NCBI GenBank assembly: GCA_047638715.1
Contig: JBLIMK010000001.1
Coordinates: 32,729 to 96,728, forward strand
Direction: 5' to 3'
Source of the DNA: Verrucomicrobiales bacterium
GTDB taxonomy: Bacteria > Actinomycetota > Acidimicrobiia > Acidimicrobiales > SHLQ01
DNA length: 64,000 nt
Part shown: piece after piece, positions 1 to 64,000 of the stretch
Layout of the letters: each line of letters opens with the position of its first letter
Numbering within the stretch: position 1 is the stretch's first letter
Position numbers and translations under genes: made by a program
The notes under the pieces: generated by a model
Database searches by the model: none
Told to the model about the DNA's origin: nothing
The model's input: the letters and a program-made list of their open reading frames with translations, nothing else

Positions 1-1740
1 TTCGACGCAACGGGCAGAGTCGGGGATGACACCCTCCTTGCCTTCACGCAGTCCTGGGATCTCGCGGAACTGTCGACGAACCTCTTCGATCATCTCGTAT
101 GCAGCACGGCCGACGGCATCGATTGTTAGTGCAGCGAAGAGGAACGGCAGCGCCGCCCCGATGAAGAGGCCGGTGAAGACACTCACGTCACCAATGTCGA
201 GACTGAGCGTTCCGCCGGCCTGGATGACGGCAAACTCGAAGCTCTTGAAGAGCGCGAGTGCGGTGAGTGCAGCCGAACCAACAGCGAAGCCCTTTGCGAC
301 GGCAGCGGTGGTGTTTCCGAGTGAGTCGAGGGCGTCGGTGACTTCTCGAACCGAAGGATCGAGGTTAGCCATCTCGGCAATTCCGCCGGCGTTGTCGGCG
401 ATTGGACCGTATGCATCAACGGACACGACCACACCGGTTGTGGCGAGCATGCCGATCGCTGCGACAGCGATGCCGTAGATACCGCCGTCGAGAGCGCCGA
501 TGCTGTCAAAGGCGATTTCGCCGCCCCAGAACGCCACACCGATGCCTGCGAGGATCAGCGCCACCGAGGCTGCTACCGAAGTCATTCCAGCTGAGATGCC
601 GCTCAGGATGGTGGTCGCTGGACCGGTCTTGGTCTGCTCGGCGATCTTCTTCACGGGACCGTAGTGCTCGGACGTGTAGTACTCGGCCGTTTTGCCGAGA
701 GCCCAGCCTGCGACGAGCCCGCCGATGACCGCAATGGCAAGGCCGATCGGGTTATCGAACGCATCGTTGTCGCCGAACATCCAGTACGCGATGCCGAAAG
801 TTGCAACTGCGGTGAGCCCCATAGCGGCATTGGTACCGAGGTGAAGCGCCTTTGACAGGGCCTTTGAGTCGTTCGAGTCGCCGCCCTTGATCAGGAACGA
901 ACCAATGATGGAGGCGATCATGCCGACAAAGGCGATCGCAACGGGGAACATGAGCAACGAAATGTTCGTCGTGGACGTGGCGTCTTCGGCGCTGAGGGCC
1001 AAGGCGAATGCCACGAGTGAGATCGGTGCGATGATCGACCCTGCGTAGGATTCGAAGAGGTCGGCACCCATGCCGGCGACGTCGCCGACGTTGTCGCCCA
1101 CGTTGTCGGCAATGGTTGCGGGGTTACGGGGATCATCTTCGGGAATTCCGGCTTCGACCTTGCCGACAAGGTCAGCGCCAACGTCAGCCGCTTTGGTAAA
1201 GATACCGCCGCCGACACGACTGAAGAGAGCGATCGTGGATGCGCCGAGGCCATATGCCGTAACGACTTCGAATGCGTCGTTCACTTCGAGAACAAGGACG
1301 AACAGGATGTACACGAACATCAACCCGGCGAGCGCCAAGCCTGCAACGGAGAAGCCCATTACAGCGCCACCGCGGAAAGCGATAGGAAGAGCCTTGCCCG
1401 GTCCTTCCTTTGCGGCTTCGGTCGTGCGAGCGTTGGCCATGGTGGCAACGGTCATGCCGACATAACCAGCTCCGGCGGAAAGTGAAGCGCCGAGCAGATA
1501 GGCAAGCGCTGCGAGGGGAGCGATGACGATGGCGAGGAGAATGGCCATCGCCACGGCGAATCCAGACACCCAGGTGTATTCCTCTTTGAGGAACGCCTTT
1601 GCTCCCTTCTGGATCTCGGTCATAAGGAAGACCATGCGGTCGTCGCCAGGGCTCGCGGCCTTGACGGTGGTGTAAAAGTAGCCGGCGACACCGAGTGCGG
1701 CGAGTGCCGACACCAGTGCCAGGTAGGGGATTGCATCCAA
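1..1740 (-). CDS. hppA: Membrane-bound H+-translocating pyrophosphatase (partial; C-terminal part lies beyond the window start)
   Basis: Open minus-strand frame running off the window edge, so it is absent from the ORF track. TTG start at 1740-1738. N-terminus reads LDAIPYLALV...EIQKGAKAFLKEEY. In-frame signature TIADNVGDNVGDVAGMGADLFESY around 1040-1110 is diagnostic of H+/Na+-PPases. Confidence 0.9.
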   Translation of the reverse strand, partial: MDAIPYLALVSALAALGVAGYFYTTVKAASPGDDRMVFLMTEIQKGAKAFLKEEYTWVSGFAVAMAILLAIVIAPLAALAYLLGASLSAGAGYVGMTVATMANARTTEAAKEGPGKALPIAFRGGAVMGFSVAGLALAGLMFVYILFVLVLEVNDAFEVVTAYGLGASTIALFSRVGGGIFTKAADVGADLVGKVEAGIPEDDPRNPATIADNVGDNVGDVAGMGADLFESYAGSIIAPISLVAFALALSAEDATSTTNISLLMFPVAIAFVGMIASIIGSFLIKGGDSNDSKALSKALHLGTNAAMGLTAVATFGIAYWMFGDNDAFDNPIGLAIAVIGGLVAGWALGKTAEYYTSEHYGPVKKIAEQTKTGPATTILSGISAGMTSVAASVALILAGIGVAFWGGEIAFDSIGALDGGIYGIAVAAIGMLATTGVVVSVDAYGPIADNAGGIAEMANLDPSVREVTDALDSLGNTTAAVAKGFAVGSAALTALALFKSFEFAVIQAGGTLSLDIGDVSVFTGLFIGAALPFLFAALTIDAVGRAAYEMIEEVRRQFREIPGLREGKEGVIPDSARCVE

Positions 1741-1862
1741 GGTTCGTATCTCCGTGCTCTCGTCGTACCGTGTATTAGTACGACCGGTAAGTGTCCCAGA
1801 CGTTGGGCGCGTGCCCCACATTCATGTGTGTGTCGTGGGACACGCCAGCGGAAAGGGGACTC

Positions 1863-2441
1863 ATGAACAATAGCCGAACATCACTCCGACACGGATTGAT
1901 GCACGCACGTCGTTTGCTCGATGCGGCGACGCAGCAGGCTGCGGCTGAAGATATTGTTGCGCCCGTGCTCGACTCGGTTCCCTTGACACCGGGCTCGGTG
2001 GGCGGATATGTGGCCCACGCTGGTGAGCTCGACTGCACGTTGGTTTTGTCCGCTCTAGGCGATCTCGGGTGGAATGTGGCGCTGCCGGTCTGTGGCGACG
2101 ATGCGACCATGGAGTTCTGTCCCTGGGAGCCGGGTGACCAGCTCGAGCCGAATCGTTATGGCATCGGCGAGCCATCGACCGGGCCCCTCGCCATCGACTC
2201 GATCGACGTGGTCCTTGTGCCAGGTGTTGGATTCGATCCGACCGGGACCCGCATTGGACATGGTGTTGGGTACTACGACCGATATTTTGCGCGCTGCTCG
2301 GCCGCCGACCACGATCCGCTTCGCCTTGGGCTCGCGCACGACCTCCAAGTGATCGAACTGCCGCCCCCAGAATCGTGGGATGTCTCTATGCATCGGGTCA
2401 TTACGCCGTCCAAGGTGCTAGACACGGGATCGTGCGCGTAA
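1863..2441 (+). CDS. 5-formyltetrahydrofolate cyclo-ligase
   Basis: Motifs VLVPGVGFDPTGTRIGHGVGYYDRYF typical of the MTHFS family. ATG at 1863 is preceded by AAAGGGGA. The ORF-track start at 1791 is probably too long. Confidence 0.8.
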   Translation: MNNSRTSLRHGLMHARRLLDAATQQAAAEDIVAPVLDSVPLTPGSVGGYVAHAGELDCTLVLSALGDLGWNVALPVCGDDATMEFCPWEPGDQLEPNRYGIGEPSTGPLAIDSIDVVLVPGVGFDPTGTRIGHGVGYYDRYFARCSAADHDPLRLGLAHDLQVIELPPPESWDVSMHRVITPSKVLDTGSCA

Positions 2442-3775
2442 TCGTCGTCGGAGCCGGTGAAGTCGGTTCCTATATCGCAGAGCGTCTCAGCCGCCAGGGA
2501 ATCGACGTCTATGTCGTCGAACGTGATGCCAAGAAGGCGGCCCATCTCGCCGAAACCGTCGACGTCGAGGTCATCACTGGATCGGGCACGCACCCATCCA
2601 TCCTGGCACTGGCCGGCGTCGACTCCGCTGATCTGCTGGTCGCTGTGACCAAGAGCGACGAGGTCAACCTCATCGCGTCGATGCTCGCAAAGGAAGCCGA
2701 CGTGCCGCGGACGATCGTTCGCCTCGAGGCGCCTGAGCTTCGCGGTCGCGACGCTGCCGCACTCCGCCGTGCATCGAGAGCCGATCTCTTCATCGACCCG
2801 GATGAAGAGACAGCCCAGGAAGTGCTCTCGCTCATCGAGATGCCGGGTGCGTCAGAGGTCGCCAAACTCGGAAACGGCGAAGTTGTCGTGATCGGCGCAC
2901 GCGTGCCAGTAGACGCTCCGATCGTGGGAAAGTCCCTGATCGAAATCGGCCTTGAGAATGAGCCTGAATGGGACTTCATCGTGTCCACTATTCGACGCGG
3001 CGAAGAGACCGTCATTCCCCGTGGCGACTACACGATCGAAGCCAACGACCTCGTCCGCATCGTCTGTAAACGCTCGGCTCGCCGCAAGGTTGCGAAGCTT
3101 CTCGGCTTAGCCCGTGACGTCCCGCGCGAGATTTTGCTGCTCGGCGGCGGCAGGACAGCGACTCTCGTCGCCCAAAAACTGAGTCTGACCGGGGCACGGG
3201 TGCAGATGATCGAACGCGATCCTGAGCGCGCACGCCAGCTCGCGGAACAACTCGACGGGGTCCGAGTACTGAATGGCGACATCACCGACTCCGACGTCCT
3301 CGACGAAGCAGATTTGCCGCGCATCGAACTCGTCGCAGCTCTGACCGGGGAAGACGACGCGAATGTTCTGGCTTCGGTGTACGCAAAGTCCGCTGGAGTT
3401 CCCGAGACGATCGCTGTGGTCCATCGTCTGAACTTTCTTTCACTGCTCGACCAGGTCGGCGTCGACGCCGCGCTGTCACCGCGAACAGCGACGGCCAACG
3501 GTGTCCTTCGGTTCGTTCGTGGCGACGTGGCGCAGGTCGCCACGTTCTTGCAGGGAGAAGTCGAGCTGCTCGAGTTCGAGCTGCACAGCGGCTCGGCCGC
3601 AGATGGACAGACGATCGCCGAACTGAAGTTGCCGCGAGATGTGCTGATAGCCGCCATCGTGCGCGATGGTCGTTCCCAGATCGCTCGTGGCAGAACCACC
3701 CTTCGTAAGGGTGACCACGTCATCGTTATCGCCGAACCGGAGTCCGTTGACAAAGTCGCTGGCATCCTGGATTGA
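2432..3775 (+). CDS. trkA: Trk system potassium uptake protein TrkA (two RCK/NAD-binding halves)
   Basis: Two Rossmann motifs: VIVVGAGEVGSYIAERL and ILLLGGGRTATLVAQKL. The GTG at 2432 gives a canonical N-terminus and overlaps the upstream stop. Length is about 447 aa. Confidence 0.9.
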   Translation: MRVIVVGAGEVGSYIAERLSRQGIDVYVVERDAKKAAHLAETVDVEVITGSGTHPSILALAGVDSADLLVAVTKSDEVNLIASMLAKEADVPRTIVRLEAPELRGRDAAALRRASRADLFIDPDEETAQEVLSLIEMPGASEVAKLGNGEVVVIGARVPVDAPIVGKSLIEIGLENEPEWDFIVSTIRRGEETVIPRGDYTIEANDLVRIVCKRSARRKVAKLLGLARDVPREILLLGGGRTATLVAQKLSLTGARVQMIERDPERARQLAEQLDGVRVLNGDITDSDVLDEADLPRIELVAALTGEDDANVLASVYAKSAGVPETIAVVHRLNFLSLLDQVGVDAALSPRTATANGVLRFVRGDVAQVATFLQGEVELLEFELHSGSAADGQTIAELKLPRDVLIAAIVRDGRSQIARGRTTLRKGDHVIVIAEPESVDKVAGILD

Positions 3776-5268
3776 TGGTTGACGAACGGGTCGTGCGTCG
3801 TTCCGCCGGCACGACGCACGTCTTGCCGCTGCCACTCGGCGTCGGCCTCGGCGCTGGTGGCGTGTGCGTCACACTTTCCGCGGCCGTTGGTCTGATCGGC
3901 GACGGAGACAACTTTGCCCAGACCCGAGTTGCCGAACTGACCCTTGGCATGACGGCAATCTTGATCGGCTATGCGATTTCGCGTCTGCAGTCGAAACAAA
4001 CCATCACCAGGACTGCAGCGATGTCGATGTTCGTCGTCGGCTGGGTCGGTATGAACGCGGTCGCGGTTGCGTCGTTCTGGCTCTCGGGCGAGCTTGCGTC
4101 GCCACTCGACGCCGTCTTCGAGGCTGTCAGCGCCTCCACGACGACGGGATTCACGACCGTCGCTGATCCAGAGAGCCTGTCGTATTCACTGCGGTTCCTT
4201 CGGGTGTCGATGCCATGGGCCACCGGGTTGGGTGTCCTGCTGGTGAGTATGGGCGTGCTTCCAGCGGCGGTAGCCGGCGCCGAGCTCTTGCCCGAGCGCC
4301 AGTTGCTGGGTCGGCGACAACTCGTTACGACCGTGCGAACCGCAGTGCGGAACATTCTGGCGCTCTATCTTCTGCTGACGATCTCGCTTGGAATCGCATA
4401 TCTGGCAGCGGGGATGAACCTCTTCGACGGCATTAGCTACGCCCTGTCGACCGCGTCCACCGGCGGCATGGCCAACCACGCTGATTCGATCGGCTATTTC
4501 GACAGCACCGTGATCGAGTGGATCGCGACGGCCGGCATGATCGCAGCCGGAGGCAACCTTCTGGTCGTGTGGTGGGCGTTTCGCGGTCGCTTTGAATCGG
4601 TCTGGCGCTCGACGGAACTACGCCTGTATGCGTCGTTGCTGGTCATTGGATTCGTGTTCGTCCGATTCGGCGGCTCAGGTCTGGGTTCCTCGGATTCGGC
4701 ACTCGCCATCTCGTCGATGTTGTCGACCACCGGCTTTCGTTCAGCGAACTGGGCTGCTGGATCCGAGTTCACGCGAGCGGTGCTACTGGTCGCTGCAGGA
4801 ATCGGGGCGATGAGCGGCTCGGTCGGGAGCGGGTTCCGCCAAGCGCGGGTCGCCCGTATCGCCCTCGAGGTTCGACGTAGTCTTCAACACCTGTTGAGCC
4901 CCCATCGGGTGAGCATCCTCCGTATCGATGGGGTAGCGGTCAAGGAGGGCTCCCTCGAAATGACCTACGGCTATCTGTGGATGCACGGCTTCACCTTGGC
5001 CGGAATCTCGGTCCTGTTGTACGCCAAGGATCTCGATATCATCGCCACGCTCTCGTTCGCGATCGGACTGGTATCGAACGTGGGCGTGTTGGTGAATGGC
5101 GACCAGTTGCAATCACACGTCAATCTCTCGGGTTGGACCGAATTGGTTGCCTCGCTCGGGATGTTGCTCGGCCGTCTCTCGATCTACCCGGTCCTGCTCA
5201 CGATGACGGGACTTGGACGGTGGGCATCGCGACTCCGACCCCGTCAAGCGATCGGCGCAGGTAGCTGA
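3775..5268 (+). CDS. trkH: TrkH/KtrB-family potassium transporter subunit (paralog 1)
   Basis: Polytopic membrane protein with repeated selectivity-filter-like segments STTTGFTTV, STASTGGMAN and STTGFRSANW. Its start overlaps the trkA stop (TTGATG at 3772-3777). Confidence 0.85.
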   Translation: MVDERVVRRSAGTTHVLPLPLGVGLGAGGVCVTLSAAVGLIGDGDNFAQTRVAELTLGMTAILIGYAISRLQSKQTITRTAAMSMFVVGWVGMNAVAVASFWLSGELASPLDAVFEAVSASTTTGFTTVADPESLSYSLRFLRVSMPWATGLGVLLVSMGVLPAAVAGAELLPERQLLGRRQLVTTVRTAVRNILALYLLLTISLGIAYLAAGMNLFDGISYALSTASTGGMANHADSIGYFDSTVIEWIATAGMIAAGGNLLVVWWAFRGRFESVWRSTELRLYASLLVIGFVFVRFGGSGLGSSDSALAISSMLSTTGFRSANWAAGSEFTRAVLLVAAGIGAMSGSVGSGFRQARVARIALEVRRSLQHLLSPHRVSILRIDGVAVKEGSLEMTYGYLWMHGFTLAGISVLLYAKDLDIIATLSFAIGLVSNVGVLVNGDQLQSHVNLSGWTELVASLGMLLGRLSIYPVLLTMTGLGRWASRLRPRQAIGAGS

Positions 5269-6869
5269 TGCTCGAACCGCGAGCCGAGACGCGAAAGCCC
5301 AGCGGCTTTACCGCGCCGTCGCGTCGGCTTCCTTCCACCGTTGCCCACATCAGTGGGCTCGCCCTCTTGGTCGTCGCTCCCGGTTTGTTCATCAGCGCCA
5401 TCGTCGAATTCATCGGCGGTGGAGGTGCCGGTTGGATCTTGACCTTCTGTTCCCTGGTATTCGGCGTACTCGGCGGTGTGATGTGGTCGGGGACACGACT
5501 CGGCGATCTCGCGATCCGAACCGTCTTTGCCTCTGTCGCCTGGAGTTGGTTGTTGGTCTCGGTGCTGGGGGCGCTGCCCTTCGTGCTCGCTCGCACGTTC
5601 GAGCGAGACGGGGTGAGCCGCTGGGTCGAGCTTGCCGATGCAATTTTCGAATCGGTTTCGGGCTACACGTGCACAGGGTCGAGCGTGCTCACCGTGCTTC
5701 CAGATCTCGGCGAACCAGATCCAGCGGTCGGCAAGGGGATCCTCTTCTACCGCCAGTTGACACAGTGGTATGGCGGAATGGGTTTTGTTCAGCTCGTGAT
5801 CACGGTGCTTCCTGCGCTCGGCTCGAAGGCGCTCGGTTTCATGGGCGCAGAGGCCCCCGGACCTACCTCTGATCGGCTCGCTCCCCGGGCGGCTGATACA
5901 GCGAAGATTCTCTGGAAGTTGTACGTCGGCGGAACAGCGGTCATGGCAGTTGCATACGCAGCGGCAGGCATGTCGCCGTACGACGGCTTCGCCCATGCGC
6001 TCAGCACCGCTGCTACCGGCGGATTTAGTACCTACAACGACTCACTCGGAGAATTCGACTCGGTCCCGATCGAGATCGTTGCTCAGGTCTCGATGCTGTT
6101 CGGCGGCAGCAACTGGGCACTCCATTGGTTATTCCTGACCAAGAGTCGAAAGGTGTATGGACAAGATCATGAATTTCGCGCGTACATCGCGATCTACGTC
6201 GTTGCGACGATCGCGATCACCGCGATCTTGACGGCCGGTAGCGAGGTATCGGGTGGGTTCGGTGGCGCTCTGCGGGCTGCCTCTTTCAACGTGGCCAGCC
6301 TGGCGTCAAGTACCGGTTTCGGGAACGCCCAAGGCCCAGCAAGCGCTGGAAATATCGTCCTCTGGTCAGCTACACCTCTCGCGATCCTTCTGCTTTTGAT
6401 GGTGGTCGGAGGGATGTCGGGATCGACCGCCGGAGGCACAAAAGTGATTCGGTCTCGCGTCCTCGCCGCAGTAAGCCACCGGACGCTCGCTGTTGCTCGC
6501 CAGCCTCGTGCGGTCGTACCCGTGAAGTTGGGCGGCGACGTTGTCCCCGAAAGGGTCGTGCATCAAGTCTCGTTGTTCATGATGGCGTACTCCGCGCTGG
6601 TCGTCGGAGGATTCCTGGCGGTCACCTGGCTCGGGGGCGACGCGGAGGCGACGATCGCTGGCGTCATCGGCTCGCTCGGAAACATGGGTCCGGCCTTTGG
6701 CGAGGCTGGCCCGACAGCGACCTTCCACGCAGCATTTCCGACGCCAGCTCGGCTCGTACTAGCCTTCCTGATGCTCGTCGGGAGACTCGAGATCTTCGCC
6801 GTGCTGTTGATGTTTGCTGCTCCGCGCCGGAGTCTGCGCCAGATCAAACCGCACAAGAAATCGTTCTAG
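5268..6869 (+). CDS. trkH: TrkH/KtrB-family potassium transporter subunit (paralog 2)
   Basis: Motifs SGYTCTGSSVL, FYRQLTQWYGGMGFV, STAATGGFSTY and SSTGFGNA. The ATG at 5268 overlaps the stop of paralog 1 (TGATG). Confidence 0.85.
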   Translation: MLEPRAETRKPSGFTAPSRRLPSTVAHISGLALLVVAPGLFISAIVEFIGGGGAGWILTFCSLVFGVLGGVMWSGTRLGDLAIRTVFASVAWSWLLVSVLGALPFVLARTFERDGVSRWVELADAIFESVSGYTCTGSSVLTVLPDLGEPDPAVGKGILFYRQLTQWYGGMGFVQLVITVLPALGSKALGFMGAEAPGPTSDRLAPRAADTAKILWKLYVGGTAVMAVAYAAAGMSPYDGFAHALSTAATGGFSTYNDSLGEFDSVPIEIVAQVSMLFGGSNWALHWLFLTKSRKVYGQDHEFRAYIAIYVVATIAITAILTAGSEVSGGFGGALRAASFNVASLASSTGFGNAQGPASAGNIVLWSATPLAILLLLMVVGGMSGSTAGGTKVIRSRVLAAVSHRTLAVARQPRAVVPVKLGGDVVPERVVHQVSLFMMAYSALVVGGFLAVTWLGGDAEATIAGVIGSLGNMGPAFGEAGPTATFHAAFPTPARLVLAFLMLVGRLEIFAVLLMFAAPRRSLRQIKPHKKSF

Positions 6870-6904
6870 AGCGCGATTATAGCAATCGGGAAGTTCGCCT
6901 CTCG

Positions 6905-8188
6905 CTAGGACATGAGTTCGGCTAACAACAACGTCATATCCCAGGGGTCGTTCGTTCCAGCGAGCTCGCGGCACGAATGCATTGCGAGCTGTGGGCAACC
7001 AACGTCGAGGGCCCGTACTCCAAGCGAAGCCGAGACGGTCGGGCCGATGGTGGAGCCGCAGCCCATGTCCGTTCGGCTCACGAACTCCTGGGTCGACACA
7101 CCGGCGCGTTCAGCTGCCAAGCGAAATGCACCTTCGCTCATCGCGTCGGTCGTATACCGCTGATTGGCGTTGTGCTTGAGCACGGGCCCGGCGTTCATTG
7201 CAATGTGATGCGCAGGATCATGGCGTTCGGGATAGTTGGGGTGTGTCGCGTGAGCGTTGTCCGCGGAGACGAATAGCGACGCAGCAGAGGCGACAGCGAA
7301 CTCCGCCGGAGAAGCGCCGAGTTGACTCGAAATGGTCGTAAGTAGGCGGGGCAGTGCGCTGGTCGCAGCGCCCGTGGCGCTCACGGACCCGACCTCCTCA
7401 TGGTCGAACAACGCGACCATAGGGATCACATTATTCGGCGTCGTCCCGGCAAGAGCCGTGATCGCCGCATGACACGAGAGCTGATTGTCGAGCCGAGGAG
7501 CGCTGATGAACTCCTCATTGAGACCAATGAGTTGCGCTCGTTGTGTGTCGTGCAGCATGAGGTCCGCGCCGACAATGTCAGAACGCGAGACCCGGGCGGC
7601 CCCGGCGATCGCCTCCCATATCTCGCCTGACGATTCGGCGAGTCCGAAGATCGGACCGAGATGTTGTTGCGGATTCAGGAGCAGGCCCTTGTCACCAAGA
7701 TCGCGATCGAGATGGATTGCGAGCTGGGGTATTCGCAAGAGCGGCTCATCGATGGTGAGCAGGACAGATTCGACAGATTGTCCAGATCGAATAGCGAGGC
7801 GCCCCGACAGGCCGAGATCGCGGTCGAGCCACGAGTTCAATAAGACGCCACCATAGACCTCGACGCCGAGGCGGCGATAGCCGACGGCATCGGCGTTTGG
7901 TTCGGGCTTGAGTCGCAAATTCGGACTGTCGGTGTGGGCGCCCGTAATCCGAAATGGAGTGGATGCGCTGGCGTTGTCTGGCACGATCCACGCGATGATC
8001 GAGCCATCGCGAACGCTGTAGTACTTCCCGCTCCCCGCTTGTGATGCGCCTCCGGCCGCTGCCACGAATCCGGCTTTGACCAACATCTCTTGCGCCGATC
8101 CAACGACGTGAAAGGGGGACGGCGACGCGTCGATGAAACGCCCGAGCGCTTGGGCGTGGGCGGCATGGGAGTGCAGTTCTTGTGCCAT
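6905..8188 (-). CDS. apeB: M18-family aminopeptidase (aspartyl aminopeptidase-like)
   Basis: Motifs GAHTDSPNLRLKP, FDHEEVGS and NAHATHPNYPERHD (metal ligands) are typical of M18 aminopeptidase 2. Length is 427 aa. Confidence 0.85.
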   Translation of the reverse strand: MAQELHSHAAHAQALGRFIDASPSPFHVVGSAQEMLVKAGFVAAAGGASQAGSGKYYSVRDGSIIAWIVPDNASASTPFRITGAHTDSPNLRLKPEPNADAVGYRRLGVEVYGGVLLNSWLDRDLGLSGRLAIRSGQSVESVLLTIDEPLLRIPQLAIHLDRDLGDKGLLLNPQQHLGPIFGLAESSGEIWEAIAGAARVSRSDIVGADLMLHDTQRAQLIGLNEEFISAPRLDNQLSCHAAITALAGTTPNNVIPMVALFDHEEVGSVSATGAATSALPRLLTTISSQLGASPAEFAVASAASLFVSADNAHATHPNYPERHDPAHHIAMNAGPVLKHNANQRYTTDAMSEGAFRLAAERAGVSTQEFVSRTDMGCGSTIGPTVSASLGVRALDVGCPQLAMHSCRELAGTNDPWDMTLLLAELMS

Positions 8189-8320
8189 AAGTCCAGTCTT
8201 GCCGCTCGGTGGGTGTTGGTGTGACCACGGGCGGTCGATAGCGTTTCATGAATAGGCCCGGGCCAATGTCGTCCCAGCGTCGCAAACAAACGCTGCACTC
8301 ACCATTTTTGAGGAACGACG

Positions 8321-11300
8321 ATGACCATCGGACTGCCGCCGAGGCAGGGTCTCTATGACCCTGCGAATGAACACGACGCCTGTGGCCTCAACTTTGTCTG
8401 CGACATGAAGGGCCGAGCGAGCCATCGCATTGTCCAACATGCCCTCGGAGCTCTCTGTGCACTTGAGCATCGAGGTGCCGCTGGAGCCGATCCCGATGTC
8501 GGCGATGGCGCTGGAATCCTGACGCAGCTGCCCGACGCTTTTCTTCGAGAAGTTGTGGGCTTTGACTTGCCCGACGCTGGTCGGTATGCGACGGGCATCG
8601 CGTTCCTGCCCCAAGACCCACAGATCGCCGCTGCTGCGAAGGCTGAGATTCAACGGATCGCGGTCGAAGAGGGCCTCGTCGTCCTCGGGTGGCGCGATGT
8701 TCCGGTCGATCCCGATGTAATCGGTGCCGGGGCTCGGGTCACTATGCCATCGTTTAGCCAGCCGTTCTTCACACATTCGACCGGCACGCTCAGCGGTATC
8801 GATCTCGACCGTGTCATCTATATCGCTCGAAAGCGCTTTGAGCACGAGATTCATCTCGAGGCAGGAGCCGACGAGGTTAACGAGGCAATGGGTGGCGCTT
8901 CCTCGATGCACGATGGCGTCTATTTCCCGTCGTTGTCTACGCGAACGATCGTGTACAAAGGCATGCTCACAACGCCTCAACTCGGCGCCTTCTACCCGGA
9001 TCTCCGGGACCCTCGGTTTGCCTCGGCGATCGCGTTGGTCCATTCCCGTTTCAGCACGAATACGTTCCCATCGTGGCCGCTTGCGCACCCCTACCGACTC
9101 GTTGCACACAACGGCGAGATCAACACGATCAAGGGCAACCGGAACTGGATGCAGGCGCGTCAATCGGCGTTGTCGTCCGAGTTGTTCGGCGACCGGCTCG
9201 AGTCGGCCTTTCCAATCTGCACGCCCGGCGCATCCGATACAGCAGGCTTCGATGAATGCCTAGAGCTCCTCACACTTTCTGGATATTCGGTGCCCGAGGC
9301 GATCCTCATGATGATCCCGGAGCCCTGGGAGAACCATGCATCGATGAGCGAGGATCGTCGGGCCTTCTACGAGTACTTCTCAACCCTGATGGAACCATGG
9401 GACGGACCTGCCTCGGTCTCGTTCACCGACGGAACAGTGGTTGGAGCCGTACTCGACCGGAATGGCCTTCGACCATCGCGCTACTGGGTGACGAGTGACG
9501 ATCTCGTCATCATGGCGTCAGAGGTCGGCGTGGTCGACATCGATCCTTCGACGATCATCGAGAAGGGTCGCCTGGAACCGGGACGAATTTTCTTCATCGA
9601 CACCGAGCAGGGCCGGATCCTCCGCGACGACGAGATCAAGGCTGCAGTATCGGCCAAACGTCCCTACGCAGATCTCGTCTCGGCCGGTGTTACAAAGCTG
9701 GGTGATCTTCCTGTGCAGTCGAACGATCGTGGTTCGGAGGGCACACTCGAAACGCAGCAGATCGCATTCGGCTACACCCATGAAGATCTCAAGATGCTCG
9801 TCGCTCCGATGGTTGCGACCGGCAAGGAAGCCTTAGGGTCGATGGGGACCGACACTCCCATCGCTGCGCTGTCGCAACGCGCCCGGCTCCTTCCCGACTA
9901 TTTTCAGCAACTCTTTGCTCAGGTCACCAACCCGCCTCTCGATGCGATTCGTGAAGAGTTGGTCACCGCCGTCGGTACGACGATCGGTCCACGAGGAAAC
10001 CTGCTCGCACCAGGCTCGTCGGCTATTCGCCAAATCCACATCGATCATCCGGTGTTGTCGCCCGATGAGTTCGCCCGACTTCTGCCCACCGAAGATCCGG
10101 CATCGGGTTTGACCAGCGTCATCCTCGACATCGTCTTCCCATCCACGTCCGGAGCTGTGGGACTCGCAACTGCGCTCGATGGTCTTCGAAAAGCGGCCGA
10201 CAGGGCGATCACGAATGGCGCCGGGATCCTCATCCTGAGCGACCGTGTCGTCTCACCGAGTTTGGCTCCGATCCCGGCACTCCTCGCCACAGCGACCGTT
10301 CATCACCATCTCGTCGCGAACGGCACCCGTGGTCGAGCCGACATCGTTGTTGAAACTGGCGAAGCCCGCGAGGTCCATCACGTGGCAACGCTGCTTGGTT
10401 TCGGAGCGCGGGCGGTTCACCCGTACGTCGCCTTCGACACAATTATTGAGATGGCCCGAAGCGGCCAACATGGTTTGGATCTGTCAGCGGCCGACGCTCA
10501 GGAGAACTACATAAAGGCATTCGACAAGGGCCTCCTCAAGGTCATGTCCAAGATGGGTATCTCGACGGTGGCGTCCTATACCGGTGCGCAGATCTTTGAG
10601 GCGATCGGGTTGAGCAGCGAGCTGCTCGAGGAGTACTTCGGGGGGATGGTGAGCCGGCTGGGAGGCGTGGGGCTCGATATTCTTGTCCAGGAGGTCCTCG
10701 ACCGACACGATCGAGCGTTCCCAGCCAATAGCACGCATCGCGCCCATCGTTCACTCGAAGCGGGAGGCGAGTACCAGTGGCGTCGTGAAGGCGAATTCCA
10801 TCTTTTCAACCCGGACACCGTGTTCAAGCTGCAGCACGCAACTCGCGACCGTCGCTTCGACATCTTTCGGGAGTACACGGGATCGGTGAACGATCACGCT
10901 CGCAACCTCTCTACGTTGCGCGGTCTCTTCGCGTTCAAAGATGGCGTGCGGAGAGCGATTGCACTCGACGAGGTCGAGTCCGTCTCCGACATCGTCAAGC
11001 GGTTCTCCACGGGTGCCATGTCGTATGGATCGATCTCGGCCGAAGCGCACGAGACGCTCGCCATTGCGATGAACCGACTCGGGGCGAAATCGAACACAGG
11101 CGAAGGCGGCGAGGACGACGAACGCTTCGACCCAATGGCAAACGGTGATTCCAAGCGGTCGGCCATCAAACAGGTGGCATCGGGGCGTTTCGGCGTCACG
11201 TCGAACTACTTGGTGAACGCCGACGATCTACAGATCAAGATGGCGCAGGGAGCAAAGCCAGGCGAAGGCGGGCAGCTTCCTGGACACAAGGTGTATCCCT

Positions 11301-12937
11301 GGATCGCAAAGACACGCAATAGCACACCCGGCGTCGGCCTCATCAGTCCTCCTCCGCATCACGACATCTACTCGATCGAAGATCTCGCTCAGCTCATCTA
11401 CGACCTGAAGAGTGCAAACCCAGTCGCACGAGTGCACGTGAAGTTGGTGAGCGAGCTCGGTGTTGGCACCGTGGCAGCTGGTGTCTCCAAAGCACACGCG
11501 GATGTGGTGCTGATCTCGGGGCACGACGGAGGCACGGGCGCTTCGCCGCTCACCTCGGTCAAACACGCCGGCGCTCCATGGGAGCTCGGACTTGCCGAAA
11601 CTCAGCAGACGTTGCTGATGAACGGCTTACGCGACCGGATTGTTGTTCAGGTCGACGGCCAGCTAAAGACCGGTCGTGACGTGATGATCGCTGCGCTCCT
11701 CGGAGCTGACGAGTTTGGCTTCGCGACAGCGCCGCTGGTCGTGATGGGCTGCGTGATGATGCGTGTTTGTCATCTCAACACCTGCCCCGTCGGCGTAGCA
11801 ACGCAAGATCCCGAGCTACGAAAGAAGTTCTCTGGCACGCCAGAGTTCGTCGTTAACTTCTTCGAGTTCATCGCCGAGGAAGTCCGAGAGCTCTTGGCCG
11901 AACTCGGGTTCCGTTCGCTCGAAGAGGCGATCGGCCAAGCGGAATCGCTCGATACGACCGCCGCTGTGGACCACTGGAAGGCAGACGGTCTCGACCTCTC
12001 TCCAATTCTTTATGTGCCGCCGCTCCTAGACGGCGAGGTACGGAGAAACACCGGCGGACAGAACCACAAACTCGACGAGGCCCTCGATGCCCGGCTGCTC
12101 CCCGAGGTTGCGCCAGCAATCAATGGCGGGGCTCCGGTGCGGATTTCAACGGAGATTCGTAACGTCAACCGTAGCGTCGGCACGCAGCTCGGCTATCACC
12201 TCACGAAGAGGCACGGTGCAGCTGGCCTACCCAATGACTCGATCATCATCGAGGCCACAGGCTCGGCTGGCAACAGCTTTGGTGCGTTCGTTCCCAAAGG
12301 AATCACCCTTCGGCTCGTTGGCGATGCAAACGATTTTGTCGGCAAGGGGCTCTCGGGCGGGAGGATCACTGTTCGACCACCCGGCGAGATGGCCTGCGTC
12401 GCCGAAGAGAATGTGATCGCTGGCAACGTCATTGGTTACGGCGCCACCGCTGGCGAGCTTTACCTGCGGGGACTCGTCGGCGAGAGGTTCTGCGTCCGCA
12501 ACTCGGGAGCTACCGCTGTCGTGGAAGGTGTTGGCGATCACGGCTGTGAATACATGACCGGCGGCGTTGCAGTCATCCTCGGCCCAACGGGGCGGAACTT
12601 CGCTGCGGGTATGTCGGGCGGCGAGGCGTTTGTGTACGACGAAGAAGGCGTGTTCGAATCTCTAGTGAATACTGAGATGGTCGACCTGGACCCGCTCGAT
12701 GACGATGACGAAACCCGGGTTGCGGCGCTCATCGACACCCATGTGGCAGAGACCGGTTCCGACGTCGGCATTCGAATTCTGGCCGACTGGGATTCCGCTC
12801 GATCGTCATTCGTAAAGGTGATGCCTCGCGATTTCAAGCGAGTGCTCGTCGCTGCAGCCGAAGCACGAGCTGCTGGCACGGACGAGATGGAAGCAATCAT
12901 GGCATCAGCCAAGAGACGAGGAGCACGCCATGGGTGA
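8321..12937 (+). CDS. gltB: Glutamate synthase large subunit
   Basis: 1538 aa. N-terminal amidotransferase Cys ([10 protein letters not shown]), an FMN/Fe-S central domain ([30 protein letters not shown]) and a C-terminal GXGXG beta-helix domain. Confidence 0.97.
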
Positions 12938-14411
12938 CCCGTATGGATTCATGGAACACGACCGTCGGACGCCCTCGATGCGCCCAGTACCGGTTCGTAT
13001 TCTTGACTGGAAAGAAGTTTATGAACCGTTTCCCGACGGCGAGCTAAAGGAGCAGGCGTCTCGATGTATGGACTGCGGGATTCCGTTTTGCAACAGTGGT
13101 TGCCCGCTGGGAAACCTGATTCCGGACTGGAACGACCTCGTCTATCGAGACGACTGGCAGGCAGCGTCAGAGCGTCTTCATGCCACGAACAATTTTCCCG
13201 AGTTCACCGGCCGCCTGTGCCCCGCTCCGTGTGAGGGTTCGTGCGTACTTGGGATTCACGAACCGCCGGTCACGATCAAGCAGGTCGAGATCGAGATCAT
13301 CGAACGGGCCTTCGCCGAAGGCTGGGTTGCGCCGGTGATCGCGTCGGTCAAAACGGGGAAATCGATCGCGGTCGTGGGCTCGGGGCCGGCTGGCCTCGCC
13401 GTTGCCCAGCAACTCACACGCGCAGGACACGACGTCACGGTGTTCGAGCGTGCCCCACGAATTGGTGGGCTTCTACGTTACGGCATCCCTGAATTCAAGA
13501 TGGAAAAGCGATTCATCGATCGTCGTCTGGAGCAGATGGAGGCGGAGGGAACCGTCTTTCGAACCGGGGTAAACGTAGGTGTTGATGAAACAGCCCAAGA
13601 CCTCAGTTCTCGGTTCGATGCAATAGTGCTCGCGGCCGGCTCGACACAATGGCGCGATCTGCCAATTCCTGGACGCGACGCAACTGGCATCAAACAGGCC
13701 ATGGAATTTCTGCCGCCATCGAATGCGGTGCAACTCGGAGACCTCGATGAACATCCGTTCTCAGCCGAGGGCAAGGACGTCATTATCATCGGGGGCGGCG
13801 ACACCGGCGCTGACTGCCTGGGCACGGTGCTCCGACATGGAGCGAAATCTGTTCATCAGTTCGAAATCATGCCCGAGCCTCCTTCGGAGCGCTCAAATGG
13901 CAACCCATGGCCAGCGTGGCCCTTGATCCTGCGGACGCCATCGGCGCATCTCGAAGCGATCGAGCTCGAAGGTAGCGACGTACGCGAATATGCGATCAAT
14001 ACCCTCGAGTTTGTTGCCGATTCGGATGGGAACGTCGAGTCACTTTCTACGGTGCGCGTCGAGTCTCAGGTCATCGACGGGCGCCCTACCTTTGTGCCCG
14101 TAGATGGCAGTGAAGAGTCATTTCCGGCTCAGATGGTGCTTTTGGCTATGGGATTCACCGGACCCGAACGATCACCTCTTTTGGAGGGTCTGGGCGTTGA
14201 TCTGACCGATCGCGGAAACGTCGACCGGGACAATAACTACTCAACGAACGTCGATGATGTCTTCGTTTGTGGCGATATGGGACGAGGCCAGTCGCTGATC
14301 GTCTGGGCGATCGCCGAAGGGCGTGCATGCGCTGCTGCGGTCGACGAAGCATTGATGGGGACTTCGGCGCTGCCGCGCCCTGTCGCTCCCACGGATATGC
14401 CCTTGCGCTGA
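12930..14411 (+). CDS. gltD: Glutamate synthase small subunit (NADPH-dependent)
   Basis: Motifs [23 protein letters not shown] and CPAPCEGSC (Fe-S) plus the dinucleotide fold [17 protein letters not shown]. It overlaps the gltB stop by 8 nt. Confidence 0.95.
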
Positions 14412-14508
14412 CGTCCTTCTTCAACGTTGGAAGTCGTCTGTTGCCGCTCAATTGTTCAGCTGTGGTTCCGATAGGTCGAAGTACGAAACGACGTCCGTCG
14501 AGGGAACC

Positions 14509-17070
14509 ATGCTGAACAAATTGTCACTCGGAAGGAAGCTGGCGCTAATCGTGCTGGTGCCGTTCCTGTTGTTTCTCGCCTTCGCTGTGCCGCGAATCCT
14601 CGATGATCGAAGCGACTCATCGGATGCATCGGATACCCAGGCGCGGGCAACCGTGTCCGCTCTGACCTGGCAAGTTTTCGACACCGTTCGCCATGAGGCG
14701 GTCGTCAACCAGGTCGCGGTCGGCGTGCAGGGCGTTGATGGAGAGCTCTCCGCCGCCCGAGAGGCCACCGACGGAGCGATAACGAATTGGCTCAACGGGG
14801 TAGGCGGTCTCGCCATTCTTGATGAGAATACCCTCGCCTCAAGATTGCAAGACTTCGATGGTCACCGGCTTGAGATAAGCGGGCGCGATGCTCAAACGAA
14901 TTTCGAGGCCGATGTGGTCGTCTTGCGCGAGATTGAACTGTTCGATGGGCTTTTGAGCAACGGCGCAAAGAGCGATGCCGTCGAGCTTCGCAACGCGGCC
15001 GACCTGACCACGGTCTCGAGCGCTGCCGCTGAGCTTCATCTTCTGGGTATGTGGGCTATCTACGAGCAAGAGGTTCCAGCGCAATTGCCTTTGGCGCTAG
15101 GCGCTGCGCGAGGCGCAGCAGACGCATACTCACTTCGAAACGCCCAAGAACTTCCCTTCCAGGATGCATCGTACACGGCGCTTTTGCAGGAACTTTCCGC
15201 CCTGAGCGCAGGTGACTCGGTCGAGTTCACGGCGAACGATTGGAACGGTGCCAACGAGGCCCGAGCAGTGCAGCTCGGCGCTGCTCACAACGCACAAGTC
15301 GAAGCTGCGAGCACCGCGGCGCTGGCAGCGGAAAATGATGCATCGGGAGCCTTTCGCAATGGAGCCCTTCTCGTTCTCGGAGCGCTGCTTGTCGGCGCGC
15401 TACTCGCCCTCGCTGTCGCCAAGGCGATCCGAGCCTCGCTTCACAAGCTTCGTGACGAGGCGTCCAACGTTGCCAATAGCGACCTACCGCGGGTCGCTGA
15501 AGCGTTGACCAACGGCGTCCCAATGGCGGACATCAGCACCGATCGTGAAGTGCTCAAGGTAACGAACGATGAGTTCGGCGAAGTGGCGGCGAGCTTGGCC
15601 GCTGTTCGAGAGAGCGCCTCGGGAGTCGGCGAACGAGTCGCAGTTCTCCAGAGTGGGATCGCCGACACATTCGTCAACCTCGCCCGTCGAAACCAGTCCC
15701 TGGTCGATCGACAGCTCGAAGCAATCGACACGCTCGAAGCCGAGGAACGCGACTCGGACCGGCTTGCGCTCATGTATCGAGTTGATCACCTGGCAACACG
15801 TATGCGTCGAAATGCCGAGAGCCTTCTCGTACTCGCGGATGCAAAGACGCCGGAGCGCCACAGTGGCGCTATTGAACTTCGCGAGGTTCTCCGTGTTGCG
15901 ATCGGAGAGGTCGAGGACTATCGACGCATCATTCCTATCGCTTTGGATAATCTTCATGTCGCCGGCCACAAGGCGCAAGACCTGGCCCACCTTCTCGCGG
16001 AACTGATGGAGAATGCCGCTCAGCATTCACCTCCGGGCACGGCGGTCGATGTCTCTGGTGTACTCGACCGAATGAGCGGAAGTTACGTCGTCACGATTCT
16101 CGATCACGGAACGGGCCTTGACGCAGCACAGCTCGCACAGCTGAACGAACTGCTCGAGCGACCTCCGACATCAACGATGACGATCTCGTATTCGATCGGT
16201 CTTCAGGTGGTCAGCCGACTTGCCCACGCTCTCGGTGTTCACGTCGCGTTGAGTCCTGCAAACAATGCAGGTCTTGTTGCCTCCGTCGTCGTTCCGGCCA
16301 CAATCGTTTCTGAATGGTCCCAGGTACTGGGAGTGGCTTCGCCCAAGGCGAGCCCCGTTCCTGTGTCGCCAGTCGTTGCCAACGCTTCTCTGGCCTTCGA
16401 TTCCTTGGAAGCAGACGGCCTCGTCGAGATGCCGGTCCCGGACGCGATTCCGAGGATAGACATCCCTGCGCTCGACCTCGCGTCCTTCGGGACCTTCCCC
16501 GGAGAATCGATTGAAACATCGGCACCCGCCTTCGAAGCTTCTCGTGTCGACAGCCCGTTCGAATCTCCGCCGTTCGATTCTCCCGAGATCGCCCCACTCG
16601 CTGAGAACGCGCCGGTCTTACAGACCCCGATCGATCCGTTTACAGAAGTGTCAGGCGGCCTTGCGTCAGAGCCCGGCCCGCCTTTCGAGCCCGAGTCATT
16701 GGTTTTCGACCCTCAGGACGTGCCGGTTGTAAGCGCACCGGCTCCTACGCCAGCTCCAGTTGCCGTGGTTCCTGAGCCGATGCCTGTGTATGCGCCAGCT
16801 CCGATGCCTGCGCCTATGCCTGCGTATGCGCCAGCTCCGATGCCTGCACCAGCTCCAGTAGCCGAGATGCTCCCACCCACGCCGAAAGTGACGCCTAGCG
16901 GACTCACTCGACGGACGAGGACAACAACGACAGTCGCGCCCGTTGACCTAGAAGCGGATCGCACTGCTCCTTCGCAACGAACTCCTGATCAGGTGAAGAA
17001 CATGTTGTCCCGATACAAGACAGGACTTGAGCGGGGCCGCGGCTCTGAGGGAACGGATGGTGAGTCATGA
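14509..17070 (+). CDS. cvnA: Conservon-type membrane sensor ATPase (CvnA-like; N-terminal sensing domain, HAMP, HATPase_c, Pro/Ala-rich tail)
   Basis: N-terminal TM segment (LALIVLVPFLLFLAF), a second TM plus HAMP-like linker, and an ATPase box LLAELMENAAQHSPPGTAVDV...ILDHGTGL. The H-box position reads FVNLARRNQSLVDRQLE with no phospho-acceptor His. It heads a roadblock/DUF742/GTPase operon. The start at 14509 (MLNKLSLGRK) is preferred over 14452. Confidence 0.8.
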   Translation: MLNKLSLGRKLALIVLVPFLLFLAFAVPRILDDRSDSSDASDTQARATVSALTWQVFDTVRHEAVVNQVAVGVQGVDGELSAAREATDGAITNWLNGVGGLAILDENTLASRLQDFDGHRLEISGRDAQTNFEADVVVLREIELFDGLLSNGAKSDAVELRNAADLTTVSSAAAELHLLGMWAIYEQEVPAQLPLALGAARGAADAYSLRNAQELPFQDASYTALLQELSALSAGDSVEFTANDWNGANEARAVQLGAAHNAQVEAASTAALAAENDASGAFRNGALLVLGALLVGALLALAVAKAIRASLHKLRDEASNVANSDLPRVAEALTNGVPMADISTDREVLKVTNDEFGEVAASLAAVRESASGVGERVAVLQSGIADTFVNLARRNQSLVDRQLEAIDTLEAEERDSDRLALMYRVDHLATRMRRNAESLLVLADAKTPERHSGAIELREVLRVAIGEVEDYRRIIPIALDNLHVAGHKAQDLAHLLAELMENAAQHSPPGTAVDVSGVLDRMSGSYVVTILDHGTGLDAAQLAQLNELLERPPTSTMTISYSIGLQVVSRLAHALGVHVALSPANNAGLVASVVVPATIVSEWSQVLGVASPKASPVPVSPVVANASLAFDSLEADGLVEMPVPDAIPRIDIPALDLASFGTFPGESIETSAPAFEASRVDSPFESPPFDSPEIAPLAENAPVLQTPIDPFTEVSGGLASEPGPPFEPESLVFDPQDVPVVSAPAPTPAPVAVVPEPMPVYAPAPMPAPMPAYAPAPMPAPAPVAEMLPPTPKVTPSGLTRRTRTTTTVAPVDLEADRTAPSQRTPDQVKNMLSRYKTGLERGRGSEGTDGES
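16780..16847 (+). repeat. Near-perfect 36-bp-period duplication encoding a PMP(V/A)YAPAPMPA repeat in the CvnA-like tail
   Basis: The 32-nt stretch ATGCCTGTGTATGCGCCAGCTCCGATGCCTGC at 16780 recurs at 16816 with one mismatch. Confidence 0.85.
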
Positions 17071-17477
17071 GTCAGATCGAAGATGTCAGCTGGCTGATTT
17101 CTAGCTTTGTCGACCAAACGCCGGGCGTGGTGGAAGCCATCGCAGTCTCATCGGACGGTCTTTTGATGGCGATGTCGAGTGGCCTCGATCGAGCTGGTGG
17201 TGATCGCTTCGCTGCGGTCGCATCTGGACTAATTGGCTTGGCCTACGGCGCAGCGGGTCGATTCGGTGGCGGCAAGGTAAACGAGGTCATCGTCGAGATG
17301 GACAACGCCTTGTTGCTCGTCACCGGTATCAGCGACGGCTCAGCGCTTGGTGTCGTCGCAGACGCCAACTGCGACATTGGTTTTGTTGGTTATGAAATGG
17401 CCGTCTTGGTGGAGAAGGCTGGACGCGTTCTTACCCCAGAACTTCGAGCACAGCTTGTGAGCTCACTTCCACGATGA
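17067..17477 (+). CDS. cvnB: Roadblock/LC7 (MglB-like) domain protein, CvnB-like
   Basis: 136 aa with a typical roadblock pattern (VVEAIAVSSDGLLMA...ALLLVTGISDGSALGVVA). ATGA overlap with the upstream gene. Confidence 0.8.
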   Translation: MSQIEDVSWLISSFVDQTPGVVEAIAVSSDGLLMAMSSGLDRAGGDRFAAVASGLIGLAYGAAGRFGGGKVNEVIVEMDNALLLVTGISDGSALGVVADANCDIGFVGYEMAVLVEKAGRVLTPELRAQLVSSLPR

Positions 17478-17848
17478 CCGCGTACGACATGAGCCAGGAA
17501 CAGAGCAATGGGCCGCCGCGTCCTCGCCTCCGCGTGCCGCCTTACGCAGTCACCGGAGGACGGACCAGAGTCGACGTCGACATACCGTTCGAAGCACTGG
17601 TTCGAACGACGACCCGTGGCCGCGAGAATATGCGGCTGGTCGCGTTCGAGCGACGCGACATTCTGGAGCTCGCGGAGAATCCGATCGCGGTTGCAGAACT
17701 GTCCGCCCGTCTTCGCCTTCCGATCGGGGCCATTCGTGTCCTCGTTGGCGATTTGAGTGTCGAGGGCCACGTACAAACGAAGGCAATGACGGTCAAAGCT
17801 GACACCGCCCTGTTGGAAAGGGTCCGCGATGGTCTCCGTCGACTCTAG
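17474..17848 (+). CDS. cvnC: DUF742-type protein, CvnC-like
   Basis: 124 aa. Motif RPYAVTGGRTR followed by a wHTH-like segment ELAENPIAVAELSARLRLPIGAIRVLVGDL. ATGA overlap with the roadblock gene. Confidence 0.75.
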   Translation: MTAYDMSQEQSNGPPRPRLRVPPYAVTGGRTRVDVDIPFEALVRTTTRGRENMRLVAFERRDILELAENPIAVAELSARLRLPIGAIRVLVGDLSVEGHVQTKAMTVKADTALLERVRDGLRRL

Positions 17849-18428
17849 TTTTCACTCGACAAGAGAGGTGGTCTCGGAGTCCGTACCACTACCGGTCAAG
17901 ATCGTGGTCGCTGGCGGTTACGCCGTCGGAAAGACGACCTTCGTCGGCTCGATCTCCGAGATCGATCCGCTGACGACCGAGGCTGCGCTGACGACGGTTA
18001 GTGCCGACGTCGACAACGAAGGCGATGCGAGCTCGAAGACGTCGACGACAGTAGCGATGGACTTCGGTCGCGTCGGTCTGGGCGACGAGCTTGTCTTGTA
18101 TCTCTTTGGAACGCCAGGTCAGGATCGATTCCGATTCATGTGGGACGAGCTCACTCGAGGCGCTATCGGTGCTGTCGTGATTCTCGACACCCGCAGGTTC
18201 GAAGATTCCTTCGGCGCGGTCGAATATTTCGAACGAGCCCAAGTTCCGTTCGTCGTTGCGGTCAATGAATTCCACGGCGAGCTTCATCACAGCGTCGAGG
18301 AAGTGCGGCAGGGTCTGGATCTTGGACCCGATATCCCTGTGGTCGCTACCGACGCACGGGACCGGGAACGCACGAAGGCAACCTTGCTCGAACTCGTGGA
18401 ACATGCGCTGGTTAAAGCGAAGTTCTAA
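17829..18428 (+). CDS. cvnD: Small Ras-like GTP-binding protein, CvnD-like
   Basis: P-loop VVAGGYAVGKTTF, G3 motif LFGTPGQDRF, and NEFH in the NKxD position. 199 aa. It is the fourth gene of the conservon arrangement. Confidence 0.85.
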   Translation: MVSVDSSFHSTREVVSESVPLPVKIVVAGGYAVGKTTFVGSISEIDPLTTEAALTTVSADVDNEGDASSKTSTTVAMDFGRVGLGDELVLYLFGTPGQDRFRFMWDELTRGAIGAVVILDTRRFEDSFGAVEYFERAQVPFVVAVNEFHGELHHSVEEVRQGLDLGPDIPVVATDARDRERTKATLLELVEHALVKAKF

Positions 18429-18685
18429 ACATTCCCGTCTTCGATGCCATTGAGCACCGGTCGAATCTTTACCAGATACCAAATAGCTGCCGGCAGTCCC
18501 AACGGGATCAGGGCCACGCCGAGCAAGAGTCCCGCGAGCCACCAGATCTGAGTGCGCGATGACATCGCCCACGCCCACTGCGGCACGGAGGCCGCGTGAA
18601 GGAACGCCAGCAGGACGACGCCGATAGGAATCCCGGCGATGGCTATCCAGAACGCCGTGCCGACGAACGCCGAGAATCCGTCCAT
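18425..18685 (-). CDS. Small integral membrane protein (two TM segments; PLDc_N-like pattern)
   Basis: Hydrophobic segments FWIAIAGIPIGVVLLAFL and IWWLAGLLLGVALIPLGLPAAIWYLV. The start is uncertain: 18685, 18718 and 18754 are all in frame. Confidence 0.5.
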   Translation of the reverse strand: MDGFSAFVGTAFWIAIAGIPIGVVLLAFLHAASVPQWAWAMSSRTQIWWLAGLLLGVALIPLGLPAAIWYLVKIRPVLNGIEDGNV

Positions 18686-18716
18686 TGCCCTGACGATACT
18701 GTGTACGCTGCGGCCC

Positions 18717-18926
18717 ATGACGTCCGAGCCCGACCTCGATACTGTCCTCGCCAATTGCCCACGCTGCCACGGCGACCTCTCCGACGCCGAGTTTTACGGG
18801 GTCTGCGCGTCGTGTGCGACGAATCTCCGCGCTGTGTACGACGGTTTGCCGAGAAACGATGTTGCGTCAGCGGAGTACGAGCCCAAGATGAACGTGACCC
18901 CAAACGCGGTCGCATCGAAAGAATGA
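18717..18926 (+). CDS. Small zinc-ribbon-like hypothetical protein
   Basis: 69-aa ORF with CPRC...CASC cysteine pairs, lying divergent from the small membrane protein. No family recognised. Confidence 0.45.
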   Translation: MTSEPDLDTVLANCPRCHGDLSDAEFYGVCASCATNLRAVYDGLPRNDVASAEYEPKMNVTPNAVASKE

Positions 18927-18943
18927 CCTTCGATGAGGCGGGC

Positions 18944-19699
18944 CTAGAGGTTTAGGCCGCGCTCCTCGAACACCGCTTTGAGGACGCTCGGACGATCCGT
19001 CATGATGCCGTCGACGCCAAGATCCAGTAGCCGGTGCATCTCGTTTGGTTCATCGACCGTCCAGACGTGGACGGCGAGATCGTCGGCGTGCGCTTGTTCG
19101 ATGAAGCGCTCGGTAACGAGTCGGATGCCCTTGCACGAAGGGGGAACCTGCGCAGCATTGCCAGCGGGCCTGGGGAAGAACCGCCCATAACCTCGCAGAA
19201 CCTGCCGGGCGATCGCGATGGGTGCGAAGGAAGTGCAGATGTTCGCTGGCCCGAGCGAACGAAGCTTTGCGAGCCGACGATGGGAGAACGAACCGAAGCA
19301 GACACGATCGAATGCTTCGACCTCTCCGACGGTGCGCAGTAGCGGTTCGACAACCGCATCGGACTTTGCGTCCAGGTTGAATCGATGTCCGGGAAAAGCT
19401 GTGAGGAGATCTGACATGGTCGATAAGTGGCCAGATTCGTAGATCGGCACCTCGGCGAGCGCATCCCAGGCCCAACTAGATATTGCCCCGGTCTGGTCAC
19501 TCACCCTGTCGATAGTCTCGTCATGAAACGCAACAACCGTGCCGTCCGCTGTCAACTGCGCGTCGGTTTCAAGGTATCGAAAGCCGAGCTCGCTGGCCGC
19601 GAGGAATGATTCCATCGTGTTTTCTGGAGCCTCTCGCGCACCTCCACGGTGCGCAATGCCGATCGGCCCATCGTTCTGCAGGTATGGGTGCCGAGTCAT
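18944..19699 (-). CDS. Glycerophosphodiester phosphodiesterase family protein
   Basis: GDPD motifs IAHRGGAREAPENT, LETDAQLTADG and VHVWTVD. 251 aa. Confidence 0.85.
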   Translation of the reverse strand: MTRHPYLQNDGPIGIAHRGGAREAPENTMESFLAASELGFRYLETDAQLTADGTVVAFHDETIDRVSDQTGAISSWAWDALAEVPIYESGHLSTMSDLLTAFPGHRFNLDAKSDAVVEPLLRTVGEVEAFDRVCFGSFSHRRLAKLRSLGPANICTSFAPIAIARQVLRGYGRFFPRPAGNAAQVPPSCKGIRLVTERFIEQAHADDLAVHVWTVDEPNEMHRLLDLGVDGIMTDRPSVLKAVFEERGLNL

Positions 19700-19871
19700 C
19701 CATTAAGGGTAGCGACCAACAGTTGCACCTCACGCGGCTCGATCGGCACCTCCACACCGATCGCTTGCCGAGAACCGCCATCGCAATTTGAGATAAAGGA
19801 TGCTGCAGCCATCACAAGAAGGGCGCCCACGAAATGACTTCGACCACGCAGAGCGCACTAGCCTCCACCGA

Positions 19872-21293
19872 ATGCGTAGGACAAAGCTCGTAGCAAGTCT
19901 CGGACCCGCCACCGACGATGAGGAGGTGCTGAGGGGCATTATTCGTGCAGGCGTCGACGTCGTACGAATCAACCTCTCTCACGGTTCGGTCGACGACGGC
20001 ATGGTTCGCTACGACGCTGTGCGTAAGATCGCAGCCGAGGAGGGCCGCTATGTCGGCATCCTCGCCGATCTCCCCGGCCCAAAGGTTCGGGTCGCCAAGT
20101 TCGCGGAGGAGTCGATCTTCGAACTCGGCGACCAGGTTCGGATTCAGGCTGGCAACACCGCCTCGACGGCGAAGGTGATCGAAGTTGACTACGAGGACAT
20201 CACGACGAGTTTCATGCTTGGTGACCGCGTCGTGGTTGGTGACGGGCGAATCGTGCTCGAAGTTCTTAGCGCAGAGGCTGACAAACTCGTTGCGAAGGTT
20301 GTACACGCAGGCAAGGTCACCGGCCAGCCCGGCGTACACGTCCCTGCCGACAAGCTTTCGATGTCGACCCCGACCCGGCAAGATCTCAAACTCCTCGACG
20401 CGTTCGTCGAGGTCGGCGTTGACATGGTCGCGATCAGTTTTGTGAAATCGGCGCACGACATGCGTCGGGTCGGCACGGAGCCGCATCCTCGCGGTCCGCT
20501 CTTGGTCGCCAAGATTGAGACGCGCTCTGCGGTGGAAAATCTCGAAGGCATTATCGAGGCCTCCGGTGCGATCATGGTCGCTCGAGGTGATCTCGGCAAC
20601 GAGTTGCCCATCGAGGATCTGCCCATCACACAGAAACAGATCATCGAGCGATGTATTGCCGGTGGAAAGCCGGTCATCACCGCGACCCAGATGCTCGAGT
20701 CGATGATTACGGCGCCAGCACCCACCCGAGCCGAGGCGTCCGACGTGGCGAACGCCGTGTGGGACGGCACGAGTGCCGTGATGTTGTCGGGCGAGACCGC
20801 CGTTGGCGTCGATCCGGTGAATGTTGTGCGAACGATGGGCCGAATTGCGCGCAAGGCCGACGAAGTCTTCGATCACGAAGCCTGGGCTCGTAACGTCACG
20901 GCCCTTCGCATGACAGAGAATGGCTCGGGACGCGAGGTCACGGACGCGATGACCGTGGCATGCTGGCGGGCGGTTCGTGAGCTCGACGTCGCTGCGATCC
21001 TGTGCATCTCGGGAACCGGGTTCACGGTTCGCCAGATGGCTCGCTTTCGCCCAGAGGCTATGATTCTGGGCCTTAGCACCGATAAGAGGACACTCAATCA
21101 GCTGACGATGAGCTGGGGCACTACGCCCGTGTTCCTGCCGACTGCGGGAACCCGCGAAGAGATGATGGACGAAGCGGTCAAGATGGCAGCCGCCGAGGGT
21201 CTCGTGCGGTCCGGCGACCATGTCGCCCTTCTCGGCGGCGACGGGATCGGCGCGAAGATCACGAACAACCTACGCATCGTGGTGGTGCCGTAA
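19872..21293 (+). CDS. pyk: Pyruvate kinase
   Basis: N-terminus MRRTKLVASLGPAT matches canonical PK starts. Motifs RINLSHG, AKIETRSAVENL, MVARGDLG and TQMLESM. The ORF-track start at 19800 is probably too long. Confidence 0.93.
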   Translation: MRRTKLVASLGPATDDEEVLRGIIRAGVDVVRINLSHGSVDDGMVRYDAVRKIAAEEGRYVGILADLPGPKVRVAKFAEESIFELGDQVRIQAGNTASTAKVIEVDYEDITTSFMLGDRVVVGDGRIVLEVLSAEADKLVAKVVHAGKVTGQPGVHVPADKLSMSTPTRQDLKLLDAFVEVGVDMVAISFVKSAHDMRRVGTEPHPRGPLLVAKIETRSAVENLEGIIEASGAIMVARGDLGNELPIEDLPITQKQIIERCIAGGKPVITATQMLESMITAPAPTRAEASDVANAVWDGTSAVMLSGETAVGVDPVNVVRTMGRIARKADEVFDHEAWARNVTALRMTENGSGREVTDAMTVACWRAVRELDVAAILCISGTGFTVRQMARFRPEAMILGLSTDKRTLNQLTMSWGTTPVFLPTAGTREEMMDEAVKMAAAEGLVRSGDHVALLGGDGIGAKITNNLRIVVVP

Positions 21294-21730
21294 TGACATC
21301 CCATAACGTGAGCTTTGGCGGCTCTGGGATCCCCCAAACAGTGCTGCCCGCTGAAGATGCTGTGCGAGAAGACGGCTTGCGCGAAGCGTTGGAGTCCAAT
21401 GGTGACGATCGACGAACAGCTCTAGCAGCACTCGCCGCGTCAGCTCCACGGTCGATCTCGGCTTGGGCTGCGCTGGGCGACGCTGGGCGCGACACGATGG
21501 AGTCCTACGCGTACTACCGAATTGGCTATCACCGCGGACTCGACGCGCTTCGACAGAACGGGTGGCGCGGCAGCGGATATGTGAGGTGGGAGCACGCATC
21601 GAATCGCCCGTTCCTTCGCTGTCTCGCCGGCTTGCAACGGCTTGCTGCGGAAATTGGCGAAGACGACGAGGCCGAACGGTGCGCGCTGTTTCTTCGACAG
21701 CTCGAACCCACCTGGCCGCCGGCCGACTAG
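21293..21730 (+). CDS. DUF3151-like conserved actinobacterial protein
   Basis: 145 aa. The pattern ESYAYYRIGYHRGLDALRQNGWRGSGYVRW...NRPFLRCL is characteristic of that family. TAATG overlap with the pyk stop. Confidence 0.75.
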   Translation: MTSHNVSFGGSGIPQTVLPAEDAVREDGLREALESNGDDRRTALAALAASAPRSISAWAALGDAGRDTMESYAYYRIGYHRGLDALRQNGWRGSGYVRWEHASNRPFLRCLAGLQRLAAEIGEDDEAERCALFLRQLEPTWPPAD

Positions 21731-21734
21731 TCAC

Positions 21735-22338
21735 GATGTCACCGGTTGTCGATGCGCTCGTGTTCGTCGGTGGTGAAAGCCGCCGAATGGGTAGCGACAA
21801 GGCCCGGCTGCAGTTCGCTGATGGCCCACTTCTCGCGAGGGTTGTTCGTGCTGTTTCACATTTTGACTCGGTCACCCTCGTCGGGGGCCGACCAGACCTG
21901 ATCGAACTTGGGACGAGCGAGCTGTCCAGCTCCCAGCTCAGTCTGGGTCACGTCGCCGATCGGTTTCCTGGTGAAGGCCCGCTCGGCGCGATGATTTCGG
22001 GAATGAGCGCATTGTCGGGTGATGTGGTTCTTGCGGTTGCGTGCGACCTCCCAGAATTGTCGCGTAGCTACGTCGATCTTCTCGTCGCACAACGAGCTCT
22101 GTCGGACGCTGATCTCTGCGTGCCGTTGATCGGCGGAATTCGACAGTGGCATTGTGCTGTTTGGCATCGTCGAACCGCCGAGCACCTGACCCGGGCTTTT
22201 GATGACGGCGAGCGTTCGGTCTTCCGCGCTGCACGGGGGCTCACCGAAGTTACATCCACTACCGAACGCGTTTCGGTGCTGCGCGATTTGGACTCTCCAG
22301 AGGACGTTCAACGCTTTCTAGACAGCCATGCGCCCTAG
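21735..22338 (+). CDS. mobA: Molybdenum cofactor guanylyltransferase-like (MobA/NTP_transf_3)
   Basis: N-terminal LVFVGGESRRMGSDKA motif, about 200 aa. The ORF-track start at 21463 would overlap most of the DUF3151 gene in another frame and was not used. Confidence 0.75.
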
Positions 22339-22394
22339 TGCGTGCGACCCGCGCCGAATGCGCTCGAATCTACCGACTCGTATACGATCGGCAC

Positions 22395-22721
22395 GTGTCA
22401 ATTCCAGAAGTAGACGTCGGCCATTTAGCCGAGCTGTTGCAAAGTGATCAGCCGGTTTCACTCATCGACGTTCGGGAGCCAAACGAGTACGAAGCAGCAC
22501 ACGTGCCGGGCGCCGTTCTTATCCCTCTCGGCGAGATTGCTGCACGTGCCGATGAACTACCCGCCGGCCCCATTCACGTCATCTGCGGCTCAGGAATGCG
22601 TTCGATGAAAGCATGCGAAGCGTTGGCTCCAATGGGTCACGACGTCAGCAATGTCGAAGATGGCACCGGTGGCTGGATCCAAGCCGGTTATTCAACGATC
22701 GCCGGGGGATCGCCGGAGTGA
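22395..22721 (+). CDS. Single-domain rhodanese-like sulfurtransferase
   Basis: Motifs LIDVREPNEYEAAHVPGAVLIP and the active-site loop ICGSGMRS. The GTG at 22395 gives a GlpE-sized protein of about 108 aa. An alternative GTG at 22338 abuts the mobA stop. Confidence 0.8.
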   Translation: MSIPEVDVGHLAELLQSDQPVSLIDVREPNEYEAAHVPGAVLIPLGEIAARADELPAGPIHVICGSGMRSMKACEALAPMGHDVSNVEDGTGGWIQAGYSTIAGGSPE

Positions 22722-23899
22722 GCGACTCGGGCTACTCGGTGATCGAGACCGATCGCGAGTTCCGTGCCTTTATCGACCGCACGCTTGGCGTCGAACATTA
22801 TGCGATCGACACCGAGTTTCATCGTGAACGCTCATACTTCCCCAAGGTTGCGCTGATCCAGATCAACAACGGGACCGAGATAGCGCTCATCGATCCGCTT
22901 GCGGTCAAGCCAGAGCCATTGGCCGAGCTGCTCGAGTCCGATTCGATAGCGGTGCTCCACGCGGCGAGCCAAGATCTCGAAGTCTTTCAACACTGGGCCG
23001 GCACGTTGCCGAAGAGAATCTTCGATACGCAGCTCGCTGCTGGATTCACTGGTCTGTCGACGCCTTCGCTCGCTGCGCTTCATGATCGGGTATTGCATAT
23101 TTCGCTGCCCAAGACCTCTCGACTCACCGACTGGCTTGCCCGTCCGCTCACCGAAGACCAACTCGACTATGCGGCGAGCGATGTGGAGCACCTGCTCGAG
23201 CTTCGTAGCCGAATCGTTGCCGAACTTGTCGAACGGGGCCGCTTAACCTGGGCCGAGGACGAGTTCGAGGAGCTACGGACGGTGCACCGTGGGCGCCGCG
23301 ATCCCGAAGATGCCTGGCGACGGATAAAGGCGGTGCGCCAGCTCAAGGGCGGTTCGCTTGGCGCCGCCCGAGCACTCGCGAGCTGGCGGGAGAACAAGGC
23401 AGCCGATCTCGATCAGCCCGTCCGATTCATACTGTCGGATCTCGCTCTGGTCGGAATTGCACAACGACGCCCCCAGAACGCAGATCAGCTACGCAGTGTT
23501 CGTGGCGTGGACGATCGTTTGGCACGGGGAGATGGCGGAGAGACCATCCTTCGACTGGTCGCCGAAGGAGAGGAGTTTCCGCCTCCTCCCAGGACCGGCG
23601 CTCCCAAACGTGAGCCGCGTCCAGATCTTCGCCCTGCCGTCGCACTCGTCGCGGCATGGGTCGCGCAGCTATCTCGTGAGCTCGACATCGATTCGGCGCT
23701 ATTGGGAACTCGTGCGGATATCGAGGCGTTGGTTCGCGGCGACGATGACGCTCGTTTGAGCATCGGTTGGCGAGCCGAACTCGCTGGCGAGCCGATTCGT
23801 CGACTCATGAGCGGTGAAGCGGCGCTCGCCTTCGATGGCGATGGGGGACTGGTCCTCGAGGAGCGATCTCGAGTGCCTGTTCCACGCCCGGGCATCTAA
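22718..23899 (+). CDS. rnd: Ribonuclease D (DEDD 3'-5' exonuclease + HRDC)
   Basis: Motifs YAIDTEFHRERSYFPKVALIQI, HAASQDLEV and YAASDVEHLLEL. GTGA overlap with the rhodanese stop. About 393 aa. Confidence 0.85.
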   Translation: MSDSGYSVIETDREFRAFIDRTLGVEHYAIDTEFHRERSYFPKVALIQINNGTEIALIDPLAVKPEPLAELLESDSIAVLHAASQDLEVFQHWAGTLPKRIFDTQLAAGFTGLSTPSLAALHDRVLHISLPKTSRLTDWLARPLTEDQLDYAASDVEHLLELRSRIVAELVERGRLTWAEDEFEELRTVHRGRRDPEDAWRRIKAVRQLKGGSLGAARALASWRENKAADLDQPVRFILSDLALVGIAQRRPQNADQLRSVRGVDDRLARGDGGETILRLVAEGEEFPPPPRTGAPKREPRPDLRPAVALVAAWVAQLSRELDIDSALLGTRADIEALVRGDDDARLSIGWRAELAGEPIRRLMSGEAALAFDGDGGLVLEERSRVPVPRPGI

Positions 23900-24008
23900 C
23901 GTCGTTTCTTACGAGGTTTTTGACCCATATCAGTACCGCCCTGTACGTGATGGTGGTTGCCGACCGCTACCATTAGTCGCTATTGCTGTCTCTCAGGGAG
24001 GTCCTGTC

Positions 24009-24275
24009 ATGAAAAAGGGTCGCCATCGTCGGTTTGAAGAAGCTCGTGCGCTGAAACGTTCGCATGAAGTTGATCTGCACGATTTGTTTGACAGCATTTC
24101 CGATTCGGATGAGGGCGAACACAAGCCCGAACACGATGCCTGGGCCGACCTTGCCGAGGAGTGGGATTCGTCCAATACCGACGATGATGCAACGACGACT
24201 CCAGCGTCCAAAGACCGTAACGCGGCATCCGAACTCGGTGACGAAGCTGGGTTGGAAGAAGACGCGGCGAGCTGA
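24009..24275 (+). CDS. Hypothetical small protein with a basic N-terminus and a highly acidic, probably disordered, remainder
   Basis: ATG preceded by GGGAGG at an 8-nt spacing. Sequence MKKGRHRRFEEARALKR followed by a D/E-rich tail. No family recognised. Confidence 0.5.
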   Translation: MKKGRHRRFEEARALKRSHEVDLHDLFDSISDSDEGEHKPEHDAWADLAEEWDSSNTDDDATTTPASKDRNAASELGDEAGLEEDAAS

Positions 24276-24280
24276 CTCAG

Positions 24281-25042
24281 CTAACGCCGAGTCGGCATCG
24301 GAAGTGCGACGACGCTCCCTTGACCTTCGACATGTGCAATGAGCGCGTCTGCGATGAGTTCGCCTGCGAGAGCCGCGATTTCTGCGCGTAGGTAGATCGC
24401 GACACTCGAGCTGCCCGAATATGCCTCGGGTGCTTCAGCGCACCACCAACCGAGGTCTTGGCCAGCCTCGCCCCAATCGGCGCGTGTCCATTGGCGCACG
24501 ATGTGGGTCGACTGATCGTTGTCGTCGAGGTGGTGTTCTACCCGTATGGGTAACTGCCAGCAGACTTCAGGCTTCCATTCGAGGGGGTCGAGCTCGGCAT
24601 TGACCGCAGCAAAGTGAAGGGCGCAGCCCGGTCCGGTCGAGAACCCCGACCGATTCTGAAACACGCAAGCGCCATCGACCACATTGGTTACCCGGTCGCC
24701 GTCGTCGTCGAGCATCGTCAGCGCGTCGGTAAGTTGGCCAACGTCCGCCGGGCCGTCGAGCTCGGGCCGTTCGGTGTGATATTGCCACACGCTCGGTGGG
24801 AGGACGGCCGCTACTTCCATTACTCGCTGGAGGTCGGCCTCGTCAGCGAAATGGGCGCCGTAACTGCAGCATCCACGGTGTCCGTCGACGTCGGGTTCGA
24901 ACTCGATGCCGGCGCACCCTGATCCAAAGATGCAGTTCCAGTTCGATCGAAAATAGGAAAGGTCAAAGAGCCAGGTCTCGTCATTGGCGTCGGCGAAAGA
25001 CACCCATTCGGTCCCAGCGGCTGCAATCGGCGTTTGTGTCAC
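24281..25042 (-). CDS. Conserved hypothetical Cys-rich protein (possible metal/Fe-S binding)
   Basis: 253 aa with clustered cysteines (NCIFGSGCAGI, HRGCCSYGAHF, GACVFQN, GPGCALH). The codon usage looks coding. GTG start at 25042. Confidence 0.65.
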   Translation of the reverse strand: MTQTPIAAAGTEWVSFADANDETWLFDLSYFRSNWNCIFGSGCAGIEFEPDVDGHRGCCSYGAHFADEADLQRVMEVAAVLPPSVWQYHTERPELDGPADVGQLTDALTMLDDDGDRVTNVVDGACVFQNRSGFSTGPGCALHFAAVNAELDPLEWKPEVCWQLPIRVEHHLDDNDQSTHIVRQWTRADWGEAGQDLGWWCAEAPEAYSGSSSVAIYLRAEIAALAGELIADALIAHVEGQGSVVALPMPTRR

Positions 25043-25066
25043 TGTCCGATACTACGATCTGCTCTC

Positions 25067-25267
25067 ATGACTGGAACGTACGACGACTTGATAGAACGCT
25101 TGGAATCGATTGGCGAGGAGCTTGCCGACCGCGGCATCGAACGCCTGCGCTCATCAATCGATGGACAGGTCGAGAACTATGGCGATGAGGAACGGCGCAT
25201 CGGCAAGGCACGACGAGCGGTCGAAAAGGCCGTTCACGAGCTGCGCGGCCCCGTCGAACACTATTGA
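25067..25267 (+). CDS. Hypothetical small helical protein
   Basis: 66-aa ORF (MTGTYDDLIERLESIGEELADRG...) with a coding-like third-position bias. No recognised motif. Confidence 0.4.
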   Translation: MTGTYDDLIERLESIGEELADRGIERLRSSIDGQVENYGDEERRIGKARRAVEKAVHELRGPVEHY

Positions 25268-25275
25268 TCTTTGTG

Positions 25276-26322
25276 TCAGCGAGTCGGCGTAGCGTCATTG
25301 AGCGCGTCGATCATCATCCGAAGGCGTGCATTTCCGTGGCGATCGAACCGAAAGGCGATCCGATGGAGTTCGAGGTTGTCGTCATCTCTGACCTCGGCAT
25401 TGGTTGGCTCGATACGTTCGATCTCACCCGACTCGATGATGTCGCCGAACTCACTTGTTAACGTCGCGAGCTCGTCGTCGTCGACCTCTCGCTTTAGACG
25501 TAAGACAAGACGTTGCCCCACCGCACGTGAGCTGTGGAACGTGCGGTAGAAGCGAGTCATCTCGTCCGCTGCCTCTTCGACCGAGTTCGTGATGATGAAC
25601 AGATTCATGTCGGCCTCGGAGATGAGCCCCTCGCCGAGCAATTCGGCGACAACGAAATCGCGCCATCTCTCCCAGTACGTTGAGCCGTGCGGGTCGAGGA
25701 GAACGACCGGAGCAAGAGTCGACTTACCCGTTTGCATCAGCGTCAGCAGCTCGAACGCCTCATCCATCGTGCCGAAACCGCCTGGAAGCATCGCGTATCC
25801 GGCTGACTCCTTCATGAAGGTAACTTTCCGGGTGAAGAAGTAGCGAAAGTTGATGAGCTTGGGATCGTCGGCGATGAACTCGTTCGCTGAGGCTTCGAAT
25901 GGCAACACGATGTTGATGCCGAATGAGTTCTCTGCGCCGGCTCCTTCCAGTCCAGCGGCCATGATTCCGGGTCCAGCCCCGGTCATGACCATCCAGTCCC
26001 TGGCCGCCATCGCGGCTCCGAGACGCTTCGCACATTCGTAGGCAGGATCGTCAGGTTTGATCCGGGCCGAACCAAAGATCGTGCACTTTGGAATGTCTCG
26101 ATATGGAGCGAACACGTGGAACGAATAGCGCAGCTCTTTTAGTGCGGCATTGACCAGCTTTAGATCGGCTCGTTCGACATCTTCGAGGCTCAACCGGAGC
26201 GCGGTCACGACCAACTCAAACGTCAGATCGGTGTTCTCGACGAGCTTCGCGTCGTCGATCAGCCGCTCGATGTCTTGGTCGAGTTTGGTTTTGCCGGTGC
26301 GGTACCGCGGAAGGTTGTTCAC
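25276..26322 (-). CDS. LOG/TIGR00730-family Rossmann-fold protein with N- and C-terminal extensions (nucleotide 5'-monophosphate nucleosidase-like)
   Basis: Core motifs MTGAGPGIMAA and PGGFGTMDEAFELLTLMQTGK. At 348 aa it is longer than minimal LOG enzymes. Confidence 0.8.
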   Translation of the reverse strand: MNNLPRYRTGKTKLDQDIERLIDDAKLVENTDLTFELVVTALRLSLEDVERADLKLVNAALKELRYSFHVFAPYRDIPKCTIFGSARIKPDDPAYECAKRLGAAMAARDWMVMTGAGPGIMAAGLEGAGAENSFGINIVLPFEASANEFIADDPKLINFRYFFTRKVTFMKESAGYAMLPGGFGTMDEAFELLTLMQTGKSTLAPVVLLDPHGSTYWERWRDFVVAELLGEGLISEADMNLFIITNSVEEAADEMTRFYRTFHSSRAVGQRLVLRLKREVDDDELATLTSEFGDIIESGEIERIEPTNAEVRDDDNLELHRIAFRFDRHGNARLRMMIDALNDATPTR

Positions 26323-26352
26323 GACACCGATGGTAGTTGGGCCGTGGAACCG

Positions 26353-27840
26353 CTACTCGTTGGTTGGGAACCCGAGGTCGACTCGGCTACTGGACGGGTT
26401 CGGCCAACGAGAGGTGATCACCTTGGCTTTGGTGTAGAACTTCACACCTTCTGGGCCATACATCGTCGTGTCGCCAAAGAGCGAGTCCTTCCAACCACCG
26501 AAGGAATGGAAGCCCACCGGCACCGGAATAGGAACGTTGATTCCCACCATTCCAGCATCCGCGTCTTCTTGGAACCTGCGAGCAGCGCCACCGTTCTGGG
26601 TGTAGATCGCTGCACCGTTGCCCCATGGGTTGTTCTTGATCAGGTCGACGCCGTCCTGATAGGTATTCACGCGAACGACCGACAGTACCGGACCAAAGAT
26701 TTCGTCCTTGTAACAGTCCATCTCGGTCGTGACATCGTCGAGCAGCGTGACACCGATGAAGTTTCCGTCGCCTTCGAAGTTCTGTTCTCGGCCATCGACG
26801 ACGACCGTCGCGCCCTGGTCAGCACCCGATCCAATGTAACCAGCGACACGATCGCGGGCTTCCTTGGTGATGAGCGGACCCATCTCCGAGTCGGGATTCA
26901 TGCCGTCACCAATGACGAGCTTTTCCATTCGGACCTTGATCGCGTCAACGAGCGGATCGGCTACCGAACCAACCGCTGCGATGACCGAGATCGCCATGCA
27001 CCGCTCGCCGGCGGAGCCATACGCCGCCGACACGGCAGCATCGGCTGCGTTGTCGATGTCTGCGTCTGGGAGCACGACCATATGGTTCTTTGCTCCGCCA
27101 AGGGCCTGAAAGCGTTTGTTGTTGGCGGTGGCTCGCTCGGCGACGTATTTCGCGATCGGAGTCGAGCCAACAAAGCTGGCTGCCTTGACGTCTGGATGAT
27201 CGAGAAGGCGGTCGACCGCAACCTTGTCGCCCTGAACGACGTTGAGAACACCAGGAGGGAAGCCCGCTTCTTGAAAGAGTTCTGCAATGAACATCGGTGC
27301 GGACGGATCGCGCTCGGACGGCTTCAACACGAAGGTGTTTCCACAAGCGATCGCGTTGGGGATCATCCAGAGGGGAACCATGGCGGGGAAATTGAACGGG
27401 GTGATTCCGGCCACGACACCGAGCGGTTGTCGAACGGAGTAGACATCTACACCGGTCGAGGCTGACTCGCTATACGTACCTTTGAGCGTTTCGGCGATGC
27501 CGCACGCGTATTCGATGTTCTCGAGGCCTCGTGCGACCTCGCCCATTGCATCGGAGAGAACCTTGCCATGTTCGGCGGTGAGTCGTTTGGCGATTTCCCC
27601 GGCGTTGGCTTCCACAAGATTTCGGAAGGAGTACATCAACTTCGTGCGACGGGCCAAGGAGACCTTGCCCCATGTTTCGAACGCAGCCTGGGCTGAGGCG
27701 ACGGCAACGTCGACGTCTTCGATCGACGCCAATGAGAGCTCGCCGGTGGCCTCACCGGTCGCAGGGTTGTAGACGGCGGTAGTGCGGCCTGATGTGCCGG
27801 CGACGCTCGCTCCATCGATGAGGTGCTGGATGGTGTTCAT
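26353..27840 (-). CDS. mmsA: CoA-acylating methylmalonate/malonate-semialdehyde dehydrogenase
   Basis: ALDH fold with FVGSTPIAKY and catalytic-Cys context GSAGERCMAIS. N-terminus and length (495 aa) are typical of MmsA. Confidence 0.9.
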   Translation of the reverse strand: MNTIQHLIDGASVAGTSGRTTAVYNPATGEATGELSLASIEDVDVAVASAQAAFETWGKVSLARRTKLMYSFRNLVEANAGEIAKRLTAEHGKVLSDAMGEVARGLENIEYACGIAETLKGTYSESASTGVDVYSVRQPLGVVAGITPFNFPAMVPLWMIPNAIACGNTFVLKPSERDPSAPMFIAELFQEAGFPPGVLNVVQGDKVAVDRLLDHPDVKAASFVGSTPIAKYVAERATANNKRFQALGGAKNHMVVLPDADIDNAADAAVSAAYGSAGERCMAISVIAAVGSVADPLVDAIKVRMEKLVIGDGMNPDSEMGPLITKEARDRVAGYIGSGADQGATVVVDGREQNFEGDGNFIGVTLLDDVTTEMDCYKDEIFGPVLSVVRVNTYQDGVDLIKNNPWGNGAAIYTQNGGAARRFQEDADAGMVGINVPIPVPVGFHSFGGWKDSLFGDTTMYGPEGVKFYTKAKVITSRWPNPSSSRVDLGFPTNE

Positions 27841-27897
27841 GAAGGCTCCTGAGGAGTTGGGAGGTGTGGGTTCGTAGTTTGGGTGATTCCGCGATGT

Positions 27898-29196
27898 CTA
27901 GATCGCAGCATCGACGGCATGGATTGCAGCGATGAGAGCGTCGATGCCTTCATCGAGTTCGGCTTCGGTGATCGAGAGCATTGGCGCCATCCGAATCACG
28001 TTGCCATACAGCCCGCCCTTACCGACGAGAAGGTTGCGATCTTTTGCTTCGTCGAGGAGCCGAGCCGCCGCCTGCGTGTTTGGTTCGATGCTACCGGGTT
28101 GCACGGTTTCGATCGCCTGCATGAGCCCTCTTCCGCGGAGCTCGGCGATCCATTCGATGTCATCGACCGCAGGGCCGAGGCGGCGTGCCAACCGCTCACC
28201 TCGGGCTTTCGCATTCGCCTGGAGGTTGTTGTCGAGCACATATTTGAGGGTCGCGCGCCCTGCGGCTATCGACAGCGGGTTTCCGCCGAACGTCGAAAAA
28301 CTGAGAACCTTGATCGAATCCATGATCTCGGCCCGTGCGACGCAGCCGGCGAGTGCGACGCCATTTCCGACACCCTTGGCGAAGGTCAAGATGTCGGGAA
28401 TGATGCCATGGGCTTGGTATCCCCAAAAGTGATCTCCAGTACGTCCCCAGCCGGTTTGAACCTCGTCGGAGATAAAGAGAATGTCACGATTCTTGAGTTC
28501 CTTATCGAAGGCCCCGAAGAAGCCATCAGGAGGTGTGGCGAATCCACCGACGCCCTGAATTGGCTCGGCGATAAGTGCCGCGACGTCGCCGGCGGTCCCC
28601 ATATCGATCATCTGGACTAGGTCGTCGACGCATGCGGTCGTGTAGGCATCATCGTCGAGCTGGCGGAAGGGGCTACGAAGGCGGTAGCCGCCCTGTATGA
28701 AGTTCACGTTGAGGCCCGACATGTTCGCGACAGACCACGAGCTCTGGGCGGTGATTGCCTGGGCGGTGTAGGACCGCCCGTGGTAACTGTTTCGCATGGC
28801 GAGAATCTCGTTCGAACCTCGATAGGCGCACGCCAACTGAATTGCGGTGTCGTTCGCTTCGCTCCCCGACGCGGTGAAGAACACGCGAGCGTCGGGAATG
28901 CCGGAGATCTCGGCGACCTCTTCGGCGAACGAGATCATTGGCTCGGACAAGTACAAGGTCGACGTATGCATGACCTTGGCAGCTTGTTCCTGGACTGCTT
29001 GGACAACCTCGGGAACCGAATGGCCGATCATGGTGGTCAGGACGCCGCCGAACCAATCGAGGTATTTGTTGCCCTCGAGATCCCAAACGTAGCTGCCCTC
29101 GCCGCGGTCGATCGAGATCGGTTCGGCGTGGAGCGGCGCAACAAAGGAGGGCAGGGTCGCCTTGTATCGAGCGAGTAGTTCGGGGGTGGTGGTCAT
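27898..29196 (-). CDS. Class-III (omega) aminotransferase
   Basis: Motifs DEVQTGWGRTG and TFAKGVGNG (PLP lysine). The ATG at 29196 is preceded by GGGAG. The ORF-track start at 29241 lacks an SD. Confidence 0.9.
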   Translation of the reverse strand: MTTTPELLARYKATLPSFVAPLHAEPISIDRGEGSYVWDLEGNKYLDWFGGVLTTMIGHSVPEVVQAVQEQAAKVMHTSTLYLSEPMISFAEEVAEISGIPDARVFFTASGSEANDTAIQLACAYRGSNEILAMRNSYHGRSYTAQAITAQSSWSVANMSGLNVNFIQGGYRLRSPFRQLDDDAYTTACVDDLVQMIDMGTAGDVAALIAEPIQGVGGFATPPDGFFGAFDKELKNRDILFISDEVQTGWGRTGDHFWGYQAHGIIPDILTFAKGVGNGVALAGCVARAEIMDSIKVLSFSTFGGNPLSIAAGRATLKYVLDNNLQANAKARGERLARRLGPAVDDIEWIAELRGRGLMQAIETVQPGSIEPNTQAAARLLDEAKDRNLLVGKGGLYGNVIRMAPMLSITEAELDEGIDALIAAIHAVDAAI

Positions 29197-29249
29197 CGAG
29201 TACTCCCAGAGTTTCTTGACGTTGTTGAAGTCGTGGTTCATTCTCTGTT

Positions 29250-29269
29250 ACACAAGGAGCTAACACAAG
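29250..29269. promoter_or_regulatory. Direct repeat ACACAAG-N6-ACACAAG in the AT-rich divergent region between the aminotransferase operon and the MocR regulator (candidate MocR site)
   Basis: Copies at 29250-29256 and 29263-29269. MocR/GabR regulators are known to bind direct repeats in divergent promoters. Confidence 0.4.
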
Positions 29270-29304
29270 CACATGTTTGTACCAAACAAAAGAATTCTGA
29301 ACCG

Positions 29305-30678
29305 ATGACCTCCTTGCCTCTCGATCGGCTCGATGACCGCTCTTCCAACGGCATCGCGCTTGCGATCGGCCGCTTGATTAGCACAGGAGAGCTGTCTTCG
29401 GGATCGCAGCTCCCGACCGTGAGGGCGGTCGCGTCACAACTCGGCGTGAGCCCGACGACGGTCAGCGAGTGTTGGCGAATTTTGCAAAGCCATGGAGCGA
29501 TTGAAACCAATGGCCGGCGTGGCACATTTGTGCGAGGAGTTCGCCAAGGCATGGCGCCCGGGCGTTACTGGCAAGTACCTGTCGATCCGGGCACCTTCGC
29601 GATCGATCTTTCGACCGGAACGCCAGACCCTGCCCTTCTTCCTCCGATCGGCCCGCTGCTGCATCAGGCACCAAAGAATCTTCCGGTGACGTCGTACCTC
29701 GATGCACCGGTGCTCGAGGATCTCGGCGCCCACTTGCGCAGTGGGTGGCCGTTCGAGCCGGAATTGCTCACGATCGTCGACGGCGCGCAGGACGCACTCG
29801 ATCGTCTCGTGAATGCGCTGGTGAATGTCGGCGATGTTGTCCTCATCAATACCCCAGCCTTTCCGCCGGTACTCGACATGCTCGAACAGGCCGGGGCCCG
29901 GGTTGTGGGCGTGTCCATGGATGGCGAAGGCCTTGTTCCCGCAGCGCTTGAGGCTGCATGTGCATTGGAGCCGGTCGCATTGTTCCTCCAGCCGCGGGCG
30001 CATAACCCGACGGGTATCACGATGTCGAATGCTCGCTGCGAAGCGCTGGCGTCAATCTTGGAGAACACGACGATGACGATCGTGGAGGACGATCATTCCG
30101 GAGATGTCAGTGGCGCGCCTCTTCATAGCTTGGGCGCCTATCTTCCCGACCAGGTCGTACACATTCGGAGCTTTTCGAAGTCGCATGGGCCCGATCTTCG
30201 CCTCGCTGCACTTGGCGGTGCGGCGACGCCCATCGATTTGGTGGTTCGACGCCGACGGCTAGGACCTTCGTGGAGTAGTCGGTTGTTGCAACAACTACTC
30301 CTCCAGATGTTGACCGATCCAATAACGATCCAGGCGGTGGCTAAGGCTGACACGGAGTACTCCCGACGACGTGCACTCCTGGTCGGCGCTCTGGCCAAGC
30401 GAGATGTTCTCGTCGGGGGAACGTCGGGCATCAATCTGTGGGTGCCCGTCGACGATGAACAGGTCGCCCTCGTAGTTCTCGCCTCACACGGAATCGGCGC
30501 CGCGCCGGGCGCGCCATTCGCCGCTGGCTCGACCGTCGGCCCCACCGATTCCCTCCGTCAAAGCGTCCGAGAACAACAACACATCCGCATCAGCTTTGGT
30601 GCGATTTCCGAGGGCTTCGAGCAGCTCGCCGAAGCGATTGCAGTGGCAGCAACGGCGACCTCTAGTAGGGCTCGATAG
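29305..30678 (+). CDS. MocR/GabR-type regulator (GntR wHTH fused to an aminotransferase-like domain)
   Basis: N-terminal LPTVRAVASQLGVSPTTVSECWRILQSHGAIETNGRRGTFV followed by a fold-type-I PLP domain of about 350 aa. Divergent from the aminotransferase operon. Confidence 0.85.
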   Translation: MTSLPLDRLDDRSSNGIALAIGRLISTGELSSGSQLPTVRAVASQLGVSPTTVSECWRILQSHGAIETNGRRGTFVRGVRQGMAPGRYWQVPVDPGTFAIDLSTGTPDPALLPPIGPLLHQAPKNLPVTSYLDAPVLEDLGAHLRSGWPFEPELLTIVDGAQDALDRLVNALVNVGDVVLINTPAFPPVLDMLEQAGARVVGVSMDGEGLVPAALEAACALEPVALFLQPRAHNPTGITMSNARCEALASILENTTMTIVEDDHSGDVSGAPLHSLGAYLPDQVVHIRSFSKSHGPDLRLAALGGAATPIDLVVRRRRLGPSWSSRLLQQLLLQMLTDPITIQAVAKADTEYSRRRALLVGALAKRDVLVGGTSGINLWVPVDDEQVALVVLASHGIGAAPGAPFAAGSTVGPTDSLRQSVREQQHIRISFGAISEGFEQLAEAIAVAATATSSRAR

Positions 30679-30754
30679 TCGCCAACGTGCGCCTCGACGC
30701 GCCTAGGTTGTGCCACTGGTCGCATCGATTGTGATGCAGCGAAAGGACTTCACG

Positions 30755-31351
30755 ATGGCAGTCAGAATGAGGCGCACGCTCACCCACGTTCAGAAGACAT
30801 TCGAGGAGGGTGGTAAGACGGTCGCAGAGCCCACAACGTTGGTGGCGGCATTGGCGATTATCGAGAACCCTTGGTTCGGGCAGGGCTTTGTCGAGGACCT
30901 TCGCCCGGAGATCCGAGCTGTTGGTCCCGAGGTCGGAGCATTGCTAACCGAGATGATCCTCGACGTCACCGGCGACGCACTCGAAGGATATGGCAAAGCC
31001 TCCGTTGTCGGAATGGGTGGTGAGATCGAACACGCGCAAGCCTTGACACACACGCTCTGGTTCGGGAATCAATACCGCGATGCGGTGAATGCAAAGAGTT
31101 ATCTCGCGTTCACGAACACCAGGGGAGCCGCTGGCTGCCCACTCATGATTCCGCTCATGGACAAGGACGACGGTGGCCGGCGATCGCATTATCAGACGAT
31201 CCATCTGAACGTGCCCGACGCCCCCGCTGAAGACGAAGTGATCGTTGCGCTTGGGGCATCGATTGGCGGGCACCCGCACCACCGAATCGGGAATCGCTAC
31301 GTCGACCTCGAAGAGATGGGACGTGACGTCGACAATCCTGCTGGTGTGTAG
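30755..31351 (+). CDS. Amino acid synthesis family protein (DUF1185-like)
   Basis: About 198 aa. The sequence pattern GKASVVGMGGEIEHAQALTH...IGGHPHHRIG recalls PF06684-type proteins. This assignment is from memory of the family only. Confidence 0.65.
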   Translation: MAVRMRRTLTHVQKTFEEGGKTVAEPTTLVAALAIIENPWFGQGFVEDLRPEIRAVGPEVGALLTEMILDVTGDALEGYGKASVVGMGGEIEHAQALTHTLWFGNQYRDAVNAKSYLAFTNTRGAAGCPLMIPLMDKDDGGRRSHYQTIHLNVPDAPAEDEVIVALGASIGGHPHHRIGNRYVDLEEMGRDVDNPAGV

Positions 31352-31356
31352 ACCAG

Positions 31357-31722
31357 TTATTCCACCGGTGTGTCTTGGCTGAACGTGTTGAGCCACTGAT
31401 CGTCGAAACGTTGCCACAGCGAACTGATGTACATCTGCTTCTCGGCGGTGTCTCCAGCAGAAACGAAGGTCGCGAGGTAGGCCAACATGATGGCGTCCTC
31501 TGTGACGTCGAAGGTCCGGGCCTCGTCGATGCTGTAGCTCGCCATCGTCGGTCCATCGGCGAGCTGCTCGGCGTGTTCGTCCCGATCGGCGAAACCCGAT
31601 GGGTAAACCCCGAGGAAGTCGGTGGTGAGCCGGGAGCGATCGGCGGCTCGATCGCCCGCAACGAGCGCATCCCACACCCCGGTCTCGAGACCGACGAAAA
31701 ACTCGACGTCGCGCAACGTCAC
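31357..31722 (-). CDS. NTF2-like/SnoaL-DUF4440-like small protein
   Basis: 121 aa with the size and alternating pattern typical of NTF2-fold proteins. Its GTG start overlaps the fbiC stop (GTGA). Confidence 0.6.
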   Translation of the reverse strand: MTLRDVEFFVGLETGVWDALVAGDRAADRSRLTTDFLGVYPSGFADRDEHAEQLADGPTMASYSIDEARTFDVTEDAIMLAYLATFVSAGDTAEKQMYISSLWQRFDDQWLNTFSQDTPVE

Positions 31723-34091
31723 ACGGTGACTAGTTCGGTTGCGCCGTCATCGAGTCCATCGATGAGGTCATAGCGCGTATTCCGCTGTCGGAGAACCCGT
31801 CCGAGGGGCGCAATTGCTTCGGCGAAGTCGTCGCGGGTGAGGGCGGTGCCATGAGATGCGCCAGCGGCTCGACTGATGTTCTCGTCGATCAGCGTTCCGC
31901 CGAGATCGTTCACGCCAGCGTGCAAGAGCTGCGTGGCGCCCTCGACGCCGATCTTGGGCCACGAGGCTTGGATGTTGTGGATCCAGCCGTGGTACGCAAT
32001 ACGAGCAACGGCATGCATGAGCAGCGTCTCGCGATATGTCGGTCCTCGACGCGATCGGCGCCGCAAATAGATTGGCGAGGCCATGTGCACGAATGGGAGC
32101 GTGACGAACTCGGTGAAGCCGCCGGTCTCCTTTTGTAGGTCGCGTGTCCGCACAATGTGCTTCGCCCAATGGGTTGGATTCTCGACAGCACCAAACATGA
32201 TGGTGACGTTCGAACTCAGCCCGACGCGGTGAGCGAGCCGGTGCGCTTCGAGCCACTCTTCGGTGTTGACTTTGTCCGGGCAGAGGATGGCGCGAACCTC
32301 GTCGTCGAGGATTTCCGCCGCCGTGCCAGGCAAGGACTTCAACCCTGCATCACGCAATCGGGTGAGGTAACTCTCGAGCGGCTCGTTCAGACGTTTCGCT
32401 CCTTCGGTGACCTCGAGCGCTGTGAAACCGTGAATGTGAATATCGGGCGCGGCCTGATGCACGGCATGGATCACGTCGATGTAGTAATCGCCATCAAAGT
32501 CGGGATGGATGCCGCCTTGGAGGCAGACCTCGGTTGCACCCATTTCGGCTGCTTCAACGACTCGTTCCGCCATGTCGTCGAGCGTCAATAGGTAGGGAGC
32601 GCCCCGCAGATTCAGCGAGAGCGGGCCCTTCGAGAAACCACAGAACTGGCACTTGAAGGTGCACACATTGGTGTAGTTGATGTTGCGATTGGCCACATAG
32701 CTGACCACGTCGCCGTTCACAGAAGCGCGAAGTTCATCTGCGAGATTCGCGACGGCCGCGACCTCTGCACCGCGAGCACTGAACAGGTCGGCGATCTGGG
32801 GAACATCGAGCTCCTCACCCGCACGAGCAGCTGCGAGAATTTCCGCGATCTTGCCCCTCGCCGAACCAACGGATGGCAGGAGGGTCATCGGCATGGTGTC
32901 GGCCCCCGAATACCAGGCTGTCGACCGCTCGCCGATGAGCAACACTTCAGCTCCATCGGTGACTTTCGCGTTCTCCATTGTCTTCTCGGGAAACACAGCG
33001 CCCGGGTCGTCTCGGCCCATGCCCTCTGCGTCGGCACGATCCATGATGGGAAAGTGAAGCGCGGTATCGAACCAACGTTCCCGATCTTGCACGAATTCGG
33101 GGTGGGCGGTGAGGCGCGGAGCGAGCACGAATCCGGCGCCGGTTAGGGCCTCAGCAATATCGTCGATCTGCGGCCACGGACGTTCTGGATTGACATGATC
33201 GATGGTCACGGGTGAAATCCCTCCGAGGTCATCGATTCCCGCAGCGACCAAAGAGGCCACGTCTTCGGTGAGGTTCGGTGGAGCTTGAACGTGCACATCG
33301 GCCGGGAGAATTAGTCGAGCGAGCGAGATCGCGTCGAGATGCACATCGGTCGGACACGTTGGATCGCGATGCATCCGAGTGCCGTTCTTCGGGAGGAAGT
33401 TCTGCACGATCACCTCCTGCACGTGACCATGCGCTCGGTGACTGTCGGCGATCGCCTCTAGCGCCGCGATTCGATCGTCGCGGTCTTCGCCGATGCCCAC
33501 GAGGATCCCCGTTGTGAACGGGATGGCGAGTTTGCCGGCAGCATCGAGGGTTTCGAGACGCCGAGCTGGCACCTTGTCGGGTGAGCCGGTATGGCATTCG
33601 AGGTCATCGCGCAGGCTTTCGATCATCATGCCTTGCGACGGCGAGACCTCTCGGAGCATGGCGAGCTCATCTGCGTAGAGAGCGCCAGCGTTTGCGTGGG
33701 GGAGTAGCCCGGTTTCTGTCAGGACCAGTTCCGCAGCGGCCCGCAGATATTCGATCGTGCTGGCGAACCCGTTTTCATCAAGCCACTCACGCGCCGCTGG
33801 GTAGCGGAGCTCAGGGCGCTCGCCCAGGGTGAAGAGGGCTTCGTGGCAGCCAACCCGGGCGCCCTTCTTGGCGATCTTTAGGACCTCCGAGAGCGGCATA
33901 TATGGCGCCTCGACGCGCGCCGGAGGTTCGGCGAATGTGCAGTATCCGCAGCGGTCTTGGCAGAGCTTCGTCAGCGGTATGAAAACCTTCGGTGAGTAGG
34001 TGATGCGCGTGCCCGTCTGGGCGTCGCGGATATCCCTCGCACGAGCCGCGAGTTCCTCGCCGATGGGGTAGAGGGCAGGGTTTGTTGTCAT
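31719..34091 (-). CDS. fbiC: Bifunctional FO synthase (CofG/CofH fusion), F420 chromophore biosynthesis
   Basis: Two radical-SAM CxxxCxxC motifs (CQDRCGYCTF and CTFKCQFCGF). About 790 aa from the ATG at 34091 (MTTNPALYPIG). The longer ORF-track N-terminus overlaps the hxlR gene. Confidence 0.92.
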   Translation of the reverse strand: MTTNPALYPIGEELAARARDIRDAQTGTRITYSPKVFIPLTKLCQDRCGYCTFAEPPARVEAPYMPLSEVLKIAKKGARVGCHEALFTLGERPELRYPAAREWLDENGFASTIEYLRAAAELVLTETGLLPHANAGALYADELAMLREVSPSQGMMIESLRDDLECHTGSPDKVPARRLETLDAAGKLAIPFTTGILVGIGEDRDDRIAALEAIADSHRAHGHVQEVIVQNFLPKNGTRMHRDPTCPTDVHLDAISLARLILPADVHVQAPPNLTEDVASLVAAGIDDLGGISPVTIDHVNPERPWPQIDDIAEALTGAGFVLAPRLTAHPEFVQDRERWFDTALHFPIMDRADAEGMGRDDPGAVFPEKTMENAKVTDGAEVLLIGERSTAWYSGADTMPMTLLPSVGSARGKIAEILAAARAGEELDVPQIADLFSARGAEVAAVANLADELRASVNGDVVSYVANRNINYTNVCTFKCQFCGFSKGPLSLNLRGAPYLLTLDDMAERVVEAAEMGATEVCLQGGIHPDFDGDYYIDVIHAVHQAAPDIHIHGFTALEVTEGAKRLNEPLESYLTRLRDAGLKSLPGTAAEILDDEVRAILCPDKVNTEEWLEAHRLAHRVGLSSNVTIMFGAVENPTHWAKHIVRTRDLQKETGGFTEFVTLPFVHMASPIYLRRRSRRGPTYRETLLMHAVARIAYHGWIHNIQASWPKIGVEGATQLLHAGVNDLGGTLIDENISRAAGASHGTALTRDDFAEAIAPLGRVLRQRNTRYDLIDGLDDGATELVTV

Positions 34092-34555
34092 GCGGACTCC
34101 AATTGAGAATCTGTATTGCTTCGATTGCGGCGAATGGCCGTGGCGTCCACGACCTCGCCACATTTGGTGCAGTGGGTGATGTTTTCGATCGGCGCGCCAC
34201 AATCGCCGTGGAGGAGGGTTACCGGTGCCTCACCATCGTTTCGGTGCCGATCACCCCATTGCATCAGCGAGATGAGCACGGCGGAGAGGTCTCGGCCTGC
34301 GTTGGTAAGCCGATATTCGAATCGCACGGGCCGGTCCTGATATTCGACCTTTTCGAGCACGCCCTGGTCGACGAGGCGGCCTAGCCGGGTCGCGAGCAGG
34401 TTCGATGCGATTCCGAGTTCATTGAGTAGGTCGCTAAAGCGGTACGTGCCGCGGAAGACGCCCCGTAGCACGAGGAGCGACCAGCGGTCGCCGATGACAT
34501 CGAGCGCGGCTGAGATTGAGTCGCCATCGTCTTGAATCGGCATTGCGGATCCCAC
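34088..34555 (-). CDS. HxlR-family winged-helix transcriptional regulator
   Basis: Motifs ALDVIGDRWSLLVLRGVFRGTYRFSDLLNELGIASNLLATRLGRLVDQGVLEKVEY. Its stop overlaps the fbiC start (ATGA). Confidence 0.85.
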   Translation of the reverse strand: MGSAMPIQDDGDSISAALDVIGDRWSLLVLRGVFRGTYRFSDLLNELGIASNLLATRLGRLVDQGVLEKVEYQDRPVRFEYRLTNAGRDLSAVLISLMQWGDRHRNDGEAPVTLLHGDCGAPIENITHCTKCGEVVDATAIRRNRSNTDSQLESA

Positions 34556-34579
34556 TGGCCTGCATGTTATGCGGAGTCG

Positions 34580-34594
34580 GTTGCAAACTGCAAC
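34580..34594. promoter_or_regulatory. Perfect palindrome GTTGCA-aac-TGCAAC in the divergent hxlR / hydrolase promoter region (candidate operator)
   Basis: Read directly from the sequence. It sits 25-39 nt from the hxlR start codon inside an unusually AT-rich 122-nt intergenic region. Confidence 0.5.
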
Positions 34595-34677
34595 TGACTA
34601 GATGGATTCAGCAAACCTACAGATTCGTTAGATCATGCATTATGTAGGATTAACCAAACCATCCCAAAGGACCCGAT

Positions 34678-35892
34678 ATGGCCATTCGTTCTCTCCGTAC
34701 TTCCCGCGATGATCAGCAGTGGATGCTCGATCTGGCGCTGAATATGCGCGGGCGAGTGCAGAACTTCGAACGCGATGAATGGGAGACACCCAAGCGGGCC
34801 CACAACTACCGGATGCTGCCAAAGATGTGGCGCGAGAGCGCCGAGCATCATGAGGCGTTGGCCACAACCGCACATCAAGCCGGGCACCACGCGACGGCCT
34901 TCGAACACTACGACAGGGCGATCGAGGCATATCGCATGGGCCAGCACCCGATTTTCTTCGATGAGAACCCGGTCAAGATTGCTATGAACAACAAGCTGGT
35001 CGAGATGGTCGACCAACGAAGCCTTGTCGCGCCGTACCCAATCGAGCGCGTCGAGGTCCCGTTCGATGGGTCGACGATCTCGTGCCTGCTCCACCTCCTC
35101 CCGGACCGCAGGAAGGCGCCTTGTGTCATCTACGTCCCAGGGATGGACCAGACCAAAGAGGTCTTTCCGAAGGGCGTGAACAATCTGGCCATCGCTCGTG
35201 GCATGCACATGATTTCGATGGACGGACCTGGTCAGGGCTCGTCGAATCTCAAGAAGATTCGAGCCGTCGGCGACAACTATGAACGTGCGGGAGCCGCGGT
35301 CATGGACTATCTCGAAACCCGCGAAGAGGTTGATTCGGACAAGATTGGGGTCTACGGCGTCTCGATGGGGAGTTATTGGTCACTTCGGTTGGCCAGCTAC
35401 GACCACCGTCCTGCGGCGCTCGTGAGCGCGGTTGCCTGCTTCAATCCAAACAACACCATTTTCACGCAATCATCTCCGCGTTTCAAGCAGGTGTTCATGT
35501 ACATGGCGGGAATGGAAGATGAGGATGAGTTCGACGAAATGGCCAAGGACATGACCGTGAAGGGTTATGCCGACAAGATCGAATGCCCGACTCTGCTGGT
35601 CGCGGGCGAGTTCGATCCACTCTGCCCGCTCGAAGACGCAATCGAGGTTTATGGCGACTTGACGTGTCGCAAAGAGATGTGGGTAATGGAGAATCAGTTC
35701 CATCCCTTGTGGCACATCGACAACCTCGGCGGGCTCGACTGTCACCACTATGTCCTCGACTGGTTTCGATCGGCTCTCCTCGAAGACACGACCAACGACG
35801 ATCGAATCGCCTATGCGACCGTCGGAGGTGACGGCCCCTTCGGCGATTGCGAATGGGAACCAACCGTCGGACCAGGAGAGGCGTACTTCTAA
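34678..35892 (+). CDS. Alpha/beta-fold hydrolase
   Basis: Nucleophile elbow GVYGVSMGS, a 404-aa architecture and an N-terminal helical cap. The substrate is unknown. Confidence 0.75.
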   Translation: MAIRSLRTSRDDQQWMLDLALNMRGRVQNFERDEWETPKRAHNYRMLPKMWRESAEHHEALATTAHQAGHHATAFEHYDRAIEAYRMGQHPIFFDENPVKIAMNNKLVEMVDQRSLVAPYPIERVEVPFDGSTISCLLHLLPDRRKAPCVIYVPGMDQTKEVFPKGVNNLAIARGMHMISMDGPGQGSSNLKKIRAVGDNYERAGAAVMDYLETREEVDSDKIGVYGVSMGSYWSLRLASYDHRPAALVSAVACFNPNNTIFTQSSPRFKQVFMYMAGMEDEDEFDEMAKDMTVKGYADKIECPTLLVAGEFDPLCPLEDAIEVYGDLTCRKEMWVMENQFHPLWHIDNLGGLDCHHYVLDWFRSALLEDTTNDDRIAYATVGGDGPFGDCEWEPTVGPGEAYF

Positions 35893-35912
35893 GCGCCACC
35901 CAGGCCCAAGTC

Positions 35913-35933
35913 GTGTAAGCCGGGGTCTGACCC
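35913..35933 (+). repeat. 21-nt motif GTGTAAGccgGGGTCTGACCC (copy A, downstream of the orphan ABC ATPase)
   Basis: 18 of 21 positions match copy B at 36755-36775. Contains the internal palindrome GGGTC-T-GACCC. Confidence 0.7.
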
Positions 35934-35959
35934 TTCTTCATACAACTTGCATTGCGTTG

Positions 35960-36715
35960 CTAAGAATCGTGGACGTCGAGCGCGTCCCAAACACGGCTAA
36001 CAGCGGATCGGAACGCTGGCTCGGTCATGGTGTCGAGGGTCCTGGGGCGCCGGATCCCTACGTCGATCGTCTCCACGATCGACGTCGGGGTCGAGCGTGA
36101 CAAAACCGTGATGTGATCCGACAACAGCACCGCCTCTTCGATGTCGTGCGTGACCAAAATGTATGTCCGCGCGTCGAGTTGCCAATGGGTTTCGAATTCG
36201 CGCCACATGTGTCGCTTGCTCATAGCGTCCAAGTGCACGAACGGTTCGTCGAGGAGCGTGACATCTGCGTCGTACGCCATGGCTCTTCCGATCGATGCCT
36301 TCGTCTGTTGTCCCCGCGACAACGTCCCGGGTCGGCGGCGTGACAGTCCTCCTAGGCCCACACGGTCGAGGTTGAACGAACGGATCTTCTCGTACAGCGG
36401 TGCTCTGGACTTGTCGAACTCCACACCGAACCCAACGTTTCGCCCGACGTCCCACCAGGGAAGGAGGGCCGGGTTCTGAAAAACGAGTGCCGTCCGCTGT
36501 GCCGCTCTAGGCGTGCCGACGAGGTCGATCGTGCCGCCTACGGGTTTCTCGAGACCGCTGATCAGTCGGAGGAGCGTCGACTTTCCGCAGCCGCTTGCGC
36601 CGACGATCGAATGCATCGATTGCGATTTAACCGTGAGGTCGAAATCGCGAAAAACCCAATCGGCGCCGCTCGAAGAGGCGAACCCAAAGTTGAGCCCCTG
36701 AACTTCTACATCCAT
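35960..36715 (-). CDS. ABC transporter ATP-binding protein (NitT/TauT-like), with no partner genes adjacent
   Basis: Walker A GASGCGKST, signature LSRGQQ, Walker B TLLDEPF and H-loop THD. No permease or binding-protein gene lies nearby. Confidence 0.9.
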   Translation of the reverse strand: MDVEVQGLNFGFASSSGADWVFRDFDLTVKSQSMHSIVGASGCGKSTLLRLISGLEKPVGGTIDLVGTPRAAQRTALVFQNPALLPWWDVGRNVGFGVEFDKSRAPLYEKIRSFNLDRVGLGGLSRRRPGTLSRGQQTKASIGRAMAYDADVTLLDEPFVHLDAMSKRHMWREFETHWQLDARTYILVTHDIEEAVLLSDHITVLSRSTPTSIVETIDVGIRRPRTLDTMTEPAFRSAVSRVWDALDVHDS

Positions 36716-36754
36716 TGCGGCACCGTACCTCTCATCCTCCAGCGAACGAAAGGT

Positions 36755-36775
36755 GTGTAAGAAAGGGTCTGACCC
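36755..36775 (+). repeat. 21-nt motif GTGTAAGaaaGGGTCTGACCC (copy B, upstream of the orphan ABC ATPase)
   Basis: Same orientation as copy A. Lies in the 79-nt gap between the PhoU-like gene and the ABC ATPase start. Confidence 0.7.
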
Positions 36776-36794
36776 CCGGGTTACATAGGTTGGG

Positions 36795-37472
36795 CTAGTC
36801 GTCGGTGATGTCGGTTTCGCCGTCGTCGAGATAGTCGATGTTCGGCAAGGGCTCGGAGGCGGTGCTCACGACGCCGAGGAGGTTCGCAGCGATCCGTTTG
36901 ACGTAGCGGTAGTAAATGGCTCGCGGCACAGCGTGCCTACCGGGTTTGTCGCTATGGGTGAGATCGTTGATCTTGGTTTGCTGGCCTGTCGTGAGCGCCA
37001 GCACCCGGTCGGCGAAGTCCGCGACTCGTTCGGCATCGGGCTCTGCAAGAAGTTCGGCAGCTTCAGAGAACATCGCCGACACGGTCGTCCGTTCGGCCAT
37101 GAGCTCCTCGGCATCTTCGCCGTCGCCCATGTTCACACCTTCTTCGGCCAGATCGAGAATGTTCTTTGCCTGGTCGCCAATTCGTTCGATCTTCTTGATG
37201 AGGAGGGTGTAACCCATGACCATCCCGATGTCAGCGGCGCCTTGGACGCTGACGTGTACCACCAGATCTGAGCGGATGTCTTGCTCGGCCTGGTTGATCA
37301 GGTGATCGGTATGGCGAACATCTTCGGCCACCGACTCGATACTCGCGCCTCCCAAAAGCGCCAAGGATGCGAGGTCGAAGGAGTGCCTGGCGTCATTGAG
37401 CATGCCGACCGCACGCGTCGCAATGTGTTCCATGCTGTGATCAGACTTCTTGAAAAACGCAAAGACCATCAA
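36795..37472 (-). CDS. PhoU-domain protein
   Basis: Two PhoU-like helical repeats (HTDHLINQAEQDIRSDL and KIERIGDQAKNILDLAEE). It lies 7 nt downstream of the Na/Pi cotransporter gene. Confidence 0.75.
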   Translation of the reverse strand: MMVFAFFKKSDHSMEHIATRAVGMLNDARHSFDLASLALLGGASIESVAEDVRHTDHLINQAEQDIRSDLVVHVSVQGAADIGMVMGYTLLIKKIERIGDQAKNILDLAEEGVNMGDGEDAEELMAERTTVSAMFSEAAELLAEPDAERVADFADRVLALTTGQQTKINDLTHSDKPGRHAVPRAIYYRYVKRIAANLLGVVSTASEPLPNIDYLDDGETDITDD

Positions 37473-37479
37473 GGCCTCC

Positions 37480-38652
37480 TTACCGGAGAACGGTCACTCC
37501 AACGAGTGGAAGGACAATGAAAGTTCCTACCACGTACAACACGGCAATCGTCCGACGCTCCACCGCAATATCGGCCAATTTTTCAGCCGCACGAATTGGA
37601 ACGTCACGAAAGATTGGGATGACATAAAGGAAGAAAATGCCGAGAATGTTGAAGGTCGTGTGCGCCAAACCAACCGTCAGAGCCTCGGGGCTCGACGCGG
37701 CTAGGGCGGCCAACAGGGCGGTGATCGTCGTTCCCACGTTCGCTCCAAGCGTGACGGGGTAGGCGTTGCGAAGCGTGATGACTCCAGCAGCCGAGAGCGG
37801 GATCAAAATCGACGTGGTGATGCTGCTCGACTGCACCGAAATCGTGATGACCATGCCGAGAAGCAAGGCGACAGCGCCGCCTCCCTTGCCGAGGATGGCG
37901 TTGAGCGACCGTTCCACACGGTCAGCGACCAACAACCGCATGTTCTTCGTGATGAAGGTGAGTGCGCTCAAGATGATGATGAGACCCAGGAGCACCATGA
38001 GCGTGCCTTGCCAATTGCCTTCGAGCCCAAGGCCACCGAGCGCGTCCTTGATCCATCCCACAGGCCCCTTCACCCACGCCTTGACCGGGCTCTTCCACTC
38101 CGTGCCGGCCGACCCGACGAGCCGCTCGGAGATCGCCTCGGCAATGTTCGTGATCACGTTCGTGAAGATCTCGAGAGGCAGCAAGATCGCCACCGCCAGC
38201 AGGTTGAAGAAATCGTGCACGGTCGCTGCGGCCAGGGCGCGGCGAAATTCGTTGCTCTGTCTGACGTGCCCGAGCGAGACGAGGGTGTTGGTGACGGTGG
38301 TTCCGATGTTGGCGCCCATGACCATTGGAACCGCATACCGGACCTCGAGCGCGCTGGATGCAACAAGGCCGACAATGACCGAGGTGCTGGCCGAAGATGA
38401 CTGGACCAACACAGTGCCCAAGATGCCGATACACAGTCCCGCAATCGGGTTCGTGACCGCGGAAAACAAACTCTCCTGCGTCTCAGCGCCCATGACCTTG
38501 ATGCCACCCTCGAGCGACGACACGCCGACGAGGAAGATATAAATCAGGAAGACGACGATCGCAGCGCGAGTCGGCGTACGAATGCGGCTTTCGGGAGGGG
38601 GAAGGACGCCCGTAGGAGACACGGCCGGGAGATTACAACGGCCTTTGAGCAT
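37480..38652 (-). CDS. Na+/phosphate cotransporter family protein (NptA-like)
   Basis: Polytopic protein with duplicated QSSS motifs (VLVQSSSASTSVIVGL and ISVQSSSITTSILIPL). Confidence 0.85.
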   Translation of the reverse strand: MLKGRCNLPAVSPTGVLPPPESRIRTPTRAAIVVFLIYIFLVGVSSLEGGIKVMGAETQESLFSAVTNPIAGLCIGILGTVLVQSSSASTSVIVGLVASSALEVRYAVPMVMGANIGTTVTNTLVSLGHVRQSNEFRRALAAATVHDFFNLLAVAILLPLEIFTNVITNIAEAISERLVGSAGTEWKSPVKAWVKGPVGWIKDALGGLGLEGNWQGTLMVLLGLIIILSALTFITKNMRLLVADRVERSLNAILGKGGGAVALLLGMVITISVQSSSITTSILIPLSAAGVITLRNAYPVTLGANVGTTITALLAALAASSPEALTVGLAHTTFNILGIFFLYVIPIFRDVPIRAAEKLADIAVERRTIAVLYVVGTFIVLPLVGVTVLR

Positions 38653-38702
38653 CGTGCAATTCGGTCACGACGCGTCAAAACCGGCGGTCAGCTTCGAGGG
38701 TT

Positions 38703-39797
38703 CTACAGCATCTCGGCGTTGATCTTGAGGCTCGCGATGAGACTCGTGAATGCCTTCTCGAATGAGGCCACGCCCTCGTCTTCGAGCTGCTGAGCAACGT
38801 CGTCGAGGTCGATACCGAGTGCCGCGATCTCAGCCAGGACGGCCTTTGCCTCGTCGACGTTGGCGTCGAGCGTGCGAACGACCGCGCCGTGGTCGAGGAA
38901 GTTGTCGAGTGTCGAGTCGGGGATGGTGTTGACCGTGTCAGGGCCCACGAGTGCATCGACGTACAACGTGTCTGGGTAGGCGTCGTTCTTTGTTGACGTC
39001 GACGCCCACAGCGGACGCTGCACTCGGGCTCCGCGTTCGACGAGGGCGCTCCATCGCGGCCCGTTGAACATCTGCTGAAACGCAACATAGGCAAGCTTGC
39101 CGTTGGCGACAGCGGCCTGGCCACGAAGCGCGAGAGCAGCTTCAGACCCAATGGCGTCGAGACGTTTGTCTATTTCCACGTCGACGCGACTGATAAAGAA
39201 CGACGCAACGCTTGAGATCATGGACAGGTCGCCTTCAGCGGCCTCAAGACCAGAGATATAGGCCTCCATCACATCGCGATACCGCTCGACGGAGAACAAC
39301 AGCGTTACGTTGATGCTTCGTTTCTCAGAGATCATCTGTCCGATCGCGGGCACACCTTCGGCTGTCGCCGGAATCTTCACGTAGAGGTTCGGCTCGTCGA
39401 TGTCATCCCACAGATGGCGAGCGGCAGCTTCAGTCCCGGCCTGATCGCGGGCGAGTCCAGGATCGACCTCGACAGAAACATACCCATCGAGGCCGTCGGA
39501 CTCGTCATAGATCGAACGTGTCAACGCGAGCGCGTCCTCGATGTCGGTCGTGACGAGACCCCAGTAGCTCTCCTCGATGGTCTTGCCTTCGGCGAGAAGC
39601 GAGGTGAACTGTTCGGTGTAGTCGTCGGAGCCTTCGATCGCCTTCTGGAAGATGCTCGGGTTCGAGGTGATGCCGCGCACGCCCTTGTCGAGCCACGCTT
39701 GCATTTCGCCGTTGTGCAGCCAATTGCGGCGAAGATTGTCGAGCCAGGGGCTCTGACCCTGTTCGTTGAACAGATGATGCAACTTGGTTTCGGTCAC
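38703..39797 (-). CDS. tal: Transaldolase (long actinobacterial type)
   Basis: Motifs GITSNPSIFQKAI, VSVEVDP and NLYVKIPAT. 364 aa. Downstream of tkt. Confidence 0.93.
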   Translation of the reverse strand: MTETKLHHLFNEQGQSPWLDNLRRNWLHNGEMQAWLDKGVRGITSNPSIFQKAIEGSDDYTEQFTSLLAEGKTIEESYWGLVTTDIEDALALTRSIYDESDGLDGYVSVEVDPGLARDQAGTEAAARHLWDDIDEPNLYVKIPATAEGVPAIGQMISEKRSINVTLLFSVERYRDVMEAYISGLEAAEGDLSMISSVASFFISRVDVEIDKRLDAIGSEAALALRGQAAVANGKLAYVAFQQMFNGPRWSALVERGARVQRPLWASTSTKNDAYPDTLYVDALVGPDTVNTIPDSTLDNFLDHGAVVRTLDANVDEAKAVLAEIAALGIDLDDVAQQLEDEGVASFEKAFTSLIASLKINAEML

Positions 39798-39880
39798 GGG
39801 ATCTCCTTGAAGTCGAGGGGCGAGGAAGTCGAGAGGGCGAGCGAGGGTTGGAAAGTAGTGCCTTGTGATGGAATGTAGTG

Positions 39881-41845
39881 CTACGCGAGGGCAGCGCGAG
39901 CTGCACTAGCGACCGCATCTCCCGTCATGCCCAGCTTTTCCATTACAACATCGCCGGGAGCCGACGCCCCGAAACGGTCGATACCGAGGTTGATGTTGGC
40001 GTATCGAGACCAACCCATGGTCGAACCAGCTTCGATCGAAACCGTCGGGATCCCGGCTGGAAATACAGAAGCACGGTAGGCATCGTCTTGTGTCTCAAAG
40101 ACTTCCCAACACGGAAGCGAAACGACACGAGCGTGAATCCCTTCGGCTCGAAGCGTCGACGCTGCCGCCATGCAGTGTTGTACCTCGGAGCCGGCAGCGA
40201 CGAGCACTACATGTGCCTCGTCGTCAGCGTCTGCCAATACGTATCCACCTCTGGCGACGTCGGCATGGTTCTCGGTCCCCGCGATCACGGGCAAGTTCTG
40301 ACGGCTCAGGATCATCGCCGTGGGGCCGGTCGTGTCGATGGCGAAGGCCCATGCAGCGGCGGTCTCGTTGCCGTCGGCGGGTCGCCAGACGTTCAGTCCA
40401 GGCATTGCTCGCAACGACGCCACCTGTTCCACCGGCTGATGTGTCGGGCCGTCCTCGCCTACGCCCACCGAGTCGTGCGTCCAGCTGTAGATCATGGGCA
40501 ATCTTGAGAGAGCGGAGAGTCGTACTGCGCCTCGCATGTAGTCGGAGAACACCAGGAACGTGCCTCCAACCGGGAACATTCCGTGGGCTGCGAGCCCAAC
40601 CATTGCGCCACCCATGCCGTGTTCGCGAATGCCGAAATAGATTTGCCTTCCGGCACGGTCGTCCCTCGAGAAGACCCCAGTTTCTTTGATAACGGTGCCG
40701 GTGTTTCCGGTCAGGTCCGCGCCGCCGCCGATCAGCGAAGGCATCTTCGTGATGAGCGCTTGTAGCACTGCGTTTGATGCCTTGCGCGTTGCGATGTTTT
40801 CACCGGGCTCCCAACTCGGGAGCGCCTCCTGCCAACCATCGAGAGGTCGGCCGTGCATCAGCGCTTCGAGCTCGCCGCTATCGCCCGCGTAGTTCGCGAC
40901 CCGGCCTTCCCAGGCTTCTCGCTGGATTGCGCCACGCGTGCCAGCGCTCTGGCACGCGGAGAGAACATCGTTGGGGACGAAGAACGTTTGGTCCGCGGGC
41001 AGACCCATAACGTCTTTCGTCGCTGCTATCTCTTCATCGAACATCGCATATCCATGCGCGTGTGCTGTTCCCGCCGATTCTGTGGCAGGAAACCCGATTT
41101 GGGTCTTCAACACGATGATCGATGGCTTGTCGGTGACGGCCTTGGCCCTATTAATCGCGGCTTCGAGGGCGTCGAGGTCTTCGCCTATGGCGCCCACTTC
41201 TTGGACGTCCCAGTTGTACGCGCGGAACCGATCGGCCGAGTTGTCGCTGAAGCTCAGCGAGGTCGGTCCGTCGATCGAGATGCCGTTGTCGTCGTAGATA
41301 AACACGATGCGGCCGAGACCGAGGTGTCCTGCGAGCGACGCAGCTTCGTGGCTCACGCCTTCTTCGAGATCTCCGTCGGAACACAGACCGAAGATGTAGT
41401 GGTCGCAGACGTCGCTGCCGAGGCGAGCGCGCAGGTTCTCTTCAGCGATTGCCATGCCTACGGCATTCGAGAAGCCCGCACCCAAAGGACCGGTTGTTAC
41501 CTCGACGCCGGCTGTGTGGCCGACCTCGGGATGTCCAGGGGTCGCAGAATCCCATTGGCGAAAGTTCTGGAGGTCGTCGTTGGTGATGCCGAAGCCGTAC
41601 AAGTGCAGCAACGAATATTGCAGTATCGAGGCGTGACCGGGCGACAGGACGAACCGGTCGCGATCGAACCAGTTCGGGTTTTGTGCGTCGAACGACATGA
41701 TTCGACTCCACAACACGTGTGCAACCGGGGCCAGGGACATGGCGGTTCCTTGGTGGCCGGAACGAGCCGTGTGTGGGCCATCCATCGAAATTCCACGAAT
41801 GGTCGCGATCGTTCGCGCGTCCAACGATGCGTCGAGCTGGGTCAT
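39881..41845 (-). CDS. tkt: Transketolase
   Basis: Motifs SGHQGTAMSLAP, the ThDP motif CSDGDLEEGVSHEA, and FGIREHGMG. 654 aa. Confidence 0.95.
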   Translation of the reverse strand: MTQLDASLDARTIATIRGISMDGPHTARSGHQGTAMSLAPVAHVLWSRIMSFDAQNPNWFDRDRFVLSPGHASILQYSLLHLYGFGITNDDLQNFRQWDSATPGHPEVGHTAGVEVTTGPLGAGFSNAVGMAIAEENLRARLGSDVCDHYIFGLCSDGDLEEGVSHEAASLAGHLGLGRIVFIYDDNGISIDGPTSLSFSDNSADRFRAYNWDVQEVGAIGEDLDALEAAINRAKAVTDKPSIIVLKTQIGFPATESAGTAHAHGYAMFDEEIAATKDVMGLPADQTFFVPNDVLSACQSAGTRGAIQREAWEGRVANYAGDSGELEALMHGRPLDGWQEALPSWEPGENIATRKASNAVLQALITKMPSLIGGGADLTGNTGTVIKETGVFSRDDRAGRQIYFGIREHGMGGAMVGLAAHGMFPVGGTFLVFSDYMRGAVRLSALSRLPMIYSWTHDSVGVGEDGPTHQPVEQVASLRAMPGLNVWRPADGNETAAAWAFAIDTTGPTAMILSRQNLPVIAGTENHADVARGGYVLADADDEAHVVLVAAGSEVQHCMAAASTLRAEGIHARVVSLPCWEVFETQDDAYRASVFPAGIPTVSIEAGSTMGWSRYANINLGIDRFGASAPGDVVMEKLGMTGDAVASAARAALA

Positions 41846-41926
41846 GGGTCGTGTTCTCCTCGAAGAGCGTCACGCCATGTCTACCTGCAATCGACCGACT
41901 TGCCGTGAGCAACGCGAAGGTATCGG

Positions 41927-43063
41927 CTATCCGAATAACAACGTCGATGCGGTGAAGCCGTGGAGATGGTTTTCAGCCCGCACGGGGCCGAGTTCGCCGG
42001 CGCAGAACATGCCCGCCGTGGCCCTCGATCCGGTGAGCTCGTGAACGAGCTCGGCGTCATGGCCAGACCGCCCGAACAGATGCTCGCCGCGACCGTTGCA
42101 GGTGAAGGTGAGAGCTGCTTGTGCTTCGGCGTCGCTCAGCATCTCGACGAGGTCGTCGCTTGCCGTGGCCGCATCGCGAACCTGGAATTGTACGGTCGTG
42201 CCGACGTCGATTCCTGCGCCGATAGCGATTGCTCCGCTGTCTTGATCGGCGCCCATGACGGCCCTGATAAGAAAGTCGCCGCGTCCGAATTCGTGTTGGC
42301 CCTCGTCGATCACGATTCCGATATGCACCCCGCCGGCGAGAAGCGCCTTATCGGCGTCGGTCGCCTCGGTGGCGATCTTCTGCAGAACATCCATAGGGCG
42401 TTGTGATGCAAGTTCGGTTATGACGTTGCCGGTTGCGCCGGTCACGGTCAACGGCATCCCGACGGGCCGACAGCCCTGCGATACGACGCTGCGAATTGGA
42501 ACACCGCGTACGCGTACCCCAACGGCACCATCGGAGACGACCCGGTCGTCGAGGAGCAAGCGATTCCCGCCCGGTCCTCGAGCGCCCGACGACAATCCAC
42601 CGTGGAGTGCGAGACTCGGAGCGGCGGTCTTCGCGGACTCGAGCATCTCGATCAGTGGTGTGGTGAACGGGTCGGCGAGCACGATTGCGTTGTGGACGTC
42701 ATCTTCATCGGAGCCGTCGATGATCGAGTTCCATCCGTTTGTTGGATCGGCGTCGCCAGGCTCGATTCGGAAGGTACGCGCTTCTAGGCCGCTCGCGGCC
42801 CACACCGAAAGTGCCGAGCGGTCTTCGACTTCGGTCATCCGGGAGATGACCCCGGACGCCGTGGTGCCGATCATGGCGGCGGGGTTCAACAGGTCGCGCA
42901 GTGCCGCGCTGATGTCGTCGACCGTGCCGGTATGGACGCTGTCGATAAACACGACGAGGAGATCGACGGGCTCACCGTTCAATTGTTCGAGGATCTCGCC
43001 GGCAACCTCACCCACAGCATGCGCAGCGAGCGGGTGTTCGCTCAGAGCTGAGGCGGCCCTCAT
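41927..43063 (-). CDS. FIST-domain (FIST_N/FIST_C) sensory protein
   Basis: About 378 aa from the ATG at 43063. The overall pattern (LLVVFID..., HGGLSSG..., FTCNGRGEHLFG...AGMFCAGELGPV) is typical of FIST proteins. Its start overlaps the desaturase stop (ATGA). Confidence 0.7.
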   Translation of the reverse strand: MRAASALSEHPLAAHAVGEVAGEILEQLNGEPVDLLVVFIDSVHTGTVDDISAALRDLLNPAAMIGTTASGVISRMTEVEDRSALSVWAASGLEARTFRIEPGDADPTNGWNSIIDGSDEDDVHNAIVLADPFTTPLIEMLESAKTAAPSLALHGGLSSGARGPGGNRLLLDDRVVSDGAVGVRVRGVPIRSVVSQGCRPVGMPLTVTGATGNVITELASQRPMDVLQKIATEATDADKALLAGGVHIGIVIDEGQHEFGRGDFLIRAVMGADQDSGAIAIGAGIDVGTTVQFQVRDAATASDDLVEMLSDAEAQAALTFTCNGRGEHLFGRSGHDAELVHELTGSRATAGMFCAGELGPVRAENHLHGFTASTLLFG

Positions 43064-43824
43064 GCGGCCATACCGGACCGAGGTGTCCGCCTCGGGGTCG
43101 CGAAGACGGGCTGTTCGTGTCGAATCGAGGCCTGCCCGAGTTTGCGTGCGGCGCGAATGAACCACCAGCCGGGGTCGAGCTGTGCCTTGTCGAGGGAGAA
43201 ACGAGCCGAGGTTGGAGCGGCATGGTGATTGTTGTGGAGACCTTCGCCACTGGTGAGCAATGCGAGCCACCGGACATTGGTCGCAGAGTTCTCGAACGGT
43301 CGAGTCCCAAAGGTGTGAGCGACCGCGTTGACCGCCGCCGACAGGCTCAGGTACAGCACGAAATGAAAGATCGCGGCGAGAAGTCCGTATCCGATTCCGA
43401 GCCACCAAATCAAGAACGTGGTCGTGATTCCCAAGCCGAGGACCGCGTGGTCGAGCAGGTACCGGTCGGCCGTGGTCTGGGGAAGATCGCGCGCGTATTT
43501 CGAGACTTGCTGGGCATCACGAGCAACGGCCCGATAGAGCGCCACGTTCGTCAGTTGCACCCGCACCCAACCCAATCGGAGTGGGCTGTGTGGATCGTCC
43601 TCCTCGTCGGTAAACGCGTGGTGCTTGCGATGCACAGCAGCCCATTGTCGTGGTCGGATTCCCGTGAGTAGCCAAATGACGCCTCGGAGCGCGCCGGTCA
43701 GTGCCGGGGAGAACTTCACGGCCCGATGAGCGAGGCTCCGATGGAGGTAAACGGTCGTGGCGACGTTCGCGATCTGCGTGAGTACAAATCCAACGACGAT
43801 GGCAAACGCGATGTTGGTGAACAT
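43060..43824 (-). CDS. Membrane acyl-CoA/fatty-acid desaturase (stearoyl-CoA desaturase family, compact 254 aa)
   Basis: Three histidine boxes: HRSLAH, HRKHHAFTD and HNNHHAAP. Hydrophobic segments lie between them. Confidence 0.8.
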   Translation of the reverse strand: MFTNIAFAIVVGFVLTQIANVATTVYLHRSLAHRAVKFSPALTGALRGVIWLLTGIRPRQWAAVHRKHHAFTDEEDDPHSPLRLGWVRVQLTNVALYRAVARDAQQVSKYARDLPQTTADRYLLDHAVLGLGITTTFLIWWLGIGYGLLAAIFHFVLYLSLSAAVNAVAHTFGTRPFENSATNVRWLALLTSGEGLHNNHHAAPTSARFSLDKAQLDPGWWFIRAARKLGQASIRHEQPVFATPRRTPRSGMAA

Positions 43825-43859
43825 GACGTCGAACCTAGCCGTTTGATCGCCTGGCCGTT

Positions 43860-45296
43860 ATGGCGCCTATGCTGTCGCCGATGCGACGCTGGATCCTGCC
43901 CCTCGTTCTGCTCATCATCGCAGCTTCCGCCGCGTGGCAGGCCGTCGAGACCGATTCGGCTCTCGCTGAAGACGCCCTTTCACAAGAGGGCGTATCTGCT
44001 CCACCGCTGCGTACCCCGTTGATGTCCGTGCGTCGTACGCCCGAGTTCTTACGCGAGCCCATCCTGATCAGGAACTTACAAGAGTCGTTGACCGAGGTCG
44101 CCGACTCGTTCCACGAGCAGAGCTGTCTTGTGGTGTACCACGAGGGCGTGGAGATCTTCGCGTGGAATCCAACGCGTCCTCTCGTTCCCGCATCGGCACA
44201 GAAGCTCCTCACGGCCTACGGGGTGTACGAAGTCCTGGGCCCAGACCACACCTACGAAACCCGTATCGTGACCGACGCTCCACTCGAGGATGGCATTCTC
44301 GACGGCGATCTGTATCTCATCGGTGGTGGCGACCCGCTGCTCGCAACTTCGGCGTACACCGACCGGTATGAACCGCTGCCGCATGTTCGCACCAACATCG
44401 AAGAACTCGCCGACGCTGTCGTGGCGGCTGGTATTACCGAGATCAGCGGTGCGGTTATCGGCGATGAGACCCGCTTCGATGTCGAGCGATACGTGCCCGA
44501 GTGGCCCGAGCGCTTCACGAATGCGTCGCAGAACCAAACCGGTCCATTGTCGGCGCTCACTATCAACGATGGTTTCGTACGCTTCGATCCGAATCCGGCT
44601 CCTTCACTCGCTACAGCCTCCACCGACCCGGCCACGTTCGCAGCGGCGTTCTTCGACGATCTTCTGGAAGATCGCGAAGTAATCATCCGCCAATCCGCAA
44701 CTGCCGGAGAGGCTCCCCTCGCAGCCCGCACGATCGCGTCGATCACATCGGAACCGGTCACGACCGTGACCAACCAGATGCTCAGCCTCAGCGACAACAT
44801 GGCAGCGGAGCTTCTCCTGAAGGAAATCGGCGTCGCGACGTCGGGCCAGGGTACGACCGACGACGGGGCCCGCTCGATCGAAAACGCCCTTCGCTCCGCC
44901 GGATTTTCGGTGTCGGAGACCGACATGGTCGATGGCTCGGGTCTCGCGTCGGAAAATCGAGTCACGTGCCGCCTCCTCGTCGAGGTTCTCGAGGCTTCCA
45001 ACAACACGCCACTCCTCGATGGTCTCGCTGTAACGGGCGAGTCCGGAACCTTGCTCGAGCGCATGGTCGGCACGGATGCTGAGGGCAAGATCCGTGCAAA
45101 GACAGGCCGCCTCAACGAGGTAGGCGCGCTCGCTGGAACAGCGGAGGCTGCGGACGGATCGACCCTCACGTTCGCATGGATAGAGAACACGACCGACCTC
45201 TACCCGCTCGAAGAAATGACAGAAACCCAGGATGCGATCGCTCTTGAACTCGTGGCATTCCCCGAGGGACCGAACGTTGATGCGCTAGGGCCGTGA
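43860..45296 (+). CDS. dacB: D-alanyl-D-alanine carboxypeptidase/endopeptidase (PBP4, S13 family)
   Basis: Signal peptide MRRWILPLVLLIIAASAAWQA plus SxxK (SAQK), SxN (SDN) and KTG (KTGRL) motifs. Confidence 0.85.
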   Translation: MAPMLSPMRRWILPLVLLIIAASAAWQAVETDSALAEDALSQEGVSAPPLRTPLMSVRRTPEFLREPILIRNLQESLTEVADSFHEQSCLVVYHEGVEIFAWNPTRPLVPASAQKLLTAYGVYEVLGPDHTYETRIVTDAPLEDGILDGDLYLIGGGDPLLATSAYTDRYEPLPHVRTNIEELADAVVAAGITEISGAVIGDETRFDVERYVPEWPERFTNASQNQTGPLSALTINDGFVRFDPNPAPSLATASTDPATFAAAFFDDLLEDREVIIRQSATAGEAPLAARTIASITSEPVTTVTNQMLSLSDNMAAELLLKEIGVATSGQGTTDDGARSIENALRSAGFSVSETDMVDGSGLASENRVTCRLLVEVLEASNNTPLLDGLAVTGESGTLLERMVGTDAEGKIRAKTGRLNEVGALAGTAEAADGSTLTFAWIENTTDLYPLEEMTETQDAIALELVAFPEGPNVDALGP

Positions 45297-45943
45297 TCGA
45301 CGACACAGCTTCGAAACCTGAGGGGGTGGCCAGCGCATACGAACTCGCCATGTTCCCGTTGGGTTCCACGATCTTTCCCGGGCAGGTTGTGCCGCTTCAC
45401 ATCTTCGAAGATCGTTATCGCACTCTTATCAGCCAACTGACCACCGGTAATGTGGAGGCGACGTTCGGCATCGTGCTGATCGACCGCGGACATGAGGTCG
45501 GCGGTGACGACCATCGAGTGTCGGTGGCCACCCGTGTGGAGATATTGCAGGCCGAAGAGTTCGACGATGGCCGGTGGGGCGTCGTAACAGCCGGCCTTGA
45601 ACGCCTCGATATCCTCGGCTGGCTCGACGACGACCCCTATCCACGCGCGATGGTCCTGCCCCGAGCCGTCGTCGACAACGGGGGAGCGTCACTCGACGAC
45701 CTCGAGGGGCTTCTGGTGGAAACCATCGACCTCGCAGCAAAGGCGGCCAGCGTCGACGTCCCGGGCCCATTCGACTTCAATGCCGATCCTCACCAACGTC
45801 TCGATCAATTATCTGCGCTCGCGCCACTTACGGCATTCGATCGCCAACGCATTCTGGAAGCGGCTACCACCGCAGACCAGATCGCGATATTGCAAGATGC
45901 ACTACGCGAAAAGGCGATGCTGTTGCGCTCCGAGCTGCGGTAG
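45293..45943 (+). CDS. LON substrate-binding (N-terminal) domain-only protein
   Basis: Motif MFPLGSTIFPGQVVPLHIFEDRYRTLI is typical of LON_substr_bdg. There is no AAA+ or protease domain. The GTG start overlaps the dacB stop (GTGA). Confidence 0.8.
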   Translation: MIDDTASKPEGVASAYELAMFPLGSTIFPGQVVPLHIFEDRYRTLISQLTTGNVEATFGIVLIDRGHEVGGDDHRVSVATRVEILQAEEFDDGRWGVVTAGLERLDILGWLDDDPYPRAMVLPRAVVDNGGASLDDLEGLLVETIDLAAKAASVDVPGPFDFNADPHQRLDQLSALAPLTAFDRQRILEAATTADQIAILQDALREKAMLLRSELR

Positions 45944-45983
45944 GTTGAAGGCCAGAGCGGACTTTCTAGACCGAAGGACTTTT

Positions 45984-46307
45984 GTGGCAGAGACCCCCAA
46001 GACCCCGACCGAAAATGTGCAAGAGGTCTTCGACCTCGTAAAGGCGTACGCGGTGCAGGAGACCGCGACACCACTTAAAGGTGTTGGCCGCTACCTCAAG
46101 TTTGGTTTGCCGGGCGCGATCTGCCTTGGTGTTGGCTTCTTCTTCCTGGCGCTCGCGGCCCTTCGAGGGCTCCAGGAGGTCGACGTGTTCAGTGAGGATG
46201 TAGGCAACTTCGGATACAACTGGGCGCCGTACTTCATTGTTTTTTCAGGCGCCGCGCTCATCCTTGGATTTCTTGCTAGCCGCATTACGAAAGGTCTTGG
46301 CGAATGA
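45984..46307 (+). CDS. Small two-TM membrane protein (actinobacterial holin-X-like topology)
   Basis: In-frame GTG at 45984. An amphipathic N-terminus is followed by two hydrophobic segments (LPGAICLGVGFFFLALAAL and YFIVFSGAALILGFLA). Confidence 0.55.
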   Translation: MAETPKTPTENVQEVFDLVKAYAVQETATPLKGVGRYLKFGLPGAICLGVGFFFLALAALRGLQEVDVFSEDVGNFGYNWAPYFIVFSGAALILGFLASRITKGLGE

Positions 46308-46516
46308 GTACAGAACAAGCTCCAATCTCGAAGGACGATCTGGAGGCGAAGTTCCGCCAGATAAAGACCGAGGTCGACAATGTCACCGAAGGTGCCAAGA
46401 GCAAGGCCGTACCTGCGATCGCGGTTGGCGGCATCCTCTTCATTCTTCTCATGTATCTGCTCGGCAAGCGCGTTGGCAGCAAACGGTCATCCGTTGTCGA
46501 GATCCGTCGGCTCTGA
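46304..46516 (+). CDS. Small single-TM hypothetical protein
   Basis: 70 aa. ATGA overlap with the upstream gene. C-terminal TM segment AIAVGGILFILLMYLL. Confidence 0.5.
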   Translation: MSTEQAPISKDDLEAKFRQIKTEVDNVTEGAKSKAVPAIAVGGILFILLMYLLGKRVGSKRSSVVEIRRL

Positions 46517-46528
46517 TCCACTGAGCTG

Positions 46529-47023
46529 ATGTTCCCGACCCGCAAGAAGAAGAGTTATATAAAACGAACCCTGCGCATGAACGCGGTCCGGAAGGGCCTT
46601 CTCGGCGGATCGCTCTTCTGGCGCGTCGTGTGGGTGTCGCAGCTGTTCTTGAAGGGCTGGAGCAAGGCCAGTAAACGTGGCGAGGCGCCGATCTTGTTTA
46701 GCGAGCCGTTGAAAGAGGGCGATGCGTGGACGATCGTTCACGAACCAGAACGGTCGCGGCGCGGTCGGGGTGAAGGGCGCAAGATGCTCGTCGGGCCCAA
46801 GCGTAAGGCGCCGCGAGCCGGCGTCATGTCTGGATCAGCGCTTGGATGGGTGGGCCAACGAATTCTCGACGCTCCCTCTGCCGAACGGATCAATCAAATC
46901 CTCGGGGTAGACGTGGTCACCGAGCCTCCTCCAACGAGGAAGGCGATCCGTGCAGCGAAGAAGGACGCAAAGAAAGCCGCGAACGCAGCGGGCAAGCTCG
47001 TGAAGGCCGAGGCCACGCGCTGA
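46529..47023 (+). CDS. Hypothetical protein with a Lys/Ala-rich C-terminal tail
   Basis: 164 aa with coding-like codon bias. The tail reads [29 protein letters not shown]. Its stop overlaps the start of the ThiS-like gene (TGATG). No family recognised. Confidence 0.5.
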
Positions 47024-47217
47024 TGCGAGTCCGGCTTCGCAACCCGGATCGTGACGTCGAGATCGAGGGCCCGATCACCATCTCGCGGCTCGTCGAGAAA
47101 CTCGAGCTCAACCGCGAGTCGATTCTCGTCATCGTCAACGGCACGCTTCTCGCAGGAAATACCAAGCTTCGAGCCGACGATGACATCGAAATCCGTAGTG
47201 TGATCTCGGGAGGCTGA
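47023..47217 (+). CDS. ttuB: ThiS/MoaD/TtuB-like ubiquitin-fold sulfur-carrier protein (C-terminal Gly-Gly)
   Basis: 64 aa ending IRSVISGG immediately before the stop. Size and hydrophobic pattern fit a beta-grasp fold. It lies directly upstream of a TtuA-type thiolase. Confidence 0.7.
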
Positions 47218-47219
47218 GC

Positions 47220-48224
47220 ATGAAGTGTCGTGTCTGCGAGGGTCCACAGGTCATAGAACTTCGCCAGCACAACGCGGCGTTCTGCGCCGAACATTTCATT
47301 GCGTTCTGCCGCCGTCAGGTGCAAAAGACGATCGACAAGTTCAAGATGTTTGAAGCTGACGATCGCGTACTCGTGGCGGTTTCGGGGGGCAAGGACTCAC
47401 TGGCATTGTGGGACATTCTTGTTGAACTGGGTTATGACGCCGATGGTTTGGTCATTGGCCTTGGCATAGGCGAGTACAGCGAGAACAGCTCCGAATTTGC
47501 CCGAGCGTTTGCCGCCGAACGCGGGCTGAAGCTGCACGAATACGACCTCCAGACCGAACATGGCTTCACCGTTCCAGCGGCCGCTGCCGCAACGAAGCGC
47601 GTTCCGTGCTCATCCTGCGGGTTGAGCAAGCGCCACATTTTCGACGACGTAGCTGTTCGTCACGACTACGACGTCGTAGTGACCGGCCACAATCTTGACG
47701 ATGAAGCCGCCGTCCTTTTCGGCAATGTCGCCCGTTGGCAAGCCGAATATCTCGGCCGACAACACCCTGTCTTGCCGGCTGTGAACGGGTTTCCCCGCAA
47801 GACAAAGCCCCTCATTCGGTTGACCGAAAGAGAGATGGCGGCCTACTGCATCCTTCGCAATATCGACTACGTCGTCGAGGAATGCCCGATGGCGGCGGGA
47901 AACAAACATCTTCACTACAAGGACCTCCTCAACCAGATGGAAGTTGCATCTCCTGGTTCAAAGCAGGCCTTCTACTTCGGATTTCTTGAACGCGGAGCGG
48001 AGCGGTTTGCTCGCCCACTCGATTCGTCAATCGATGACGAGGTCGACGGTATGAGACCTGCGGGCGTGCCCGCCGTGTCGCCGTGCCTGGTGTGCGGGAG
48101 CCCATCGAGCAACGAGGTTTGCGCATTCTGCCGCCTGGTCGATCTCGCCGCGCCAAACAGCGTTATAACCGACGAGACGGTATCGGTGGAAATCACCGCG
48201 CGTGCCGACAAGCTTGCGCAATGA
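47220..48224 (+). CDS. ttuA: TtuA/Ncs6-type tRNA 2-thiolation PP-loop ATPase
   Basis: PP-loop VAVSGGKDSLAL. N-terminal CRVC...CAEH, central PCSSCG plus EECP, and C-terminal CLVC...CAFC cysteine clusters match the TtuA architecture. Confidence 0.8.
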   Translation: MKCRVCEGPQVIELRQHNAAFCAEHFIAFCRRQVQKTIDKFKMFEADDRVLVAVSGGKDSLALWDILVELGYDADGLVIGLGIGEYSENSSEFARAFAAERGLKLHEYDLQTEHGFTVPAAAAATKRVPCSSCGLSKRHIFDDVAVRHDYDVVVTGHNLDDEAAVLFGNVARWQAEYLGRQHPVLPAVNGFPRKTKPLIRLTEREMAAYCILRNIDYVVEECPMAAGNKHLHYKDLLNQMEVASPGSKQAFYFGFLERGAERFARPLDSSIDDEVDGMRPAGVPAVSPCLVCGSPSSNEVCAFCRLVDLAAPNSVITDETVSVEITARADKLAQ

Positions 48225-49096
48225 TCATGACCGAATCGGCGCTCGCCGGCGTCCTACAAGAGGGCGAAATCATCCAGTTCGTCGACATCAAGGACCGACG
48301 TTATTCGGTGACCCTGGAGTCCGGGAAAGAGTTCCACTCCCACGCCGGGCTCATCAAGCACGATGATGTGATTGGTCGAGCCGAAGGTCGCTATCTGAAG
48401 TCGACCCGCGGCGGAAGTTACCTCGTGATCCGTCCTACGCTCGCCGAACTCATCTTGAAGATGCCACGTGGCGCGCAGGTCATCTATCCCAAGGACCTCG
48501 GTCCGCTTCTCATGATCGCTGACATCTTTCCAGGAGCCCGAGTGTTCGAGAGCGGCGTTGGTTCCGGAGCTCTGTCGATGACAATGCTGCGCGCCGGGGC
48601 GCACATCACCGGCTACGAACTTCGTGAAGACTTCGCCCAGCGTGCGCAGAAGAATGTCAGCGAGATTCTCGGACCTGACGTGCTTGATCGATATGACGTG
48701 CAGCTACGAAACGCGTACGACGGCATCGACGAGAAGGCATTTGATCGAGTGGTTCTCGATCTTCCGGAGCCATGGCAGGTGATTCCCCATGCGGCCGAGG
48801 CAATGCGCACCGGTGGAGTTTTTGTTGCCTACACGCCGAGTGTGATGCAGGTGAGCAAGGTACGCGAAACACTGAAGATGAACGGCTTCGGCATGGCCGA
48901 AACTACCGAATTCCTCCAACGCGGTTGGCATGTCGAAGGACAGGCGGTTCGCCCCGACCACCGAATGGTTGGACACACGGGCTTTCTCACGTCTGCCCGG
49001 CTACTCGAAGGCACGCCTCCGCCTTCTCGCAGTGAAAAGGTCGCTAAGGCGATCGTCGCCAAGGCAAGAGAAGACGCCGCGCCTACACCTCGATGA
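48221..49096 (+). CDS. trmI: tRNA (adenine58-N1)-methyltransferase
   Basis: SAM motif VFESGVGSGALS, motif LDLPEPW, and about 291 aa. It occupies the same position upstream of arc/mpa as the mycobacterial Rv2118c. ATGA overlap with ttuA. Confidence 0.88.
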   Translation: MIMTESALAGVLQEGEIIQFVDIKDRRYSVTLESGKEFHSHAGLIKHDDVIGRAEGRYLKSTRGGSYLVIRPTLAELILKMPRGAQVIYPKDLGPLLMIADIFPGARVFESGVGSGALSMTMLRAGAHITGYELREDFAQRAQKNVSEILGPDVLDRYDVQLRNAYDGIDEKAFDRVVLDLPEPWQVIPHAAEAMRTGGVFVAYTPSVMQVSKVRETLKMNGFGMAETTEFLQRGWHVEGQAVRPDHRMVGHTGFLTSARLLEGTPPPSRSEKVAKAIVAKAREDAAPTPR

Positions 49097-49319
49097 AGAT
49101 GCACTCCCCGGGACATTCTTCGGCGGATTCGACGACGCCGTCTTCTTTGCCGCTCGGCACAGGTACGAGCCCCTGAACACCGCCAGGTTCGCTCATGATG
49201 CTGGCGCCATCTTTGACGTATGCGAGCCCATCGTCGAGCAGAGCGAAGACGTCGGGGGCGATCTCGACGCAAATTCCGTCGCCAGTGCACAAATCCTGAT
49301 CGATCCAGACCTTCATCAT
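49083..49319 (-). CDS. Small single-cluster ferredoxin
   Basis: Sequence [22 protein letters not shown]...CPGECIFIE follows the CxxxxxC...CP pattern of actinobacterial 3Fe-4S/4Fe-4S ferredoxins. SD GAAAGGA lies upstream. The longer ORF-track call is a low-complexity extension. Confidence 0.75.
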
Positions 49320-49331
49320 CGTCCTTTCACC

Positions 49332-49354
49332 GTGGCCCACTTCCATCGGGCCAC
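49332..49354. other. Stem-loop GTGGCCC-N9-GGGCCAC immediately upstream of the ferredoxin SD, within the divergent ferredoxin/arc control region
   Basis: Read directly from the sequence: 7-bp perfect stem. Confidence 0.4.
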
Positions 49355-49482
49355 ACGCCGCAGAGTGTAGCGATCTCCCTGCCGTCTCAATCCGTGGGAA
49401 TCTGTTGCGGAGAAACCTGTCGGTTGGTCCCTGGGAATGGCCGGGGTGTACGACTAGGTTCTCGTCGAGGGAGGCAACCACC

Positions 49483-51237
49483 GTGAGCGAAGATTCCGAA
49501 CGTCGCCAGATCGAAGCGGATTTGGCCGACGAACGTCGCCAGATCGCCGTGCTGACCGAAGAGGTAGAGGCCCTGCGAAACCGGCTCGACGAAGCACCGC
49601 GACGCGTTCTCGCCCTCGAGGAACGTTTGCTGGAAACCAAGGGACAACTCGCGCAAGCTGTGGCCCGAAATGAAAAGCTCACATACACGTTGCGCGAGGC
49701 GCGCGACAGTATTGCCACGCTGCGCGAAGAGGTCGACAAACTCACCCAAGCGCCTGCCAGTTACGGAACCTTCCTTGGGCTGAACGATGACGATGGAAGC
49801 GCCGATGTATACGCGGGCGGCCGCAAAGTACGCGTGGCCGTCAATCCTGAGCTGGACGAGCTTCTCGAGGTCGGCCAAGAGGTCGTGCTCAACGACAGCT
49901 TGAACATCATCAAAGCGCGAGGTCTCGAGACGACTGGCGAGATCGCGAGTGTTAGAGAACTTCTGGGCGACGGTCGGGCAATGATCACCGGAAGGGCCGA
50001 CGAAGAGCGGGTCGTCGAAATCTGCGAAGGACTCCGTGGCAAGGCGTTGAAGGCGGGCGATTCTGTACTGATCGACCCTCGTTCGAACATGATCCTTGAG
50101 AAACTGCCCCGCCCAGGCGTTGAAGATCTGGTTCTTGAGGAGGTTCCCGATGTCTGCTATGCCGACATTGGTGGTCTCGATGAACAGATCGAACAGATCA
50201 CGGACGCGATCGAGCTACCTTTTGTTCACTCCGAACTGTTCACCGAGTTCGAACTGCCGTCGCCGAAAGGCATCTTGCTCTACGGGCCCCCTGGCTGCGG
50301 CAAGACGCTCATTGCGAAGGCCGTCGCAAACTCGCTCGCGAAACGCGTCGCCGAAGTCACCGGCGATGAGACAGCAAAGTCCTTCTTCATCAATATCAAG
50401 GGCCCGGAGCTCTTGAACAAGTACGTAGGTGAAACGGAGCGTCAGATCCGCCTCGTGTTCCAACGCGCTCGCGAGAAGGCCTCGGAGGGTTGGCCAGTAA
50501 TCGTCTTCTTCGACGAAATGGAGTCGTTGTTTCGAACGCGCGGCTCAGGCATTAGCTCCGACATTGAGTCGACGATCGTGCCACAACTTCTGGCCGAGAT
50601 CGATGGAGTAGAAACCCTCCGCAACGTTGTCGTCATCGGCGCATCGAACCGCGAAGATCTGATCGATCCAGCGATCCTGCGACCCGGCCGTCTCGACGTC
50701 AAGATCAGAATCGATCGACCCGACGAACTCTCCGCAGCAGCGATCTTCCGTCAGTACTTGACACCTGAGCTACCAATCGATCAGACGCTCATCGAGACGA
50801 CGGGCGGGGGCGATCGCAACAAAGCGGTCGCAGCCATGGTCGATGCGGCTGTCTCAGAGATGTACCGCACCGACGAGCAGAACGAGTTCCTCGAAGTCAC
50901 CTACCAGAACGGTGACAAAGAGGTCATGTATTTCAAAGACTTCTCATCGGGTGCAATGATCGAGAACGTCGTTCGGCGCGCAAAACAATTGGCGATCAAG
51001 CGCATCATCAACGGGGGAGCGCGCGGTATCCGATCTGAGGACCTCGTTGCAGCAACGAAGAGGGAGTTCCGGGAGCACGAAGATCTTCCGAACACCACCA
51101 ACCCTGACGATTGGGCCAAAATCTCGGGCAAGAAGGGCGAACGCATCGTCTACATTCGAACGCTCGTTGGCACCACCGCAGAATCGTCCAGCGGCGGTCG
51201 CGAAGTGCAACGAGTCGGAACGGGGCAGTACCTGTAA
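49483..51237 (+). CDS. arc: Proteasome-associated AAA+ ATPase (ARC/Mpa)
   Basis: N-terminal coiled coil, Walker A GPPGCGKT, Walker B VIVFFDEM, and the C-terminal GQYL docking motif. GTG at 49483 is preceded by GAGGGAGG. Confidence 0.95.
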
Positions 51238-52737
51238 ATGGTTGTCCCAAAGACACTTGGCGTCGAGACCGAGTATGGAATTGTCCTGCGCGGAACGGAC
51301 GAACCAAACCCGATCTCGGCATCGTCACTACTCATCAACGCATACCTCGCCGTGCGCGAACCACTCAGCCAGCCCCGCGTCTCGTGGGATTTCGAAGATG
51401 AGACTCCGGCTCGAGATGCCCGCGGCGAAACACCGCTGCATTCGCTTGCACCCGAGATCGAAACACACCTCGTCAACGCCGTGCTCACGAACGGATCGCG
51501 CTACTACGTCGATCACGCACATCCCGAATACGCAACGCCTGAATGTGCCGACGCGCGCTCGATCGTCGTGCACGATCGCGCAGGTGAGGAAATTCTGATC
51601 CAGTCGATGGCGGCCGCATCGACGCTGCTGGCCGATCACCAAGAAATCGTGGTCTACAAGAACAACAGCGACGGCAAGGGCAACTCCTACGGCTGTCACG
51701 AGAACTATCTGATGGATCGAGCAACGCCGTTCGGTCAGATCGTGAAACACGGCATTGCGCACCTCATTACCCGGCAAATCTTCACCGGTGCGGGCAAGGT
51801 GGGTACGGAGCTGCCCGGCTTGAATCGAAATGAGGTCACGTTCCAACTGACCCAACGGGCCGACTTCTTCGAAGAACAGGTCGGTCTCGAGACGACGCTG
51901 AAGCGACCGATCATCAACACTCGCGACGAGCCCCATGCCGATGCCCGCAAATACCGACGGCTGCACGTCATTGCCGGCGATGCAAACATGAGCGAGGTCG
52001 CGACCTACCTCAAGGTAGGTACCACGGCCATAGTCCTCGCCATGGTGGAACACGAAGCGATCAGCCGAACGTTTTCGTTCGCTGATCCAGTTCGCGCAAT
52101 GCAACAGATCAGCTACGACCTCGACCTAACCGAGCCACTCGACCTCGACGATGGCACCCGGATCCGAGCGATCGACGTTCAGCGCTCGCTGTTCGCTGAC
52201 GCACAACGATTCATCGAGAAACACGGCACTGAGTCCGTCGGCGGCGATGTTGCGCTCGACGTCATGACGCGCTGGGGCTCAACCCTCGACACGCTCGCAC
52301 GCGATCCTCTCGAACTCGCGTCGACGATCGACTGGGTAGCAAAATATCGCCTTCTCGAGGCCTATCGCGAACGGCACGGCATCGAATGGGATGACGCCCG
52401 CCTCGCAGCGATGGACATCCAATACCACGATATGCGCCCTGGTCGGTCGCTGGCACGGAAACTCGGGCTCGAGGTGCTGGTATCGCCTGCAGAGGTATTC
52501 GCTGCTACCTCCAATCCCCCCGAAGACACACGCGCTTACTTTCGAGGCGAATGCCTCCGCAAATGGGGCGAGTACATCGTTGCCGCAAATTGGGATTCGC
52601 TTGTTTTCGACGTCGGCGTGGAACCACTTCGACGAATCCCGATGATGGAGCCGACGCGAGGTACTCGCAACCACGTCGGTACGGTGTTAGAAGAGTGCGA
52701 TACACCGTTGGAATTGCTTGAACGCCTTCGTGGCTGA
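51238..52737 (+). CDS. dop: Pup deamidase/depupylase
   Basis: N-terminal GVETEYG and the carboxylate-amine ligase fold. At 499 aa it is longer than the PafA paralog. It sits immediately upstream of pup. Confidence 0.92.
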   Translation: MVVPKTLGVETEYGIVLRGTDEPNPISASSLLINAYLAVREPLSQPRVSWDFEDETPARDARGETPLHSLAPEIETHLVNAVLTNGSRYYVDHAHPEYATPECADARSIVVHDRAGEEILIQSMAAASTLLADHQEIVVYKNNSDGKGNSYGCHENYLMDRATPFGQIVKHGIAHLITRQIFTGAGKVGTELPGLNRNEVTFQLTQRADFFEEQVGLETTLKRPIINTRDEPHADARKYRRLHVIAGDANMSEVATYLKVGTTAIVLAMVEHEAISRTFSFADPVRAMQQISYDLDLTEPLDLDDGTRIRAIDVQRSLFADAQRFIEKHGTESVGGDVALDVMTRWGSTLDTLARDPLELASTIDWVAKYRLLEAYRERHGIEWDDARLAAMDIQYHDMRPGRSLARKLGLEVLVSPAEVFAATSNPPEDTRAYFRGECLRKWGEYIVAANWDSLVFDVGVEPLRRIPMMEPTRGTRNHVGTVLEECDTPLELLERLRG

Positions 52738-52772
52738 GTCTGCACAACGCTACGAATAGTCAGGAGATCGCT

Positions 52773-52967
52773 ATGGCTGAACGCGAACAGATCAAGAGAA
52801 CAGGGCAGAACACCGAGGCCGAAGAGGTCGAGGAGCTCCCGGCTGCGTCGGAATCGGGCGAGAAGTTGAAGGCCGACATGGACGACCTTCTCGACGAGAT
52901 CGATGAAGTGCTCGAGACGAACGCTGAGGACTTTGTAAAAAGCTATATCCAAAAGGGTGGGCAGTGA
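52773..52967 (+). CDS. pup: Prokaryotic ubiquitin-like protein Pup
   Basis: 64 aa, acidic. The Mpa-binding helix LLDEIDEVLETNAEDFVKSYIQKGGQ ends in GGQ. Confidence 0.93.
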   Translation: MAEREQIKRTGQNTEAEEVEELPAASESGEKLKADMDDLLDEIDEVLETNAEDFVKSYIQKGGQ

Positions 52968-53767
52968 CTCTTCCGTACTTTGTCCCCGGAGACGACCCCG
53001 GTCCCGACTTCGCACGATTGGTCCGCAGACAGGGAACGGAACCATTCCCTCCTGCACATGGCGCTTCGAGCAGCGATATCACACACGGCACAACCTGCGT
53101 GGCCGTGCGATACGCCGACGGCGTGGTTATGGCTGGCGATCGGCGGGCGACATCAGGCAACCTGATCTCGCATCGTTCGATTGAGAAGGTCTTTGCTGCC
53201 GACCGGCACAGTGCAGTAGCGATCGCTGGTGCTGCTGGCCCCGCTATCGAGATGGTCCGGTTGTTTCAGCTTCAGCTCGAACATTACGAAAAAGTCGAGG
53301 GCTCACCTCTCAGCCTCGAAGGTAAAGCAAACCAACTCGGCCAAATGATTCGATCGAACCTGCCCGCTGCAATGTCGGGCCTGGCAGTCGTGCCGATCTT
53401 TGCTGGGTATGACCTCGCACGAGAGACGGGTCGCCTGTTCGAGTACGACATCACCGGTGGGCGCTACGAAGAGTCCGACTATGCAGCTACCGGATCGGGT
53501 TCTCTTCACGCCGAGACCGTAATCAAGGTCGGCTATAGCCGTGACATGTCTGGCGACCAGGCAGTCACGCTGCTTGCTGAAGCCTTGTTCCAGGCCGCCG
53601 ATGCAGATTCTGCGACAGGTGGGGCCGACACGTTGCGAGGCATATTCCCAATCGTGGCGACTATGAGCGAAGAGGGTTTCGCCCGTGTCGAAGATGCGGT
53701 GGTTGGAACGAAATTCGCCGAGATCGCTGAACGTTTCGCGGCGAACCACCGTGAGGTACAACCATGA
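52964..53767 (+). CDS. prcB: 20S proteasome beta subunit
   Basis: A propeptide is followed by the HG|TTCVAVRY catalytic Thr context. ATGA-type overlap with pup. Confidence 0.93.
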   Translation: MTLPYFVPGDDPGPDFARLVRRQGTEPFPPAHGASSSDITHGTTCVAVRYADGVVMAGDRRATSGNLISHRSIEKVFAADRHSAVAIAGAAGPAIEMVRLFQLQLEHYEKVEGSPLSLEGKANQLGQMIRSNLPAAMSGLAVVPIFAGYDLARETGRLFEYDITGGRYEESDYAATGSGSLHAETVIKVGYSRDMSGDQAVTLLAEALFQAADADSATGGADTLRGIFPIVATMSEEGFARVEDAVVGTKFAEIAERFAANHREVQP

Positions 53768-54435
53768 CCACGCCGTTCTACGTCGCCCCCGAACAGATGA
53801 TGAAGGATCGGGCGGACTACGCACGCAAAGGTATTGCCCGCGGGCGCAGCCTCATTGCGATGGCGTACGAACACGGCATCTTTATCTGTGCCGAGAATCC
53901 TTCGTCGACATTGCACAAGGTTTCGGAGATCTACGACCGGATCGCCTTTGCCGGTGTGGGCAAGTACAACGAATTCGATCAGCTTCGAATCGCTGGAATT
54001 CGTCACGCTGACCTCAAGGGATTCACCTACAGCCGCGAAGACGTCGAAGCGCGCAGCCTTGCGAACAACTACGCACAGATGCTCGGTCAGACGTTCACAC
54101 ACGAGATGAAGCCGATGGAGGTCGAGATTCTCGTGGCTGAGATCAGCGACACTCCTGGCGAGGAGCAGTTGTTCCACATCTTGTACGACGGGACGGTCAT
54201 GGATGAGGGCGACTTCGTTGTGCTCGGAGGCGACTCTGACGCGATCAGCGAGCGAGTTGCAGGAGCCTATTCGCTTGGGTTGAGCGCTTCGGCGGCGCTG
54301 GAGGTTGCGCGCTCTGCGCTGGCCGGCGAGGATCGCACGCTCAGCGACGGTGACCTCGAGGTAGCGATGCTCGACCGTACGCTCGGTAGACGCACGTTCC
54401 GACACATCCAAGAGGATCAGCTCGCATCGTTGTAA
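53764..54435 (+). CDS. prcA: 20S proteasome alpha subunit
   Basis: N-terminus MTTPFYVAPEQMMKDRADYARKGIARGRS is typical of bacterial PrcA. Overlaps the prcB stop. Confidence 0.93.
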   Translation: MTTPFYVAPEQMMKDRADYARKGIARGRSLIAMAYEHGIFICAENPSSTLHKVSEIYDRIAFAGVGKYNEFDQLRIAGIRHADLKGFTYSREDVEARSLANNYAQMLGQTFTHEMKPMEVEILVAEISDTPGEEQLFHILYDGTVMDEGDFVVLGGDSDAISERVAGAYSLGLSASAALEVARSALAGEDRTLSDGDLEVAMLDRTLGRRTFRHIQEDQLASL

Positions 54436-54570
54436 CCAACAAACACGGGAAACCCCAGCATGCTTCGTATGTCCAAGCTCCCTGATTCAGACCGTGCCGC
54501 GGCTGAAGAACTAGGGAGCGCGGCCGCCTAACCCACCCTGCGGTGTCGTCGTCCTAGTACGCTAAGGGCA

Positions 54571-55929
54571 ATGCAGCGACGCATCTTTGGACTCGAAAAC
54601 GAATACGGCGTCACCTGCACACTCGAGGGACAACGACGATTGTCCCCAGATGAGGTTGCTCGTTATCTGTTCCGCCGCGTGGTCTCTTGGGGTCGCAGCA
54701 GCAACGTCTTCCTCGCAAACGGTGCTCGCTTGTACCTCGACGTAGGTTCGCATCCCGAGTACGCCACACCTGAGTGCGACAACGTCTACGACGTCGTTGT
54801 CCACGACAAAGCCGGCGAACGAATTCTCGAGCAACTGCTGATCGGAGCGCAGCAACGTCTCACCGAAGAGGGGATTCGTGGCGATATCTATCTCTTCAAA
54901 AACAACACGGACTCCGCCGGCAACTCCTACGGCTGCCACGAGAATTATCTCACGAGCCGCAAGGACGACATCGGGTCGTACTCCGAAGTCCTTATTCCTT
55001 TCCTCGTGAGCCGGCAGATCTATGCGGGTGCAGGCAAGGTCCTGCAGACCGCGCGAGGCGCCATGTACTGCGTCAGCCAGCGTGCCGAACACATTTGGGA
55101 AGGCGTGTCGAGCGCGACGACGCGCTCCCGTCCAATCATCAACACGCGAGACGAGCCACATGCCGACGCCGAGAAGTATCGCCGCCTTCATGTAATCGTG
55201 GGCGACTCGAACATGAGCGAATACACGTCATTCCTGAAGGTTGGCGCTGCCTCGCTCATGTTGCGGATGCTCGAAGAGCCCAATGTCATGGTTCGAGACA
55301 TGACGCTCGAGAACCCGATACGCGCGATTCGCGAAATCAGCCACGACCCGACCTGCACGAGGCGAGTTCGGCTAGCCAACGGTCGAGAAGCGTCAGCGCT
55401 CGAGATCCAAAGCGAGTACCTCGAACGTGCACTGCGATTCGCCGACTTTCATGAGCTGGATCCACTCGAAAAGCAGGCGTTGCAGATGTGGGAGCACTGT
55501 CTCACCACCATTGCAGATGACCCAATGAAACTCGATCGCGAAATTGACTGGGTCATCAAGTACAAACTCCTCGAGGCGTACCGGGAACGGCACGACCTCT
55601 CACTCGCCGATCCTCGCGTTGCGCTCATCGACCTGCAGTACCACGACATTCACCGCCAGCGAAGCCTCTTCTATCGAATGCAGAGGCGTGGGCTCGTCGA
55701 ACGCATCTGTGACGATCAAGACATCGCCACCGCTGTCGAGACACCACCACAAACAACTCGTGCCCGTCTTCGAGGCGAGTTCATTCGTCGTGCCAAGGAG
55801 CGCCGTCGCGACTTCACTGTCGATTGGGTTCATCTCAAGCTGAATGATCAGGCACAGCGGACCGTTCTGTGCAAGGACCCCTTTCGCAGCCAAGACGAGC
55901 GGGTTGACAAGCTCATTGCTTCGCTGTGA
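54571..55929 (+). CDS. pafA: Pup-protein ligase
   Basis: N-terminus [13 protein letters not shown]. 452 aa and a paralog of Dop (shared YGCHENYL and [11 protein letters not shown]). Confidence 0.93.
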
Positions 55930-56031
55930 TCTCCCGCGGGTTCAGATCCGTCGCCTAGTGGCTCCTCGATCGAACAGCGGAACGCAGGCGTAGCCCGGCT
56001 TCGCACGGGTCCTTCCAGATAGAGTCAGCAG

Positions 56032-56958
56032 GTGTCGAAGCTCGAGCGTCTTTTGAAGCTGCTGGCCGTGTTACTGGACACGACCCTTCCGTTGTCCGCC
56101 GAGGATCTCCGCCGACGGATCGGCGGCTACCCCGACGGCGATGCAACGTTTCGTCGAACGTTCGAACGAGACAAGGACGACCTGCGATCGATGGGTGTGG
56201 CGATTCGCGTCGCGTCGGTTCCTGGCACCGAGCCGCCCCTCGACGGCTACATCGTCGACCAGGACGTCTACGCCGGGCAGGATCCTGGACTTGAACCTGA
56301 CGAGCTTGCGGCCTTGCACCTGGCTGCAGCGCTTATGCGGGTCGGTGAACTCGGAGACGATGCGTTCTGGAAGTTGGGTGGTTCCGGCGAAACAGACCCC
56401 GCCCGAGAGCCCACATCGATCGGTGCTGTCGCTCCGAGCGATGACGCAGGGCTGATGCACACGGCCATATCCGAGCGACGGGTAGCGACATTCCGTTATC
56501 GCGATACCGACCGCGAACTCGAACCCGCACGCATCAGCTTCACACGAGGTCAGTGGTACGTCTCAGGACACGACAGGGCGCGAGATGCCGAACGGGTCTT
56601 TCGAATCGACCGGATCGATGGATCCGTGGAACTCGGTCAGCCCAACGCGTTCGAACGGCGACCAGCCCGAGGTCCCGAGGTAACACGAACCTGGGAGCTC
56701 GGTGACGAAGAACCGATCGCCGCTTCGGTTCGCATCGACGCAGAAGTTGCTCTATGGGCTCGCGTCCACCTGCGACCCGATGAGATTGAGCCTCAGGCCG
56801 ATGGCTCGGTCCTCGTGAATATGTCGGTCCGAAACACCGATGCCTTCCGAGATTGGGTCTTGAGCTTTCTCGACAACGCTGAGGTGGTCACTCCAGAAGT
56901 GTTCCGCACGGTAATCACGGATTGGCTTCTACTGGTTCGAGAGGGCGTGGAGGCATGA
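56032..56958 (+). CDS. pafB: PafB, HTH-WYL transcriptional regulator subunit
   Basis: N-terminal wHTH (SKLERLLKLLAVLL...SAEDL), a central WYL-like segment (FRYRDTDRELEPARISFTRGQWYVSGHD) and position after pafA. Confidence 0.85.
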   Translation: MSKLERLLKLLAVLLDTTLPLSAEDLRRRIGGYPDGDATFRRTFERDKDDLRSMGVAIRVASVPGTEPPLDGYIVDQDVYAGQDPGLEPDELAALHLAAALMRVGELGDDAFWKLGGSGETDPAREPTSIGAVAPSDDAGLMHTAISERRVATFRYRDTDRELEPARISFTRGQWYVSGHDRARDAERVFRIDRIDGSVELGQPNAFERRPARGPEVTRTWELGDEEPIAASVRIDAEVALWARVHLRPDEIEPQADGSVLVNMSVRNTDAFRDWVLSFLDNAEVVTPEVFRTVITDWLLLVREGVEA

Positions 56959-57896
56959 AGATCGCAGCGAAGGATCGTATGGCTCGACTGATCGCGGCGA
57001 TTCCATGGATCGTCGCCCAAGATGGCGCATCGGTGAACGAAATTTCCGAGCGTTTCGACTATCCACGCGAGCTGTTGCTCGCAGATCTCCAAGACGTGGT
57101 CTTTTACGTCGGAGTACCTCCGTACACACCCGACACGCTTATCGAGGTCGTCATCGAGGACGACATGGTGTGGATCAGGTATGCGGACTGGTTCTCGAGG
57201 CCGATGCGATTGTCCGGCTCGGAGATCCTCGCGCTTCTCGCGGCAGGGGAGACGGCGCTTGCATTCGATAATCAGGATGAAGCTGGTGCCCTAGCTCGGG
57301 GTTTGACGAAATTGCGCCTCGCCACCGGGAGCGGCGACGATGTTGTTGATGTGCAACTCGGTGTTGCAGCGGAGACCACGTTGCCGGTGCTGCGTGCCGC
57401 GGCCGATTCACAGCGGTGTGTGGATATCTCGTACTACTCGTTCTCGAGCGATGAACGTACGGATCGACGCATCGAACCGAGTCGGTTTTTTATGGACGAC
57501 GGAAATTGGTATGTGGGTGGGCACTGCCACCGCGCCAACGCTGAACGGGTGTTTCGTGTGGACCGTATCGAACAAATCGTCGAGACGGAGGAAACATTCT
57601 CCGCCACAGCGAGCCGGGAGGCAGGAGCCCCCCTGTTCTCAATCGATGAAGCTCCTCAGGCCACCCTGTCGTTGCCCGCTGCGCGCTCGAGGCTTTTGGA
57701 CGGTGTCCCGATCGAGTCTCGTAAGGATTCCGAGAATGACATCGTCGTGCGGTTACCAATCTCGTCGAGTCGTTGGCTCGGACAGCTGATGATTCGAATC
57801 GGTCCCGGCGGGCGACTGGTCGAGGTTCCTGATGAGGTGGCGATCGACCTCGCATCGGCGACGGAAAAGATCCTCGCTCGTTACGGCGTCTCGTGA
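56955..57896 (+). CDS. pafC: PafC, HTH-WYL transcriptional regulator subunit
   Basis: ATGA overlap with pafB. Motifs MARLIAAIPWIV...SVNEISERF and a WYL-like segment (ISYYSFSSDERTDRRIEPSRFFMDDGNWYVGGH). Confidence 0.85.
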   Translation: MKIAAKDRMARLIAAIPWIVAQDGASVNEISERFDYPRELLLADLQDVVFYVGVPPYTPDTLIEVVIEDDMVWIRYADWFSRPMRLSGSEILALLAAGETALAFDNQDEAGALARGLTKLRLATGSGDDVVDVQLGVAAETTLPVLRAAADSQRCVDISYYSFSSDERTDRRIEPSRFFMDDGNWYVGGHCHRANAERVFRVDRIEQIVETEETFSATASREAGAPLFSIDEAPQATLSLPAARSRLLDGVPIESRKDSENDIVVRLPISSSRWLGQLMIRIGPGGRLVEVPDEVAIDLASATEKILARYGVS

Positions 57897-58627
57897 ACGG
57901 GTCCCGGGAGACACCCAAAAACGAAGACAACTTTGTGTTCTTCGAACAAGAAATCGTCTTCGAAGAACTGGATGCAACACCATCGGAAGCCGACGAAACC
58001 CCGATCGAAGAGTCGTCGCTTCGGTTCGTGGCCGAGTGGGTGGCGGTCATCGCGAGCGCCCTCCTCGCGGCTCTGCTGATCAAGGCGTACATTTTCCAAG
58101 CATTCGAGATTCCCTCGGCGTCGATGCAGACCACCGTCAATGTGGGCGATCGCATCCTCGTGAACAAGCTGAGTTATCGACTAGGCGACGTCAGTCGTGG
58201 CGATCTGGTCGTATTCGGGCGCCTCGAGGGCACACCCGGTGACACCGACGAACTCATCAAGCGAGCTATCGCACTTCCGGGGGAGACGATCGAACTTCGA
58301 GACGACGGACGGTTGTGGATCTGGCAACCAGGCGAAGGCCCCGATGATGGCCGCCGCCTCGATGAGCCCTATCTCGACGATGTCAACGCTGTGCTTGGAG
58401 CGCCCAATGCCTCCGACGCACTGTCGACCGACGTCTGGGATCCACGATGTGTGAACCAACCGCGCGAAGTCGGTCGTTGCACCCTCGATGCATCGAGCTA
58501 TTTCATGATGGGCGACAACCGGAACGGATCTTCGGATTCGCGCTTCTTCGGACCCGTTCCCGAAACGAACATAGTCGGTCGAGCGTTCGCCCGAATCTGG
58601 CCTGTGCTAGAGATCAGCGGGCTGTAG
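57893..58627 (+). CDS. lepB: Signal peptidase I (paralog 1)
   Basis: TM anchor, catalytic Ser box IPSASMQTT, Lys box LIKRAIALPGE and box E GDNRNGSSDSR. GTGA overlap with the pafC stop. Confidence 0.88.
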   Translation: MNGSRETPKNEDNFVFFEQEIVFEELDATPSEADETPIEESSLRFVAEWVAVIASALLAALLIKAYIFQAFEIPSASMQTTVNVGDRILVNKLSYRLGDVSRGDLVVFGRLEGTPGDTDELIKRAIALPGETIELRDDGRLWIWQPGEGPDDGRRLDEPYLDDVNAVLGAPNASDALSTDVWDPRCVNQPREVGRCTLDASSYFMMGDNRNGSSDSRFFGPVPETNIVGRAFARIWPVLEISGL

Positions 58628-58691
58628 CACTGCTCCTGCGAGCCACCGGGGTGCCCCTGTTCGCTGAGCACAGTGAGTACCCTGGGGAGCT

Positions 58692-59849
58692 GTGACAGAA
58701 CTCGAGGACCCGACGCAGAGCCCGTCTGGACACGAGCCGACGGGCGCCGACGACCCAGAGTGGGTAAAGGGTGTGGTCGCGAGAGCACTTCTGCACGCAG
58801 CGAGGAATGAGACGACGCCCGACCCGACACCAGCTATCCGAGCGCCGTCGGCATGGCCGGGGATGTCCACGCTCGATACAGCGTCGGCCACTGGCGCACG
58901 GCTCGCTGCTCGCGACGTCCCCAAAGTCCTAGAACCGACTGCGGGCGCGCCCATGAGTGTCGACGCGCTGCCCGCGGTCGTTGAGCGTTCTGAGGTCGTT
59001 GAGCGTTCTGAGGTCGTTGAGCGTTCTGAGGTCGTTGAGCGTTCTGAGGTCGCTCGCCCGACGACGGTCGATATCAGAAATTCTGCCGACTACGGCCAAC
59101 CTCGTGAACTCGTGCCACATGGCTCCTTGCCCGCTGTAATTTCCGTTGGGGTCTACGACCAAAATGGTGCCGAGGCGGTCTTAGCCGATGCCGTAATGGA
59201 AGAAACCGAGGCCAAGACAGAGGGTTACCGGTCATCGGATCTACGCACGGCGCTCGAGTGGCTCGCGGTCGTCGTGTCGGCACTTATCGTTGCTCTGCTG
59301 ATCAAAGGTTTTGTGCTTCAGGCATTTTGGATCCCGTCGGAGTCGATGGAGAGCACCGTCAACAAGGGCGATCGAATACTCGTCAACAAGCTCAGCTACA
59401 ACCTGCACGAGGTGCGGCGGGGCGATCTCGTGGTTTTCGAGAAGCTCGAAGGAAGCACAGGCGACACCAAAGACTTGATCAAACGTGCAATTGCTCTGCC
59501 CGGAGAGACAATCGAGATCCGCGATGATGGTCGCATCTGGATCTGGGGCCCCGGACAGACGCCCGACGATGCCAAGTTGCTTGAGGAGCCATACTTGGAT
59601 CCGCAAAACGTAATTTTGGCCACCCCGTCAGCATCCGACTCCGGAGCGGGAGACGTTTGGCACCAGGCCTGTAGGAATCAGCCGCGAACGCCCGGTCGAT
59701 GCACGCTGCCCGATGACAGCTACTTCATGATGGGCGACAATCGGTTCCGGTCGTCTGACTCCCGGGTGTTTGGTCCGGTTCCGGCCGACAACATCGTGGG
59801 TCGGGCCTTCCTCCGAATCTGGCCGCTCGGCGACGTCTCGACGTTGTAG
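58692..59849 (+). CDS. lepB: Signal peptidase I (paralog 2) with a ~190-aa N-terminal extension containing a (VVERSE)x4 repeat
   Basis: Motifs IPSESMESTV, LIKRAIALPGE and GDNRFRSSDSR. GTG at 58692 is preceded by GGGGAG. Confidence 0.85.
   Translation: MTELEDPTQSPSGHEPTGADDPEWVKGVVARALLHAARNETTPDPTPAIRAPSAWPGMSTLDTASATGARLAARDVPKVLEPTAGAPMSVDALPAVVERSEVVERSEVVERSEVVERSEVARPTTVDIRNSADYGQPRELVPHGSLPAVISVGVYDQNGAEAVLADAVMEETEAKTEGYRSSDLRTALEWLAVVVSALIVALLIKGFVLQAFWIPSESMESTVNKGDRILVNKLSYNLHEVRRGDLVVFEKLEGSTGDTKDLIKRAIALPGETIEIRDDGRIWIWGPGQTPDDAKLLEEPYLDPQNVILATPSASDSGAGDVWHQACRNQPRTPGRCTLPDDSYFMMGDNRFRSSDSRVFGPVPADNIVGRAFLRIWPLGDVSTL
58977..59048 (+). repeat. Perfect 4 x 18-bp in-frame tandem repeat (GTCGTTGAGCGTTCTGAG = VVERSE)
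   Basis: Read directly from the sequence: four identical copies at 58977, 58995, 59013 and 59031, followed by a 4-nt partial copy. Confidence 0.97.
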
Positions 59850-59884
59850 GAAACAAATCCTGCGGCTCCAAGTTGGCCGTGCTC

Positions 59885-60628
59885 TCAGTGGACGCTTGGC
59901 TGGTCTGGTTTGTCCTGGGCCGTGTGAGCTGACATGGCGTCCATCATCACATCGACGTGGTCGCTGTAAACACCGTCGAGACCCATCCTGAGGAGGTCCC
60001 GAAGAATACGTTCGTGCTGCGCGTCCCACCCAAAACAAAGTCGGTCGAAGCGGTGAAACAGCGTCGCCGTGCCACCGGTCCACTCGGTCTGCCGCAGGTT
60101 GACGGCGTCTATGCCCGCCTCTGCGAGTTGGTGGGCACGTAGCTCGGGTCCACGTTCCATTGCTTTGAGCGACGTGGAATCGACGAGTCGGACGTGGGGG
60201 TCGAGCGACCGCCACTCAGCGAGCCGCCGCCAGTCGTGATGACACAAATAAAGGCGATTGCGATCGAGCGGCTCGAGCGTCGAGGACCAGCTGAGGAGTG
60301 GTTCCATCGCAACGTCGTCTTTGACGTCGATGGAGATGTCGAGCGTCGGTGGGATCCGATCGAATAGTTCTGGCAATGTGATTACGGTCTCGGGCAGCGC
60401 GTCGCGCTGCAGCGCTCGGATCTGTTTGCGTCGGAGACCAACATGGCCGTCATGATTCAGGACGAGTTGTCCGTCAGCGGTAATCCAAACATCCGACTCG
60501 ATACCGGTCGCTCCGAGCTTCACCGCCAGATCGAATGCTTCAGGCGTATTTTCAGGCGCGTGAGCCCGAGCGCCACGGTGCGCAAATCCGATCGGAATCT
60601 CTCGCTTCGACGGTAATCGCATACCCAT
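59885..60628 (-). CDS. Glycerophosphodiester phosphodiesterase family protein (second copy in the window)
   Basis: Motifs GFAHRGARAHAPENT and IESDVWITADG. 247 aa. Confidence 0.8.
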   Translation of the reverse strand: MGMRLPSKREIPIGFAHRGARAHAPENTPEAFDLAVKLGATGIESDVWITADGQLVLNHDGHVGLRRKQIRALQRDALPETVITLPELFDRIPPTLDISIDVKDDVAMEPLLSWSSTLEPLDRNRLYLCHHDWRRLAEWRSLDPHVRLVDSTSLKAMERGPELRAHQLAEAGIDAVNLRQTEWTGGTATLFHRFDRLCFGWDAQHERILRDLLRMGLDGVYSDHVDVMMDAMSAHTAQDKPDQPSVH

Positions 60629-60678
60629 ATGGGCAGTGTTGCGCTTCTCGAGCTGCTGTACACAACCGAACCCGTCTT

Positions 60679-60712
60679 GGCCGAAGCCGTGCTGAGCATG
60701 GTCGCTTCGGCC
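60679..60712. other. Strong stem-loop (9-bp perfect stem GGCCGAAGC/GCTTCGGCC, 16-nt loop) in a 197-nt intergenic region
   Basis: Read directly from the sequence. It is followed by an AT-rich stretch and a second small hairpin, GGGAA-atcg-TTCCC. Confidence 0.45.
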
Positions 60713-60825
60713 TACTTCATTAATTGGAAATAGTCCTCATGCTCCTCAAGGGAAATCGTTCCCCGTCCGAATAATCCTGTGTAAGCGCAAGCACCGATTG
60801 CGCGATGTGGAGTGTGACGAAGAAG

Positions 60826-61158
60826 ATGGCAACGATTCGAGCTAGTTGTTCAGACTGCGGCGACGTGGAGCTGACGACGGACGACGTCACGGTACGAGTG
60901 TGCCTCGATGATGACCGTGGCGAGTACCGATTTACCTGTCCCGTCTGCACGATGGTCGTGGTCAAACCGGCCGAACATCGCACGATCGACCTGCTCGTCG
61001 CCAGCGGTGTACACATGGACACGTGGACGCTTCCAGCGGAGCTCTTCGAGACCCGCTCGGGTCGCAAGATCGACCACGATGACATCTTGGACTTTCACCG
61101 TCTCCTCGACGATGAGGCAGCGATCGCCGAAGCACTCGCTGCCATTGCCGAGCGCTAG
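60826..61158 (+). CDS. Hypothetical zinc-ribbon-like protein
   Basis: Cysteine pairs CSDC...CPVC within the first 50 aa and an acidic C-terminal helix. An alternative ATG lies at 60805. No family recognised. Confidence 0.5.
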   Translation: MATIRASCSDCGDVELTTDDVTVRVCLDDDRGEYRFTCPVCTMVVVKPAEHRTIDLLVASGVHMDTWTLPAELFETRSGRKIDHDDILDFHRLLDDEAAIAEALAAIAER

Positions 61159-61226
61159 CCCGCATCGCTGCAGACTTTCAACACCGATGCGCTTTCGCCG
61201 GTCTTCAGCAGCAGTAGCCTGAGCAA

Positions 61227-61610
61227 ATGTTCAACGTTGGGGGTGGCGAATTCCTCATCATCTTTCTCATCGCTCTCGTGGTGCTTGGCCCGACCAAACT
61301 CCCCGAGGTAGCGCGCCAAGTCGGCAAGGTTGTGGGCGAGTTCCGGCGAATCTCGTCGGGCTTCCAACGAGAGATTAAGTCTGCGATGGACGACCCGGTT
61401 GCGAGGGCCACCGGTCAAACGAACTCGCCGACCGCGAACTCCAAGAGCGACGTAACGCGCATTGCTGAGCCGAGCGCACTTTCAAACGAACCGTCTGTTC
61501 CGGACCCCGAGGCCGTGTCGCCGTCGACTTCGGCGACCGCACCCGACAGCGACGCGACGACCGAAAAAGATGGCGATGGCCCGGACGCTCCGATGTTCGG
61601 TGATCGCTGA
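61227..61610 (+). CDS. tatA: Twin-arginine translocase TatA/TatB-family protein
   Basis: N-terminus GEFLIIFLIALVVLGPTKLPE followed by an amphipathic helix. 127 aa. Confidence 0.85.
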   Translation: MFNVGGGEFLIIFLIALVVLGPTKLPEVARQVGKVVGEFRRISSGFQREIKSAMDDPVARATGQTNSPTANSKSDVTRIAEPSALSNEPSVPDPEAVSPSTSATAPDSDATTEKDGDGPDAPMFGDR

Positions 61611-62425
61611 TGGCGGACGACACCGGCACGGTTAACCAACGCGTCGAGGGTGAGATGACCCTCATGGAACATCTCACGGAGCTGCGGCAGCGCATCGTGA
61701 AGAGCGCTATTGCGATCGTCGTCGGCGCGGTTGGTTGTCTCGTTTTCTACGACCGAATTTTCGATTTTCTGATCGACCCCTACTGCAAGGCGCTCGAAGA
61801 GCTCGATAGCGAGACCGCGCTCTTGGACGAATGTGTCCTGGTCCTACGAGAGCCGTTGGAGGGGTTTTCCCTCGTTCTGACGGTCGCGGGGTATGGCGGC
61901 CTCATGATCGCGATGCCCATCATCCTTTGGCAGCTCTGGCAGTTTGTAGTTCCGGGTCTCTACCCCCATGAGAAGCGATGGGCCATCCCGTTCGTGTTCT
62001 CGGGCGCCGTGCTCTTCTTCTTTGGCTCCGGTCTTGCCTACTGGTCGATTCCGAGAGCGCTCGACTTCCTTCTCAACATCGCCGGGCCCGACATAGCGCC
62101 GTTCCTCGGCCCTGGTCCGTACTTATCGTTCCTGATCAAAATGTTGGTTGCTTTCGGGCTGGGATTTCAGTTCCCGCTCATCCTCATCTTGTTGCAGCTG
62201 ATCGGTGTCGTGACAGTGGCACAGCTACGCAGCGGCCGCCGTTACGCGATCGTCGGCATCGTGGTTCTCGTAGCGGTGCTCACACCTTCGGGCGATCCAA
62301 TCACGCTCATGGTGTTGTCGGTGCCGATGTACATCTTCTACGAAGCGGCGATTATCTGGGGTTGGCTACGCGCCCGGAGTAAGAAGAAGAAGAAGAGTAA
62401 GAAGAAGACGGTCCCAGTCAAATGA
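61610..62425 (+). CDS. tatC: Twin-arginine translocase subunit TatC
   Basis: N-terminal MTLMEHLTELRQRI and six-TM topology. TGATG overlap with tatA. Unusual C-terminal SKKKKKSKKK tail. Confidence 0.92.
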   Translation: MADDTGTVNQRVEGEMTLMEHLTELRQRIVKSAIAIVVGAVGCLVFYDRIFDFLIDPYCKALEELDSETALLDECVLVLREPLEGFSLVLTVAGYGGLMIAMPIILWQLWQFVVPGLYPHEKRWAIPFVFSGAVLFFFGSGLAYWSIPRALDFLLNIAGPDIAPFLGPGPYLSFLIKMLVAFGLGFQFPLILILLQLIGVVTVAQLRSGRRYAIVGIVVLVAVLTPSGDPITLMVLSVPMYIFYEAAIIWGWLRARSKKKKKSKKKTVPVK

Positions 62426-64000
62426 CGTCCGGTCTGTCTGGACCGCCTCGCAACTTCGATCTGGACCCCTTTCAGGTCGAAGCGATCGATCATCTGAACG
62501 CCGGACGTTCGGTCGTTGTGGCGGCGCCTACCGGAAGCGGCAAGACGTACGTTGCCGAGCATGCGCTCGCCGCGGCACGAAACAATGGTCGCCGCGGCCT
62601 CTACACAACACCGATCAAGGCACTGTCGAACCAGAAGTTCCGCGATCTTCGCGGTTGGCTTGGGAGCGACAATGTTGGGCTGCTGACAGGCGACAACTCG
62701 ATCAACGGCGATGCCACCGCGGTCGTAATGACGACCGAGGTTCTTCGGAACATGTTGTACGCCGAACCACAACGACTGGCGACAACCGACGTGGTCGTGA
62801 TGGACGAGGTCCACTATCTGCAGGACAACTTCCGCGGTCCCGTCTGGGAAGAGGTCATCATCCACCTTCCCTCACATATTCAGATCGTTGCGTTGTCGGC
62901 CACGGTGTCGAACGCAGACGAGCTAGCGGCGTGGATAAGCGATGTCCATGGAGCATGTGTCGCCGTTACCGAGAAGACGAGGCCGGTCCAACTACAGAAC
63001 AACTATTTCGTGGGCGAGAAGGGCTCTGGTCGGAGTCACGTCATCGAGACGCTGCAAAAGAAACGAGCGAACCCGAGCGGTCGACGATTCGATTCTGCGC
63101 CGAATCGAAGACAGGGCGGCGATCGGCGAAAGGGTCCTCCCCAGAAGCGACCTTGGCGCACGCCCCGGCGACATGAGGTGATCGAGGAGCTCGACCGCCG
63201 AGGGTTGCTCCCTGCCATCACATTCATCTTCAGCCGAGCGGGCTGCGAGGATGCGGTAAGCCAACTTCGTAGCAGTGGAGTGTCGCTCACCGATTCGGAC
63301 ACTGCCGCGAAGATCGCCGAAGTCGTCGAGAACCGCACTGCCCATCTGTCCGACAACGACCGCCGGGCCCTCGGTTACGCCGGTTGGCTCGCTGGGCTCA
63401 AGGCAGGAATCGCTGCTCACCACGCGGGTATCGTTCCGCTCTTCAAGGAGACGGTTGAAGAGCTCTTCACCGCCGGGTACCTGAAGGCGGTGTTTGCCAC
63501 CGAGACGCTGGCACTCGGTATCAACATGCCCGCACGCACTGTCGTCATCGAGAAGCTCTCGAAGTTCACCGGTGAGCAACACGAACTCCTCACGGCGAGC
63601 GACTACACCCAGCTCACGGGCCGTGCTGGTCGACGGGGCATCGACGACCGTGGATACGCCGTTGTGCTTTGGACGCCATTCACCAGCTTTGACGAGGTCG
63701 TGAGCCTGGCGCGTTCGACGACGTTCGAACTGCACTCTGCATTTCGGCCGACCTACAACATGACGTGTCATCTCGTAAGTCGCTACACGCGCGGACAGGC
63801 CGAAGGACTCGTGTCGAAGTCGTTTGGTCAGTTCCAGGCCAACCGTGCTGTGCACGAGCTTGAAAAACGGCGCGACCGCCTGCGTGGTGAACTCGGCACG
63901 GATTCTCAACAGCAAACCTCAGGAGACGCTCGAGAACGCGCGGCCGAGATCGGCGCTGCAGTAACAAAGCTCCGACCGGGCGATGTCGTCGACGTGGCGG
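62422..64000 (+). CDS. helY: Ski2/HelY-type DEAD/DEAH-box helicase (partial; continues beyond the window end)
   Basis: My own translation from the ATG at 62422: MTSGLSGPPRNFDLDPFQVEAIDHL...AAPTGSGKT...VVMDEVHYLQD...SATV. ATGA overlap with tatC. It is absent from the ORF track because there is no stop in the window. Confidence 0.9.
   Translation, partial: MTSGLSGPPRNFDLDPFQVEAIDHLNAGRSVVVAAPTGSGKTYVAEHALAAARNNGRRGLYTTPIKALSNQKFRDLRGWLGSDNVGLLTGDNSINGDATAVVMTTEVLRNMLYAEPQRLATTDVVVMDEVHYLQDNFRGPVWEEVIIHLPSHIQIVALSATVSNADELAAWISDVHGACVAVTEKTRPVQLQNNYFVGEKGSGRSHVIETLQKKRANPSGRRFDSAPNRRQGGDRRKGPPQKRPWRTPRRHEVIEELDRRGLLPAITFIFSRAGCEDAVSQLRSSGVSLTDSDTAAKIAEVVENRTAHLSDNDRRALGYAGWLAGLKAGIAAHHAGIVPLFKETVEELFTAGYLKAVFATETLALGINMPARTVVIEKLSKFTGEQHELLTASDYTQLTGRAGRRGIDDRGYAVVLWTPFTSFDEVVSLARSTTFELHSAFRPTYNMTCHLVSRYTRGQAEGLVSKSFGQFQANRAVHELEKRRDRLRGELGTDSQQQTSGDARERAAEIGAAVTKLRPGDVVDVA

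Follow-up and report, generated by a model that had tools for sequence, protein, structure and literature searches.

The question raised by the locus described here is whether sulfur is introduced at position 54 of the tRNA T-loop only in organisms that live at high temperature. Reviews from 2018 and 2026 describe m5s2U54 as a thermophile-specific or thermophile-typical stiffening of the tRNA elbow, and in this they concur with an earlier sequence-only reading of this DNA that had treated s2T54 as a thermophile trait. Within the window, the whole stretch of 64,000 nucleotides that was analyzed, three adjoining genes, ttuB, ttuA and trmI, probably make up a single operon for T-loop modification of tRNA along the Thermus thermophilus route, with s2T54, or s2U54 if m5U54 is not made, as the product predicted by orthology. 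Although the modification is regarded as a heat-adaptation trait, the cassette is conserved within the Acidimicrobiia, a class that lives mostly at moderate temperatures; the pathway itself is already known from Thermus, and its operon in Acidimicrobiia represents a new occurrence. The literature search returned neither a paper on TtuA in Acidimicrobiia nor modified-nucleoside data for any member of the class. The source contig is labelled Verrucomicrobiales at NCBI, but its relatives and gene order point to the Acidimicrobiales, and an actinobacterial origin, as claimed earlier, is upheld by the fact that every relative found belongs to the Acidimicrobiia.

The first gene of the cassette, ttuB (47023..47217, forward strand), encodes a 64-residue ubiquitin-fold sulfur carrier of the ThiS/MoaD type, as assigned from Pfam, PDB and fold matches. 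The coding sequence (47023-47214) is followed directly by a TGA stop codon (47215-47217), leaving the Gly-Gly of the terminus ...EIRSVISGG as the free C-terminus of the protein. TtuB scores 30.3 bits against the Pfam family ThiS (PF02597; cut-off 22.5) and falls below the NCBIfam equivalog cut-offs for both ThiS and SAMP2. Its best sequence match in the PDB is Thermus thermophilus TtuB (5ztb_E), aligned over the full length with an E value of 6e-6; the two proteins are of the same length class, share the ISGG end, and are both encoded directly upstream of ttuA. An AF2 single-sequence model of moderate confidence (pLDDT 66) has the topology beta-beta-alpha-beta-beta-beta, and a Foldseek search with this model returns Thermus TtuB first (TM 0.77), with ubiquitin, SUMO and NEDD8 as the next hits. 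Both the open reading frame that ends in VISGG immediately before its stop and the beta-grasp fold expected of its product are thus borne out, the latter by the family match together with the model.

The second gene, ttuA (47220..48224, forward strand; coding 47220-48221, stop 48222-48224), encodes a PP-loop ATPase of 334 residues that is identified from Pfam, NCBIfam and PDB as a putative [4Fe-4S] tRNA 2-sulfurtransferase. All of the motifs that had been claimed as a TtuA/Ncs6 layout could be located in the sequence: the PP-loop SGGKDS at residues 55-60, an N-terminal zinc finger (C3xxC6...C22xxH25), the central cysteines C130-S-S-C133 with C222, and a C-terminal zinc finger (C289xxC292...C301xxC304). 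The Pfam families PP-loop (PF01171) and TtuA_LIM_N match with 37.9 and 37.1 bits, respectively, each against a cut-off of 27. Assignment to TtcA, TilS or another PP-loop family had been named as the outcome that would speak against TtuA; among the NCBIfam models, TtuA wins with 264.7 bits, as compared with 99.9 for NcsA, 66.5 for TtcA and 44.4 for TilS.

Comparison with characterized enzymes places the protein closest to the Thermus thermophilus TtuA-TtuB system of s2T54 synthesis (PDB 5GHA, 5ZTB, 5B4E). The best PDB match is Thermus TtuA (5gha_A; E 4.8e-83, 282.5 bits), with 50% identity over a full-length alignment that preserves both zinc fingers and the PP-loop as well as Lys137, Asp161 and the three cysteines of the cluster. 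Roughly as far as residue 250 the two proteins share their numbering, with no insertions or deletions; beyond this point the window protein has 15 extra residues inserted ahead of the second zinc finger and a C-terminal tail of 25 residues. The TtuA of Pyrococcus horikoshii (PDB 3VRH, 5MKO) has the same domain layout and is represented by the best-scoring NCBIfam model, NF049949, but is more distant (228 bits). The 450-bit cut-off of this model, an equivalog for the Pyrococcus-type enzyme, is missed by the window protein with its 264.7 bits. In a control, however, the first 294 of the 321 residues of the characterized Thermus TtuA scored 292.9 bits; as a genuine TtuA also falls below 450 bits, the cut-off marks the Pyrococcus subgroup rather than TtuA function, which takes away most of the weight of the missed cut-off as counter-evidence.

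In Thermus TtuA, Ser55, Asp59, Lys137 and Asp161 are essential, with Lys137 needed specifically for the uptake of sulfur from TtuB-COSH and dispensable when sulfide is supplied (PMC7138817), and the three cysteines of a CxxC...C arrangement bind a [4Fe-4S] cluster that has one free iron (PMC7025502, PMC7138817). C130, C133 and C222 of the window protein align with the Thermus cysteines of the same numbers and are predicted to be the cluster ligands. An alignment of 82 sequences, among them the window protein and 80 relatives, shows no variation in the SGGKDS motif, in S55, D59, K137, D161, C130, C133 or C222, or in either zinc finger.

The third gene, trmI (48221..49096, forward strand), encodes a protein of 291 residues that by family, from Pfam and PDB matches, is a tRNA (adenine58-N1) methyltransferase. 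It matches the Pfam families GCD14 (PF08704; E 1.7e-25, 90.6 bits) and TrmI-like_N (PF14801; E 1.3e-17, 63.9 bits), and its closest solved relative is the characterized TrmI of M. tuberculosis (Rv2118c, PDB 1I9G; E 3.5e-62), ahead of archaeal and Thermus enzymes and human TRMT61A. To our knowledge, trmI is not adjacent to ttuA or ttuB in Thermus, in contrast to its position in the same operon here.

The junctions between the three genes suggest their translational coupling and co-transcription. Both junctions had been described accurately from the sequence: only two nucleotides, GC at 47218-47219, separate ttuB from the ttuA ATG at 47220, and ttuA and trmI overlap in an ATGA (48221..48224, forward strand) made up of the trmI ATG (48221-48223) and the ttuA TGA (48222-48224). 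Same-strand start/stop overlaps are frequent in the window, so that the ttuA/trmI overlap alone is not unusual; what is informative is its conservation across relatives, 71 of the 80 related loci allowing an in-frame NTGA overlap. The Gly codons GGA GGC of ttuB also supply a GGAGG (47209..47213, forward strand) 6 nt ahead of the ttuA ATG, which in this genome likely serves ttuA as its Shine-Dalgarno site. As a general ttuA Shine-Dalgarno site the Gly-Gly codons were rejected, as GGAGG occurs there in only 12 of the 80 relatives.

The order ttuB-ttuA-trmI, on one strand and upstream of Pup-proteasome genes, is found in all 80 Acidimicrobiia loci examined, with trmI directly after ttuA in every one, and relatives of TtuA are encoded at no fewer than 487 loci in species-representative genomes of the class. 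The same cassette also occurs in a second phylum, in Polyangiaceae MAGs. Among the cassette relatives, non-synonymous differences amount to 0.08-0.30 per site, as compared with near-saturated synonymous differences of 0.5-0.78; the cassette is under strong purifying selection, and the same comparison shows this for TtuB itself.

By homology with Thermus, the pathway could be expected to run as follows. An E1-like enzyme whose gene lies outside the window would adenylate the C-terminal Gly-Gly of TtuB, and sulfur from a cysteine desulfurase would turn the adenylated terminus into a thiocarboxylate. TtuA, carrying a [4Fe-4S] cluster on Cys130, Cys133 and Cys222 and binding ATP at the PP-loop S55-GGKDS, would adenylate uridine 54 or ribothymidine 54 at C2; the TtuB thiocarboxylate would be captured by the cluster's free iron, and Lys137 would aid the release of sulfur to give 2-thio-(ribo)thymidine 54. 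TrmI, judging from its family, would methylate A58, the pairing partner of position 54, at N1. In Thermus, m1A58 promotes thiolation at position 54 (PMC6418473, PMC6313347), and it may speed this reaction here as well; with trmI right behind ttuA and its start codon overlapping the ttuA stop, both enzymes would be made together. The link between m1A58 and thiolation at position 54 has so far rested on Thermus biochemistry; the operon provides independent genomic support for it.

An alternative is that this TtuA homologue thiolates a target other than U54, either the wobble position U34, in the manner of NcsA/Ncs6 with SAMP2/Urm1 and replacing or supplementing MnmA, or another RNA. The TtuA family is sister to NcsA/Ncs6, and the two share their catalytic core (PMC7025502). 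The NcsA/Ncs6 enzymes, which are responsible for s2U34 in archaea and in the cytosol of eukaryotes (PDB 6SCY), belong to the same superfamily, share the [4Fe-4S] and PP-loop chemistry as well as a ubiquitin-fold thiocarboxylate donor, and the window protein does match the NcsA model. The match is much weaker, however, than that to TtuA, both among the NCBIfam models (99.9 as compared with 264.7 bits) and among solved structures (82.8 bits for NcsA as compared with 282 for Thermus TtuA), and the score profile is the same as that of the genuine Thermus enzyme. Moreover, NcsA/Ncs6 act on the anticodon, whereas here the gene shares a putative operon with trmI, which encodes an enzyme of the T-loop, at all 80 loci and in a second phylum as well, a context that points to the T-loop. 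Another target is therefore unlikely, and position 54 is retained as the predicted site.

A complicating issue for the proposed pathway is that the genes for the remaining steps are not found alongside the cassette. As had been noted before, no E1-like activator, cysteine desulfurase or JAMM peptidase is encoded in the window, nor is a rhodanese, on a Pfam search of about 55 open reading frames; the window likewise holds no m5U54 methyltransferase (TrmFO or TrmA), and no E1 gene lies consistently near the related loci. Regular-expression searches of the window and the 80 loci for JAMM (HxH...SxxD) and rhodanese (CRxGxR) motifs gave only scattered matches in spurious high-GC reading frames, with neither motif a consistent neighbor of the 80 loci. 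The matter of a peptidase arises from variation at the end of TtuB. VISGG is invariant in the TtuB of all 80 relatives, yet in 73 of these it is followed by further residues, absent from both the window TtuB and the Thermus protein; such tails, of 1-31 non-conserved residues, are found after the Gly-Gly in TtuB-like reading frames of two other lineages as well. A comparable arrangement is provided by QbsE/QbsD of quinolobactin synthesis, in which a sulfur carrier with residues beyond its Gly-Gly is trimmed by a JAMM peptidase. The window TtuB differs from the QbsE type in ending exactly at the Gly-Gly, and none of the loci has a JAMM gene nearby.

These tails bear on the proposal that TtuA uses free sulfide on its cluster, as has been suggested for organisms that lack TtuB, with TtuB here serving another thiocarboxylate pathway or being dispensable. 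Residues beyond the Gly-Gly would block direct use of TtuB unless they were trimmed, and several TtuA homologues in other lineages have no adjoining TtuB. In the Acidimicrobiia, however, TtuB comes before TtuA at every one of the 80 loci, keeps its VISGG unchanged and is held under purifying selection, and the invariant Lys137 is the residue required for sulfur from TtuB-COSH but not for sulfide (PMC7138817). Such use of sulfide thus appears improbable, and TtuB is better regarded as the sulfur donor to TtuA.

The genes downstream of the cassette could suggest a different role for TtuB, that of a ubiquitin-like protein modifier tied to the adjoining Pup-proteasome, for which any function in tRNA would be secondary. 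The cassette lies directly upstream of ARC, Dop, Pup, PrcB, PrcA, PafA and PafBC, and a Lon protease gene adjoins the Polyangiaceae cassette. That cassette has no Pup genes, however, no E1 or JAMM gene occurs in the window or consistently near related loci, and TtuB is paired with TtuA in every one of the 80 loci. In M. tuberculosis, trmI (Rv2118c) also lies close to mpa (Rv2115c), the gene of the proteasome ATPase, judging by gene numbering, and we know of no ttuBA in that organism, so that the proteasome adjacency is probably a property of trmI. A primary role for TtuB in protein modification is accordingly very improbable. Least credible of all is that the cassette is a leftover from a thermophilic ancestor and in today's mesophiles no longer works or no longer matters: the class does include moderate thermophiles, such as one Iamiaceae type strain listed at 37-55 °C, and the modification is known only from thermophiles, but the catalytic residues are all invariant in 82 sequences, purifying selection is strong with synonymous sites saturated, and 80 loci have kept the gene order and junctions, with relatives in at least 487 species-level genomes.

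The host lineage, unlike Thermus, is largely mesophilic, and one cultured strain among the 80 cassette-bearing loci has a growth range of 5-35 °C; from the cassette, a thiolated T-loop would therefore be expected in organisms that are not thermophiles. Counting against this proposal, a review has m5s2U54 reported from thermophiles and not from mesophiles. Either the 54-modification has a role at moderate or low temperature, for which tRNA stability, nuclease resistance and control of T-loop dynamics are possible candidates, or TtuA has a different target there. The evidence tips slightly toward a broader view in which 2-thiolation at position 54 is not an adaptation to heat only but a regular feature of the T-loop in lineages that are mostly mesophilic, the Acidimicrobiia and at least some Polyangiaceae, in which the ttuB-ttuA-trmI operon would tie the order of m1A58 and then s2T54 to co-expression; in most of these organisms TtuB would be made as a tailed precursor trimmed by a peptidase.

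The surroundings of the cassette provide some further context. Its GC content (0.58-0.60) is within the range of the rest of the window (0.58-0.63), and this lack of a composition anomaly gives no sign of recent transfer. Rfam at gathering thresholds gave no match over the whole window, indicating that no riboswitch or leader lies upstream of the cassette, and a scan of the window found no tRNA gene; between 45200 and 49600 there was no promoter-like site and no more terminator-like sites than in shuffled sequence. Directly upstream, a 164-residue open reading frame (46529..47023, forward strand; third-position GC 0.73) encodes a basic protein with no Pfam or other family match in profile searches, recovered by tblastn in 27 of the 80 related loci. 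Its TGA stop (47021-47023) shares one base with the ttuB ATG, as TGATG, and because of this overlap it may open the ttuB-ttuA-trmI transcription unit. The other end of the unit is marked by a gene for a single-cluster 4Fe-4S ferredoxin of 78 residues (49083..49319, reverse strand; Pfam Fer4_15, E 2e-16), which is convergent to trmI with a 14-nt overlap of the 3' ends and is present in 55 of the 80 related loci, on the opposite strand in 53 of those 55.

The ttuB-ttuA-trmI cassette of the window adds a new member to a known system; the lineage, which is mostly mesophilic, was not expected to have it, and the operon fusion to trmI appears undocumented. The sequence-only reading, which described a cassette for modification of the tRNA T-loop (s2T54 and m1A58), is sound in both its observation and its interpretation, and the positions it gave for the three open reading frames agree exactly with the sequence and ORFs of the window. 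On the plus strand, ttuB (47023-47214, with a TGA stop at 47215-47217) encodes 64 residues ending ...EIRSVISGG, ttuA (ATG at 47220, stop at 48222-48224) encodes 334 residues, and trmI (ATG at 48221, end at 49096) encodes 291. Two bases (GC) separate ttuB from ttuA, and a GGAGG at 47209-47213, made up of two glycine codons of ttuB (GGA GGC), lies 6 nt 5' of the ttuA start. The ATG of trmI sits within the ATGA at 48221-48224, at the ttuA stop. The cassette unit ends at a convergent minus-strand gene (49083-49319) for a single-cluster 4Fe-4S ferredoxin of 78 aa, which shares 14 nt with the 3' end of trmI. Base composition at the locus is without anomaly.

In Pfam, the 64-aa protein belongs to the ThiS family (30.3 bits against a cut-off of 22.5), the 334-aa protein matches the PP-loop family and carries the N-terminal LIM-type zinc finger specific to TtuA, and the third protein matches GCD14 and the TrmI-like N domain. 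The identification of the 334-aa protein as TtuA held when tested against TtcA and TilS in NCBIfam, with 264.7 bits for TtuA, 99.9 for NcsA, 66.5 for TtcA, and 44.4 for the TilS N-terminal domain. Its closest solved structure is Thermus thermophilus TtuA (5GHA/5B4E; E 4.8e-83, residues 1-309), followed by P. horikoshii TtuA and then, far lower at 82.8 bits, M. maripaludis NcsA. The TtuA score is below the 450-bit equivalog cut-off of the NCBIfam model, as is that of Thermus TtuA itself, of which residues 1-294 of 321 (taken from the structure-match alignment) scored 292.9 bits against the same library, with weaker matches in the same profile; what the cut-off separates out is thus a Pyrococcus subgroup, and it is no evidence against TtuA function. 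The 64-aa protein has Thermus TtuB as its closest solved structure (E 6e-6, full length), and the beta-grasp topology proposed for it is seen in a single-sequence AlphaFold model of modest confidence (pLDDT 66), for which the top Foldseek ranks go to Thermus TtuB chains (TM 0.77), with ubiquitin, SUMO, and NEDD8 below them. The closest structure to TrmI is M. tuberculosis Rv2118c (E 3.5e-62). An alternative in which TtuA acts on another target, such as U34, is disfavored both by this score profile and by the fusion with trmI.

The window TtuA is 50% identical overall to Thermus TtuA and shares its numbering to about residue 250. When these two proteins were aligned with 80 relatives, 100 columns were invariant or nearly so, including the PP-loop S55-GGKDS, the cluster ligands C130, C133, and C222, both zinc fingers (C3, C6, C22, H25 and C289, C292, C301, C304), and D59, K137, and D161. 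In Thermus TtuA, mutagenesis has shown Ser55, Asp59, Lys137, and Asp161 to be essential, with Lys137 specifically needed in mobilizing sulfur from the TtuB thiocarboxylate, and in a crystal structure the free iron of the TtuA cluster is coordinated by the TtuB C-terminus (PMC7138817). A route in which TtuA uses sulfide only is likewise disfavored, as TtuB and Lys137 are both invariant.

The cassette encodes, in tight and conserved order, a beta-grasp carrier ending in GG, a TtuA with all catalytic and metal-binding residues, and TrmI. In the likeliest mechanism, drawn by homology, an E1-like enzyme would adenylate and thiocarboxylate TtuB with sulfur from a cysteine desulfurase; TtuA would adenylate C2 of U54 or m5U54, hold TtuB-COSH on its free iron, and pass the sulfur on. 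The m1A58 made by TrmI would favor thiolation, and the presence of an m5U54 methyltransferase would decide between s2T54 and s2U54. In Thermus, 54-thiolation depends on m1A58 (PMC6418473). The earlier statement that the window lacks an E1-like activator, a desulfurase, and a JAMM peptidase agrees with the Pfam results, in which no activating enzyme gene was found within the window.

The exact TtuA sequence is recorded from a single contig of 109,938 nt, which carries an NCBI label of Verrucomicrobiales; its close relatives are all Acidimicrobiia, and the window shows 60-90% protein identity and complete synteny, Pup-proteasome genes included, with Acidimicrobiales genomes. From these similarities, Acidimicrobiales is the probable origin of the window and the label probably a binning or taxonomy error; a related locus labeled Acidobacteria (L056) seems to present the same problem. 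A scan using one genome per bacterial species returned 487 loci with a TtuA relative, the best 80 of which belong without exception, by synteny or label, to Acidimicrobiia and take in the cultured Salinilacustrithrix flava (CP133888), Aquihabitans sp. McL0605 (CP188252), and Actinospongicola halichondriae DSM 114536 (CP171622) as well as Iamia and Candidatus Microthrix MAGs. All 80 have ttuB, ttuA, and trmI in this order on one strand. The block conserved upstream holds genes for a D-Ala-D-Ala carboxypeptidase, for a protein with a Lon N-domain, and for small membrane proteins, that downstream ARC, Dop, Pup, and PrcB; the ferredoxin gene is found in 55 of the loci, on the opposite strand in 53 of them. 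Overlapping junctions are frequent among same-strand neighbors of this window, so that the ttuA/trmI overlap is by itself ordinary. Across the related loci, an in-frame NTGA overlap is available at ttuA/trmI in 71 of 80 and a 4-nt overlap joins ttuB to ttuA in 59 of 80, a class-wide persistence that argues for what is probably a stable, co-expressed unit.

In the window, a chain of genes (45293-47023) runs into ttuB via overlaps or short gaps. It consists of a Lon substrate-binding-domain-only protein (45293-45943), whose gene overlaps that of the upstream D-Ala-D-Ala carboxypeptidase by 4 nt, a Holin-X-like membrane protein (about 45984-46307, a weak match), a 70-aa single-helix protein (46304-46516) present in 76 of the 80 related loci, and a 164-aa ORF (46529-47023) whose TGA stop shares one base with the ttuB ATG.

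Actinospongicola halichondriae Hal317, a carrier of the cassette (locus L064), has a growth range of 5-35 °C and grows best at 30-35 °C; the listed ranges of type strains in related Iamiaceae mostly fall within 10-45 °C, with one at 37-55 °C (PMC12263773). The view that s2T54 is a thermophile trait, given in the sequence-only reading, is also that of a 2018 review, which treats m5s2U54 as a typical thermophile-specific nucleoside of Thermus, Aquifex, Thermotoga, Pyrococcus, and Thermococcus, not found in mesophiles (PMC6313347), and of a July 2026 compendium, which places the modification typically in thermophilic bacteria (PMC13602947). Among these metagenome proteins, some already bear the name tRNA-5-methyluridine54 2-sulfurtransferase through automated annotation, so the family assignment is not new. 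No paper in the literature searched pairs TtuA with Acidimicrobi*, and both the occurrence of the system in mesophiles and its operon with trmI appear undocumented.

To look beyond Acidimicrobiia, 1.84 billion cluster representatives were searched exhaustively, and 399 matched at E ≤ 1e-30. Ten of these (about 46-62% identity) were examined, and the ones bearing organism names were from Myxococcales/Polyangiaceae, Acetomicrobium, and Desulfotomaculales. Two Polyangiaceae MAGs have a TtuB-like ORF ending AVISGG-AG that overlaps ttuA by 4 nt, with trmI adjacent. TtuB lies upstream of ttuA without adjacent trmI in another lineage (ending AVISGG-RK) and in Acetomicrobium (ending GG), and three other lineages have neither TtuB upstream nor trmI adjacent. 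Given these mixed contexts, the ttuA-trmI fusion is not universal, yet it occurs in two phyla. The Polyangiaceae/Myxococcales loci (L081 and L082, 3711-5777) place the complete cassette outside Actinomycetota, with genes for a class V aminotransferase (cysteine desulfurase type) and an RluA-family pseudouridine synthase upstream and for a full-length Lon protease downstream.

Directly downstream of the cassette in the window is a complete Pup-proteasome locus (49405-57896), with ARC (49405-51237), Dop (51238-52737), Pup, ending GGQ (52773-52967), PrcB (52964-53767), PrcA (53764-54435), PafA (54571-55929), and PafB/PafC-like WYL proteins (56032-57896). The gene for a ubiquitin-fold carrier thus lies less than 6 kb from that for a prokaryotic ubiquitin-like protein, a setting in which TtuB might serve mainly for protein tagging. 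This explanation is disfavored: the Polyangiaceae cassette occurs without Pup genes, and trmI lies close to proteasome genes in M. tuberculosis as well, so that this closeness probably belongs to trmI. That the cassette is a decaying relic is excluded by its conservation, with 0.08-0.30 non-synonymous and 0.5-0.78 synonymous differences per site against ten relatives; ttuB, ttuA, and trmI all evolve under purifying selection.

Another variation among these loci concerns the C-terminus of TtuB. The VISGG motif is invariant in all 80 relatives; the ORF stops right after it in the window and in 7 of the 80, and in the other 73 it runs on for 1-31 non-conserved residues, most commonly two (39 loci; e.g., AA, AR, AT). 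TtuB ORFs directly 5' of the TtuA match have tails of the same kind outside the 80 loci, AG in a Polyangiaceae MAG (L081:3711-4004) and RK in another lineage (L085:2804-3004). As the cluster iron binds the free Gly-Gly C-terminal carboxylate of TtuB (PMC7138817), either the tails are removed or tailed TtuB is no donor. Tailed forms would be precursors requiring C-terminal trimming; no JAMM-type peptidase or other peptidase candidate was found near the related loci.

Elsewhere, the window carries a four-gene conservon-like set (14452-18428) of the actinobacterial G-protein system, made up of a histidine-kinase-like ATPase (14452-17070), a Roadblock/LC7 protein (17067-17477), a DUF742 protein (17474-17848), and a small GTPase-like ATP_bind_1 protein (17829-18428). 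On the minus strand, an 827-aa protein (31719-34202) has two radical-SAM stretches and, at its C-terminus, a CofH region; it resembles a CofG/CofH fusion, the FO synthase of coenzyme F420 biosynthesis.
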